DNA from: a virus
Lineage: Duplodnaviria > Heunggongvirae > Uroviricota > Caudoviricetes
Strand: one strand, 5' to 3'
IMG/VR virus record: IMGVR_UViG_3300033463_000016
Span: 125,995-170,934 of that record
Length of the DNA stretch: 44,940 bases
In this document: piece by piece, positions 1 to 44,940 of the stretch
Numbering within the stretch: position 1 is the first letter of the stretch
Layout of the letters: the number at the start of each line of letters is the position of its first letter
Translations under genes and position numbers: made by a program
The notes under the pieces: generated by a model
What the model was told of the DNA's origin: nothing
The model's input: the letters and a program-made list of their open reading frames with translations, nothing else
Database searches by the model: none

Positions 1-217
1 GATGATTTACTGCTGCCGCCGTCATAATGTGGAACCGTCCCCGCCTTGCCATACCGGGCTGCCGGTACAATTCAACGCCATAAAAACGACACTGAGCTTG
101 ACTATAAAAGACTTGATATACCCGGCTATATGTCACTATATACCGATCGGATTCGTAAATATCCCGGACTTGTGATTCTGTCAATTCAACATTGCCGATT
201 CTGCAAATATTCATCAT
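1..217 (-). CDS. Small hypothetical protein, partial (runs off the window edge), MMNICRIGNVELTESQVRDIYESDRYIVTYSRVYQVFY...
   Basis: Hand translation. ATG at 217 overlaps the upstream stop (ATGA) and follows GGAGGAGGT. Open to position 1, so it is absent from the ORF track. Confidence 0.75.
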   Translation of the reverse strand, partial: MMNICRIGNVELTESQVRDIYESDRYIVTYSRVYQVFYSQAQCRFYGVELYRQPGMARRGRFHIMTAAAVNH

Positions 218-390
218 CTTACTACCTCCTCCAGAAAACCATTTTTTGATAAACAATTTGCAAGGTACATTTCAAACGTGATCCCGCCGTATGTGTCCGG
301 ATCGTCGGCTTGCATTTCTGAAAATGATTCTTGCAAATCTGCATAGGTGTACAAAATACCATCTTCAATATCAATATAATATTTTGTCAT
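214..390 (-). CDS. Small acidic hypothetical protein (58 aa)
   Basis: ORF track 214..414; start moved to the ATG at 390 behind a GGGAGG RBS. Confidence 0.75.
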   Translation of the reverse strand: MTKYYIDIEDGILYTYADLQESFSEMQADDPDTYGGITFEMYLANCLSKNGFLEEVVR

Positions 391-410
391 TGTAATTGCC
401 TCCCTTGCTA

Positions 411-779
411 TCACATAAAAGATATATCGGATTTGGTCACTTCAACCATTATCGACTCCTGATTCAGTGCATACTTGAGATCAAAAACCATCGCCGCTAA
501 TTTATTGTAGTGATCCCCCGCTGCATTCTGCATATCGGTATTATAATCATCCCGGAGATCGTCATCGGTTGCAATTTCAACACGGATTGAAGGCTCATTT
601 ACGATATTGCCGGTACTGCTCATCTTGTAATAGCCGTTACACTCGATCATAGTAAAAGCAAAAATTTTATATAAATTCAAGAGAATTTCGGATATAATGG
701 TTTTTGCTTTATCGGTTGCAATAATCTGTTTTTCTGAATCTTTATCGAACAGTCCTATTGTTAATGTTGTTTTAGTCAT
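411..779 (-). CDS. Hypothetical protein (122 aa), first gene of the leftward operon
   Basis: ORF track 411..806; start moved to the ATG at 779 behind GGAGGT. Sigma-A promoter lies just upstream. Confidence 0.8.
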   Translation of the reverse strand: MTKTTLTIGLFDKDSEKQIIATDKAKTIISEILLNLYKIFAFTMIECNGYYKMSSTGNIVNEPSIRVEIATDDDLRDDYNTDMQNAAGDHYNKLAAMVFDLKYALNQESIMVEVTKSDISFM

Positions 780-833
780 CTTGAATACCTCCGATTCACT
801 AATCATTTTGATTTATTTCTTGATTGCACCATT

Positions 834-862
834 ACAATATCACATACTTTTGAGTATGTCAA
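834..862 (-). promoter_or_regulatory. Sigma-A promoter for the leftward genes with a palindromic operator candidate in the spacer
   Basis: Minus strand reads TTGACA-17 bp-TATTGT with a TGn extension. ACATACT-N4-AGTATGT inverted repeat at 842-859. Confidence 0.7.
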
Positions 863-1384
863 GCACTTTTTGAATGATTTTTGAAGATGTAACAATTTTG
901 TTGCAATTTGCACAATTTGAGTTTGATTTGTTTGGATATAATAACAACGGATCACGGTGTTATAATGCTAAATTAGAATTATTATGACGTGATACCAGGT
1001 GATTTTTAATGCTAATATGGAATTATAAATCGCCGGGATGACTATATCCAGATTTATATACAGTCCAGTTTATTGTACTCTGTATTATTTTAGTCCTATT
1101 TATTGTACTTTGCAACATTTGTTATTTGATTGATTTTGATTGAATTTTGATTATTTGTGATTGAATTTGATTTAATATGATTGAAAAATTTTTAATCTTT
1201 GCCGGGTTTACTAGGCAAAAAATCGAAAAAAACGAAAACCAGATGATCGGCAAAAATCACCCGGATCGGCTGCCGGATCAGTGGTACCAGAATCATCCCG
1301 GTACCGGGTGAAAATAAAATGATTTTTTTATTGCAGATTTGTAATTCTGTTTTTTGCAATAGTACAGAATTATCATCTATTTTT

Positions 1385-1453
1385 GAACATTTGTTCTACT
1401 TCTACGAACAGATGTTCGATAGGGGGTAGGTTTACATTTAGAACAGATGTTCG
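1385..1453. promoter_or_regulatory. Three Gram-positive LexA/DinR (Cheo-type) SOS boxes
   Basis: GAAC-ATTT-GTTC (1385-1396), CGAAC-AGAT-GTTCG (1405-1418) and GAAC-AGAT-GTTCG (1441-1453) match GAAC-N4-GTTC. Confidence 0.7.
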
Positions 1454-1908
1454 ATTCATATTATTGTTTTAATGAGCCTACCTCTACTCTCTCCCTAAAA
1501 ATCAAATCCCTCATTTTGCTCAATTTCCGAACACCTCCCGACAGCTTCAACACACTTCTAAAACTGTTCAGAAATAGATACTTTTTATAGTAAAATATCA
1601 TTTCCCGAAAGACTACTTTTCATCAAGTAAATGTTCAATTTCTGATACTCCATATCGTTTATTATCGAGCTACCGAAAATATACTTAAAATACCGCGATT
1701 TTCACAAGATTTTAATGCTCAAAAACAGAGCATATTTTTTTGTGATACTTATATCAAGGATCAGATATGAGCAGAAATATGATTATGGTGGTTTAGTCGA
1801 GGGAGCAAATAATCCCGTAATTTCATTCCGAAAATTTGGATTTTTGCTTCAAATCACACCCGAAATTACCTTGTTTTCACCTCAGATTTGATATGCTCCC
1901 TCTCCCCT

Positions 1909-2076
1909 TATACTATATACTTTATATACTATATAGTAATATAATACTGTAAAGTATATAGGATAAGGGTAAAGTATATAAATACTAATTAGTATTAGTG
2001 GGTTAAGTATATAATTACTATTAAGTATAAAGATGTATATAAGTTATTATCTTATATACTATTATAGTTATATACT
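1909..2076. repeat. AT-rich array of nine TATACT/AGTATA hexamers
   Basis: TATACT at 1909, 1916, 1925, 2055, 2071; AGTATA at 1953, 1973, 2006, 2024. GTAAAGTATATA is repeated exactly at 1949 and 1969. Confidence 0.75.
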
Positions 2077-2176
2077 ATATATTACATCTATATGGTGTTT
2101 TGCATTGGATTTTGTTATGTTGGTGGTAAACAAATTTTTAACAAAATGTAAATTATTCAAGAAATAGAACAAAGTG

Positions 2177-2205
2177 TTGACATCATCGTTTTTATGCTCT
2201 ACAAT
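2177..2205 (+). promoter_or_regulatory. Sigma-A promoter for the rightward genes
   Basis: TTGACA (2177-2182), 17-bp spacer, TACAAT (2200-2205). Confidence 0.75.
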
Positions 2206-2264
2206 TTAATTAGAACGTTGAAAAACACATTCGTTTACGCCATTCCGCGAAAAATTATTATAAG

Positions 2265-2600
2265 GTGGTGAGTTTAATTCAGGACATCTACTCTATTCCC
2301 AAAGATTATACCGATAGTCAATGGCAAGCGGATTTTCGTATTCTGAAAGAACATAATGTTCCTTCTTCCCTTTCGCGTATTCCGCTTACTTCTGAGCGAG
2401 TATCTATTTATGAGGCGTATCACGGTATGACTCAATATCAGTGTTATTGCAGATTCATAAACGATATTCTTTCGGAAATCCGGAGAGGTGAGGTTGACTA
2501 TTGTTACTTCATATATCAAATTGCGGAACTTTTGAAATATGAACCTAATCTTAAATCAGTGTGGGATCGTGAGTTCTGTTGTTTTAAGGTTTGGTTGTAA
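2265..2600 (+). CDS. Hypothetical protein (about 110 aa; exact start uncertain)
   Basis: ORF directly downstream of the promoter. The RBS-like AAGGTGGTGA overlaps the GTG codons, so the true start may lie slightly downstream. Confidence 0.7.
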   Translation: MVSLIQDIYSIPKDYTDSQWQADFRILKEHNVPSSLSRIPLTSERVSIYEAYHGMTQYQCYCRFINDILSEIRRGEVDYCYFIYQIAELLKYEPNLKSVWDREFCCFKVWL

Positions 2601-2609
2601 GGAGAATCT

Positions 2610-3188
2610 ATGAGAAAACATACCGCTAAACGAAAACCAAATAAGATTTACATAGATGGTCAAGGGTTTGTTGTATCTGGAAAGCACTTTTATGTAGCGA
2701 AAAGAAACGCGGGCGCCAAGCTGGTTATCGCCGGTTTCGTGTACTTTGTTATTCTTATCATCATAATTGTTTTTCTTTTCAAGAGCTGCGGTACATTCAC
2801 CAACATTGTCAATTCAACGCCTGATGAAAATGCGGTGATCTGGGACGGAGAGCAATTCATTTCAAATCCAAATGTAAATACCGCCACCGGTTCTTACATT
2901 CCCGGATTTAACGTCCTCAATCTTGTTTCAAATTCCAAACATCAAAAGGTTAATTTCTATAATCCAAAGGAAAATACTTGTCTATTCAAAATGTTGTTGT
3001 TTGTTGACAATAATCTTGTTTGGCGATCGGATTATATTAATCCTGGATATGGATTCTATGAGATTGATCTTATGAGGGAGTTTTCACCGCAAGAAACCAC
3101 AGGTATATTGAAGGTTGAGTGTTACACCGCCGATCAACAGCGGTTGACCAAATCTGTAAATATAAGAATGGACGTTATTATCGTCTAA
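2610..3188 (+). CDS. Membrane-anchored protein with an extracellular beta-rich domain
   Basis: AAGGAG RBS. Hydrophobic helix LVIAGFVYFVILIIIIVFLF, then a domain (IPGF...VNFYNPKENTCLF...INPG...ECYT) resembling, from recall, accessory proteins of Clostridial surface-protein clusters. Confidence 0.65.
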   Translation: MRKHTAKRKPNKIYIDGQGFVVSGKHFYVAKRNAGAKLVIAGFVYFVILIIIIVFLFKSCGTFTNIVNSTPDENAVIWDGEQFISNPNVNTATGSYIPGFNVLNLVSNSKHQKVNFYNPKENTCLFKMLLFVDNNLVWRSDYINPGYGFYEIDLMREFSPQETTGILKVECYTADQQRLTKSVNIRMDVIIV

Positions 3189-3225
3189 ACTATCAAAAAC
3201 TATAAAGCAAAGGAGGAGAGGGAAC

Positions 3226-3756
3226 TTGAAGAAAATTATTTCCCTTGTTCTTGCCGTAACCTTGTTCGTTGCTGTTGGCATTGTTACGGCTAATGCGGAT
3301 GTAACATCTCTTGACGACACAAATTCATCCGCATATTCAACAGTCACTTTTACGCAGCCAAGTACATACTGTATCTTTATCCCGGACGTTATTGACCTTG
3401 ACTCTCAATTTTGTATTTCAGGTACGGTTAATATTATGGACTACGAGAAGTTATGCGTTACGATAACAAATCTTGATGAGAATAACGCACTGACTTTCAC
3501 GCACCAGGATGGGGTTACTACATTGAAGCGTGCTATTACTTCATATCTGGACACAGAATATAGTATTACGCTGCAAGACCTTGGGCTGCCGAGCAATTGT
3601 GTTGGATATTTTCAAAAAGGTGATTATATGTCAGAGGTTGTTTTCGGACTTGCTGACGAGTACACCGAACTAACAACAGTATCCGGACTTGGCGAACCGC
3701 CCGCCGGAGCGTACTACTCGACGATCGAATTTGAAGTTACAATGCAGGGCAACTAA
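3226..3756 (+). CDS. Secreted or surface protein with a signal peptide (fimbrial/WxL-like architecture)
   Basis: Sec signal MKKIISLVLAVTLFVAVGIVTANA. YCIFIP near the N-terminus and GAYYSTIEFEV at the C-terminus resemble beta-strand surface subunits. Confidence 0.6.
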   Translation: MKKIISLVLAVTLFVAVGIVTANADVTSLDDTNSSAYSTVTFTQPSTYCIFIPDVIDLDSQFCISGTVNIMDYEKLCVTITNLDENNALTFTHQDGVTTLKRAITSYLDTEYSITLQDLGLPSNCVGYFQKGDYMSEVVFGLADEYTELTTVSGLGEPPAGAYYSTIEFEVTMQGN

Positions 3757-3773
3757 GATAGGATCATCACCAT

Positions 3774-6587
3774 TTGGAACAGAAAAGTTGCCATCGTCTT
3801 GTCTACAAAATCGACAGTTCGGTGTTAAAGAGGGCGAATTGGAAGCTCAACCTGCCACTTCAAACCGCTATGAGAACTTGCCCCGATGTTATTGTTGCTC
3901 TGAATGACAGTCAGTGCCTCAGATTCATTGACGAGATTAACAATGTCATAGATGTAAGCAATAAAGTTCGAGCTATCCAACATAAAATCAAAAAATTAAA
4001 AAAGAGAACCAAGAGCAGAGAAAACCTAAAACTAATCAATTGCTATTATGAAACTCTCTATGAGTTACAATTCCAACGAGATTACGTTAGCGTGGTTATG
4101 AGCAGTAAAGAAGATTATGACCGCGCCAATCAGGGATTCTCTATTAACTATGGTTTAATTAACGGCAAAGAATGTATAGTTCATTATCGTAGGTTTTTAG
4201 GAACGAATGGCGGTATTAAAAAATCTACCATTGTCTATGTCAACGAACAGATTTATCCTGAGCTGAAACGTCGATTGGACAATGGTAGAAATTTGGAGTG
4301 CGAATTTGTTCCCGCAAAATTAGAAGCCTACCAAGGATTGATATGCTCTGGCTCGATTCCTCTCCCCTCTCCGCGTGGCGTAGTTGTTGTAAAAGACTGC
4401 ATCACACATTTTAAGGAAGATGTGATCTTAATCGACGATAGTGGTGAGGGCGAGCCGAAACTTACATATGAGGATGGTTATGAGATAGAACATAACGACT
4501 CTGATGGATATGGGTTGATGTCGCCGGAATACTCACGAATCGTAAACCAATATCTGAGTGGTGTGGACAAACCTATTGCCGGGATGAATGTCCGTTCCGC
4601 ATTTACCAAGGGTATGCTTTACACGTTTGATTTCATTGAGTTTGCCGAACAAGTAGCGCATACTTTTGAGATCACTGATATTTGGGGAGAGCGGCACGAT
4701 ATTCGAGGCATTGATGTTATTCTGACAGAATCGATGCTCAAACTTTGGTCGAGTTATGATAGTTGGGATGATTATTACGAGAATTGCCGTAGGAATCACT
4801 ATCATCTTTCTGCTACGAAAACTACACCTGATGAACTTGAAGCCGTGCGAGATACTAATTATCAGTTCTTGCAATCGTATGAGTTCACAGACGAGGAACT
4901 ATATAATCTTTGCTTGCCGACCATTAAAGAGATAAAAGATGTAATAGGATTGGATTACCGCAAGAGTCTTGCATTTTTGGCGGGATTCGGTCTTACAGAG
5001 GAAACCGCTTTCAGTAATAGCCTTAATTCATACATCAAGGCTCTAATGGTTGAACCAAAACTTATTAATGACCCATTTATTCGCAAAAAAATCTATCATA
5101 TGATTCGTAAGCGAATAGAAATGGGTGAGCGTGGTGCAATCCGTATCAACGCTAATTTCGCTATGATTAGTGGCGATCCTTACGCTTTGTGTCAATCAAT
5201 TTTCAATTTGCCCGTTACGGGTTTATTAAAAGCCGGAGAGGTCTATCACAAATATTGGATCGATAAAGGTTCAAAGGAAATTGCGTGCTTCCGCGCACCG
5301 ATGACCTGTCATAATAATATCAGACGAATGAAACTGTCTGATTCTTCGGACGCCGCATATTGGTATCGTTACATCGATACAGCTCTTATCTATAACGCTT
5401 GGGATAGCTCTTGTGAAGCTATGAACGGCGCCGATAAGGACGGCGACACAAATATGTGTACTGACGATCCGATTATTGTTCAGAATACTAAGCCGTTGCG
5501 AACAATTATTTGTTTGCAAAAGAATGCTGCTAAGATAATTCCAGATGAGGCGTCAATCGTCGAATCTAATAAATTAGCTTTCAATGACGAGATCGGAGAA
5601 GTAACCAATAGAGTTACAAGTATGATTTGTATTGCCGATGGATTTCCAAAGGATTCTGAGGAATACAAAATCTTGCAATACCGTATTATGTGCGGTCAGT
5701 TATTTCAGCAGAATACCATCGATCGAGCAAAAGGTATCATATCCAAGTCTATGCCGACGAGTTGGTATTCTTTGAGGGATAATCACGTTGAGGATAACGA
5801 TGACGAGTCTGTTGCGGAAGAAAAGAAACTAAATCAAAGAATTGCGGCATATCGCAAGCCATACTTTATGACGTATGTTTATCCGAAATTAAGATCGGAG
5901 AACAATACCTATATAAAGAACAGTTCTTTTGGCGCAATTCGTAGATTTAATAAATACGGAATCAATAGTATTGGAGATTTGATAGACTATCCCGATCCTA
6001 CGCCGGAGATGGTTGACTTTATTGACTATTACAATAAACTGACTCCTGTTGATAATAACAGATGTGTAGTGAATCGTATTTCGTGGCTGTTTGAGGATGA
6101 ATTTAAGACGTTCATATCAAACTACTCAAAATTGGTCAGAGAATCCGGATTAAATGTTTTTGATTATAGGATGCTGAAATCCGGCGTCGAGTATAGCCAA
6201 TTCCAATACAATAAGATCAGTGATATTTATAAGGAATATCAACTTAGGATAAAAGAATATCAAAGAGAACTTCGTACAAAGAAGATAGAGAAGTTTGAAA
6301 ATATCGAACAGCATATGATTCTCGTAGATTTCTTCAAGCGTCAATGTGCAGAGATTTGTCCTAACGAGCGGGAATTATGTGATATTCTTTTGGATATGTG
6401 TTATAAAGCGGAGAACTCAAAGCAGTTCGTATGGGATATGTGCGGAGATGCTATTATCGAGAATCTGTTAGATAAGCACAAGAGAAAAATAACATATCCG
6501 CAATTAGTTACCGATGATGGTGACTTTGAATATTGTGGCAAACAATTCAAAATGTGCGAAATGCGAATCGAGGTGATTAACGAATGA
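3774..6587 (+). CDS. yonO: YonO-like single-subunit DNA-dependent RNA polymerase (cellular RdRP-related)
   Basis: 937 aa. Catalytic DxDGD motif in AMNGADKDGD (5433-5447), upstream CFRAP (RxP) motif, and SPbeta-like position ahead of HU and head genes. Confidence 0.85.
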   Translation: MEQKSCHRLVYKIDSSVLKRANWKLNLPLQTAMRTCPDVIVALNDSQCLRFIDEINNVIDVSNKVRAIQHKIKKLKKRTKSRENLKLINCYYETLYELQFQRDYVSVVMSSKEDYDRANQGFSINYGLINGKECIVHYRRFLGTNGGIKKSTIVYVNEQIYPELKRRLDNGRNLECEFVPAKLEAYQGLICSGSIPLPSPRGVVVVKDCITHFKEDVILIDDSGEGEPKLTYEDGYEIEHNDSDGYGLMSPEYSRIVNQYLSGVDKPIAGMNVRSAFTKGMLYTFDFIEFAEQVAHTFEITDIWGERHDIRGIDVILTESMLKLWSSYDSWDDYYENCRRNHYHLSATKTTPDELEAVRDTNYQFLQSYEFTDEELYNLCLPTIKEIKDVIGLDYRKSLAFLAGFGLTEETAFSNSLNSYIKALMVEPKLINDPFIRKKIYHMIRKRIEMGERGAIRINANFAMISGDPYALCQSIFNLPVTGLLKAGEVYHKYWIDKGSKEIACFRAPMTCHNNIRRMKLSDSSDAAYWYRYIDTALIYNAWDSSCEAMNGADKDGDTNMCTDDPIIVQNTKPLRTIICLQKNAAKIIPDEASIVESNKLAFNDEIGEVTNRVTSMICIADGFPKDSEEYKILQYRIMCGQLFQQNTIDRAKGIISKSMPTSWYSLRDNHVEDNDDESVAEEKKLNQRIAAYRKPYFMTYVYPKLRSENNTYIKNSSFGAIRRFNKYGINSIGDLIDYPDPTPEMVDFIDYYNKLTPVDNNRCVVNRISWLFEDEFKTFISNYSKLVRESGLNVFDYRMLKSGVEYSQFQYNKISDIYKEYQLRIKEYQRELRTKKIEKFENIEQHMILVDFFKRQCAEICPNERELCDILLDMCYKAENSKQFVWDMCGDAIIENLLDKHKRKITYPQLVTDDGDFEYCGKQFKMCEMRIEVINE

Positions 6588-7465
6588 TTATCTTGAATGA
6601 GCTTGAATGTGCCGAGAATTGTTTGAAGAACGGAATACTTGAAAATGATCCATATTTAACACTATCTATTTTAGCAAAATACTATTACCACCACTTGGGC
6701 TATCGCAAAAAGAAGATCGCACGGTTGCTGATCGAGTTTTTGTCAAAATTCTATTCAAGATATGAAATGAACGAAATGTCTTGGGAGGCGAGTGCCGAAA
6801 AACTGGCGGCTAACGCCGGTAAGTATCCATTGTTTGAAATCGTTGGTGTTAAAATATCAAAAGCAGAGATGCAAACCATAACCGATCTGAATAATAAGGT
6901 TTTGGAACGTCTTGCATTTACAATGCTTTGTTTAGCCAAACTCGCCAATATCAAGAATCCAGAAAATAACGGTTGGGTTAATGCTGAATCAAAAGATATT
7001 TTTAAGTATGCGAGAATATCATCAACAATAATTGAGAGAGAGAAGAAAATCGGAAAACTCTGGCAGTTGGGGTTATTGGAGTTTTCAAAGAGAAATGATA
7101 ATCTGAATTGTAGGGTCACATTTATTTCTGACGAGGATGAGGAAGTTCTATTCATATCAGACTTTCGTGAGCTGGGGTATGAATATTTACTATATAAGGG
7201 AGAAAATTTCATTCGTTGTGCCGAATGCGGCATTTTGACTCGCGGCAATAAGGCTGGCACGAAAAAGTATTGTAAAGACTGTGCTGCTTATACACCACAG
7301 GAAACCAAAACGGTTGTTTGTGTAGATTGCGGTAAAGAATTCAAAGTTGACTCGAAAAACAATCACACTTGTCGTTGTACACAATGTCAAAGCAAAAGAA
7401 ATCTTGAATTAAATCGTATTTCTTCACGGAATCGTATGAAAAAATACAGATCAGCGCAAGAATAA
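6584..7465 (+). CDS. Hypothetical protein with C-terminal zinc-finger repeats, translationally coupled to the RNAP
   Basis: ATGA overlap with the RNAP stop. CAEC..CKDC and CVDC..CTQC cysteine pairs. Confidence 0.75.
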   Translation: MIILNELECAENCLKNGILENDPYLTLSILAKYYYHHLGYRKKKIARLLIEFLSKFYSRYEMNEMSWEASAEKLAANAGKYPLFEIVGVKISKAEMQTITDLNNKVLERLAFTMLCLAKLANIKNPENNGWVNAESKDIFKYARISSTIIEREKKIGKLWQLGLLEFSKRNDNLNCRVTFISDEDEEVLFISDFRELGYEYLLYKGENFIRCAECGILTRGNKAGTKKYCKDCAAYTPQETKTVVCVDCGKEFKVDSKNNHTCRCTQCQSKRNLELNRISSRNRMKKYRSAQE

Positions 7466-7511
7466 CGCTTATGTTACGGTTATCAATTTTGAGATAAAAG
7501 AAAAAAGAAAA

Positions 7512-7570
7512 ACACAATATATAGTAAAAGTCCACTGTTTAAGCCATTTTTGAGCCACTATATATTGTGT
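7512..7570. repeat. Perfect 14-bp inverted repeat upstream of the tRNA cluster
   Basis: ACACAATATATAGT (7512-7525) and ACTATATATTGTGT (7557-7570). Confidence 0.8.
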
Positions 7571-7702
7571 ATAAAAATTTTCAAAATTTCGTTAAATGAA
7601 GGGAATATACCCTTTACTCTCATTTCTTTACTTTCTCTTTCTCTTGAAGCACCAGCTCGGCAATAGTTGGGCTGGTGCAAATCCCCTTACTTATGATAAT
7701 TA

Positions 7703-7779
7703 GGGAGCGTGGTCAAGAGGGTCAAGACACCGCCCTTTCAAGGCGGTAACGCTGGGTTCAAATCCCGCCGCTCCTACCA
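7703..7779 (+). tRNA. trnE: tRNA-Glu(TTC)
   Basis: Cloverleaf; anticodon arm CCGCC-CTTTCAA-GGCGG; G1.U72; encoded CCA. Confidence 0.93.
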
Positions 7780-7786
7780 GATATAA

Positions 7787-7863
7787 GCGGATATGGTGTT
7801 CAACGGTTAGCACGTTGGCTTGCCAAGTCAAAAGTACGAGTTCAAATCTCGTTATTCGCTCCA
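7787..7863 (+). tRNA. trnG: tRNA-Gly(GCC)
   Basis: Anticodon arm TTGGC-TTGCCAA-GTCAA; U73 discriminator; CCA. Confidence 0.92.
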
Positions 7864-7937
7864 TATAAGACACGCACAGCAATTTATTTAGAACAATTTT
7901 GCAGTTTAAAATTATTCGAGGGTGTCTTGATTTTTAT

Positions 7938-8014
7938 TGCGGGATGGAGCAGATGGTCAGCTCGACTGCCTCATAAGCAGTAGGTCGTGGGTTCGAGTCC
8001 CACTCCCGCAACCA
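7938..8014 (+). tRNA. trnM: tRNA-Met(CAT) with an initiator-like body
   Basis: Anticodon arm ACTGC-CTCATAA-GCAGT; acceptor TGCGGGA/TCCCGCA; A73; CCA. Confidence 0.9.
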
Positions 8015-8037
8015 ATTCATAATAGTTTAATCAATAT

Positions 8038-8122
8038 GGGAGAATCGTATAGCGGCAATTACGGCAGACTGTAAATCTGTTCCCGCAAGGGTTCGATGGT
8101 TCGAGTCCATCTTCTCCCACCA
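8038..8122 (+). tRNA. trnY: tRNA-Tyr(GTA)
   Basis: Anticodon arm GCAGA-CTGTAAA-TCTGT; long variable arm; CCA. Confidence 0.93.
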
Positions 8123-8125
8123 TAT

Positions 8126-8202
8126 GCTTGTGTAGCTTACGAGGTCGGAGCATCGGTCTGAAAAACCGAAGGATGGTGGTTCGATACCACCCGCAAGCAC
8201 CA
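8126..8202 (+). tRNA. trnF: tRNA-Phe(GAA)
   Basis: Anticodon arm TCGGT-CTGAAAA-ACCGA; CCA. Confidence 0.92.
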
Positions 8203-8206
8203 ATAT

Positions 8207-8282
8207 GGTTCCGTAGTTCAATCGGTTAAAACATAGCCCTGTCACGGCTAAGTTGAGAGTTCGATCCTCTCCGGAATCGCCA
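8207..8282 (+). tRNA. trnD: tRNA-Asp(GTC)
   Basis: Anticodon arm TAGCC-CTGTCAC-GGCTA; G73; CCA. Confidence 0.93.
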
Positions 8283-8285
8283 TTC

Positions 8286-8360
8286 GTAGGTGTAAGTCAA
8301 CGGTAGACGGCTTGCTTTGGGAGCAAGTAGCTGGGGGTTCGAGTCCTCTCACCTGCACCA
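8286..8360 (+). tRNA. trnP: tRNA-Pro(TGG)
   Basis: Anticodon arm CTTGC-TTTGGGA-GCAAG; acceptor GTAGGTG/CACCTGC; A73; CCA. Confidence 0.88.
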
Positions 8361-8411
8361 AACAGAGTTCGGCACGCCTCTTGAAAATGCGTACCACGCC
8401 GAGCCATATAT

Positions 8412-8497
8412 TCCAGCGTAGTTCAGTTGGTAGAACGCCTGACTGTTAATCAGGATGCCGAAAGGAATCGCGTGTTCGAGTCACGCCGCTGGAGCCA
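8412..8497 (+). tRNA. trnN: tRNA-Asn(GTT) with an atypical 15-nt variable region
   Basis: Anticodon arm CCTGA-CTGTTAA-TCAGG; acceptor TCCAGCG/CGCTGGA; G73; CCA. Confidence 0.9.
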
Positions 8498-8603
8498 TAT
8501 GTAGTAGAGGGTATGTTTTTGCGTGAGCATAGAAGATGAAAGCCCTTCCCTGTAGGATGCGTCCGAAGGGGGCTTCACGGCGGTAGGAGAATGACCGCTA
8601 TAT

Positions 8604-8679
8604 GGGGGATTAGTTCAGTTGGGAGAACACCTGCTTTGCAAGCAGGGGGTCAGCGGTTCGAGTCCGCTATCCTCCACCA
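8604..8679 (+). tRNA. trnA: tRNA-Ala(TGC)
   Basis: Anticodon arm CCTGC-TTTGCAA-GCAGG; G3.U70 identity pair; CCA. Confidence 0.95.
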
Positions 8680-8786
8680 TTGGTATGAAACAGGACAAGG
8701 AGTAGCTACCCTTCTTGATGCTGCTACGTCAAGATTACTGTTTTGTACTATCAATAAACAAATTTTAGCAGAAAGGAGTTTATATT

Positions 8787-9566
8787 ATGATAGGCATTTA
8801 TAAATTTACCAACAAAATCACAGGAGAATCTTATATCGGGCAGAGCAGAGATATACACAAGCGGTACATCCAACATAAATGTAGGCACGAAAAACGATTA
8901 CGTGAAAACGCTCCGGTAGAAGATACATATTTTCATTCAATGTTAAATCACTATGGATTTTGGAATTTTGATTTTGAGATTATCGAAGAATGTAACATAG
9001 ATGAATTGAATGAGAAAGAAATCTATTATATTAAGGCATTTAATACGCTTTATCCAAACGGTTATAACAAAGATAAGGGTGGTAATAATCCGCATCCAAT
9101 GAAATTTGATTCTTACGATACAGTAGAAGAAGTTATCAAATTGCTACAAACATCAAAAATGTCAAATATAGAAATAGGCAAGATTTATGGTGTATCGGAT
9201 CAAACTATTTCTGACATTAATAATGGCAGAATATGGCGAAAAGATGAAATTTCATATCCTATTCGTAACACACATAAAATCGAAGGTGAAACAAGAAGAA
9301 AAGCGAAAAAAATTAAGTATTATTGTTCTATGTGTGGTAAAGAATTAAGTGGTAAACGTAAAACAGGGTTATGTGCGGATTGCTGTGAAATCACTTATAT
9401 ACATCATTGTTCTATTCCTCCGAAAGATGTGTTATATGAATTATTATTAAAAGAAACATTCGTGAAAGTTGCTAAGATATATAATGTTTCAGATAATGCG
9501 GTTAGAAAATGGTGTGATAAATATAATATACCGCGACATTCCTCATATTATAGAAATGTTGCTTAA
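8787..9566 (+). CDS. Free-standing GIY-YIG endonuclease (homing-endonuclease type)
   Basis: N-terminal GIYKFTNKITGESYIGQS..RYIQH motif, conserved E..YI and GYN, C-terminal HTH-like and CxxC segments. GAAAGGAG RBS. Confidence 0.88.
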   Translation: MIGIYKFTNKITGESYIGQSRDIHKRYIQHKCRHEKRLRENAPVEDTYFHSMLNHYGFWNFDFEIIEECNIDELNEKEIYYIKAFNTLYPNGYNKDKGGNNPHPMKFDSYDTVEEVIKLLQTSKMSNIEIGKIYGVSDQTISDINNGRIWRKDEISYPIRNTHKIEGETRRKAKKIKYYCSMCGKELSGKRKTGLCADCCEITYIHHCSIPPKDVLYELLLKETFVKVAKIYNVSDNAVRKWCDKYNIPRHSSYYRNVA

Positions 9567-9584
9567 TGCCCGAAAGGGCTTTAT

Positions 9585-9660
9585 GCTGGTGTAGTTCAGT
9601 TGGCAGAACGCGAAACTTGTAATTTCGATGTCGGCGGTTCAAATCCGTCCATCAGCTCCA
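9585..9660 (+). tRNA. trnT: tRNA-Thr(TGT)
   Basis: Anticodon arm CGAAA-CTTGTAA-TTTCG; CCA. Confidence 0.93.
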
Positions 9661-9700
9661 AATAGCGTTTGCTAAATTTATTTAAGGTGGTTAAACCAAA

Positions 9701-9871
9701 TTGAAAGAAATCAAAAAAGAAGAAGTAAAACTACTCGAAAAGAACGGAGTAATTAGGAACACACATAGGGGCTATATTGGCACTAATGGTTATTCTGTCG
9801 GATTTTACAGAACCCGAAACAAAAGATATATTGAAGATCGCTATGCTGATTTAGCCAAGACACTTACATAA
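9701..9871 (+). CDS. Small basic hypothetical protein (56 aa, MKEIKKEEVKLLEKNGVIRN...)
   Basis: Hand translation; TTG start behind AAGGTGG; fills the gap before the beta-CASP gene. Shorter than any ORF in the track. Confidence 0.7.
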   Translation: MKEIKKEEVKLLEKNGVIRNTHRGYIGTNGYSVGFYRTRNKRYIEDRYADLAKTLT

Positions 9872-9880
9872 GGAGATCAT

Positions 9881-11323
9881 ATGGCTAAAAAGAAATTGAA
9901 ATCTGACGGTATATTCTTTACCGGTAAATCCGCAGATGATGTTACTGGTTCACAGTATTTAGTAAAATTCGGAAATACTCAATGTCTTTTAGAATGCGGT
10001 TTGCATCAGTCGTCGAGTAATGATTATTTGGATTCGTATAAAATCAATGCGGAGAAATTTCAATTCAAGCCAAAAGAACTCGATTATGTATTTGTCGCCC
10101 ATACCCATATAGACCATTGCGGCTTGCTCCCACGATTGGTCAAGGAAGGGTTTAGGGGGAAAATAATAGCAACTCAAAACACTGCTAAAATTATGAAGCC
10201 CTTGCTTTTCAATTCCTGCGCTATTATTCAGGACGAAGCAAGGGTTTTGTCGTATAGATATAAAAGAGAATACAAACCATTATATGAACCTGCCGACGTT
10301 GAAAAGACATTGGATTTGATTGAAGTTTATGGCAACTATAATGAAGTTTACACACTTAATGAGAATGTCAGTTTTCAATGGTTACATAATTCTCATTGTG
10401 TCGGCGCCGCACAATTGTATTTGATTTTGAAGAACGGTACAAAAACAAGAAAGGTTCTTTATACATCAGATATGGGTGCATTGAAACCAAAGAATCACTA
10501 TGTTTCACATACTGAGATTCCTACTCAATTTATTGATTGTGTAATTATGGAGAGTACATACGGCGATTCAAAACGTTGTGAAAAGAAAAAGCGTTCTTAT
10601 GATGTAGAACACTTAAAGGTTGCAATCGACACGGTTATTGGTCGTAAAGGCACGGTGGTCTTACCGTGTTTTAGTTTTAGCAGAACTCAAGAATTGTTGA
10701 CGAATCTATATGAAATTTATCACGATGATCCGAAATTCAATACTCCTATCATTATAGACTCAAAACTGAGTTGTGATATATCAAAACTATATCATTCATT
10801 GTTATTCGGAGAAGATTTAAAACTCTGGCAGCAGGTATGCAATTGGGATAATGTAAGATTTATAGAGGAAAAAGATGAATCTAAAGTTTGTATAGCAAAC
10901 AATATTCCTAAAATCGTGCTTTCATCATCGGGATTTTGCACCAATGGTAGAATTTTGGGATATTTGAAGAAATACATCAAAGACAGCAATTCTATGATTG
11001 TTTTCTCAGGATATGTTGGAGATAACCCATCATATTTATCATATAGAATTAAAAATTATCGTGACAATAAAGGCATTAAGATCAATAAAGAGTATGTTCC
11101 GAATAGAGCAGATTGCATTACTCTTTCGACTTTCAGTAGCCACGCCGGATTTGCGGATTTATTAAAATATGGCAGTTCACTGAATACAAATAAACTGATT
11201 TTAGTTCACGGTTCAACAGAAGCAAAAAAGTGTTTGGCTGAAAAATTAAGACCGGCTATATCAAAGAATGACAAAACATATCGTGTCATAGAGTCCTTCA
11301 AAGGTATGATGATACGATTATAG
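9881..11323 (+). CDS. Metallo-beta-lactamase fold beta-CASP nuclease (RNA-processing type)
   Basis: HTHIDH metal motif, SHCVGA, ESTYG, FSFSRTQE, SSSGFC and FSSHAG motifs. Confidence 0.9.
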   Translation: MAKKKLKSDGIFFTGKSADDVTGSQYLVKFGNTQCLLECGLHQSSSNDYLDSYKINAEKFQFKPKELDYVFVAHTHIDHCGLLPRLVKEGFRGKIIATQNTAKIMKPLLFNSCAIIQDEARVLSYRYKREYKPLYEPADVEKTLDLIEVYGNYNEVYTLNENVSFQWLHNSHCVGAAQLYLILKNGTKTRKVLYTSDMGALKPKNHYVSHTEIPTQFIDCVIMESTYGDSKRCEKKKRSYDVEHLKVAIDTVIGRKGTVVLPCFSFSRTQELLTNLYEIYHDDPKFNTPIIIDSKLSCDISKLYHSLLFGEDLKLWQQVCNWDNVRFIEEKDESKVCIANNIPKIVLSSSGFCTNGRILGYLKKYIKDSNSMIVFSGYVGDNPSYLSYRIKNYRDNKGIKINKEYVPNRADCITLSTFSSHAGFADLLKYGSSLNTNKLILVHGSTEAKKCLAEKLRPAISKNDKTYRVIESFKGMMIRL

Positions 11324-11332
11324 GAGGACAAT

Positions 11333-11959
11333 ATGGTAGAACTTTTAGAAGATATGCAAGATATTGAAGAATCTTTTTCTTATGAATACAACGACAAATT
11401 CTTGATTGAAGATAATATTGATCGCAGATTATATATCAATTGCGAGATTACAAATGCTTTGATCGAGCTTGTTGTATATCATATTCTTAGATTTAATCGC
11501 TTAGATCAAGATATACCGCCCGAACACAGGAAACCAATCAGAATATATATTAACAGTCCTGGGGGAGTAGTATCAGATGGTTATGGAATCATAGATGCTA
11601 TTTTGGCATCAAAGACTCCTGTTCATACAATTAACCTTGCTATGGCTGATTCTATGGCTCTGTTGGTCTTTATTGCTGGTCATAAGAGATTCACTATGCC
11701 ACACGCTGAATTTTTGCTTCATTCTGGAAGCACAGCATCATCTGGCATCAGTAATGCCGTAAAGGATCAGATTGAATTTGAATCAATTCAAGTTGAAGGT
11801 ATGACTAAACAATTTGTGTTAGAACATACCAATATAGATGATGAACTTTACGAAAATAAAAGAAGATTTGAATGGTACTTCCTTGCCGAAGAAGCAAAAA
11901 GAATCGGTGTTGCTGATTACATCGTTGGCAAGGATTGTGATATAGATGATATTTTATAA
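11333..11959 (+). CDS. clpP: ClpP-like serine protease subunit
   Basis: IYINSPGG, ADSMA (catalytic Ser position) and LLH (catalytic His position). Confidence 0.85.
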   Translation: MVELLEDMQDIEESFSYEYNDKFLIEDNIDRRLYINCEITNALIELVVYHILRFNRLDQDIPPEHRKPIRIYINSPGGVVSDGYGIIDAILASKTPVHTINLAMADSMALLVFIAGHKRFTMPHAEFLLHSGSTASSGISNAVKDQIEFESIQVEGMTKQFVLEHTNIDDELYENKRRFEWYFLAEEAKRIGVADYIVGKDCDIDDIL

Positions 11960-11967
11960 GTAAGGAA

Positions 11968-12957
11968 GTGAGAGAGATAGATAAGGAAATAAACATTACA
12001 TATCGAGAGGTAAAAAATCTTGTTTACGATAAATTGATTGCAAAAACCAATGATACTCCATATGAAGAACTAAGTGAATTATTGTTTGGAGAAGGTAATT
12101 GTTTTAATGAATCAGAAGTACGAAAAAGAATGTATGGAATGAAGCGGTTGATTGAAATAATTGAAGCTGAAAAGACAAGTGGAGTTGCGACAACAATTCT
12201 ATCAATATCTGATTTACACGTACCATTTCAACTCGACTTTGATGTTTTGAAAGATTATCGAAATAAGATTGATATATTACAAATTAATGGAGATGTCGTA
12301 GATTGCCAGGCATTATCAAAGTTTAACAAGCAATATAGAATATCACCGATGGAAGAAATGATTAAAGGTAGACAATATTTGATTGATATTATTGAATACT
12401 TGAATCCTCGAAAAGTTGTATGTAATTATGGTAATCACGATAAAAGATTCGCAAATTATTTTTCCAAGAATTTAGATAGTGATATTTTGGAGCTATTACC
12501 TGACACTTCGCTTGAACTAATATTTCTTGATGGTTTTTATCATTATGATAAGCGAAGCAAATCTAAAGTCTGGTATGAGCCGCTAAAATGTGTATTTGAA
12601 AACATCGAAATAGAATATGTTAATGATTGGAAATCACGAATTGGAAAAACGTTCTTTGTACATCCTCTTGCTTATCGTCAGGGTATGTTGGCGACCGCAG
12701 ATAAAGCAAAGGATTATTTACAGGACACAGAAAAAGAACCTTTTGATTGCGTCGTTATGGCACATACGCATAAGGTTGGTGATTCAACCAAAGGGTTTAT
12801 ACGCCTCTTTGAACAGGGGGCATTCGCAAATGTGGACAAGTTGGATTATGCTGACGGTAGATTGATGGCGCCTCAAAAATCTGGATTCGCACTTATTTGT
12901 CAGGATGATGAAGGCAACCTGATCCACGAAAAATCAAAAGTAATAGTTATAAAATGA
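11968..12957 (+). CDS. Calcineurin-like metallophosphoesterase
   Basis: SDLH, GDVVD, GNHD and HTH motifs. Confidence 0.85.
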   Translation: MREIDKEINITYREVKNLVYDKLIAKTNDTPYEELSELLFGEGNCFNESEVRKRMYGMKRLIEIIEAEKTSGVATTILSISDLHVPFQLDFDVLKDYRNKIDILQINGDVVDCQALSKFNKQYRISPMEEMIKGRQYLIDIIEYLNPRKVVCNYGNHDKRFANYFSKNLDSDILELLPDTSLELIFLDGFYHYDKRSKSKVWYEPLKCVFENIEIEYVNDWKSRIGKTFFVHPLAYRQGMLATADKAKDYLQDTEKEPFDCVVMAHTHKVGDSTKGFIRLFEQGAFANVDKLDYADGRLMAPQKSGFALICQDDEGNLIHEKSKVIVIK

Positions 12958-12973
12958 TAATTGGAGAAAAGAA

Positions 12974-13267
12974 ATGAGTAGAGCAGAAATTATTAATGAA
13001 TTAGCCGGACGAATCTATGGTATTCCGACTAAAGAGCAAATAGATACTTGTGAAAATTTCTGTAATGCTTTTACTGATATGATTATTGACTCATTGCTTG
13101 ACGACAAGGAGATCAAGTGGAAAGGATTGTTTACGTTGAAAGTGGTAGATATTCCACCTCGTAAGGGCAGAAATCCATCAACAAATAAAGTAGTGGAATT
13201 TCCTGCCTCAAAAAAGGTCGTTTGCAAATTGAGTAGAAATCTAAAACATATGATAAGTGGGAAGTAA
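12974..13267 (+). CDS. hup: HU/IHF-family DNA-binding protein
   Basis: GLFTLKVVDIPPRKGRNPST...FPASKKV arm motif; 97 aa. Confidence 0.88.
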   Translation: MSRAEIINELAGRIYGIPTKEQIDTCENFCNAFTDMIIDSLLDDKEIKWKGLFTLKVVDIPPRKGRNPSTNKVVEFPASKKVVCKLSRNLKHMISGK

Positions 13268-13272
13268 GAATT

Positions 13273-13752
13273 ATGGAAATATTAAAATTTAAAGATATTG
13301 AAGATTTATATTCGTTTATGTGTGCTATTTCACAAGGCGAAGAAAAGAATATTACGGCAGTGCTGAATTATGACGATGCCGTTGAATTAATGAGATGTTT
13401 TTTGGATGATGTTATAGTTGAAGTTGGTCATCTTGAAATAGGTGAATACGATTATAATGGTTATGATAAAGAATACTATGTTTCTATTGATACAGACCTG
13501 ATTTTGGATGTATGTCCCGCTATGCCGCATTACAATAAAGAGTTTGGCTACGTTCCGGTTCAAGAAGCAGATATTATTCTTTATGGTGGAGATGTAAAAC
13601 AATCCATAGTTAGTATTAATGACGCCAAAGAATCATTCCAAATTGAAATTGATGATGAAGATGATGAATTACTGATCGAGTGTTCAGGTCAGTGTCCGTT
13701 GTGTAGTGAGGGATTCATCCAAAGACTTATAGAAATGATAAAAAATAGTTGA
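13273..13752 (+). CDS. Acidic hypothetical protein
   Basis: 159-aa ORF in the operon; no motif recognised. Confidence 0.75.
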   Translation: MEILKFKDIEDLYSFMCAISQGEEKNITAVLNYDDAVELMRCFLDDVIVEVGHLEIGEYDYNGYDKEYYVSIDTDLILDVCPAMPHYNKEFGYVPVQEADIILYGGDVKQSIVSINDAKESFQIEIDDEDDELLIECSGQCPLCSEGFIQRLIEMIKNS

Positions 13753-13786
13753 GATTTTATAAAATAGTTGATACGGAGGTGGCGAG

Positions 13787-14707
13787 ATGCCAAAATCAAT
13801 AGGGACAAGCGTATGCTGCTGTTGTGGTGAATCGCTATCCCCTACTCACTTTTATAAAACCAATAGTAGTTTTTACAAAAGTGGCTATTTGCCAATTTGC
13901 AAAGATTGTTTTAAAGGCAAATTCGGTCAGTATGTAGCAGAATATTTGAGTAGTAAAAAGGCTATGCAGAGAATGTGCATAGCCTTTGATATTTACTTTG
14001 ATGAAGATTTATTTGATAAGTGCGATACAGACAGTGAATCGGTTGTGGGAAAATACTTTAGGCAACTAAATATATCACAATACAGGGATAAAACCTTTGA
14101 AAATACCATTAATGAAGGCAATTTCTCATTATCCGGGGCGCGAAAAACCGTAAGAGATGGTGGTCGTGTTGCAATTGTAGATGAATATGGTAAGGAGAAA
14201 ACCGATGTTGAAGTTGATCCTAAAGACGTTGAACGTTGGGGTGAGGGATTAGACCCCGTAGATTATGTTAATCTTAATAATCATTATCAATATTTGAAAA
14301 ACGCTAATCCGCATTGTGATAGCAACCAAGAAATATTCATTGATGATCTTTGTTATACGAAAATGCAGCAATTCCGCTGTTTGAGAGATCGTGATATGGA
14401 TAACTATAAAAAGATGGGTACGTATTACAGAGATACATTCGTCAAATCTGGATTAAAGGTATCAAATGAAGCCGACACAAATGGCGATGATTGCCTCGGA
14501 ATATGGTTGAACCGTATTTCTCAATATACTCCGGAAGAATACTACAAAAACAAAAAGTTATACCAAGATCACGATGGTATAAAGGATTATTTTGAACGGT
14601 TCATTCTAAGACCGTTGAGGAATTTACAGCACGGAACAAAAGACCGTGATACCGAGTTCTATGTCAAAGAAGATGGTGAGTTAAATGAATTTGACGACAC
14701 CGACTAA
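13787..14707 (+). CDS. Cys-rich protein upstream of terminase; possible terminase small subunit
   Basis: CCCCG...LPICKDC zinc site; overlaps the TerL start. Function inferred from position only. Confidence 0.55.
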   Translation: MPKSIGTSVCCCCGESLSPTHFYKTNSSFYKSGYLPICKDCFKGKFGQYVAEYLSSKKAMQRMCIAFDIYFDEDLFDKCDTDSESVVGKYFRQLNISQYRDKTFENTINEGNFSLSGARKTVRDGGRVAIVDEYGKEKTDVEVDPKDVERWGEGLDPVDYVNLNNHYQYLKNANPHCDSNQEIFIDDLCYTKMQQFRCLRDRDMDNYKKMGTYYRDTFVKSGLKVSNEADTNGDDCLGIWLNRISQYTPEEYYKNKKLYQDHDGIKDYFERFILRPLRNLQHGTKDRDTEFYVKEDGELNEFDDTD

Positions 14708-16514
14708 GAGATATAAGAGCCGATATGCGGACGATAGGCAAGCCGAATTATATACAAAATTCCCGACAAACCACTTTTTGGGCAATGAAAAGAATGTTGA
14801 CCACGTTTTGCGGTGGAATACTTTTTTCCGAAGAAATCTACACAGGGTAGCATTAGATTATTTGGGTTTGAAACTCCATATGTATCAAATACTGATTCTG
14901 TATTTGATGGGTATATGTAAATCGATGGTTATTGTTGCTGCTCGAAGTGCAGCCAAATCTTTTATTATAGCCATTTATGCTTGCTGTGTATGTATAGTAT
15001 ATCCATATTCAGAAGTTGTCTTGACTTCTGCTACGAAGAAACAGGCGAAACTGATAGTATCTGCAAAAATACAACAATTGCAGAATCTATCTCCTATGCT
15101 TAGAAACGAGATTATTAAGATTAAAGATAATCAGAATGAAATTATCGTGTTTTTCAAGAGTGGCAGTACGATAACTGTTGTTCCAGCTAATGAAAATGGT
15201 CGTGGTTATCGTTCAAACTTCGCCATTCGTGAAGAATTTAGACAAATTAAGAAAAACATTGAGGATAGTGTTATCGCACCATTCCAAGTTATCAGACAAG
15301 CTCCTTATAACGTCGATCCGTATTATGCTGATATGCCGGTCGGAGTTTGTATCCAGGATTCAGTAGACGTATATATCAGTTCATCGTGGCTTGATCCACA
15401 TTGGATGTGGACGGTTGTAGATAATGCCTATGAGTCAATGATAGAAGGTACAGGACAATACCTATTGGCATTTGATGAGAGTATTGTTCTAAAACACAAG
15501 ATTAAATCACAAGCGTTCTTCCAAAAGGAAAAGAAGAAACAAGACAGAATCACTTGGGAATGTGAATTTCTTAATGTTCGTATTAAGGAAAATCAATTCG
15601 CATTCTTTACATATAAAATGTTTAATAATAATCAGCATTCTCGACAGGTATTCTATCCGAGGATAACTACTGATTTCTTATTAGGCAAGAAGAATCCATA
15701 CGCTATTCCAAAGCAACAAGGTGAAATTCGTGTGATTGGCGCCGACTTATCATTCATTACAAGAAAAGGTAATGACCGTTCAGTATTTACTTGTATGCGA
15801 TTATTGCCAGAAACAAAGAAATATAAACGATCTGAAATGAATGACCTTGAAATCAGCGGTGGTTATAGGAGAATTGTTCCATACATTGAATCTATGCAAG
15901 GTGGAGAAATATCAAAACAAGCACAAAGACTAAGACAATTATTTGAAGATTTTGAAGCTGATTATATTAGTCTTGATACCAGAAACGCCGGTATATCTGT
16001 GTATGATTGTCTTGCCAGAGTAATGTATGATGAAGAACGCAATATAGAATATTCGCCGCTACGTTGTATGAATGATGAGTCTATTGCGGAGCGTATTCAA
16101 TCTGAAGGTGCTTTAGATTGTATTTATGCTGTTAATGCCTCACAGAAACTCAACAGTGATATAGCGTTGGATTTTCTTAGAGTGTTGGAACAGGAAATGA
16201 TTAATTTCCTTATTCCATACGAGGCAGCACAAGAGGAAATATTATCCAGAAATGAAGTATATTTAAGCACACCCGATTCTGATGTTCAATTCTTCTATGA
16301 AAGACCTTTCCTTGAAACGCAAGCACTCATTACGGAGTGTATCGAATTGTCTTATGAGAAGAAGGACTCTGGTGTAATTGTAATGAAAGAAGGATCAACG
16401 GCACATAAAGACAGATATTCTTCTTGTAGTTATGCTTCTTATGTTGCAACTTTGTTAGAAAAAGACCTGTTCTCTGTTTCAGAGGACTATGAATATAGTG
16501 TATTTATCAATTGA
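14685..16514 (+). CDS. terL: Terminase large subunit
   Basis: Walker A-like AARSAAKS, GRGYR...REEFR Walker B, ISS motif III, nuclease acidic motifs GADLS, DTRNAG and KDRYS. Confidence 0.9.
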   Translation: MNLTTPTKRYKSRYADDRQAELYTKFPTNHFLGNEKNVDHVLRWNTFFRRNLHRVALDYLGLKLHMYQILILYLMGICKSMVIVAARSAAKSFIIAIYACCVCIVYPYSEVVLTSATKKQAKLIVSAKIQQLQNLSPMLRNEIIKIKDNQNEIIVFFKSGSTITVVPANENGRGYRSNFAIREEFRQIKKNIEDSVIAPFQVIRQAPYNVDPYYADMPVGVCIQDSVDVYISSSWLDPHWMWTVVDNAYESMIEGTGQYLLAFDESIVLKHKIKSQAFFQKEKKKQDRITWECEFLNVRIKENQFAFFTYKMFNNNQHSRQVFYPRITTDFLLGKKNPYAIPKQQGEIRVIGADLSFITRKGNDRSVFTCMRLLPETKKYKRSEMNDLEISGGYRRIVPYIESMQGGEISKQAQRLRQLFEDFEADYISLDTRNAGISVYDCLARVMYDEERNIEYSPLRCMNDESIAERIQSEGALDCIYAVNASQKLNSDIALDFLRVLEQEMINFLIPYEAAQEEILSRNEVYLSTPDSDVQFFYERPFLETQALITECIELSYEKKDSGVIVMKEGSTAHKDRYSSCSYASYVATLLEKDLFSVSEDYEYSVFIN

Positions 16515-16529
16515 GAAAGGAGGAATATA

Positions 16530-18137
16530 ATGGCAAATCAAACACGAAATAATAATACAATAGATACTGCCCCATCATATGAGTATTCATCATATGAGAG
16601 TAGAATGTCATATTCTCATTATTACTTTGGCTTTGATGTTTTCGATTCTTATACACAAGACCAATTAGCCGCATTAGTGCGTGATCCTATTGGAAACAAT
16701 GAAATCGTGCGTGAAATTTCAAGAATACTGTATGGCACAAGTGGAGTATATACTAACACTGTTGATTATATGGTGGCTATGCCTACTTTGGATAAAGTAA
16801 TTGTTACTCACGGCAAAAATTCAAGTAAGAAGCAGGCACATAAAGAACTTGTAGAATCAACATTACGCACAATCAAGGATAAAGAGTTCATCCGTGACGC
16901 TTTATTTAGGGGTATGATAGATGGAATTGCTTTTTATTATTTTGAGATTGTCGGACGCCCCGATGCTTTAGGAAAAATGCTGACCGATTATGATGTCAAT
17001 AGCATTATTGAAATCAATGAACTCGGAGTGAATGTAAGCATTATTTCCCTCCCAATCAATTATACTCGAATTGTCGGAATCAAAAACAACTCATACGTGA
17101 TTGCTTTCAATTTGGATTATTTTACTGAAGGTAATGGTGAAAGTGTTGAGCGTCGCTTAAAGAAATATCCACAGGAAATTAGAGAAGCATACCTAAAAAG
17201 AAGAAATAGTAAAGGCTTCACCGGTGGGAATTGGGTTGTATTGGATAACAACAAAACGATCGTACATAAGATTCGTAGCGATCGCAGTGAAATGTATGGC
17301 AGACCGTTAGTATTGGCGGCAATTCGTGATATTCTTTATGATGATTATTTTGTAAGCACTAAACGAAATGTACTTGGTGAAATCAATAATAAGATAATCT
17401 ACCAAACACTCCCCGAAGGTCAGAAAAAGGGAACTTGCGCGTTGACTCGTACTCAACAGGACGATCAACACAATAAAGTTAAGAGTGCCGTTATGAAGAA
17501 AAATAGTCGTGGCGGTATTTCATTCTTTACAGTTGCAGCAGGAACAAAGATAGACGCATTGGATGTTGGCAATACAGATATATTCGATGATAAGTATGAA
17601 TCGAATTTGGATAATAGAATTGCACTTGCTCTTGGTTTCGCTGCTTCCGCACTTAACGGTGTGGGTTCTGGAAGTTATTCCGGACAACAAACCAATCTTG
17701 AATTGGTTACGGCACAAATTTTTCAATGGGTAGAACAAATTAGTAATGAATTAAATAAGTGTATCCGGGCTAATCTTATTGAAGATAAGCGTAATTGGGC
17801 TGAGTGTAGATACCTGCCCATTACATATGCAAATCGTGGTAAAATCGTTGAATATGCAAAAGACCTTTACCTGCAAGGTAAGGGTTCTTTGTCTTTATGG
17901 GCGAGTGCGTGTGGTATCTCTCCCGAAGTATTCTTTGCATTGTTGGATCAAGAACTCGATGAGAACATTGAAGAAAAATATCCTGTGCATAAGACATCAT
18001 TCACGCTGTCTATGAAGGACGAATTTGCCGCTGCCGATAAAGGCGGTAGACCAAAGACAGACAATCCAACTGAGAATACGGTTAAATCACAGAATAGCAA
18101 CGGAAACGCGACCCCTACCCCATCAGATCAAAAATAA
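16530..18137 (+). CDS. Portal protein
   Basis: 535 aa directly after TerL; size and position typical of a portal. Confidence 0.8.
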   Translation: MANQTRNNNTIDTAPSYEYSSYESRMSYSHYYFGFDVFDSYTQDQLAALVRDPIGNNEIVREISRILYGTSGVYTNTVDYMVAMPTLDKVIVTHGKNSSKKQAHKELVESTLRTIKDKEFIRDALFRGMIDGIAFYYFEIVGRPDALGKMLTDYDVNSIIEINELGVNVSIISLPINYTRIVGIKNNSYVIAFNLDYFTEGNGESVERRLKKYPQEIREAYLKRRNSKGFTGGNWVVLDNNKTIVHKIRSDRSEMYGRPLVLAAIRDILYDDYFVSTKRNVLGEINNKIIYQTLPEGQKKGTCALTRTQQDDQHNKVKSAVMKKNSRGGISFFTVAAGTKIDALDVGNTDIFDDKYESNLDNRIALALGFAASALNGVGSGSYSGQQTNLELVTAQIFQWVEQISNELNKCIRANLIEDKRNWAECRYLPITYANRGKIVEYAKDLYLQGKGSLSLWASACGISPEVFFALLDQELDENIEEKYPVHKTSFTLSMKDEFAAADKGGRPKTDNPTENTVKSQNSNGNATPTPSDQK

Positions 18138-18147
18138 TTGGTAAAAC

Positions 18148-18169
18148 GCTCACCAATGGTGGGCTTTTT
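18148..18169 (+). terminator. Intrinsic terminator-like hairpin after the portal gene
   Basis: GCTCACC-AAT-GGTGGGC followed by TTTTT. Confidence 0.55.
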
Positions 18170-18201
18170 ATATAACTGCTTAATGAAAGGTGGTGAAATG
18201 A

Positions 18202-19401
18202 ATGAAAACATTTGAACTCTTTAGTGAGTCGAAAAAGAAAGGTCAAAATGGACGCCGCAAATTTAAACTGATTCTATATAAGATATATCCGGATGAATGT
18301 ATAGATGTTCAAAATGAAGTTGGAACACAGTACAACTTGAATGGCATTACTTGGATTAGAGAGTATTGCGAACAGAACTTGGACAGTATTGAAGGTATGT
18401 TCCTACGTTGTGAATTTCTCAATGATGAAAGAACAGAGATATGCGGACACGGATTGACCGACATTGTTGATGACGTGCCTATTTTTGAAAACGCAACCAC
18501 TATCGGACGTTTTACAAAAGGTTATATTCAAGAAATTGAAGATGAAAACGGAGAGAAGATTTTGGTTTGTATCGGCGAAGGAGAAATAGACAGTTCTTGC
18601 TACCATAATTTCTGTGAAAAACTTGATGACGATATTGCTCTCGGTAACTACCCGCAAGGTAGCGTTGAAATTATGCGAACCGAGGATGAAGATCGTATTA
18701 TTTACAAATATGGTTATAAGGAAAAGGGGAGAATCCCTGTTAAATTCATTCATTCTGGCTACGTATTCTTAGGCATTAAACCGAGCGATTCAACTGCAAA
18801 ATTGCTTGAATTAAACAACAAAAAGGAGGAAACGATTATGAACGAAGCTGAGGTTAAGGCTCTTGTTGAACAAACCGTTTCTACGTATAAAAACGCCGAG
18901 GTTGAGATCAATCAGTGCAAGGAGGATTGTGCAAAGCAAATCGCCGAAGCCAATTCTGCGACCGAAGCGGTCATCGTAGAAAAGAATGCGTTACAGGCTT
19001 CTGTTGATGAGTTGCAAGCCGCCATCGAAAAGTGGAAGGCAGATTACGAAACTCTGAATGCCGAACGCGATGCACTTTGGGCTGAAAGAGATGAACTCCA
19101 AAAGGCTCTTGGCGAGGCAAAAGCAAGAGAGCGCATTGGCGAAATGAATGCTGCTATCGCTGATTTCTCTGATGAGGAAAAGGCATACGCACAAGCCGAA
19201 ATTGACGCATTTAAGGAGAATCCTGAAAGCGTTGAGATCAATTCAATTATCGGTAAGATTTATGAAGGTATTGGCAAGACAACAAAGGCTGATGCCGCAA
19301 AGAGAGAAGCCGAAGTTGCTGAGCAGAATGCTCAGACTCAGGTTGAAGATATTTTCAGCGCAGTAGAATCTGCTGTCGCGGAAGATACCAACATTTTTTA
19401 A
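18202..19401 (+). CDS. Prohead protease/scaffold protein
   Basis: Globular N-terminal half and long acidic coiled-coil C-terminal half; lies between portal and capsid genes. Confidence 0.65.
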   Translation: MKTFELFSESKKKGQNGRRKFKLILYKIYPDECIDVQNEVGTQYNLNGITWIREYCEQNLDSIEGMFLRCEFLNDERTEICGHGLTDIVDDVPIFENATTIGRFTKGYIQEIEDENGEKILVCIGEGEIDSSCYHNFCEKLDDDIALGNYPQGSVEIMRTEDEDRIIYKYGYKEKGRIPVKFIHSGYVFLGIKPSDSTAKLLELNNKKEETIMNEAEVKALVEQTVSTYKNAEVEINQCKEDCAKQIAEANSATEAVIVEKNALQASVDELQAAIEKWKADYETLNAERDALWAERDELQKALGEAKARERIGEMNAAIADFSDEEKAYAQAEIDAFKENPESVEINSIIGKIYEGIGKTTKADAAKREAEVAEQNAQTQVEDIFSAVESAVAEDTNIF

Positions 19402-19463
19402 GAAAAATCAAAAATAGATTATTCAAGAAATAAGACAAAATATATGAAAGGAAGAATTACATT

Positions 19464-20009
19464 ATGATTAAAGTTCGTACTATCGGTATGTCAGATCGTG
19501 CGGTCATCAATCCCGTTCTGACTTCTGTGAGCGCTGTTAAAAATTATAGCATTCTTACTATTGGCGGCAGAACTTATCTGATTGCTAATACCGTAACTGG
19601 CGACAATGCTTATATCGACGATACAACTTTTGCGGCTGGCGAGTATCTAAAGGGTCACGACCTGAAGGCTTGGACAGGCGAAGAACTTGTTGTTGATGAA
19701 AAGCACATTGCCTATGGCGTTTCTCAAAGTTACGCAGACCTGACAAATGGCACATATCTAAAGGCTAAAGCTGATGGCTCACTTGAAATCGTGACTCCCG
19801 CTCCGACAAGTGGCTATTACTTTAAGGTTGTTGGCAAGACAACTCTAACTGAAAAGGCTGTTATCGTTACTATCGAAGTTGGCGCTGGTGCTACTCCTGT
19901 AACTACTCTTGGCGGTCTAACAGACGTTGATACTACTGGTGCTACAAATGGACAAGTTCTGAAATATGACGGTACAAAGTGGGCGCCCGCAGCAGACGCA
20001 ACTGAATAA
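19464..20009 (+). CDS. Capsid decoration/cement protein
   Basis: 181 aa, highly-expressed-type codon bias, immediately upstream of the MCP; C-terminal LGGLTDV...GQVLKYDGTKW motif. Confidence 0.6.
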   Translation: MIKVRTIGMSDRAVINPVLTSVSAVKNYSILTIGGRTYLIANTVTGDNAYIDDTTFAAGEYLKGHDLKAWTGEELVVDEKHIAYGVSQSYADLTNGTYLKAKADGSLEIVTPAPTSGYYFKVVGKTTLTEKAVIVTIEVGAGATPVTTLGGLTDVDTTGATNGQVLKYDGTKWAPAADATE

Positions 20010-20045
20010 TTAATTTAGAAATCTATAGAAAGGAAGAATATCAAT

Positions 20046-21176
20046 ATGAAAACTACATTTGAGCTGAATAATCTGCGTAAAGATGCGGATTACGCAAGTG
20101 ATTCAAAGATTACTAAGTATTCTCCGGTCGCAGAAGTTTTCTCTGCTATGGTCGATGGTAAGAACGTTGGCGATCTTGGTCTTGGTGCGAAGGCTGACGC
20201 TGCCGTTAATTACATCAAGAAACTCGGCGAACGTGCTGAAAACGGCGACTTCTCTGCCGTTGCAGAACTTAATACTCTAAGACGCTTCAAGATCGAAACT
20301 CCTGTTCTTGATGAAATCAAGCTGTTGAGCATTTTCGGTACATATCAGGCTCTTGGTTATGATGATAGCATTGAGCGTGTTATTCGTAAGCACGCCGGTG
20401 AACGTTCACGCACTCAGGCTGGTCTTGGTGACGTTGTGTTCCCTGCTATTCACGAGGAAAGATACCCTGTTGGTACAACCACAGTTTCAGGCGGTTACGC
20501 AATCGACTATCGCAGAGTTTCACTTGGCGATATGACAGATGAAAACGAAGGTCTGGCTATGGTTAAGACTGACATTATGAACAAGGCTTTGCTGTATGTT
20601 GTTGACAAGGTTTACAAGTCAATCAAGAACGCTACTGGCGTTAAGTATTTCTTGGAATGCGATGCCGGTCTGGTTAAGAGCAGCGTTGACGCCGTTCTGA
20701 CAAAGGTTCGTAAGTTCGGTAAGCCCACCGTTCTTGGTGAGTATGGATTTGTTTCTCAGTTCACTCCTTGGGCTGGCTATATTGGCGGTTGGACACCTAC
20801 AGGTGGTTCTGCTGTGACTATTGCCAATGTTTCTGAGAGAGCAATGAACGAAATCGCCGCTACCGGTCTGATCGGTTCTTACAATGGCACAACTATTAAG
20901 GAAATTCCTAATCCTTATAACGAGCTTGAACTGAATGCCGCTGGCACTGATTTTGAAACTTATCTACCTGCTGGTCTTGGTTATGTTCTGCCTACTGGCG
21001 GCAAGTCACCGATTGCTACTTGGACTCGCGGCGGTCTGACTTCTTTCACTGGTAACAATGTTGCTGATGGTAAGATTTACACCCGTTTCGACATCGAAGT
21101 TGCTGCTGACGTTGCCAAAGGTCAGGAATACAAGATTGGCGTTATCTATGATAAGGCTCTTGGTGGCTTAGACTAA
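20046..21176 (+). CDS. Major capsid protein
   Basis: 376 aa, strong codon bias, follows scaffold and decoration genes, ends at a terminator. Confidence 0.8.
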   Translation: MKTTFELNNLRKDADYASDSKITKYSPVAEVFSAMVDGKNVGDLGLGAKADAAVNYIKKLGERAENGDFSAVAELNTLRRFKIETPVLDEIKLLSIFGTYQALGYDDSIERVIRKHAGERSRTQAGLGDVVFPAIHEERYPVGTTTVSGGYAIDYRRVSLGDMTDENEGLAMVKTDIMNKALLYVVDKVYKSIKNATGVKYFLECDAGLVKSSVDAVLTKVRKFGKPTVLGEYGFVSQFTPWAGYIGGWTPTGGSAVTIANVSERAMNEIAATGLIGSYNGTTIKEIPNPYNELELNAAGTDFETYLPAGLGYVLPTGGKSPIATWTRGGLTSFTGNNVADGKIYTRFDIEVAADVAKGQEYKIGVIYDKALGGLD

Positions 21177-21204
21177 TCGGTAGTCCGATAGTCGGGTCTT
21201 TTTT
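21171..21204 (+). terminator. Intrinsic terminator after the MCP gene
   Basis: GACTAATCGG-TAGT-CCGATAGTC stem followed shortly by a T-run. Confidence 0.6.
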
Positions 21205-21315
21205 ATTATATGGGCTATTTGGCTTTCGAGCAGGTAGTTCTTTAGACAAATGGTTTGGGCGGTTCTCCTTAAACCGCCCACTTGATTATATGTACGCATA
21301 GGAGAAATAAACAAT

Positions 21316-21504
21316 ATGAAAAATAATATGAATTATTATTGCTATTCCTTGCGACAATTTCATTTTATTTCTGCGTTCGGAGAAAAGTGCTATGTATCAA
21401 AAATCAATTCCGTCAGCAAGAATCGATATTGGGTATTTAGGAAGTCTGAACGCTTGGATAAAATAATTCAACTCTATAATGAATGTAAACACCAAATTAG
21501 TTGA
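21316..21504 (+). CDS. Small aromatic-rich hypothetical protein (DUF5659-like, tentative)
   Basis: AGGAG RBS; 62 aa with YWVF..SERL..II..Y pattern. Confidence 0.6.
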   Translation: MKNNMNYYCYSLRQFHFISAFGEKCYVSKINSVSKNRYWVFRKSERLDKIIQLYNECKHQIS

Positions 21505-21540
21505 AATCTCACAAAATAATAATTGAAACGAGGTATTAAA

Positions 21541-22125
21541 ATGGCAGGAAATAAGAGTACATCTGGAAGCAAAGCGGCTTCCGAAAAAGCATCTGAAACG
21601 CAAGAACAAAAGCCAACTCCGGTAAAGAAGAAAATTGATCTAAGTAAAATTAAACTTGATGACCAAGTAACCATTCGTAATTTGGCTGGTTGGAATGTTA
21701 GTTTTAACCGCATTCAAGATCAAGGTTGGGTTGCTCTCGCTCCGAGTGGCACTCAGAGGATCAGTGTCAGTGAGATCGCTGCGCAAGTGAATAATGGTTT
21801 AACTCTATTTGTAGGAAACGATGGACAAGGTAGTCATCCAACATTATATATCGAAGATGAACTGACCCGTTATTATGTCGGTTTTGAAACTGACGAAAGA
21901 AAGCAGGAAGTGCTTACCGATAAATTGGTTCAAGAACTGTTTGCGCTTCCGTTTGAACAGTTCAAGGAGATACTACCTGAGAAAATCGTGACCCGTGCTG
22001 AGAAGTATGCTTTAGTTGAAGCGATTGTAAGGCTAAAAATTGATAGTTATTCAAAGATTCAATTTGCGGTCGAATATGCGGGATTCCCGCTACCAAAAAC
22101 AGATGGCAAGGAACATATGAATTAA
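21541..22125 (+). CDS. Hypothetical virion morphogenesis protein
   Basis: ATG at 21541 behind GAGGT; located between capsid and neck genes. Confidence 0.65.
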   Translation: MAGNKSTSGSKAASEKASETQEQKPTPVKKKIDLSKIKLDDQVTIRNLAGWNVSFNRIQDQGWVALAPSGTQRISVSEIAAQVNNGLTLFVGNDGQGSHPTLYIEDELTRYYVGFETDERKQEVLTDKLVQELFALPFEQFKEILPEKIVTRAEKYALVEAIVRLKIDSYSKIQFAVEYAGFPLPKTDGKEHMN

Positions 22126-22143
22126 GAAAAAAGGATGGTGCTT

Positions 22144-22533
22144 ATGAATACAACAGCACAAGAAGTTATAGACAGTTTTGAATCTTCATTTCAGGACAAA
22201 GCTGTTATTCCGGAAGCACTTGAATTGATTTGGTTAAAGAAAGCGATCGGTAGATACAATGTAGAACTCGGTCAGCTTACTTTTAATTCCGATAGCGGGG
22301 AATTTGAGGGCGAAATCGGACAATATGTTATTGATACTCTCGCCGCATTTATGAAGCAATACTATCAAGAACGTGAAGTTTCCAGGGTAAACAAACAGGT
22401 TTCTATTGTTGGGAAAGATTTAAGTATTGATGGCGCAGGACATACAAAGACTGCTGCAAAAAAAGAATTGGACTATTGTAATGATGTAAGTACGCAAATG
22501 GTAGCTAACCAAAAGCCGTCCGCTTATGTTTAA
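22144..22533 (+). CDS. Putative head-tail adaptor
   Basis: About 129 aa, helical; inferred from position. Confidence 0.5.
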   Translation: MNTTAQEVIDSFESSFQDKAVIPEALELIWLKKAIGRYNVELGQLTFNSDSGEFEGEIGQYVIDTLAAFMKQYYQEREVSRVNKQVSIVGKDLSIDGAGHTKTAAKKELDYCNDVSTQMVANQKPSAYV

Positions 22534-22546
22534 GGCGGTGATTTAA

Positions 22547-23617
22547 TTGGCGCAAGAATGGTACTTGATGAACACTAATCACGATACAGTTAGTGGTTTT
22601 GAGAGTGATGATTTTATGAATTGCGCACAAGACGGATTTATGGAAGCATTACAAAGTGCAATAGGTTCAGACATTGAGATTTGTAATTATGATCTGTCTG
22701 TGCGTAAGAAGCATAGGGCTATCGTTCAGGGCAATGTTCACGATACTAAATTAAAGACCATCAATAGGCAGATTTTAGTACCTATAGGAACTTGTAAAGC
22801 CGGTCAATATGTGTTTTATGAAAATAGATATTGGTTACTCGTAGGTCTTGTAGATAATAACAAGATTTATGAAAAGGCTGTTATGGTATTGTGCAATTAC
22901 TTGCTGAGTTGGAAAGACTCAAACGGAAAAATCCATCAAAGATGGGCGAATGCGACTTCCGGATCACAATACAATACAGGAGAAACGGGAGATCAATACG
23001 CGGCTATACGCAACGATCAATTATTTATTTGTATGTCTGATGATGATGATACTTTGCAAATCCCGCATAGGCAAAGATTTGTAATAGATATGCGTTGTAA
23101 ACTTTACGAAAAGTCATTTGCATCTGATGTAACGGTTGATACATCTAAACCGCTAATAACTTATATAATTACTCGTACCAACAACGTACTCTATAACTAT
23201 CAAGATAGTGGACACGCTGAGTATATGGCTTCACAGGAAGAACAACACGATAACGATGGTTATTATGTGGTTGATGGTAAGGGATATTGGCTTTGTGATA
23301 TTCCTGATGACAATGACAATCAAATGAACATTTTATCGTGTGAAATCGTTTGTGATGAGCCGGTAATTTATAACGGACTTGAACCAAATATCTTTATGGC
23401 GAAATTCTATGACGCCGAAGGAAAGGAAGTTTGGGTTAGTCCACAATGGGAGATTAACTGTGATTTCACAGAGAGTCTGAGTATTGAGTATGTAGATAAT
23501 TCAATCCGAATATCTGCCAATGATGAAAAATTACTTAATAAATCGTTTGAGTTATCATTACGTGCTTTTGACTATGATCCCACGACATTAACTGTCACTA
23601 TAAAGGGCTATTTCTAA
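22547..23617 (+). CDS. Putative head-closure/neck protein with a C-terminal Ig-like extension
   Basis: 356 aa; beta-rich; inferred from position. Confidence 0.5.
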   Translation: MAQEWYLMNTNHDTVSGFESDDFMNCAQDGFMEALQSAIGSDIEICNYDLSVRKKHRAIVQGNVHDTKLKTINRQILVPIGTCKAGQYVFYENRYWLLVGLVDNNKIYEKAVMVLCNYLLSWKDSNGKIHQRWANATSGSQYNTGETGDQYAAIRNDQLFICMSDDDDTLQIPHRQRFVIDMRCKLYEKSFASDVTVDTSKPLITYIITRTNNVLYNYQDSGHAEYMASQEEQHDNDGYYVVDGKGYWLCDIPDDNDNQMNILSCEIVCDEPVIYNGLEPNIFMAKFYDAEGKEVWVSPQWEINCDFTESLSIEYVDNSIRISANDEKLLNKSFELSLRAFDYDPTTLTVTIKGYF

Positions 23618-23629
23618 GGAGGGTTGTAT

Positions 23630-24118
23630 ATGAGAAATTCAGAAACAATAAACGAACTTGGAAAGTATAAACTTAATATACAAAAAGCCCTTTATCAAAG
23701 TAATGACATCAATGATTTGATTTTGGGAGATGTTTCTTTCAAGAGCGCTGCTGAAAAACGCAAATTGTTTAAGAAACACGTTAAATCTCATTTATTTATA
23801 GATGATGCGATTACTGAAACAGAATCATTTATCTTTTATGATGTTAGCATACCGCGAATTGCGACTAACACAAAGGCTTGTGAACTGTTACTATATGCGG
23901 TTTGCCATAGAGATATTCTTGATACCTATGATAAAGAGGGATATTACGGTAATCGTGCTGACATTCTCGCCAGTATGGTTGAGGAATGTTTAATATGTGA
24001 CGAAGAAACGTCACGCAAATTTGGCATTGGACGACTCAATTTGGACAGTGTTGGCGTATTCAATGGCAGGACTATTTATGGTCGAATATTAAGATTTTCT
24101 GTTCCGGGTTTTAGATAA
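23630..24118 (+). CDS. Putative tail terminator/completion protein
   Basis: AAGGAGG RBS; lies two genes before the tail tube gene. Confidence 0.45.
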   Translation: MRNSETINELGKYKLNIQKALYQSNDINDLILGDVSFKSAAEKRKLFKKHVKSHLFIDDAITETESFIFYDVSIPRIATNTKACELLLYAVCHRDILDTYDKEGYYGNRADILASMVEECLICDEETSRKFGIGRLNLDSVGVFNGRTIYGRILRFSVPGFR

Positions 24119-24924
24119 TGAAATTAGATTATGGAACACAAATCAGCCCCTTCCCTATTCCACTGTCCATTGGCACACTGCGGAAGCCAACTCTAAAGGA
24201 CATTTCAGAAATCGGATATGAGAGGTTTGGCTTATACGAATCATTTACGAAATTAACCCCAAAACTGTTTTACACTAAACTAAACAAAGAGAATGGCGGT
24301 GAAAAGTATTGGGAGTCTTTAGGTGAGGACGAACAATACAAACTGACTATGTTTGGTCTACTGTGTGATGATGATGTTTTGCAAAAAATGTACACTGCAT
24401 TATTAGACTTTTTCTTTGTTGAGAGTGTTCAGTTTGTGGAGAAGTGCTTCGTTATATATGACGGAGAAAAAGATGTTGATTTATCACAAGAGGATAATAT
24501 CAAAAAAATAAAAGGTGTAATTACCTTAGATACATTTAACAGTGTAATGACTTTAATTCAGCAAGTGTGCGGAATATATGACGATGCTTATGACTTAGAT
24601 GGTATGACATTCAAGAGTGAATTTGCAAAACGTAAATATCTTGAATTTCTCGAAAACAAAAAAGAAGCAGAAGAAAAGAAAGAAAAAAAGGCTGACAAAA
24701 ATATGTCAATCCCAAATATCATTTCTGCTGTTGCTAATAAGCATCAATCACTTAATTATGTCAACATCTGGCAGCTAACCTTATTTCAATTGTTGGATGT
24801 TTTTCATAGATTACAAACTAATACCATTTACGATATTGATTCTACGAGAGTGTCCGTTTGGGGCGACGAGAAGAATACTTTTGATATATCGCTTTGGTAC
24901 AAAAATGAATACGACAAATCATAG
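24118..24924 (+). CDS. Hypothetical tail-module protein
   Basis: 268-aa ORF overlapping the previous stop. Confidence 0.65.
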   Translation: MKLDYGTQISPFPIPLSIGTLRKPTLKDISEIGYERFGLYESFTKLTPKLFYTKLNKENGGEKYWESLGEDEQYKLTMFGLLCDDDVLQKMYTALLDFFFVESVQFVEKCFVIYDGEKDVDLSQEDNIKKIKGVITLDTFNSVMTLIQQVCGIYDDAYDLDGMTFKSEFAKRKYLEFLENKKEAEEKKEKKADKNMSIPNIISAVANKHQSLNYVNIWQLTLFQLLDVFHRLQTNTIYDIDSTRVSVWGDEKNTFDISLWYKNEYDKS

Positions 24925-24972
24925 TCAATCCGATTTTCGGGTTGGCTAAATTTATTTTAGGAGGAAAATAAT

Positions 24973-25740
24973 ATGGCTAAAAGTTTAGGCAAGGCTAATA
25001 GAGAAGTCTGTAACGTCAAAATTTTGGAATATGGTACAGGCAAGCCTATCTGCAACTACAAGTATGCGAATACTACCGGCTTGTCAATCACCTCTGATTC
25101 TGTTTATGCTATGGCTCACGGCACTCGCAAGATTGCTTTCAACAACCCCCTGGAGGGTCAGATCACAATTACCGCACAGGTGCTTCCGATTGAACTGTAT
25201 GCTATGTATTCAGATGGTATCATTGATACTTCTGCTAAATACTATATGTCTGAAACAATCACTTGCGCTACTGCTGGTGAACTTTCGCTGACAGTATCAA
25301 GCGGCACAATTGTTGCTGGCTCTGTGTTTGTCTATAAAGAGGGCGAATATGGCAAGACACCTATTGCCGGTACATACGCAAGCAATAAGTTTACTGCTGA
25401 AACTGCGGCTGATCTTGTTGCCACAAACAAGTACGAAGTTGGCTTTATGGTTTCTCGTTCAACTGGTGTTCAGCAAGTAACTCTGAACAACAATCGCGTT
25501 CCGAAGGATGTTATCATCACTATGGATACGTTTGATAAGGACGAGGCTGGAAATTGGGTTCCGATCCGCATCAATGTTCTGAAGGCTACTATTCAGCGTA
25601 ATCTTGACCTCAGTTTCTCATCTGAGGGCGATCCGCAGGAAGTTACTATGACCTTCGATATTCTTGAAAAGGATAAGGATAACTTTGTTGAGTACATCGA
25701 ACTCACCGAGGAAGTCACTGTAAATCCATCACAATCGTAA
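24973..25740 (+). CDS. Major tail tube protein
   Basis: 255 aa, strong codon bias, AGGAGG RBS, C-terminal LSFSSEGDPQEVTMTFDIL typical of tube proteins, followed by a terminator. Confidence 0.75.
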   Translation: MAKSLGKANREVCNVKILEYGTGKPICNYKYANTTGLSITSDSVYAMAHGTRKIAFNNPLEGQITITAQVLPIELYAMYSDGIIDTSAKYYMSETITCATAGELSLTVSSGTIVAGSVFVYKEGEYGKTPIAGTYASNKFTAETAADLVATNKYEVGFMVSRSTGVQQVTLNNNRVPKDVIITMDTFDKDEAGNWVPIRINVLKATIQRNLDLSFSSEGDPQEVTMTFDILEKDKDNFVEYIELTEEVTVNPSQS

Positions 25741-25750
25741 TGTAACAATA

Positions 25751-25780
25751 TTATGGGGCGGAAATAAATCCGCCCCATAA
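25751..25780 (+). terminator. Strong hairpin terminator after the tail tube gene
   Basis: TTATGGGGCGG-N8-CCGCCCCATAA, 11-bp perfect stem. Confidence 0.7.
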
Positions 25781-25801
25781 AACTATTCAAGGAGTAAAAC
25801 T

Positions 25802-26077
25802 ATGATTAAGGAATGTTTAGTTACTCTCGAAAACGGTGTTGTTACTGTGGTTAGATATGGAGATACGCTTGTTCAACTTCCATCAGTCCACGCGAAAACA
25901 GAAACCATCTTTGTTGAGTATAAAGATGGTAAATATGCCGTTGTCGATGGGGCAGGTTCTATTGATGAGGATGCTGTAGCCGAAGTCAATAGCGAACAAG
26001 AGTCGGTTGAAATTGAGCAGCCGGATAAAACAGTTGTGAAACCAACTGAGAAGAAAAGTAAAAGAAACAACAAGTAA
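25802..26077 (+). CDS. Small hypothetical protein
   Basis: AAGGAG RBS; 91 aa. Confidence 0.7.
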   Translation: MIKECLVTLENGVVTVVRYGDTLVQLPSVHAKTETIFVEYKDGKYAVVDGAGSIDEDAVAEVNSEQESVEIEQPDKTVVKPTEKKSKRNNK

Positions 26078-26234
26078 AATGAGCAAAGAAAGAATAAATG
26101 CTTAAAGTTGTATTATGTTCAATTTATACCGATTATAAGGGAAAGAATTTATTTTAAGCATTTAGATTCTTTCCCTTTATTTTTGCGCTTTTACGATGCC
26201 AATAATACTTGGCAAAAGATAAAGAGGTGAGAAT

Positions 26235-26492
26235 ATGAGGCAATTATGTTTTAATACGCTCGAAGAATGTTTTGAATGTTACGGGCGTGAAAACCTGATT
26301 CCTATAATGAATTTAGAACAAGCAATTTTCTATACGGCGAATGGTTGCCAGCCGAAATATGTGTGCGAAAGTGAAGTCAAATTAGGCAAGGTAACTTTTT
26401 GGTTCCATAAAGAGGAAACAAACTTCGTGTATCGAAGATGGCTGAAAAATAAGATGAAACCTAACGATGAAAAACTCAGGGAAAACATTTGA
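26235..26492 (+). CDS. Small hypothetical protein (DUF5659-like, tentative)
   Basis: GAGGTGA RBS; QAIFY..NG.QP...FWF.KEET..VY..W pattern. Confidence 0.6.
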   Translation: MRQLCFNTLEECFECYGRENLIPIMNLEQAIFYTANGCQPKYVCESEVKLGKVTFWFHKEETNFVYRRWLKNKMKPNDEKLRENI

Positions 26493-26985
26493 ATCGAATT
26501 TCAGAGATTCCGTGCCTGATTATGCGTTGATATATCGTTTACCTGACGCCGCACAGTCATTCGGACGGTCAAATACTTTGCGGTTCAGTGGAAAAAACCC
26601 GTTTGACTACATTATGTGGGATTCGCGCAAGCATATTCTTTATGCTCTCGAATTGAAAACGATTGATGGTAAATCAATTTCATTCGATCGGAGTCCGACA
26701 GATAAAAATGGAAAGATTCATTATCATCAAATTGTTGGATTAAGTAATTGGAGTAAATACGATGGTATTATCGCCGGGTTCATCATTGAATTTCGTCAAA
26801 TAGAAATAACTGTATTCATAAGAATCGCGGACTTCAAAAAACTGATAGATAAGATACCAAAAAAGAGTTTTAATTTCTATGATCTTGACACATACGAAAT
26901 CAATTATATAACCATCCAACAACATAAAAAGAAAGTAAATTACAGGTACGATGTGGACGAATTGCTGCAAGCAGTCAGTTATTAA
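26467..26985 (+). CDS. recU: RecU-like Holliday junction resolvase (PD-(D/E)xK nuclease)
   Basis: GKTFE...FDY...ALELKT...ISF...IHYHQI motif series. Confidence 0.7.
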   Translation: MKNSGKTFESNFRDSVPDYALIYRLPDAAQSFGRSNTLRFSGKNPFDYIMWDSRKHILYALELKTIDGKSISFDRSPTDKNGKIHYHQIVGLSNWSKYDGIIAGFIIEFRQIEITVFIRIADFKKLIDKIPKKSFNFYDLDTYEINYITIQQHKKKVNYRYDVDELLQAVSY

Positions 26986-26988
26986 CTC

Positions 26989-27085
26989 TGTGGCTCTGTG
27001 TGACGTTTTTATACCGAAAATGTGAAATTACATTCGTAAAACAAATGTGCGATACAGGGCAATCTGAGGCAAAATAGAACTATAC
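26989..27085. repeat. Imperfect palindromic repeat, copy 1
   Basis: Aligns by eye with 27291-27383; internal stem GCTCTGT/ACAGGGC. Confidence 0.7.
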
Positions 27086-27114
27086 TCCTGTGGGAGTATA
27101 GAAAGGAGAATAGT

Positions 27115-27273
27115 ATGCAAAAGATTGAACAATTTAAGGTTGCTGCCGGAGATGTAGCCACTCAAATTCAAGACTACTTAGATTCTAATGTCGGAAATAC
27201 TATTGTTTCTTTGATTACGGTACATAATCAAGGTGATGAAACAGTAATCGCCGTTATTGACGACGGAGAGTAG
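27115..27273 (+). CDS. Small acidic protein (52 aa, MQKIEQFKVAAGDVATQIQDYLDSN...)
   Basis: Hand translation; GAAAGGAG RBS; lies between the two repeats. Shorter than any ORF in the track. Confidence 0.75.
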   Translation: MQKIEQFKVAAGDVATQIQDYLDSNVGNTIVSLITVHNQGDETVIAVIDDGE

Positions 27274-27290
27274 TCTATTTTAGCCTACGT

Positions 27291-27383
27291 TGTGCTCTGT
27301 TGTGACTTTATATCGAAAACGTCAGTTTATATTACCAGAACATTCATTCGATATATGGCGATTCTGAGCAACCAGGACTATAC
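27291..27383. repeat. Imperfect palindromic repeat, copy 2
   Basis: Shares CTCTGT..GTGAC, TTTATA.CGAAAA.GT, CGATA, CTGAG and ACTATAC with copy 1; internal 9-bp inverted repeat TATATCGAA/TTCGATATA. Confidence 0.7.
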
Positions 27384-27441
27384 AGTTAAAGATAATAAAA
27401 GATTAGTTTTATCGTAACAAAAATTTGAAAGGAAGATGAAT

Positions 27442-27954
27442 ATGGAAAAGAAAGAGTATTTGGTCAAAGATACATTTGACATTGCAAATTATATGGGAGT
27501 AGTTAAACTGATTGCTGAAGGATTCTTTAGTGGCGGTGATTATACTCCACATTTCGGTAAGATCAATGCAATGAGGCTTTTTTACAATATTTGTGTTGTA
27601 GAAAGCCCACTTGATTTTGAAACTGAAATTATCACTGATACAGATATGAACGTTATCCTTGAAGATGAACGCTTTATGCCTGTTTTTGCGAAAGCATTAC
27701 ATACAAATAATGATTTTGAACTAACATTCGGAAACGCTTATAAGGATGCTATTGATATTGTAAATGTTAAGAAAGGCAGTTTGGGACAATTAACAGATTC
27801 TATTTTGGAGTTCTTGTCAGATTCACTCAACAGTCTTGGTAAAGCATTAAGCCCAGAGAACATCGGTCGTTGGGAAAGCATTGCAAAAGAATTTAAAGGT
27901 AACGATATGAAAATAGATAATATCATTAAATTGATAGGAGAACAGATAAAATAA
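27442..27954 (+). CDS. Hypothetical protein, possible tail assembly chaperone
   Basis: Helical, about 170 aa, upstream of the tape measure gene; positional inference. Confidence 0.45.
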   Translation: MEKKEYLVKDTFDIANYMGVVKLIAEGFFSGGDYTPHFGKINAMRLFYNICVVESPLDFETEIITDTDMNVILEDERFMPVFAKALHTNNDFELTFGNAYKDAIDIVNVKKGSLGQLTDSILEFLSDSLNSLGKALSPENIGRWESIAKEFKGNDMKIDNIIKLIGEQIK

Positions 27955-27964
27955 GGTGATATAT

Positions 27965-28387
27965 ATGGCTAATGGAGCAAATATCATTCGCCAAATGATA
28001 ATGAAAGATATGCGAAAAGCTATGAATGTCGTATCTGAAAAAGCATTGGCTGATTTGTACGAAGAAACAGGTGGTTTTTACACTGGTGGTGATCCTAAAG
28101 TGTACGAACGAACAGGCGCTTTAGGTGATACACCAAAAACAACCGCAATTACTTCAAGTGGTAAGACACTTTCTTTTGATGCTTATTTGGATCAGACATA
28201 TCAATATTCAACGGGTGATAATCCAAGTATGACACAAGTATTGGCTCTTGCAAACGATGGAACAGCTTGGGTTACAGCAAGCGGAGCAACAGCAAAGCCT
28301 ACCGTTGGTAGAGGTGGATTCTGGGACAGAGCGGAGGAAAAGATAGGTAAAGATTTCGAGAGTACATTTTCACAATTCTTTAATTGA
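27965..28387 (+). CDS. Hypothetical tail-module protein
   Basis: About 140 aa; AAGGTGA RBS. Confidence 0.6.
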   Translation: MANGANIIRQMIMKDMRKAMNVVSEKALADLYEETGGFYTGGDPKVYERTGALGDTPKTTAITSSGKTLSFDAYLDQTYQYSTGDNPSMTQVLALANDGTAWVTASGATAKPTVGRGGFWDRAEEKIGKDFESTFSQFFN

Positions 28388-28412
28388 ATCAGTTATGTAA
28401 GGAAGTGAATTA

Positions 28413-29477
28413 ATGGCTAAAAATGGTCGTTCTACAGTGTACAACGAAATAACGAGCGATGAGAAATTAAAGCAAGTGAATGCTGATAACCTACAATTAG
28501 AAGAAGATTTTTTAGAGTATTTATCTTCTGCTGATAAATCTCCCGGAACGATTAAACAATATAGAGCTAATCTACATATATTTTGGTGTTGGTGTTTTGA
28601 TTATACGAAAGACCCAAATACACAAAAAGATAAATTTTTTGTAGACTTGACTATGAGGGATGTAGTCAAGTTTCAGAATCACGCATTAAAGCAGTGGAAA
28701 TGGTCGCCAAAAAGGATCAGAACATTTAAGTCAACTTTGAGGTCATTAGGTAATTATATTGTAAAAATGCTTTATGATGAGTTTCCAAATTATCGTCGTA
28801 TTTGGAGTGAAATAGAATCTCCTGCTGACGAGCCTGTGCGTGAAAAGACAATAATGACAAAAGAAGAATTACAATCTTTATTGGATGCCCTTGTCGAGAA
28901 AAAACAATATCAAAAGGCTTGCCTTGTGGCTCTGGCTATGTATAGCGGAAAAAGAAAGGACGAGCTTACAAGATTCAAGGTTTCTTATTTTGACAAGGAG
29001 AACTTGATATTTGGTGGAAGTTTATACAAAACACCAGAGAAAATGAAAACTAAGGGTCGTGGTTCAAGAGGTAAAATGCTCGATGTTTATACATTGGCTA
29101 AACCATTTCAACCATATCTTGATTTGTGGTTAAATCAAAGAAAAGAACTTGGAATAGAAAGTGATTGGTTATTCCCGAAATATCAAGATGGGAAATGGCT
29201 CGATGAACATATTGCCACTTCAACCATTGATTCTTATGCAAGGACTTGTTCAAATATTACGGGCAAAAGTATTTATCCTCATATGTGGCGGCACTGGTAC
29301 ACATCATATTTGCTCGATCAAAACTTACCGGAAAATGTAGTGCAAGCACTTCAAGGCTGGGGATCGAGTGATATGGTTAGAATTTATGATGATAGGTCTA
29401 AAGAAGCTCAATTTGAGAAATACTTTGGTGCTGAAGGGATTAAACAAGTAGACCAAAAAGGATTAGAAGATTTTTAA
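28413..29477 (+). CDS. Tyrosine recombinase (phage integrase family)
   Basis: Catalytic set R (SGKRKDE), K (KTKG), HxxR (HMWRH), W (LQGW) and Y (VRIYD). Confidence 0.9.
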   Translation: MAKNGRSTVYNEITSDEKLKQVNADNLQLEEDFLEYLSSADKSPGTIKQYRANLHIFWCWCFDYTKDPNTQKDKFFVDLTMRDVVKFQNHALKQWKWSPKRIRTFKSTLRSLGNYIVKMLYDEFPNYRRIWSEIESPADEPVREKTIMTKEELQSLLDALVEKKQYQKACLVALAMYSGKRKDELTRFKVSYFDKENLIFGGSLYKTPEKMKTKGRGSRGKMLDVYTLAKPFQPYLDLWLNQRKELGIESDWLFPKYQDGKWLDEHIATSTIDSYARTCSNITGKSIYPHMWRHWYTSYLLDQNLPENVVQALQGWGSSDMVRIYDDRSKEAQFEKYFGAEGIKQVDQKGLEDF

Positions 29478-29482
29478 TTATT

Positions 29483-29510
29483 TCGCCTGAATAGGGCGAT
29501 TTTTATTTTT
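29483..29510 (+). terminator. Terminator-like hairpin after the recombinase gene
   Basis: TCGCC...GGCGA stem followed by TTTTTATTTTT. Confidence 0.55.
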
Positions 29511-29529
29511 GAAGAAAGGAGGTTGGTTT

Positions 29530-31779
29530 ATGTCTGAATATATTGCAACTGTTAAAGCGACGTTAGATGATTCTGATATAGGTGCGAAAATAAAAGCTAT
29601 AGAGGGCAAAAGTATTACATTAAGTAATTTTGTTGTTAATCCAAATAGTATAGCAAGTTCAATTCAAAACGCATTAAACTCTACTCGGTTTACAATTAAT
29701 AATATTGAAATACCAAATTTGAATATTGCAAGGACAATGCAAACGCAAGGGCGTGCAGCAGGACAGCAATTTTCTCAATCATTTAACAGCAGTATGGCAC
29801 AAGTATCAACAAGAGTCCATACTACTACGCAAGAAATACGTCAAATGCAACAAGTATTAGGTAGTATGAATTTAGGTCGTTCTTCAATAGACGCTGTTAC
29901 TCGTGATTTAGAAAGTTTGAATATTGCAATTAGTAGAATTACAACCAGAACAAGCGGAAATGCGCTTAATGTTAGAGTTAGTGGAATTGATGAACTTGGT
30001 AGAGCGGTAACTATTGTAAGAGAATTTGATTATGAATCAGGGCAAATTGTGAATGTAGGCAGAACAATATCTCAAACATTTGATACTGGCGCACAAGCGG
30101 CAAAAACTTTTGCTGATACTCTTGAACGTGCTAATACCGCTATGAGTAGCGGCGGGTTAGAGGCGTCAATTTCTGCTGTAAGAGCGCAGTATGAACAGTT
30201 AGGCAATACGGGTCACGAGAGATTAACTGTTATTGCCACTGATATTACAGAATTAACTACTCTGCAAAATCAAATGGCTAATAGCACGAGTGACGATACG
30301 CTTGTAGATTCGTACAATAGGTTTAATGAAGTATTACGCAGAGTTCAAAACAATTTAAAGGTTGTATCAAATTATACCAGAGAATTTGCAAGTGAAACAG
30401 AAGTTTTAACATTGCAGGGCAGAATTGAAACCTGGTTGCAAAACAATTCACGTGCGGCAAAAGCATATGGATCACAATTAACTGGCTACATTAATGCGTT
30501 AAGAAATATGAGTACAACAGGAAATCGCGCAAGAAGTCAGTTGAATCTAATAGCACAAGGTTTCAAGGAAGTTGATGCAGCCGCAACATCAGCAGGATTA
30601 AAAGGAAAAACTTTTGCTGATAAATTAAGCGGTGCGTTTTCAAGTATAACTCGTTATATTAGTTCTGCCACATTAATATACGCCGCGATTCGTGCAATTC
30701 GTTCCGGCATTACTACGGTTGTTGAATTAGATTCAGCTTTGGTTGATTTAAAGAAAACCACTGATGCTACAGCAGATCAATTGCGTGAGTTTTATTATTC
30801 ATCAAATGATATTGCCAAGCAGTTAGGTGTAACTACTAAAGATGTTATTCAATCTGCCGCAGAATGGTCACGTCTTGGTTATTCGATTAAAGATGCTGAA
30901 ACGATGGCAAAAACTTCTTCTATTTTTGCATCCATTTCACCTGGAATGGACATTGATAGAGCCACAGAAGGATTAGTTTCTACACTAAAGGCTTATGGCA
31001 TTGAAGCGGAAGATGCTCTTGACGGAGTAGTAAGTAAAATCAATGCGATCGGTAATTCACAAGCATTAAGTAATGCGGATATTGTTGAGTTCTTAACAAA
31101 ATCATCTGCCGCAATGAAAGAAGCCAACAACACATTAGAGCAAACTATTGCAATTGGAACTGCGGCTACGGAAATCACACAGGACGCATCTGCTGTAGGT
31201 AATGCTTTAAAAACGATTTCTATGCGTATCCGCGGGTATGACGAAGAAACAGAAGAATACGTTGGCGATATAGAAGTTCTTTCAGGAAAGATTGCCGACC
31301 TGACTAAAACTGCTAAAACACCAGGTGGAATTTCATTATTTACTGATGAAACTAAAACAACATATAAATCGACCTACGAATTATTAAAAGATATATCGGA
31401 AATATACGATGATCTTACCGATAAACAGCAGGCAGGATTATTGGAAGCCCTTGCGGGCAAGCGCCAGGGTCAAATTATTGCTTCAATTTTGAACAATTTT
31501 GGGGCTGTAGAAAAATCGCTTGCAACTATGCAAGACAGTGCTGGTAATGCAGCCGCTGAAATGGCTATTATTATGGATTCTTTAGAGTATAAGATTAACG
31601 CTCTAAAGGAAACAGCAGTTGGAATATGGCAAAATATATTCCATAGTGAATCATTTGGAACATTTATTGATTTTCTAACAAGAGTGTTAGGTCTAATTGA
31701 TTCATTAACCGAAAAAATAGGATTTTTTGGTACAGCATTAGCGACAATATCAATCGTTAAAGTGATAAAGAGCATATCT
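29530..31779 (+). CDS. Tape measure protein, exon 1 (750 aa; TP901-type TMP core)
   Basis: GAAAGGAGG RBS; VELDSAL.DLKKTT, EWSRLGYS, STLKAYG and ISMRIRG core motifs. The frame ends with TAA exactly at the predicted 5' splice site. Confidence 0.9.
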
Positions 31780-32183
31780 TAACCTAATAAATATGGTATT
31801 GACAGAGGATAGCGCAGATAAGAAAACACAAGATGGTCGTGTTGACAAGTCTGCGAGCATAAAGCTCTATAAATATTTTATGAGAAGTAAATGCTGGGAA
31901 ACTGGTTAAACCGATTATGCTACAACGTGATTGGAAACAATGAGCGTGAATGCCGCGAAAGCAGAAAAAAATAATCGGCTGGCACAAGGGAATACATACG
32001 CCTAAATGCCTTGCGTAAGCAGATAGGATAACATCAGCAGGACACCGACTTAAAAGCGGAATCCCCAGAGGCTACCCATTCTCTGAGTCATATCGCCTTA
32101 GTATATGGCTTATAAGGTATAGCCCAAATATGGAACTCAACTCCAAAAAGTGATACGCATATCAGCGTTGTTGAGAGATAAAC

Positions 32184-32206
32184 AAAGACCGCATAATGCG
32201 GTCTTT
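32184..32206 (-). terminator. Terminator hairpin ending the intron-borne antisense gene
   Basis: AAAGACCGC-ATAAT-GCGGTCTTT, 9-bp perfect stem, 10 nt past the cargo stop codon. Confidence 0.75.
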
Positions 32207-32216
32207 ATAAACATTA

Positions 32217-32651
32217 TTACGGTTTCCACGAGAAACCGCATTTGGCACAACGATTTACGGTTTTATTACTACCAATAAAACCAGTTACTATACTAAATCC
32301 ACGTTGACCTGTGGATATTTGATTTGAGCCGCAACGAGGGCATACCACAGGAGAATTAAATTGACTAAAATAATCTCTCAATTTTTCTTCCTGTTGACTA
32401 TAATATGTTTTTGCTGAAGGTTCGATTTTAACAGTACATCCCAACGATTTTAAGCGTTGGGAAATATTAAATGCTATCTCACTTGAAACACCATCGGCAA
32501 TGACTTTATAGGATGGATTATTTGGTTGAGGTAATGAAGCACCATTATTGGCAAATAATAAAAAGTTTGTGAACATATCGATTTGCATTCGGTTTTTTCT
32601 ATGTTGATGTTCACTTAAATATCCAGTAAGAGTAACCTTGAATAAATCCAT
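32217..32651 (-). CDS. Intron-borne cargo protein (144 aa): L7/L12-CTD-like segment plus C-terminal zinc ribbon
   Basis: AAAAGGAG RBS before the ATG at 32651; CPRCGS...GFIG...NRCAKCG zinc ribbon; no LAGLIDADG, GIY-YIG or HNH motif. Confidence 0.8.
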   Translation of the reverse strand: MDLFKVTLTGYLSEHQHRKNRMQIDMFTNFLLFANNGASLPQPNNPSYKVIADGVSSEIAFNISQRLKSLGCTVKIEPSAKTYYSQQEEKLRDYFSQFNSPVVCPRCGSNQISTGQRGFSIVTGFIGSNKTVNRCAKCGFSWKP

Positions 32652-32671
32652 AGCAATTCTCCTTTTCTTAT

Positions 32672-32700
32672 ACTTTATCATTTTTGTATAAGAGAGTCAA
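32672..32700 (-). promoter_or_regulatory. Sigma-A promoter for the cargo gene, inside the last 35 nt of the intron
   Basis: Minus strand reads TTGACT-17 bp-TAAAGT with a TGn extension. Confidence 0.65.
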
Positions 32701-32704
32701 TATG

Positions 32705-35700
32705 TCTGTCTTAAAATCAGGAGAATATCTCGCTATGGCGGCAAACCTGACTAATTTGCAGAAAGTATTATTTACACTTACTTCTGCATTTCCAAATCTC
32801 GGAGCGGCAATCACAACGGTGATTGCCACCTTACGAAATGGTGAAGGAGCCGCAGTAGCATTCAAGGTAGCATTGCAAGGACTTGTTAATGTTATTAAAG
32901 CTCATCCATATCTTCTTGTGGCGGCAGCGGTCGTTGCACTTACAGTTGCTATGGTTAAATTGGCTGGAGCTGCCAAAGAAGCATCAAAAGCCGCAGACGA
33001 ATTAAAGCGTTCTTCAATGGAGGAAGCATCAAAAGCCAGAGAAGAAGTTAATACATTAAATCAATTAATTGCAAAATATAAAGAACTTGCAGAAAGCGAC
33101 ACGCAAGATGTAAATACAAGAGAAGAAATTGCAAGTGTTCAGAGTGATATTACAGATTTGGTAGGAGCGCAAGCAGACAATCTTGATTTAGTTAATGGTA
33201 AACTTGATGAAGAAATTGCAAAATTAAACCAAATCAGAAAAGAAGAAGCTGATAAAGCAGTTGCGTCATCCGTAAGTGCATATCACACCGCCAAAGACTC
33301 ACACGATAAGGCAATGGGTGAGTATTCTGCCTTAATGTTTAATGGATACGCATATGTTAGCGATGAATGGTGGCAGAATGAGGATGATCTAATTGACCTA
33401 TTAAGAGATAATGGTTTTACCAATGTTTCAACAGGTGGACTCTTTAATTCTCATACATTTATTACTGACCAAGAGGACGAAAATAATCGTCGTCTTGAAG
33501 GGGCAACTGAAAAAGCTGAATTTTTAAGCAGAATGATTGATGTTATCAAACAGCAATATTCTGATTATGCTTCAAGCGATATATATAATGCTCTTGTTAA
33601 GCAAAGGGACGCATATCTTAAATATGGTAGTGATATGAAGAAAGCGGCTCAAGATCTTGCCGATGCTGAAATAATAGCTAAATCTTATGATGGAGAATTA
33701 GGCAATATTGATGTGAAATCTCTGGAAGATTATGAGCAATACAGAGATAAACTTATTGAATTAGTATCTAATAGTCTTGACTTAAAAGAAGCCTTAGATA
33801 ATGGTGATTTAACAACAGAGGATATTATTGGTAGGGTAGATACTTATTTAGGCACAATGCCGGTATTTTCTGAATATTTTAATCAGTTTTCAAAACTGGA
33901 ACAACATAAAGAAAAGATAAAAGCAATCAAGGATGCTTTTAATAGTTCGGATTGGCTAAAGAGTATTGATAGTATTACTGCACGTCGTGAAAGAGATTCA
34001 TTCACAGAATGGATTGATAGTCTACCGGACGATGCCGTAGACATTGTTTATAAAATATCCTGCGAAACCGATACTGCAAAATATAATTTACAAGATTGGA
34101 AAGATGCTCTTGCAAATTATGATGTTGTAGCAAATTTAACAGCAGATGATATAAAGAAAAAATGGGAAAATTCTGTATCAGAAACAAATAAAGCCATCTC
34201 AAATATTGGTTCTGTTCAAGAGATATTATCATCACAAAAGTCAGGAGTATCAATTTCAATTGATGACTTTAATTCTGATAGTTTAAAGGATTACCGAACT
34301 GCTCTTGAATATGTTAATGGAACAATGCAGTTAAATGCTGATAAGGTTAATGAAATTATTCAGGCAAAAACAGATGAGCAAATAGCTGTAAATAACACTA
34401 ATAAGGCATTAGCTCAGGCAAAATATTTAGATAACGCCAAGCAAATAGAGCAGTATCGTAAACAATTACGAGAATCTAATAACTTAACAGATACACAGAA
34501 ATCTAAAATACAATCAAATATTGATGCTTTACTCAAAGAAAATAGCACACTTGCTACAACGTGTTCTCAATATGATCTTTTATCTGCATCATTAAGAGAA
34601 GCCACAGGAGCCTATCAACATTGGTTAAATGCTCAGAGTAGTTCCGATTATGGCGATATGGCAAATGACGCCGTTAGTGCTATTCAACGTATCAGAGATA
34701 CATACGATAGTGAATCTGATATATTTGGTAATTTTGGCTCAAAGAAATTCGATGCCGCTGTTGATTTCATTGTTCCAGATAGTGTTGATCCAAATGATTT
34801 AGACGCCATAGAATCCTATATGGCTGATTTCCAAAAATATTTAACATTTGATGATAATGGAAAAGCTGATGGATTAAACATTGATAAGTTTTTATCTGAT
34901 TCTGTTGAAGCTGGATTGATGTCTTACAGCGAAGATGATGGCTTTAAGATTCTTGGTGGCAAGAAAATGGAAGATTTTGCCGAAGGTCTAAACCTTTCAT
35001 CGGGAGTTGTTCAGGCATTTTTTGACGAACTTCAATTAAAGGGTGGAGAATTTGATTGGAGCGATGAAGCGGTCAAGACAATCGGTGATTTAGCAATTGA
35101 AGCAAATGAAGCGGCAGAAGCATTAAGAAAGATTTATGGTAATAGTGACCTAAAAATCAAAATGGATGTTTCTGATTTAGAAACCACAGAAGAACAGGTT
35201 GCGGCGCTTGATGCCACGATAGCAGAAATGGATGGCATTAAGGCAAAACCTGGTGTTGATTCATCAGAAATTGATAATGCTAACGCGGTCATTCAATATT
35301 GCTTGATGCAAAAACAATTATTGACACAACCAGATGTAATGCGTGTCGATACATCGAAGGTTGAAGGCGATATTGGTAATGCAATCGCTTTATTACAAGA
35401 TTTTCAAAAAGCACAGAATGATTTAGAAATCAAGCAAAAAATAGGTGCTGATACGACAGATGCGAAAAATGAAATAACATCATTAACAACTCAAATACAG
35501 AATCTATCCCCTGATATTAAGGCAAAATTAGAATTAGATTCCACATCTACCGAGTCAATAAAAACATCAATATCTTCTTTGACTGCCGAAACAATTAATG
35601 TTAAGGCGGAAGTTGATGCAAGTGCAATTTCCGGTTATACACCAGAAACGAAACAGTGTGATGTAATTTATAATCCGAAAACTGATTTATTGCCTAAATC

Positions 35701-38647
35701 TTTTGATTCTTTAGATAGAACAGTTAATTATGTTGCAGATACATCAGGATTGCCAAAATATTTTTCAACTATTACACGGTACGTAAACTATGTTAAAACT
35801 GGTGATGTAGATGTCAATGGCACGGCTCATTTAAGTGGAACAGCAAATGCAAGTGGCGATTGGGGAACTGCCCCAGGAGGAACAACTCTTGTTGGTGAAC
35901 TTGGTCGTGAAATCGTTGTTGATCCACATACAGGAAAATGGTACACTGTCGGAGATAATGGAGCGGAATTTAGGGACATTCCAGCCGGTGCAATCGTATT
36001 TAATCATAAACAGACTGAGCAGTTGCTTAAAAATGGTTATGTAGCCGGTCGTGCATCTGCGCTTGTTAGTGGAACGGCATTAGTCACTGGTGGCTATAAA
36101 CCATACACGCCGGGTAATTATTCTGGTGGCGGTGGTGGAAGTTCAAGTTCTTCTTCCTCATCAAGTTCGAGTAGCAGCAAGAGTTCAAGCAGTAGTTCAA
36201 ATGATAGTTCTGACGACAAAGAGAGCATAAATTATATTGAAATTGCCCTCGATCGTATTCACCGTGCCGTCGAGCGGTTAAAGAAAGTAGCCGAAAGTAC
36301 ATACAAAACTCTTTCAAAACGATTAGCTGCTACAACTGATGCAATCTCAAAGGTCAATGAAGAATTAGATGCGCAAAACAAGGCATATAACGCATATATC
36401 AAAAAAGCTAATTCTATAAACCTGTCAGAATCAATCAAGAAGTTGGTACGCGAGGGAGCATACAATATAACTGAATATGACTCTGATACCGCAAAACTAA
36501 TTAATGAATATAAAGAGTATTATGAGGCTGCATTAGATTGTAAAGACGAAATCCAACAACTAAACGAAGATATTGCGGCTCTTTATCGTGATAAGTTCGA
36601 TCTTATTGAAAAGGATTTTGATAATAAACTTCAAAGGCTTGAAAATTCAGCAAAGCGAACAGAAAGCGAAATTGATTTATTAGAAGCCCAACATTATTTT
36701 GTATCTGGTTCATATTATAAACAGTTAGCTGACCAAGAAACAGCTAACATTGATATGCTTGATAAGAAATATGCTGATCTAAGTGTCGCTTTAGATGAAG
36801 CCGTAAAGTCAGGCAAAATTGCGGAATACAGCGAAGAATGGTACGATATGAAACTTGCCATTGAGGATGTTCGTGCCGCAATTGATGACGCCGCTGTTTC
36901 TTTGGCAGAATACGAAGATAAGATTCGTGAGATCAATTGGAGTATCTTCGATTATGGTCTTGAAAGAATTGGACAAATAACCGCTGAGTCTGACTTCTTA
37001 ATCGACTTGATGAGCAATTCAAAAATGTTCGACGATTCTGGTGCATTTACCAATGAGGGACTTGCAACTGCCGGACTTCACGGAGTAAACTACAACACTT
37101 ATATGGGCGAAGCGGACAGATACGCACAAGAACTTATTGATATTAATCAGAGAATTGCTGACGACCCTGCCGATATGAGATTAATTGAACGCCGCGAAGA
37201 ATTACTCAAATTACAGCAGGATGCAATTAGAAACGCCGAGCAAGAAAAGCAAGCAATCAAAGATTTGGTTGCGGAAGGAATCAAAGTCCAACTCGATGCC
37301 TTAAAAGAACTGATTGACGAGTATAAAGATTCTTTAGATGTGCAAAAAAGTTTCTATGATTTCCAAAACAAGGTTGAAGAAAAGACTAAAAATATTGCGG
37401 AAATTCAAAAGAAATTAGCAGCATATCAAAACAACGTGTCAGAGGAAACCCAAGCGAAAATTCAAAAGTTGCAAGTTGAATTGTCTGATGCTTATAAGGA
37501 ATTAGAAAAAACCGAGTATGAGCAGTATATCGCAGATGCTAAAAAATTACTCGACGATATGTATAACGATTATGAGGAATTACTGAATAAACGTTTGGAC
37601 GATATTGATTCCCTGATGTCCGATATGATTGATACCATCAATACTAATGCAACCGATATTGGCACTACGATTAGTGAAGTTACTGGCAATGTTGGTTATA
37701 CTCTAACAGAGAATATGACCGATATTTGGAGTAAGAGTGATGCTGCCACAGAGGGGATTATTACCAAATATGGTGATGGTTTTTCGGAATCTCTTACGAC
37801 AGTAAACGCATTGCTTACAAGCATCGAAAATGGTGTTGATATATTAACTGGCGGCAAGATTACCGAGCAAAAAACCGCAGCGGAGAGAAAGGCTGAAAGC
37901 GAAGCAAAAGCCGAAGAAAATCCGAAAAAGGAAGAAGAACCAAATCAGACCACTCAGCCTCAAACTCAGCCAAGTCAAACCACAGCGCCCAAGAGAACCG
38001 ACAAAGATAACTATGGTGTTGCTTTGGCTATTATCAACGGTAATTATGGTTGGGGCGATGGTAATACTCGTAAAAAGCGACTTGAAGCCAAAGGATTTAA
38101 TTATAACACCGTCCAGGGTATTGTAAATAAACTTTGGAATGAGGGCTACGTGATGTCGAGCGCGTGGGTTGGAAGATACTACGGGATCAAGGATTTAACA
38201 CCTTATGGGTATAGCAAGTATAAAACAGGTGGATTGGTTGATTATACTGGTCTTGCTCAACTTGATGGCACGCCATCAAAGCCTGAATTAGTATTAAACG
38301 CACAAGATACGGATAACTTTATCGCTTTAAGAGATGTTTTACGTAGTTTAGCAAGTATGCCGCTTTCATTTATGAATGGACAAACTTATGCTGGCTTGGA
38401 GAGTCCAGAGTTCTCAGCGTTTGCGTTCGACACGTTTAAGCGTTATGCTTTAACAAATGGTTCTACCGGTCGTGGTGATACAACTGTGACATTTGGTGAT
38501 ATACTGATCGATCACGTTGAGGATTATGATGATTTTATCCGTCAGCTTAAAAGCGATAAGAAATTCGAGGAATTTATTAATGCAATAACTGTTGATCGAT
38601 TGAGTGGCAGAAGTTCATTATCAAAAAACAATATTAATTGGAGATAA
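32705..38647 (+). CDS. Tape measure protein, exon 2 (1980 aa; spliced product 2730 aa)
   Basis: Long Ala/Ser/Glu-rich helical ORF with a Gly/Ser linker, coiled coils, a CW_7-like motif and C-terminal TGGLVDYTGLAQLDGTPSKPELVLN; in frame with exon 1 after intron removal. Confidence 0.9.
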   Translation, partial: SVLKSGEYLAMAANLTNLQKVLFTLTSAFPNLGAAITTVIATLRNGEGAAVAFKVALQGLVNVIKAHPYLLVAAAVVALTVAMVKLAGAAKEASKAADELKRSSMEEASKAREEVNTLNQLIAKYKELAESDTQDVNTREEIASVQSDITDLVGAQADNLDLVNGKLDEEIAKLNQIRKEEADKAVASSVSAYHTAKDSHDKAMGEYSALMFNGYAYVSDEWWQNEDDLIDLLRDNGFTNVSTGGLFNSHTFITDQEDENNRRLEGATEKAEFLSRMIDVIKQQYSDYASSDIYNALVKQRDAYLKYGSDMKKAAQDLADAEIIAKSYDGELGNIDVKSLEDYEQYRDKLIELVSNSLDLKEALDNGDLTTEDIIGRVDTYLGTMPVFSEYFNQFSKLEQHKEKIKAIKDAFNSSDWLKSIDSITARRERDSFTEWIDSLPDDAVDIVYKISCETDTAKYNLQDWKDALANYDVVANLTADDIKKKWENSVSETNKAISNIGSVQEILSSQKSGVSISIDDFNSDSLKDYRTALEYVNGTMQLNADKVNEIIQAKTDEQIAVNNTNKALAQAKYLDNAKQIEQYRKQLRESNNLTDTQKSKIQSNIDALLKENSTLATTCSQYDLLSASLREATGAYQHWLNAQSSSDYGDMANDAVSAIQRIRDTYDSESDIFGNFGSKKFDAAVDFIVPDSVDPNDLDAIESYMADFQKYLTFDDNGKADGLNIDKFLSDSVEAGLMSYSEDDGFKILGGKKMEDFAEGLNLSSGVVQAFFDELQLKGGEFDWSDEAVKTIGDLAIEANEAAEALRKIYGNSDLKIKMDVSDLETTEEQVAALDATIAEMDGIKAKPGVDSSEIDNANAVIQYCLMQKQLLTQPDVMRVDTSKVEGDIGNAIALLQDFQKAQNDLEIKQKIGADTTDAKNEITSLTTQIQNLSPDIKAKLELDSTSTESIKTSISSLTAETINVKAEVDASAISGYTPETKQCDVIYNPKTDLLPKSFDSLDRTVNYVADTSGLPKYFSTITRYVNYVKTGDVDVNGTAHLSGTANASGDWGTAPGGTTLVGELGREIVVDPHTGKWYTVGDNGAEFRDIPAGAIVFNHKQTEQLLKNGYVAGRASALVSGTALVTGGYKPYTPGNYSGGGGGSSSSSSSSSSSSSKSSSSSSNDSSDDKESINYIEIALDRIHRAVERLKKVAESTYKTLSKRLAATTDAISKVNEELDAQNKAYNAYIKKANSINLSESIKKLVREGAYNITEYDSDTAKLINEYKEYYEAALDCKDEIQQLNEDIAALYRDKFDLIEKDFDNKLQRLENSAKRTESEIDLLEAQHYFVSGSYYKQLADQETANIDMLDKKYADLSVALDEAVKSGKIAEYSEEWYDMKLAIEDVRAAIDDAAVSLAEYEDKIREINWSIFDYGLERIGQITAESDFLIDLMSNSKMFDDSGAFTNEGLATAGLHGVNYNTYMGEADRYAQELIDINQRIADDPADMRLIERREELLKLQQDAIRNAEQEKQAIKDLVAEGIKVQLDALKELIDEYKDSLDVQKSFYDFQNKVEEKTKNIAEIQKKLAAYQNNVSEETQAKIQKLQVELSDAYKELEKTEYEQYIADAKKLLDDMYNDYEELLNKRLDDIDSLMSDMIDTINTNATDIGTTISEVTGNVGYTLTENMTDIWSKSDAATEGIITKYGDGFSESLTTVNALLTSIENGVDILTGGKITEQKTAAERKAESEAKAEENPKKEEEPNQTTQPQTQPSQTTAPKRTDKDNYGVALAIINGNYGWGDGNTRKKRLEAKGFNYNTVQGIVNKLWNEGYVMSSAWVGRYYGIKDLTPYGYSKYKTGGLVDYTGLAQLDGTPSKPELVLNAQDTDNFIALRDVLRSLASMPLSFMNGQTYAGLESPEFSAFAFDTFKRYALTNGSTGRGDTTVTFGDILIDHVEDYDDFIRQLKSDKKFEEFINAITVDRLSGRSSLSKNNINWR

Positions 38648-38650
38648 GAT

Positions 38651-38680
38651 AGAGAGGGATAGAAATTATCCCTCTCTTTT
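38651..38680 (+). terminator. Terminator-like hairpin after the tape measure gene
   Basis: AGAGAGGGAT-N7-ATCCCTCTCT followed by TTT. Confidence 0.6.
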
Positions 38681-38691
38681 GCTATAGGAGA

Positions 38692-38958
38692 ATGAGTATG
38701 GAAATGAAAAAACGATTATTGAAGCGTATAAAAGAACTCGAAGAAGAAAGAGATCGATTACGCTCAGAAAATGATAAGTTCTTGGAATCACAAGAAGAAT
38801 TGAAAAAACTAATTGATTTTTATCAAAGTGCTGTTGATAAATATGATAAAGCCAAAAATCAATATCTCGAATTGATAGTGGATTTGAAAAAACAGAAAAA
38901 AGAGTTTAACAATGATTTTCAAAAACTGATTTCAAGATTAGATAAAGATATAAAATAA
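38692..38958 (+). CDS. Small coiled-coil hypothetical protein
   Basis: 88 aa with heptad-like charged repeats. Confidence 0.7.
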   Translation: MSMEMKKRLLKRIKELEEERDRLRSENDKFLESQEELKKLIDFYQSAVDKYDKAKNQYLELIVDLKKQKKEFNNDFQKLISRLDKDIK

Positions 38959-38982
38959 ATAAATAATGCAGGAGGTGATAAT

Positions 38983-41900
38983 GTGGCAATAAGAATCGAT
39001 TTCGATAGTGCGCATAATGCCATTAGTCCCACCTTTGTTTTGGCTAAACGGTATGGAGATCGGATTGGAGTTATTCCTGCAACAAATATTGTATGTAAAG
39101 ATACAATGAATAGTTATTCTGAAATATCATTTCAAGTTGATAAGGTAGATACCAATATGTGGGATGATATTAAAGATTTTCAAATAATGTGGTGCAAGGA
39201 ATGGAATCTTTGGTTTGAAATCTATGTAACAATTAATGAAACTAACTCATTAATAAAGTATGTTACCGCGAAATCGTTGGGTGAAGCCGAATTATCACAG
39301 GTTAAGTTGTATGGCGTTGAAATTAACTCTGATGATGACATAGCAAGGGATGACTATGTTGATCCTACGGTATTTTATAACAATTCTAACCATAGAGTTT
39401 CATTGCTTCATAGATTAACTACAAAAGTGCCGCACTACAATATTAAGCACGTTGATATGAGTTTGGCGTTAAAGGAATACACTTTTTCATTTGATGACGT
39501 TTCTATCTATGACGCATTTAAGCAAATATCTGAAAAGGTTAATTGTTTATTTGTAATTGAAGTAGAAACCAACTCGTCTAATCAGATTGAGCGTAATATC
39601 AGCGTTTATGACTTAGAGGGGTATTGTTTGAATTGCGGTTATCGTGGAGAGTTTATTGACGTTTGCCCGGAATGTGGAAGCACAAATGTGCTAAATGGAT
39701 ATGGTGATGACACAAGTATATTTGTTTCTGCTGAAAATTTGACTAATGAAATCAAATATTCAACCAATGTGGATTCTGTTAAGAATTGTTTTAGATTGGT
39801 TGCCGGTGACGATCTTATGACAGCTACGGTTGCAAGCTGCAATCCAAGTGGTGGATATATGTGGTTTATTTCTGATGAAATGAAAGAAACTATGTCAGAT
39901 GCTTTGCGATCTGCACTTGTGTCTTATAATGATACGTTTGACTATTATCAGAGTGAGTATGAGCCATCATTTCCTGATGCGAGAAACGTAAACACTATTT
40001 CTTATACTTTGCCTGTCAATAGTTGGAGCGGTGGAGCACAAATCGTTGATATTCATACATCATATGCCATAACCAAAGATACAAGAATTTTTGTTAGTGT
40101 TAATGCTGCCACACAAACTCAGTTAGAATCCGATGGTTGCGATAAGATTTATGTGACCAATGAGGATGGAGTTTTAGTAGCGCACTATTCTGGCAATTCG
40201 CCATCTGTTGATATTACTGTCCAATTAACTGTTAAAGAATTGATTAACCTTTATAACGATTTATTGACTACATATGGTCGAAGTACAAGTGTTATCAACA
40301 ATATTCAAGGATATTCTCAACTAATGAATATTTACTATGATACGATTGATTTATATTTGTATCTAAGCAGTGGAATGATGCCATCTGTTGAAACTGAAAC
40401 AACTACGGCGCAAATACAAACAGAAAACATATATACGGCTATGAATAATAGTAATGTTGCCGTCCAAAAATTATCTACTGCATCAACTTCAACGGTTAAT
40501 AGTACGGTTTTGAATTATGCCAAAATATTGATTGACTATCATTATCAGATTAAGGTAGATACTGAGCATAGTTCTTATAATTCAACTACACATAAATGGA
40601 CTGGCAAATTTATTATTACTAATTATTCAAATGAAGAAGATACATATACGAGTGCAAACAATGTTGTAATCAATGTAAACGATGATTACCAAACTTATAT
40701 CAACCAAATTATTGATAAGGCTTTTTATAAGAAGCGTGATGATGTTGATATTAGTACAATTTTTGCTATTTCCAATGAAACATCTTTTAAGAATACGTTA
40801 AAGCAATATTGCTTGGCACGTCTTAATAGTTTTCACGGAGCGTGTCAATCTGTACTTGATATTTTGATTGAACAATGCGGCACTTTGGGATGGAAGAACG
40901 CCAGTGCAGAATTACAATCCACATACAATAACTACTATCAAAAACTTATTTGGGTTGATGAAGAAATTAAACTCAGAGAAAGTGAAATAGAAATACTTAT
41001 TGGAAAACGCAATAATGATATTCTTATAGCAGATGGTTTTCAGGCTAAGATTCAAGCGAAAATTTATGAAATTCAACAAGCATTAGACCTTGAAACCTAT
41101 CTCGGCTCTACCCTATGGCGCGAATTTGTTTCTTTTCGCCGAGAAGATACCTATACTAACGACAATTATGTGTCCGATGGTCTTGATAATGCAGAATTGT
41201 TTGAGAAAGCCGAGGAATATTTGAAAGATGCTAAAATTGAGATTTTCAAATCCGCGACTTTGCAACATCAAATTTCTGCAACATTGAAGAATCTTTTAGT
41301 TATTCCCGCGTTTTCAACTATCGTTGATAATTTTGAAATCGGTAATTGGCTCAGGCTTAGAGTTGATGATAAAGTTTACCGATTAAGGTTAATTGAGTAC
41401 ACGATTGACTATTCCGATTTAAGTAATTTGTCAATCACATTCTCGGACGTTGCAAAAACATTGAATGGTTATTCTGACCTAAAGAGTATTTTGAGCCAAG
41501 CGAGTTCTATGGCTACGTCTTATAATGCTGTATCTAAGCAAGCCGCCAAAGGTAGCCGGAGCAAGGAACTTTTGGATAATTGGGTTGAGCGCGGATTATC
41601 TGTAACGACGACGAATATTATCAATGTTGCGGACGAGCAAGAGCAAACGTGGGACGAACACGGTATGCTATTCCGTAAATATGATACAATTAACGACAAG
41701 TATGAAGATACGCAGTTGAAGATTATAAACTCTACTTTGGCTGTGACGGATAATAATTGGCGCACTTCAAAAGCCGCAATTGGTAAATTTAATTTCTTTA
41801 ATCCACAAAATGGCGAATTGGAGGAAGCCTATGGTGTAATTGCAGATACCCTCGTTGGAAATTTAATCCTTTCAGAAGATGTTGGTATTTATAATTCAGA

Positions 41901-42621
41901 AAATAGTATCACGCTTAATAAAAATGGATTAATTATTACAGTTGATGAAACTTTTGAGGATAATGTCAAAACTGCTTTATTGGTTCAAAAGAAAGAATTG
42001 GATGGAAATGAAGAAGAACAGTTTACAAAATTATTCTGTATTAATTCTGAGGGTGAGTTTTATCTTAATGGCTCAGTAAAAATAAACACTCCTGTAGAAG
42101 GCGAAGAAGGAAATGGACTAACTCTTGATGAATTGGCTGATCCTGATCGTGTAACGGGAAAAGTAAATGAGATAATCGATTCAGTTCTAAATTCAGATGA
42201 CGAAAGTATTATTGTATTTGTTACAGATGCGGATGGCAATATGCAATTTGATCCGAATACAGGGGAACCGTTGACACAAGAAAGAACTGTTAGTGGCTTA
42301 TATAGTAAAATAGATGCTCAGTATAGTAACTCGGTTGCTTATACACAGTATATGCTTAATAAATATAAAACAGAAGTATCACAGTATATGACATTCGATA
42401 GCGATCGTGGATTAATCCTTGGTTCAACAGAAAACTCATTCTTTACACAAGTTACTAATGAAGAACTTGCATTTTTTAATGGTAATACAAAGGTTGCTTA
42501 TATGTCAGGTATTCAATTATATATTGATAATGCTGTTATCAATAAGACAATGCAGCTTGGACAGTTTTTCTTTTCACCAAGAAATGATGGCGGTATTTCA
42601 ATTACTTGGCAAGGAGATTAA
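38983..42621 (+). CDS. Tail tip hub/spike protein (Tal-like)
   Basis: 1212 aa after the TMP gene; GGAGGTGA RBS with GTG start; FEIGNWLRL..DDKVYRLRLIEYTIDY..L..TFSD segment typical of siphophage tail-spike proteins; CxxC..CPECG zinc site. Confidence 0.7.
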   Translation: MAIRIDFDSAHNAISPTFVLAKRYGDRIGVIPATNIVCKDTMNSYSEISFQVDKVDTNMWDDIKDFQIMWCKEWNLWFEIYVTINETNSLIKYVTAKSLGEAELSQVKLYGVEINSDDDIARDDYVDPTVFYNNSNHRVSLLHRLTTKVPHYNIKHVDMSLALKEYTFSFDDVSIYDAFKQISEKVNCLFVIEVETNSSNQIERNISVYDLEGYCLNCGYRGEFIDVCPECGSTNVLNGYGDDTSIFVSAENLTNEIKYSTNVDSVKNCFRLVAGDDLMTATVASCNPSGGYMWFISDEMKETMSDALRSALVSYNDTFDYYQSEYEPSFPDARNVNTISYTLPVNSWSGGAQIVDIHTSYAITKDTRIFVSVNAATQTQLESDGCDKIYVTNEDGVLVAHYSGNSPSVDITVQLTVKELINLYNDLLTTYGRSTSVINNIQGYSQLMNIYYDTIDLYLYLSSGMMPSVETETTTAQIQTENIYTAMNNSNVAVQKLSTASTSTVNSTVLNYAKILIDYHYQIKVDTEHSSYNSTTHKWTGKFIITNYSNEEDTYTSANNVVINVNDDYQTYINQIIDKAFYKKRDDVDISTIFAISNETSFKNTLKQYCLARLNSFHGACQSVLDILIEQCGTLGWKNASAELQSTYNNYYQKLIWVDEEIKLRESEIEILIGKRNNDILIADGFQAKIQAKIYEIQQALDLETYLGSTLWREFVSFRREDTYTNDNYVSDGLDNAELFEKAEEYLKDAKIEIFKSATLQHQISATLKNLLVIPAFSTIVDNFEIGNWLRLRVDDKVYRLRLIEYTIDYSDLSNLSITFSDVAKTLNGYSDLKSILSQASSMATSYNAVSKQAAKGSRSKELLDNWVERGLSVTTTNIINVADEQEQTWDEHGMLFRKYDTINDKYEDTQLKIINSTLAVTDNNWRTSKAAIGKFNFFNPQNGELEEAYGVIADTLVGNLILSEDVGIYNSENSITLNKNGLIITVDETFEDNVKTALLVQKKELDGNEEEQFTKLFCINSEGEFYLNGSVKINTPVEGEEGNGLTLDELADPDRVTGKVNEIIDSVLNSDDESIIVFVTDADGNMQFDPNTGEPLTQERTVSGLYSKIDAQYSNSVAYTQYMLNKYKTEVSQYMTFDSDRGLILGSTENSFFTQVTNEELAFFNGNTKVAYMSGIQLYIDNAVINKTMQLGQFFFSPRNDGGISITWQGD

Positions 42622-42641
42622 GATAATGGAGGTGATATTAT

Positions 42642-44940
42642 ATGGCATCTGGTGTTTCTGGTAATGTAAGTGTTACTTATGGAAATTGCATTTTTAAGAT
42701 TTATTACGAGGAAACTTATACTCTTTCAACAAATACAACGAACACTTTTAAAATCACTAAAATAGGAATCACTTCAAAAAATCGTGCAGAAGGATTTTTC
42801 GTGAATGGAAAAGTAAAAGTAAACGGTACTGCTGTTTTAACAATGGAAGGAACTGTTTATGGCAATTATTGCGCTGGTAAACCGAGTGGGCATACATTAC
42901 TTGCGCCCAATGCCGGTACTGAGGGATATTTATACTATGATAATGGAACTTCATATTCATTAGTAACAGCAAGTGTATCTAATATTGGTCATAATGCTGA
43001 TGGTTCCAAATCAATAACAGTTGCTATAGAAGATATTGATTTATATTCTATGACTTATGGTAATTGGAAATGGAGCAATTATGACAAATCTTGGACGGTT
43101 AATTTGACAACAATTCCGAGAGCTTCTACTATTTCGTCTGCAAGTAATGTGACATTGGGAAATAATTGTAGCATAACTTGGACGCCAGCTTCTTCGACAT
43201 TCAAATATAAGCTGAAATTTGTTATTAGTAATTGGAGTTATACAACGCCTAATTTTATTACTCCTAATAGCACTGCTTCATATACTTATACTGGCTATGT
43301 CATTCCTTTGGCAGATGTGGCGCCATATATACCAAATTCAGCATCAAGTACAATGACGGCATATTTATATACATATAATGGTAATTCACAAATCGGATCA
43401 ACTCAAAGTAAAACATTTACTGTTCTATTGCCTTCAAATGTAATACCAACATTAAATGCTCCAACCGCAACAATAGTTAATACAAATTCAACTATTAATA
43501 GTTGGCGAGTGAATGGTAACCCTGTCGCAATAGCTGGTTATACAAAGATTAAAATAAGCGCAACAGCTACAGGAATATATGGGTCAACAATAAATAGTTT
43601 TTCTATATCGGGGAGTTATAGTGCAACACAGAACAGTTCATCTTTATCTTATACGGGCGGAGTTATTTCGACTTCTGGTGATAAAACATTTACTGTCGTT
43701 GCAAAAGATAGTCGTGGACGTAATTCAAATTCTGCAACAACGCCAGCAATTCCATTCTATTCTTATTCTAAACCAGAAATAACATCATTTATTATAAATC
43801 GAAACCCATCTAATGCACAAAAAATTATTGTGAATGCGAATTGGAGTTATTCTGAAATTGGAAGTAATAACACTCTTAATGTAAATTTACAATATAAAAC
43901 ATCATCCGAATCTGAATGGCATAATTATGGCTCTATTTCAAGAGGTACAGATGTTGAACTATTAGATACTTTTTCAGAGGCGAGTTCCTATAATTTCAAA
44001 TTAACAATTAGTGATTCATTATCATCATCAGCCCAAGAAGAAGGTTTTGTTTCTACCATTGCTGTGACTATGGATTTTAAAAGCGGCGGAAAAGGCATTG
44101 GTATTGGTAAAATAGCTGAAACAGATGCTCTTGAAATTGCGTTTGATACTGTATTTATGGGAAAAGTAAATATAGATAGCAATAATTTATTAATTGATAG
44201 TAAACCTCAATCTCAAACCGAATTTGATAATGGATACTATGGAATTAAAGCAGCAAAAACAGCAGAGTCATATTTATATGCGAGGCAAATAAATGGAATA
44301 AGATTCAATTATAATACTGATGGAATATTTGATTCACCAAATGATACAGATAGCTCAGATCGAGATGATGATTTAGCCACTACTGGATTTAATGCGGAAA
44401 ACGGTGAAGATGAGTTAAGTTCGACAGGTAGTTCTTCGGTAACTCTCCCGCACGCCGATAGATTCGATGGCTATGATCCATCAGAACATAATTATAAACT
44501 ATTTAATTATGCTTCTTTGCCATCGACAAAGAAAAAATTAGATAACAACTATCGTGGTGAAATCAATATATCTGACGACTTATCAAATTGTTCGGAGGGT
44601 TGGTATAAGAACAGTGTAGATAATACATATTGGTATTGGGATGGAAGTGAATTATATAATATTGATTATTATAATTATTTCGCTCCTGCTTTAGATTGCT
44701 CTACTTTTGTTTCATTGGTATTAAGGGGTATCCCATATCAAAATAGCCCTTGGGTAGTTTATGGAAAAATATCACAAAGCGGAGATTCATACAAAACTTA
44801 TAACACTTGGACGCCATCTAACATCGTTAATCTTTATGGATCAGAAGGTTGGGAACAAACAGAGATAGATTATCAACTCCCAAGACCGGAACTTAAAAGC
44901 AATGGTAGGGAAAGATATTATGCAGATATTGGAATATCTG
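42642..44940 (+). CDS. Tail fibre/host-specificity protein (DUF859-like) with a C-terminal NlpC/P60-like segment; partial
   Basis: ATG at 42642 behind GGAGGTGA. Translated by hand at both ends; its absence from the ORF track implies no internal stop. HNADGSKS and LTTIPRAS motifs, GIGIGKIAE, then LDCSTFVSLVLRGIPY. Confidence 0.75.
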   Translation, partial: MASGVSGNVSVTYGNCIFKIYYEETYTLSTNTTNTFKITKIGITSKNRAEGFFVNGKVKVNGTAVLTMEGTVYGNYCAGKPSGHTLLAPNAGTEGYLYYDNGTSYSLVTASVSNIGHNADGSKSITVAIEDIDLYSMTYGNWKWSNYDKSWTVNLTTIPRASTISSASNVTLGNNCSITWTPASSTFKYKLKFVISNWSYTTPNFITPNSTASYTYTGYVIPLADVAPYIPNSASSTMTAYLYTYNGNSQIGSTQSKTFTVLLPSNVIPTLNAPTATIVNTNSTINSWRVNGNPVAIAGYTKIKISATATGIYGSTINSFSISGSYSATQNSSSLSYTGGVISTSGDKTFTVVAKDSRGRNSNSATTPAIPFYSYSKPEITSFIINRNPSNAQKIIVNANWSYSEIGSNNTLNVNLQYKTSSESEWHNYGSISRGTDVELLDTFSEASSYNFKLTISDSLSSSAQEEGFVSTIAVTMDFKSGGKGIGIGKIAETDALEIAFDTVFMGKVNIDSNNLLIDSKPQSQTEFDNGYYGIKAAKTAESYLYARQINGIRFNYNTDGIFDSPNDTDSSDRDDDLATTGFNAENGEDELSSTGSSSVTLPHADRFDGYDPSEHNYKLFNYASLPSTKKKLDNNYRGEINISDDLSNCSEGWYKNSVDNTYWYWDGSELYNIDYYNYFAPALDCSTFVSLVLRGIPYQNSPWVVYGKISQSGDSYKTYNTWTPSNIVNLYGSEGWEQTEIDYQLPRPELKSNGRERYYADIGIS

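Follow-up and report, generated by a model that had tools for sequence, protein, structure and literature searches.

The stretch of DNA analyzed here (44,940 nt, called the window below and the reference for all coordinates) holds a 925-nt insert, 31780-32704, that separates the two halves of a 2730-aa tape measure protein (TMP). A PhageMin_Tail domain lies within the upstream half, and a CW_7 repeat lies close to the C terminus of the downstream half. Judging from its sequence and that of its relatives, the insert is very probably a group I intron that interrupts an intact TMP gene and bears an antisense cassette, with both the splicing and the antisense expression predicted. The locus is laid out as follows.

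29516-22, plus strand: ribosome-binding site AAGGAGG of TMP exon 1
29530..31779, plus strand: TMP exon 1, 750 aa from the ATG at 29530, ending in the hydrophobic segment ...IVKVIKSIS
31780..32704, plus strand: predicted group I intron (core 31780 to about 32180; antisense cassette 32182-32700; omega G 32704)
32705..38647, plus strand: TMP exon 2, 1980 aa plus stop, whose first six bases, TCTGTC, are the P10 strand

Excising the 925 nt joins the two halves in frame (...KSIS/SVLKSG...) to give 2730 aa counted from ATG 29530, which reproduces the product derived in a first-pass annotation of this DNA; every sequence feature listed there is likewise present at its coordinates. Its further point, that the two TMP halves should be joinable in related phages, is borne out by uninterrupted homologues and, as a prediction, by in-frame junctions at 16 loci. 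The Sundance TMP is a single uninterrupted ORF of 2528 aa, and exon 1 aligns to its residues 699-1082. In about 20 IMG/VR relatives the reading frame runs uninterrupted across the intron site, and in L019 and L037 single tblastn HSPs cover the joined exon junction. Without the intron, the site in the window would read AAGAGCATATCT followed directly by TCTGTCTTAAAA. Homologues of the insert DNA itself occur in many independent metagenomes. Among named phages, there was no megablast match to 31000-33500 and no tblastn match to the N terminus of exon 2, and an exact 20-mer from the P7 region found nothing in IMG/VR. The sequencing runs listed as containing the stretch are all bovine-gut DNA runs, with no RNA run among them.

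Predicted splice sites and ribozyme core

The elements of the predicted ribozyme, all on the plus strand, are given below, with pairing and both-side changes counted over 16 homologous introns.

31775..31811: P1, exon TATCT (31775-79) with GGATA (31807-11), U31779.G31807 at the splice site
31801-06: P10 guide GACAGA in the P1 loop, pairing with exon 2 TCTGTC (32705-32710)
31813..31855: P2, CGCAGA (31813-18) with TCTGCG (31850-55); five of six pairs change on both sides
31882..32083: P3, GAGAA (31882-86) with TTCTC (32079-83)
31892-97 with 32034-39: P4, TGCTGG with TCAGCA; 91% paired
31902-06 with 32023-27: P5 stem, invariant, with a G.A mismatch
31911-18 with 31971-78: P5a, CCGATTAT with ATAATCGG; 100% paired, both-side changes at seven of eight pairs
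31926-46: P5b, hairpin with a GAAA loop; 100% paired, both-side changes at five of six pairs
31953-64: P5c, hairpin with a GAAA loop
31981-84 with 32007-10: P5d, GGCA/TGCC
32045-47 with 32057-59: P6; 100% paired, both-side changes at all three pairs
32070-74 with 32120-24: P7, GGCTA/TAGCC, in a pseudoknot with P3; 96% paired
32084-93 with 32103-12: P8, TGAGTCATAT with ATATGGCTTA, 10 bp; 82% paired
32131-34 with 32142-45: P9 hairpin, TGGA/TCCA
32136-41 with 32170-75: L9 pseudoknot, loop CTCAAC with GTTGAG
32155-58 with 32165-68: P9.1 hairpin, ACGC/GCGT

Exon 1 ends in ...ATATCT at 31779, and the next three bases are TAA. The internal guide GACAGA-GGATA occupies 31801-31811, the P1 loop also has a small hairpin (ACC/GGT), and the last intron base is G32704. 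P4-P6 and the 5' strand of P7 are nested within P3, just four bases (CCCA) separate P7 from the 3' strand of P3, and J8/7 is TAAGGTA. The intron has an elaborate P5 extension and is without P7.1/P7.2. The sequence flanking P7 resembles the RF00028 consensus GUUCAaAGACUA...AAGAUAUAGUC; for the R/S elements and J8/7, CCAGAGGCUAC and UAAGGUAUAGCC are alike by inspection, with no score attached, to the consensus GUUCAaAGACUA and gAAGAUAUAGUC.

Comparison with homologous introns

The 16 homologous introns were aligned with MAFFT, with slid 3' partners and 500 shuffles serving as controls. In this set, 82% of cells pair and 47 pairs change on both sides; sliding the 3' partners lowers these figures to 33-44% and 13-19. 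None of the 500 shuffles reached the observed score, a statistic that overstates independence because the 16 introns share descent. P3, P4, P5a, P5b, P6, and P7 are 91-100% paired, and compensatory changes fall in P1, P2, P3, P4, P5a/b, P6, P7, P8, and P10. Because MAFFT shifts P2, P8, and P9 in part of the set, the counts for those helices are underestimates, and the pairing counts for L9/P9/P9.1 (helices 15-17) are understated by misaligned columns. The P5 stem is unsupported because it is invariant and holds a mismatch.

P3 appears as GAGAA/TTCTC, GAGGG/CCCTC, or AAGGG/CCCTT (92% of cells paired), and P7 as GGCTA/TAGCC, GACTA/TAGTC, or GAGTA/TATTC, with GAGCA/TGCTC in L030. The L9 pseudoknot, read by eye, is conserved and covarying: CTCAAC/GTTGAG has counterparts in CTCAC/GTGAG (L024), CTTATC/GATAAG (L038, L041, L048, and L051), and GAATTT/AAATTC (L096 and L089). 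P1 changes together with exon 1 (TATCT/GGATA, TGGCT/GGTCG, and TTGCT/GGCGT), and the U.G column at the splice site is kept in 13 of the 16 aligned homologues, the other three (L096, L089, and L079) being shifted by MAFFT and reading GGAT/GTCT(AA) by eye. P10 likewise covaries with the start of exon 2, in GACAGA/TCTGTC, GGCAGA/TCTGCC, AGTAGA/TCTACT, AGCAGA/TCTGCT, AACAGA/TCTGTT, and GTGA/TCAC types. At all 16 loci, a G precedes in-frame exon 2, the first five or six bases of which complement the guide of that same locus, and eight different exon 2 starts are represented. The elements that the first-pass annotation had read from the window by itself are thus all present, with helices that covary: P1 with its U.G wobble, the 6-bp P10, and the terminal G, together with P3, P4, P7, the 10-bp P8, and a P5 extension with two GAAA loops. 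That a group I intron splits one TMP gene is supported by the same covariation and by the uninterrupted homologues that cross the site.

Apart from P10, no conserved pairing was found that would return the 3' splice site across the 520-nt cassette; two-base candidates for P9.0 exist in every locus and are uninformative. The first-pass annotation had suggested a long-range pairing of 32128-38 with 32694-703. It can be drawn in the window, but it is not kept in the closest homologue, L024 (81% identity), which is without a complementary 3' segment, and 32136-41 covaries instead with 32170-75; we have therefore discarded it as a conserved element.

Rfam, including RF00028, gave no match to the whole window at the gathering score, and cmscan returned nothing at E ≤ 10 on the sub-regions 31500-33000 and 31770-32160. 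The first-pass annotation had listed such a result as one that would speak against an intron. The covariance models do indeed miss this one, but the null result does not refute it, because the comparative evidence supports it. RF00028 does detect another TMP intron, in L021, with 40.7 bits. A custom covariance model, R1, scores the window at 295 bits; with its P4-P6 part it also picks up other TMP introns, among them that of L021 (E 1e-7).

The antisense cassette and its predicted product

A gene cassette on the opposite strand makes up the 3' half of the intron, in the interval between P9.1 and the 3' splice site.

32700-32695, minus strand: predicted promoter −35 element TTGACT, starting 4 nt inside the 3' splice site and followed by a 17-nt spacer
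32680-79 and 32677-72, minus strand: TG and −10 element TAAAGT of the same promoter, sigma-70-like and TG-extended
32664-59, minus strand: ribosome-binding site AAGGAG
32217..32651, minus strand: ORF of 144 aa (MDLFKV...)
32182..32208, minus strand: intrinsic terminator, a 12-bp stem followed by TTTGTTTAT, between the ORF stop and the ribozyme core

Of 14 homologous loci, 12 have a promoter-like pair placed as in the window (9-11 matches out of 12, in most cases with TG), and the ribosome-binding site and ATG lie 56-67 nt from the 3' splice site in homologous loci. Only the minus strand gives a terminator call; L024, L038, and L039 have the terminator as well, and L041 and L048 lack it. We found 57 homologues of the ORF, nearly all of them antisense between a PhageMin_Tail ORF and an ORF of about 1975 aa. 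Substitution counts over the zinc ribbon that ends the protein (1014 synonymous versus 630 non-synonymous over all pairs, and 18 versus 5 between the window and L041) indicate that the ORF is under purifying selection at the protein level. With this selection and the conserved positions of promoter, ribosome-binding site, and terminator, the earlier claim of a real antisense gene stands, its independent expression being putative. The sense and antisense transcripts would overlap by about 480 nt, which could disturb folding or trigger dsRNA cleavage.

Residues 1-80 of the protein have a bL12 C-terminal-domain (CTD)-like fold, followed by a helix and then by the C-terminal Cys4 zinc ribbon, CPRCGSNQISTGQRGFSIVTGFIGSNKTVNRCAKCGFSWKP, which is near-invariant while the rest of the protein varies. 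The family profile matches Escherichia coli and Thermotoga bL12 over the whole CTD (E 5e-5), precomputed PF00542 matches are found on many homologues, and the fold matches of the structure model are the bL12 CTD and ClpS; residues 1-77 of the model align to 8yeq with Z 7.3 and rmsd 2.9 over 68 aligned positions. Foldseek found nothing in the PDB at E ≤ 0.001. The only AlphaFold clusters that match are zinc-ribbon proteins without a name, and Atlas matches are viral and Bacillota clusters labeled Ribosomal_L12 and zinc-ribbon Pfam. The N-terminal dimerization/bL10-binding domain and flexible hinge of bL12 are absent from the antisense protein, and its CTD-like domain is N-terminal, or in homologues comes after a zinc ribbon, with a zinc ribbon following. 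This domain order and the missing N-terminal part make it not a ribosomal protein but only a relative of the bL12 factor-binding domain.

The first-pass annotation described the cargo as something other than an endonuclease, and the searches agree. There is no nuclease family match to the ORF in Pfam, PHROGs, or PADLOC, only weak generic zinc-ribbon matches, and the ORF contains none of the homing endonuclease motifs LAGLIDADG, GIY-YIG, HNH, His-Cys box, PD-(D/E)xK, or EDxHD. The invariant residues of the family are Cys, Pro, Ser, Gly, Arg, Thr, Asn, and Trp, and the family alignment has no conserved His, Asp, or Glu outside the Cys4 site. Among transposase families, there was no significant match, the nearest being a weak, below-threshold trace to the IS1595 transposase zinc ribbon (E 0.044). 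The most likely role of the protein is that of a moron-like accessory factor binding either nucleic acid or a component of translation or transcription; less probably, it is a novel type of nuclease.

Other introns and other cargo

In at least three TMP intron lineages the zinc-ribbon ORF has the same position, and in several lineages it regularly accompanies the 3' splice site. In L030 a homologous core is joined to a different antisense ORF, so that the same core with different cargo, as the first-pass annotation anticipated for related phages, does occur. A further relative, G001, has a putative TMP intron of 7.7 kb with Kiwa-like and ATPase defence genes and a CI-like repressor; its cargo consists of accessory and defence-like genes on both strands. 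The first-pass annotation regarded the intron as a safe harbour, from which cargo is spliced out. L030 and the putative G001 intron lend support to that part of the idea, but the zinc-ribbon ORF is not arbitrary cargo.

Discussion

If the insert is a group I intron, the following sequence of events can be proposed. The 5' ~400 nt of the insert in the late TMP transcript would fold as a ribozyme (P1-P9), and the guide GACAGA-GGATA would position the end of exon 1 (P1, with its U.G pair) against the start of exon 2 (P10). Two transesterifications would then excise 925 nt and ligate ...KSIS to SVLKSG..., giving the 2730-aa TMP. Host RNA polymerase could transcribe the cassette while the late operon is silent, and the intrinsic terminator would end antisense transcription ahead of the ribozyme core. 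The cassette would cost the TMP nothing because all of it is spliced out.

It is less clear what the antisense protein does, and several readings of the locus have to be weighed. First, the zinc-ribbon ORF might be the intron's own mobility or maintenance protein, as a new homing factor, a splicing helper, or a protector of the element. It occupies the usual position of a homing endonuclease gene, and at every interrupted TMP locus that can be resolved (L003, L004-6/G001, L014, L021/22, L024, L027-29, and L035, from at least three intron lineages that differ in sequence) the 3' splice site is directly adjoined by an antisense ORF with this type of zinc ribbon at its end. The G001 ORF has stayed in this position even with about 7 kb of other genes added upstream of it. 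The near-invariance of the ribbon within an otherwise variable protein points the same way, and the invariant R117, K130, N133, and R134 would suit nucleic-acid binding. Set against this are the lack of a nuclease match in Pfam, PHROGs, or PADLOC and of conserved His, Asp, or Glu outside Cys4, the bL12-CTD-like N-terminal domain, and the presence of the same zinc ribbon on a free-standing 304-aa protein elsewhere in the genome and in other non-TMP contexts. Moreover, the ORFs of the window and L024 share 47% amino acid identity, whereas the cores share 82% of their nucleotides; the divergence of the ORF is similar to that of the exons, as expected under vertical inheritance and not after a recent homing event. 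We thus consider a dedicated mobility protein unlikely.

Second, the ribozyme could be dead or only partially active, and the TMP made as two polypeptides, with exon 1 terminated by the TAA that opens the intron and exon 2 read from the in-frame ATG at 32702-32704 that closes it. All 16 homologues begin the intron with an in-frame stop codon (TAA or TGA), and at 12 of 16 loci (8 of 10 sequence types, as grouped by us) the intron finishes with an in-frame ATG, GTG, or TTG, the chance expectation being 3 of the 16 NNG triplets. In the window, there is also a weak Shine-Dalgarno-like AAGAGAG 8 nt upstream, but homologues have no conserved ribosome-binding site ahead of the exon 2 start codon. P1 and P10 covary with the exon sequences, for which selection for splicing is the sole explanation, and the whole core has been kept by compensatory evolution. 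A tape measure is normally one chain, as is needed to set tail length. These points together make separate translation of the two halves very improbable.

Third, the insert could be a mobile cassette or moron whose arrival divided an ancestral TMP gene in two, or an assembly artefact; Rfam finds no intron, and the insert has its own promoter and terminator, but we consider this next to excluded, given that the full set of group I helices covaries, that pairing of the internal guide with the exons predicts an exact in-frame junction at 16 loci, that homologues come from many metagenomes, and, as a weak point, that two DNA runs of one sample, possibly the source of the window, also contain this DNA. 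Two further candidates were rejected outright, an intein by stop codons in all frames and a frameshift or bypass by the 925-nt length and the change of frame.

A spliced group I intron with an antisense cassette remains our preferred reading, and it has several partial precedents. In the nrdD (sunY) intron of phage T4, a sense, endonuclease-related ORF follows the catalytic core on its 3' side, so that the 3' splice site is far from P7 and depends on pairings like P9.0 and P10 for its return. The window intron resembles it in having its ORF 3' of the core and differs in that the ORF is antisense and that P10 is the sole supported long-range contact.

The first-pass annotation had held that phage group I introns usually sit in DNA-metabolism genes. 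TMP genes of Bacillus cereus-group prophages are also known already to carry the group I introns TMP-IVS1, IVS2, and IVS3 (Tourasse and Kolsto 2008, PMC2504315). As in our set, those introns lie inside the TMP of Firmicutes (pro)phages, one and the same site can be taken by different introns, presence among relatives is patchy, and related introns adapt P1 and P10 to their sites (PMC2504315). They are IA1/IA2 introns with P7.1/P7.2 and either carry homing endonuclease genes or lack a complete one (PMC2504315). In contrast, the window intron is without P7.1/P7.2, has an elaborate P5 extension, is missed by Rfam, and carries a conserved antisense non-endonuclease gene with its own predicted promoter and terminator.

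The IStrons CdISt1 and BcISt1 are similar in layout, a group I intron being fused to an IS200/605-type element (PMC4227781); they too have a 5' ribozyme core with coding cargo between the core and the 3' splice site, and splicing renders the insertion harmless to the host gene. Their cargo is the TnpA/TnpB transposon that moves the element, whereas the window intron is without a transposase and has only the 144-aa ORF in its 3' part. This cargo is antisense, predicted to be host-promoted, and bL12-CTD/zinc-ribbon-like, and the element occupies a single homologous site in one gene family. Antisense protein genes are also found inside nuclear rDNA group I introns, where they encode His-Cys box homing endonucleases; these are eukaryotic, Pol II-expressed, and in some cases contain spliceosomal introns (PMC9548176). 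The element here differs in its phage location, its bacterial promoter, ribosome-binding site, and terminator signals, and a product that by the tests run is not an endonuclease. Finally, the giant mitochondrial ND5-717 group I intron of corallimorpharians (PMC6545197) holds ordinary functional genes, much as the 7.7-kb G001 intron would. That system is organellar, with sense-strand housekeeping genes and back-splicing, whereas the phage element has accessory and defence-like genes on both strands. Thus, TMP introns and IStrons are known already, and it is the conserved antisense non-endonuclease cassette that looks new.

In a broader and more doubtful proposal, group I introns located at the hydrophobic core of the TMP gene could provide SPbeta-like phages of gut Firmicutes with a heritable platform for cargo in general. 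Each intron would be anchored by the antisense zinc-ribbon gene, with its promoter overlapping the 3' splice site; this gene would represent a new class of intron-associated factor for spread, maintenance, or control rather than a mere passenger, and the intervening space would take up further genes, up to 7 kb, as in G001. If this were true, defence genes and a repressor would be spliced out and hence invisible to an essential virion gene.

The preferred reading has more immediate consequences. The "split" TMP in a whole clade of large gut phages would be corrected to one intron-bearing gene. Phages would have a way of lodging host-promoted accessory genes, and defence genes in the case of relatives, within an essential late gene without any coding cost, which extends the logic of IStrons to non-transposon cargo on the antisense strand. 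The zinc-ribbon/bL12-like protein is constant next to the splice site and offers a testable candidate for a new function associated with introns. Finally, these introns would form a natural set of ribozymes that tolerate inserts of 0.5-7 kb between P9 and the 3' splice site, of interest to studies of RNA folding and to engineering.

The interrupted tape measure gene

The tape measure protein (TMP) gene lies in two long frames of the window:

29530–31779, + strand: TMP exon 1, from ATG 29530 behind the ribosome-binding site (RBS) AAGGAGG, with a PhageMin_Tail domain
32684–38647, + strand: second long frame, as given in the ORF listing; exon 2 from 32705

The first frame is terminated by a TAA directly after ...ATATCT, and joining 31779 to 32705 yields a 2730-aa protein reading ...IVKVIKSIS|SVLKSGEYLAMA.... 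In Brevibacillus phage Sundance, the nearest named phage, the TMP is a single 2528-aa protein, of which residues 699–1082 (hydrophobic stretch after the PhageMin_Tail domain) align with exon 1. Of the 35 relatives of exon 1 taken from IMG/VR, about 20 stay open across the interruption point and beyond it for over 1300 codons; the related loci L003, L004–6, L014, L021/22, L024, L027–29, L030 and L035 end within a few codons of it, L024 with the same terminus as exon 1 of the window, ...KSIS*. Single HSPs from L019 and L037 run across the joined junction, which shows colinearity between the predicted spliced product and TMPs that lack the interruption. Similarly, the L003 flanks, ...FIKNFG and QLKLLG..., bracket the exact point at which L025 continues uninterrupted as ...FIKNFGELKLLG.... 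Judged by these alignments, the TMP is one gene split by an insertion.

The phage is uncultured and derives from a bovine gut metagenome. The C-terminal part of its TMP has a CW_7 cell-wall-binding repeat (38020–38140, exon 2 residues 1779–1817), and the TMP homologue in G001, a relative's provirus genome, has choline-binding repeats (L126 8879–13393). Both point to a host that is probably Gram-positive.

A group I core recognized by covariation

All of the helices and motifs named in the first-pass annotation are present in the window sequence at the coordinates it lists. At gathering score, however, Rfam RF00028 does not match the intron (31780–32704, 925 nt), and small sub-regions searched at E ≤ 10 were likewise blank, a result that the annotation had counted as refutation. 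The library is functional, as it detects another intron, located more 5' in the L021 TMP (40.7 bits), and the group I assignment stands because comparative covariation in homologous cores overrides the blank.

Such cores were found by nhmmer in 17 distinct loci, 16 of which were aligned with MAFFT, and the structure drawn on the window was applied to the 16 aligned introns. Standard pairs fill 82% of cells, versus 33–44% in a slid control with 3' partners displaced by 1–3 columns, and both sides have changed in 47 of 84 pairs, versus 13–19 when slid. The observed covariation was reached by 0 of 500 shuffles, a control that is generous in that the aligned introns share descent; neither the slid control nor the count of distinct pair types is affected by this. 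Compensated variants occur in P3 (GAGAA/TTCTC, GAGGG/CCCTC, AAGGG/CCCTT), P5a (CCGATTAT/ATAATCGG, CCAATCAT/ATGATTGG, CCAGATAA/TTATCTGG), P6 (CCG/CGG, AAG/CTT, CAG/CTG) and P7 (GGCTA/TAGCC, GACTA/TAGTC, GAGTA/TATTC). Several peripheral helices, which MAFFT misaligns, were assigned by eye.

R1, a covariance model built from this family (P3–P9.1), gives the window 295 bits and finds one copy in the 171-kb genome. Its P4–P6 part matches other TMP introns (E 1e-7 to 1e-21), including the Rfam-positive L021 intron and the L035 intron with a sense HNH-like ORF. The window core is without P7.1/P7.2, having just CCCA between P7 and P3', and its P5 extension is long, with two GAAA loops, unlike the IA1/IA2 types to which phage introns usually belong.

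Predicted splice sites

Both intron ends are predicted by the internal guide sequence (GACAGA-GGATA, 31801–31811). In the aligned homologues, covariation links the last bases of exon 1 to their P1 partners, and the P10 guide, a hexamer 5' of the P1 strand, to the beginning of exon 2.

P10 guide and exon 2 start in homologous introns
Window, L024: GACAGA / TCTGTC
L038, L039: GGCAGA / TCTGCC
L041: AGTAGA / TCTACT
L050, L046: AGCAGA / TCTGCT
L053: AACAGA / TCTGTT
L047, L048, L051: one G.U pair
L096, L089, L079: exon types TCAC/TCAT

In all 16 loci a G comes directly before the predicted 3' splice site, and the long downstream ORF is joined in frame. This guide-exon covariation with in-frame junctions is the strongest single argument for selection to splice.

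The P9 loop pairs with a segment ~30 nt downstream, with four compensated variants read in homologues (CTCAAC/GTTGAG, CTCAC/GTGAG, CTTATC/GATAAG, GAATTT/AAATTC). A long-range pairing of 32128–38 with 32694–703, proposed earlier, was rejected as a conserved element, since L024 does not keep it and the P9 loop pairs locally instead. Besides P10, no conserved contact returning the 3' splice site across the cassette was found in the homologous introns.

The antisense cassette and its protein

The minus strand of the 3' half of the intron reads, in order, promoter, RBS, start codon, ORF and terminator hairpin:

32700–32672, − strand: predicted promoter, TTGACT-17 nt-TAAAGT with TG extension
32217–32681, − strand: antisense ORF as listed; real start ATG 32651, preceded by RBS AAGGAG; 144 codons
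32208–32182, − strand: predicted terminator (terminator scan), 12-bp hairpin then TTTGTTTAT

The scan flagged this hairpin solely on the minus strand. A second hairpin (32218–32240, − strand; 10 bp then ATAATGTTTA) lies directly 3' of the antisense stop, before the main terminator.

A promoter-like pair (9–11/12, mostly with TG) occurs in 12 of 14 homologous loci, beginning 2–6 nt inside the 3' splice site and, in L079, overlapping it; an RBS-ATG stands 56–67 nt from that site in 12 of 14. This conservation suggests a double role for the final ~55 nt of the intron, which would also serve as promoter of the antisense gene. Searches at E ≤ 1e-3 gave 57 homologues of the ORF; those with readable context are antisense, between a PhageMin_Tail ORF and a ~1975-aa ORF, and the ~430-nt gap beside them contains the ribozyme core.

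The antisense proteins are highly variable except for the last ~41 residues (CPRCGSNQITTGQRGFSxVTGFIGSNKTVNRCxKCGYSWKP). In this segment, synonymous codon changes exceed non-synonymous ones, both between the window and L041 (18 versus 5) and over all pairs (1014 versus 630), which indicates constraint on the protein, not the RNA. An AlphaFold model (pLDDT 82) has a beta-alpha-alpha-beta-alpha-beta domain, a helix and a zinc ribbon. The family profile matches the C-terminal domain of ribosomal protein bL12 (E 5e-5), which is also the best structural match (Z 7.3), with ClpS next. The bL12-like domain suggests contact with translational GTPases, and the zinc ribbon suggests nucleic-acid or polymerase binding. 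The ORF matches no nuclease family in Pfam, PHROGs or PADLOC, and no His, Asp or Glu is invariant among its homologues; thus, as far as sequence and fold show, the annotation was right to call the cargo non-endonuclease.

Introns in related tape measure genes

Other interrupted TMP loci have different introns with, by inspection, P/Q/R/S-like elements. R1 detects those of L021 and L003 weakly and does not match those of L014/L027 or L004/L035, lineages that we regard as putative group I by inspection and, for G001, also by P1/P10 prediction. Further introns and matches are as follows:

L030 4676–5879: core homologous to the window's; R1 matches the P4–P5abc region; P7 GAGCA/TGCTC
L021 2544–2984: further intron at another TMP position (RF00028)
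L035 5618–7435: further intron, again at another position; sense 436-aa ORF with HTH repeats and HNH-like C-terminus
L025 1696–1785 and 2369–2496, L033 2397–2528: R1 P4–P6 matches upstream in the TMP

In L030, whose contig stops short of exon 2, a different antisense ORF (72-aa hydrophobic protein, RBS GGAGGTG) replaces the bL12-like/zinc-ribbon ORF. The L025 and L033 TMPs continue uninterrupted at the window's site. Taken together, these loci mark the TMP gene of this clade as an apparent intron hotspot.

In G001, a 165-kb provirus, the TMP contains a putative group I intron of 7,728 nt (L126, G001:C1:138500–156000, at 1026–8753; also L004–L006). Its guide, GTTTACAA|GCCC, predicts the exon 2 start TTGTAAA, and GTTGTAAA has a single occurrence within 17.5 kb, lying 7,728 nt downstream, giving a unique predicted 3' splice site. 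The predicted join is in frame, and a single HSP (E 1e-31) aligns the joined peptide with the L025 TMP, which is uninterrupted. The cargo comprises:

XRE-type HTH gene
KwaA- and KwaB-like genes, convergent, with a 14-nt overlap
CI/LexA-like repressor (HTH_3 + Peptidase_S24)
NsnB/AriA-like AAA ATPase
several further ORFs
antisense zinc-ribbon ORF, last, abutting the predicted splice site

Such accessory cargo is what would be expected if, as had been suggested for the intron in the window, the element is a safe harbour for genes inside the TMP.

Several elements of this arrangement are known. Published examples of group I introns interrupt the TMP genes of prophages in the B. cereus group, where different introns can share a site (PMC2504315). 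In IStrons, a ribozyme renders insertion harmless, with a transposon as cargo (PMC4227781), and some nuclear rDNA introns have homing endonuclease genes in antisense orientation (PMC9548176). Antisense or opposite-strand ORFs go unmentioned in a 2014 review of bacterial group I introns, and the part of the literature searched yielded no description of phage introns with antisense non-endonuclease cargo or with defence genes. Antisense non-endonuclease cargo in a phage intron would then be the new element.

Probable expression from both strands

Very probably, the late TMP transcript self-splices to give a single TMP, and host RNA polymerase transcribes the antisense gene independently; the terminator would shield the ribozyme core and exon 1 against antisense transcription.

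The antisense ORF might instead be the element's own mobility or maintenance factor, a role compatible with an intron. In favour of this role, in each resolved interrupted TMP locus, across intron lineages, an antisense ORF adjoins the 3' exon and ends in a related zinc ribbon (CPxCxS...KIS...G..G...K.W.C.NCG..F/W). The ORF has no nuclease signature, however, and zinc-ribbon paralogues exist free-standing: a 304-aa protein encoded among clustered co-directional genes towards the left end of the window's own genome, outside the window (L058 1219–2133, = G000:C1 ~1219–2133), has the same C-terminal ribbon, with 77% identity over 43 residues. We consider this role unlikely.

Less probable still is that splicing is absent or partial and that the TMP is made as two polypeptides. 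In 16 of 16 homologues the intron opens with an in-frame stop triplet, TAA or TGA (31780–31782 in the window). In 8 of 10 sequence types it closes with ATG, GTG or TTG, also in frame (32702–32704), against a chance expectation of ~3/16. Comparison of the homologues found no conserved RBS ahead of this terminal codon, however, and the P1/P10 covariation requires selection for splicing. The start-codon-like triplet could allow exon 2 to be translated by itself, or it may stem from a constraint close to the terminal G. That the insert is not an intron is barely credible given the covariation of its core.

Elsewhere in the window, an array of ten tRNA genes (Rfam, 55–68 bits) occupies 7703–9657.
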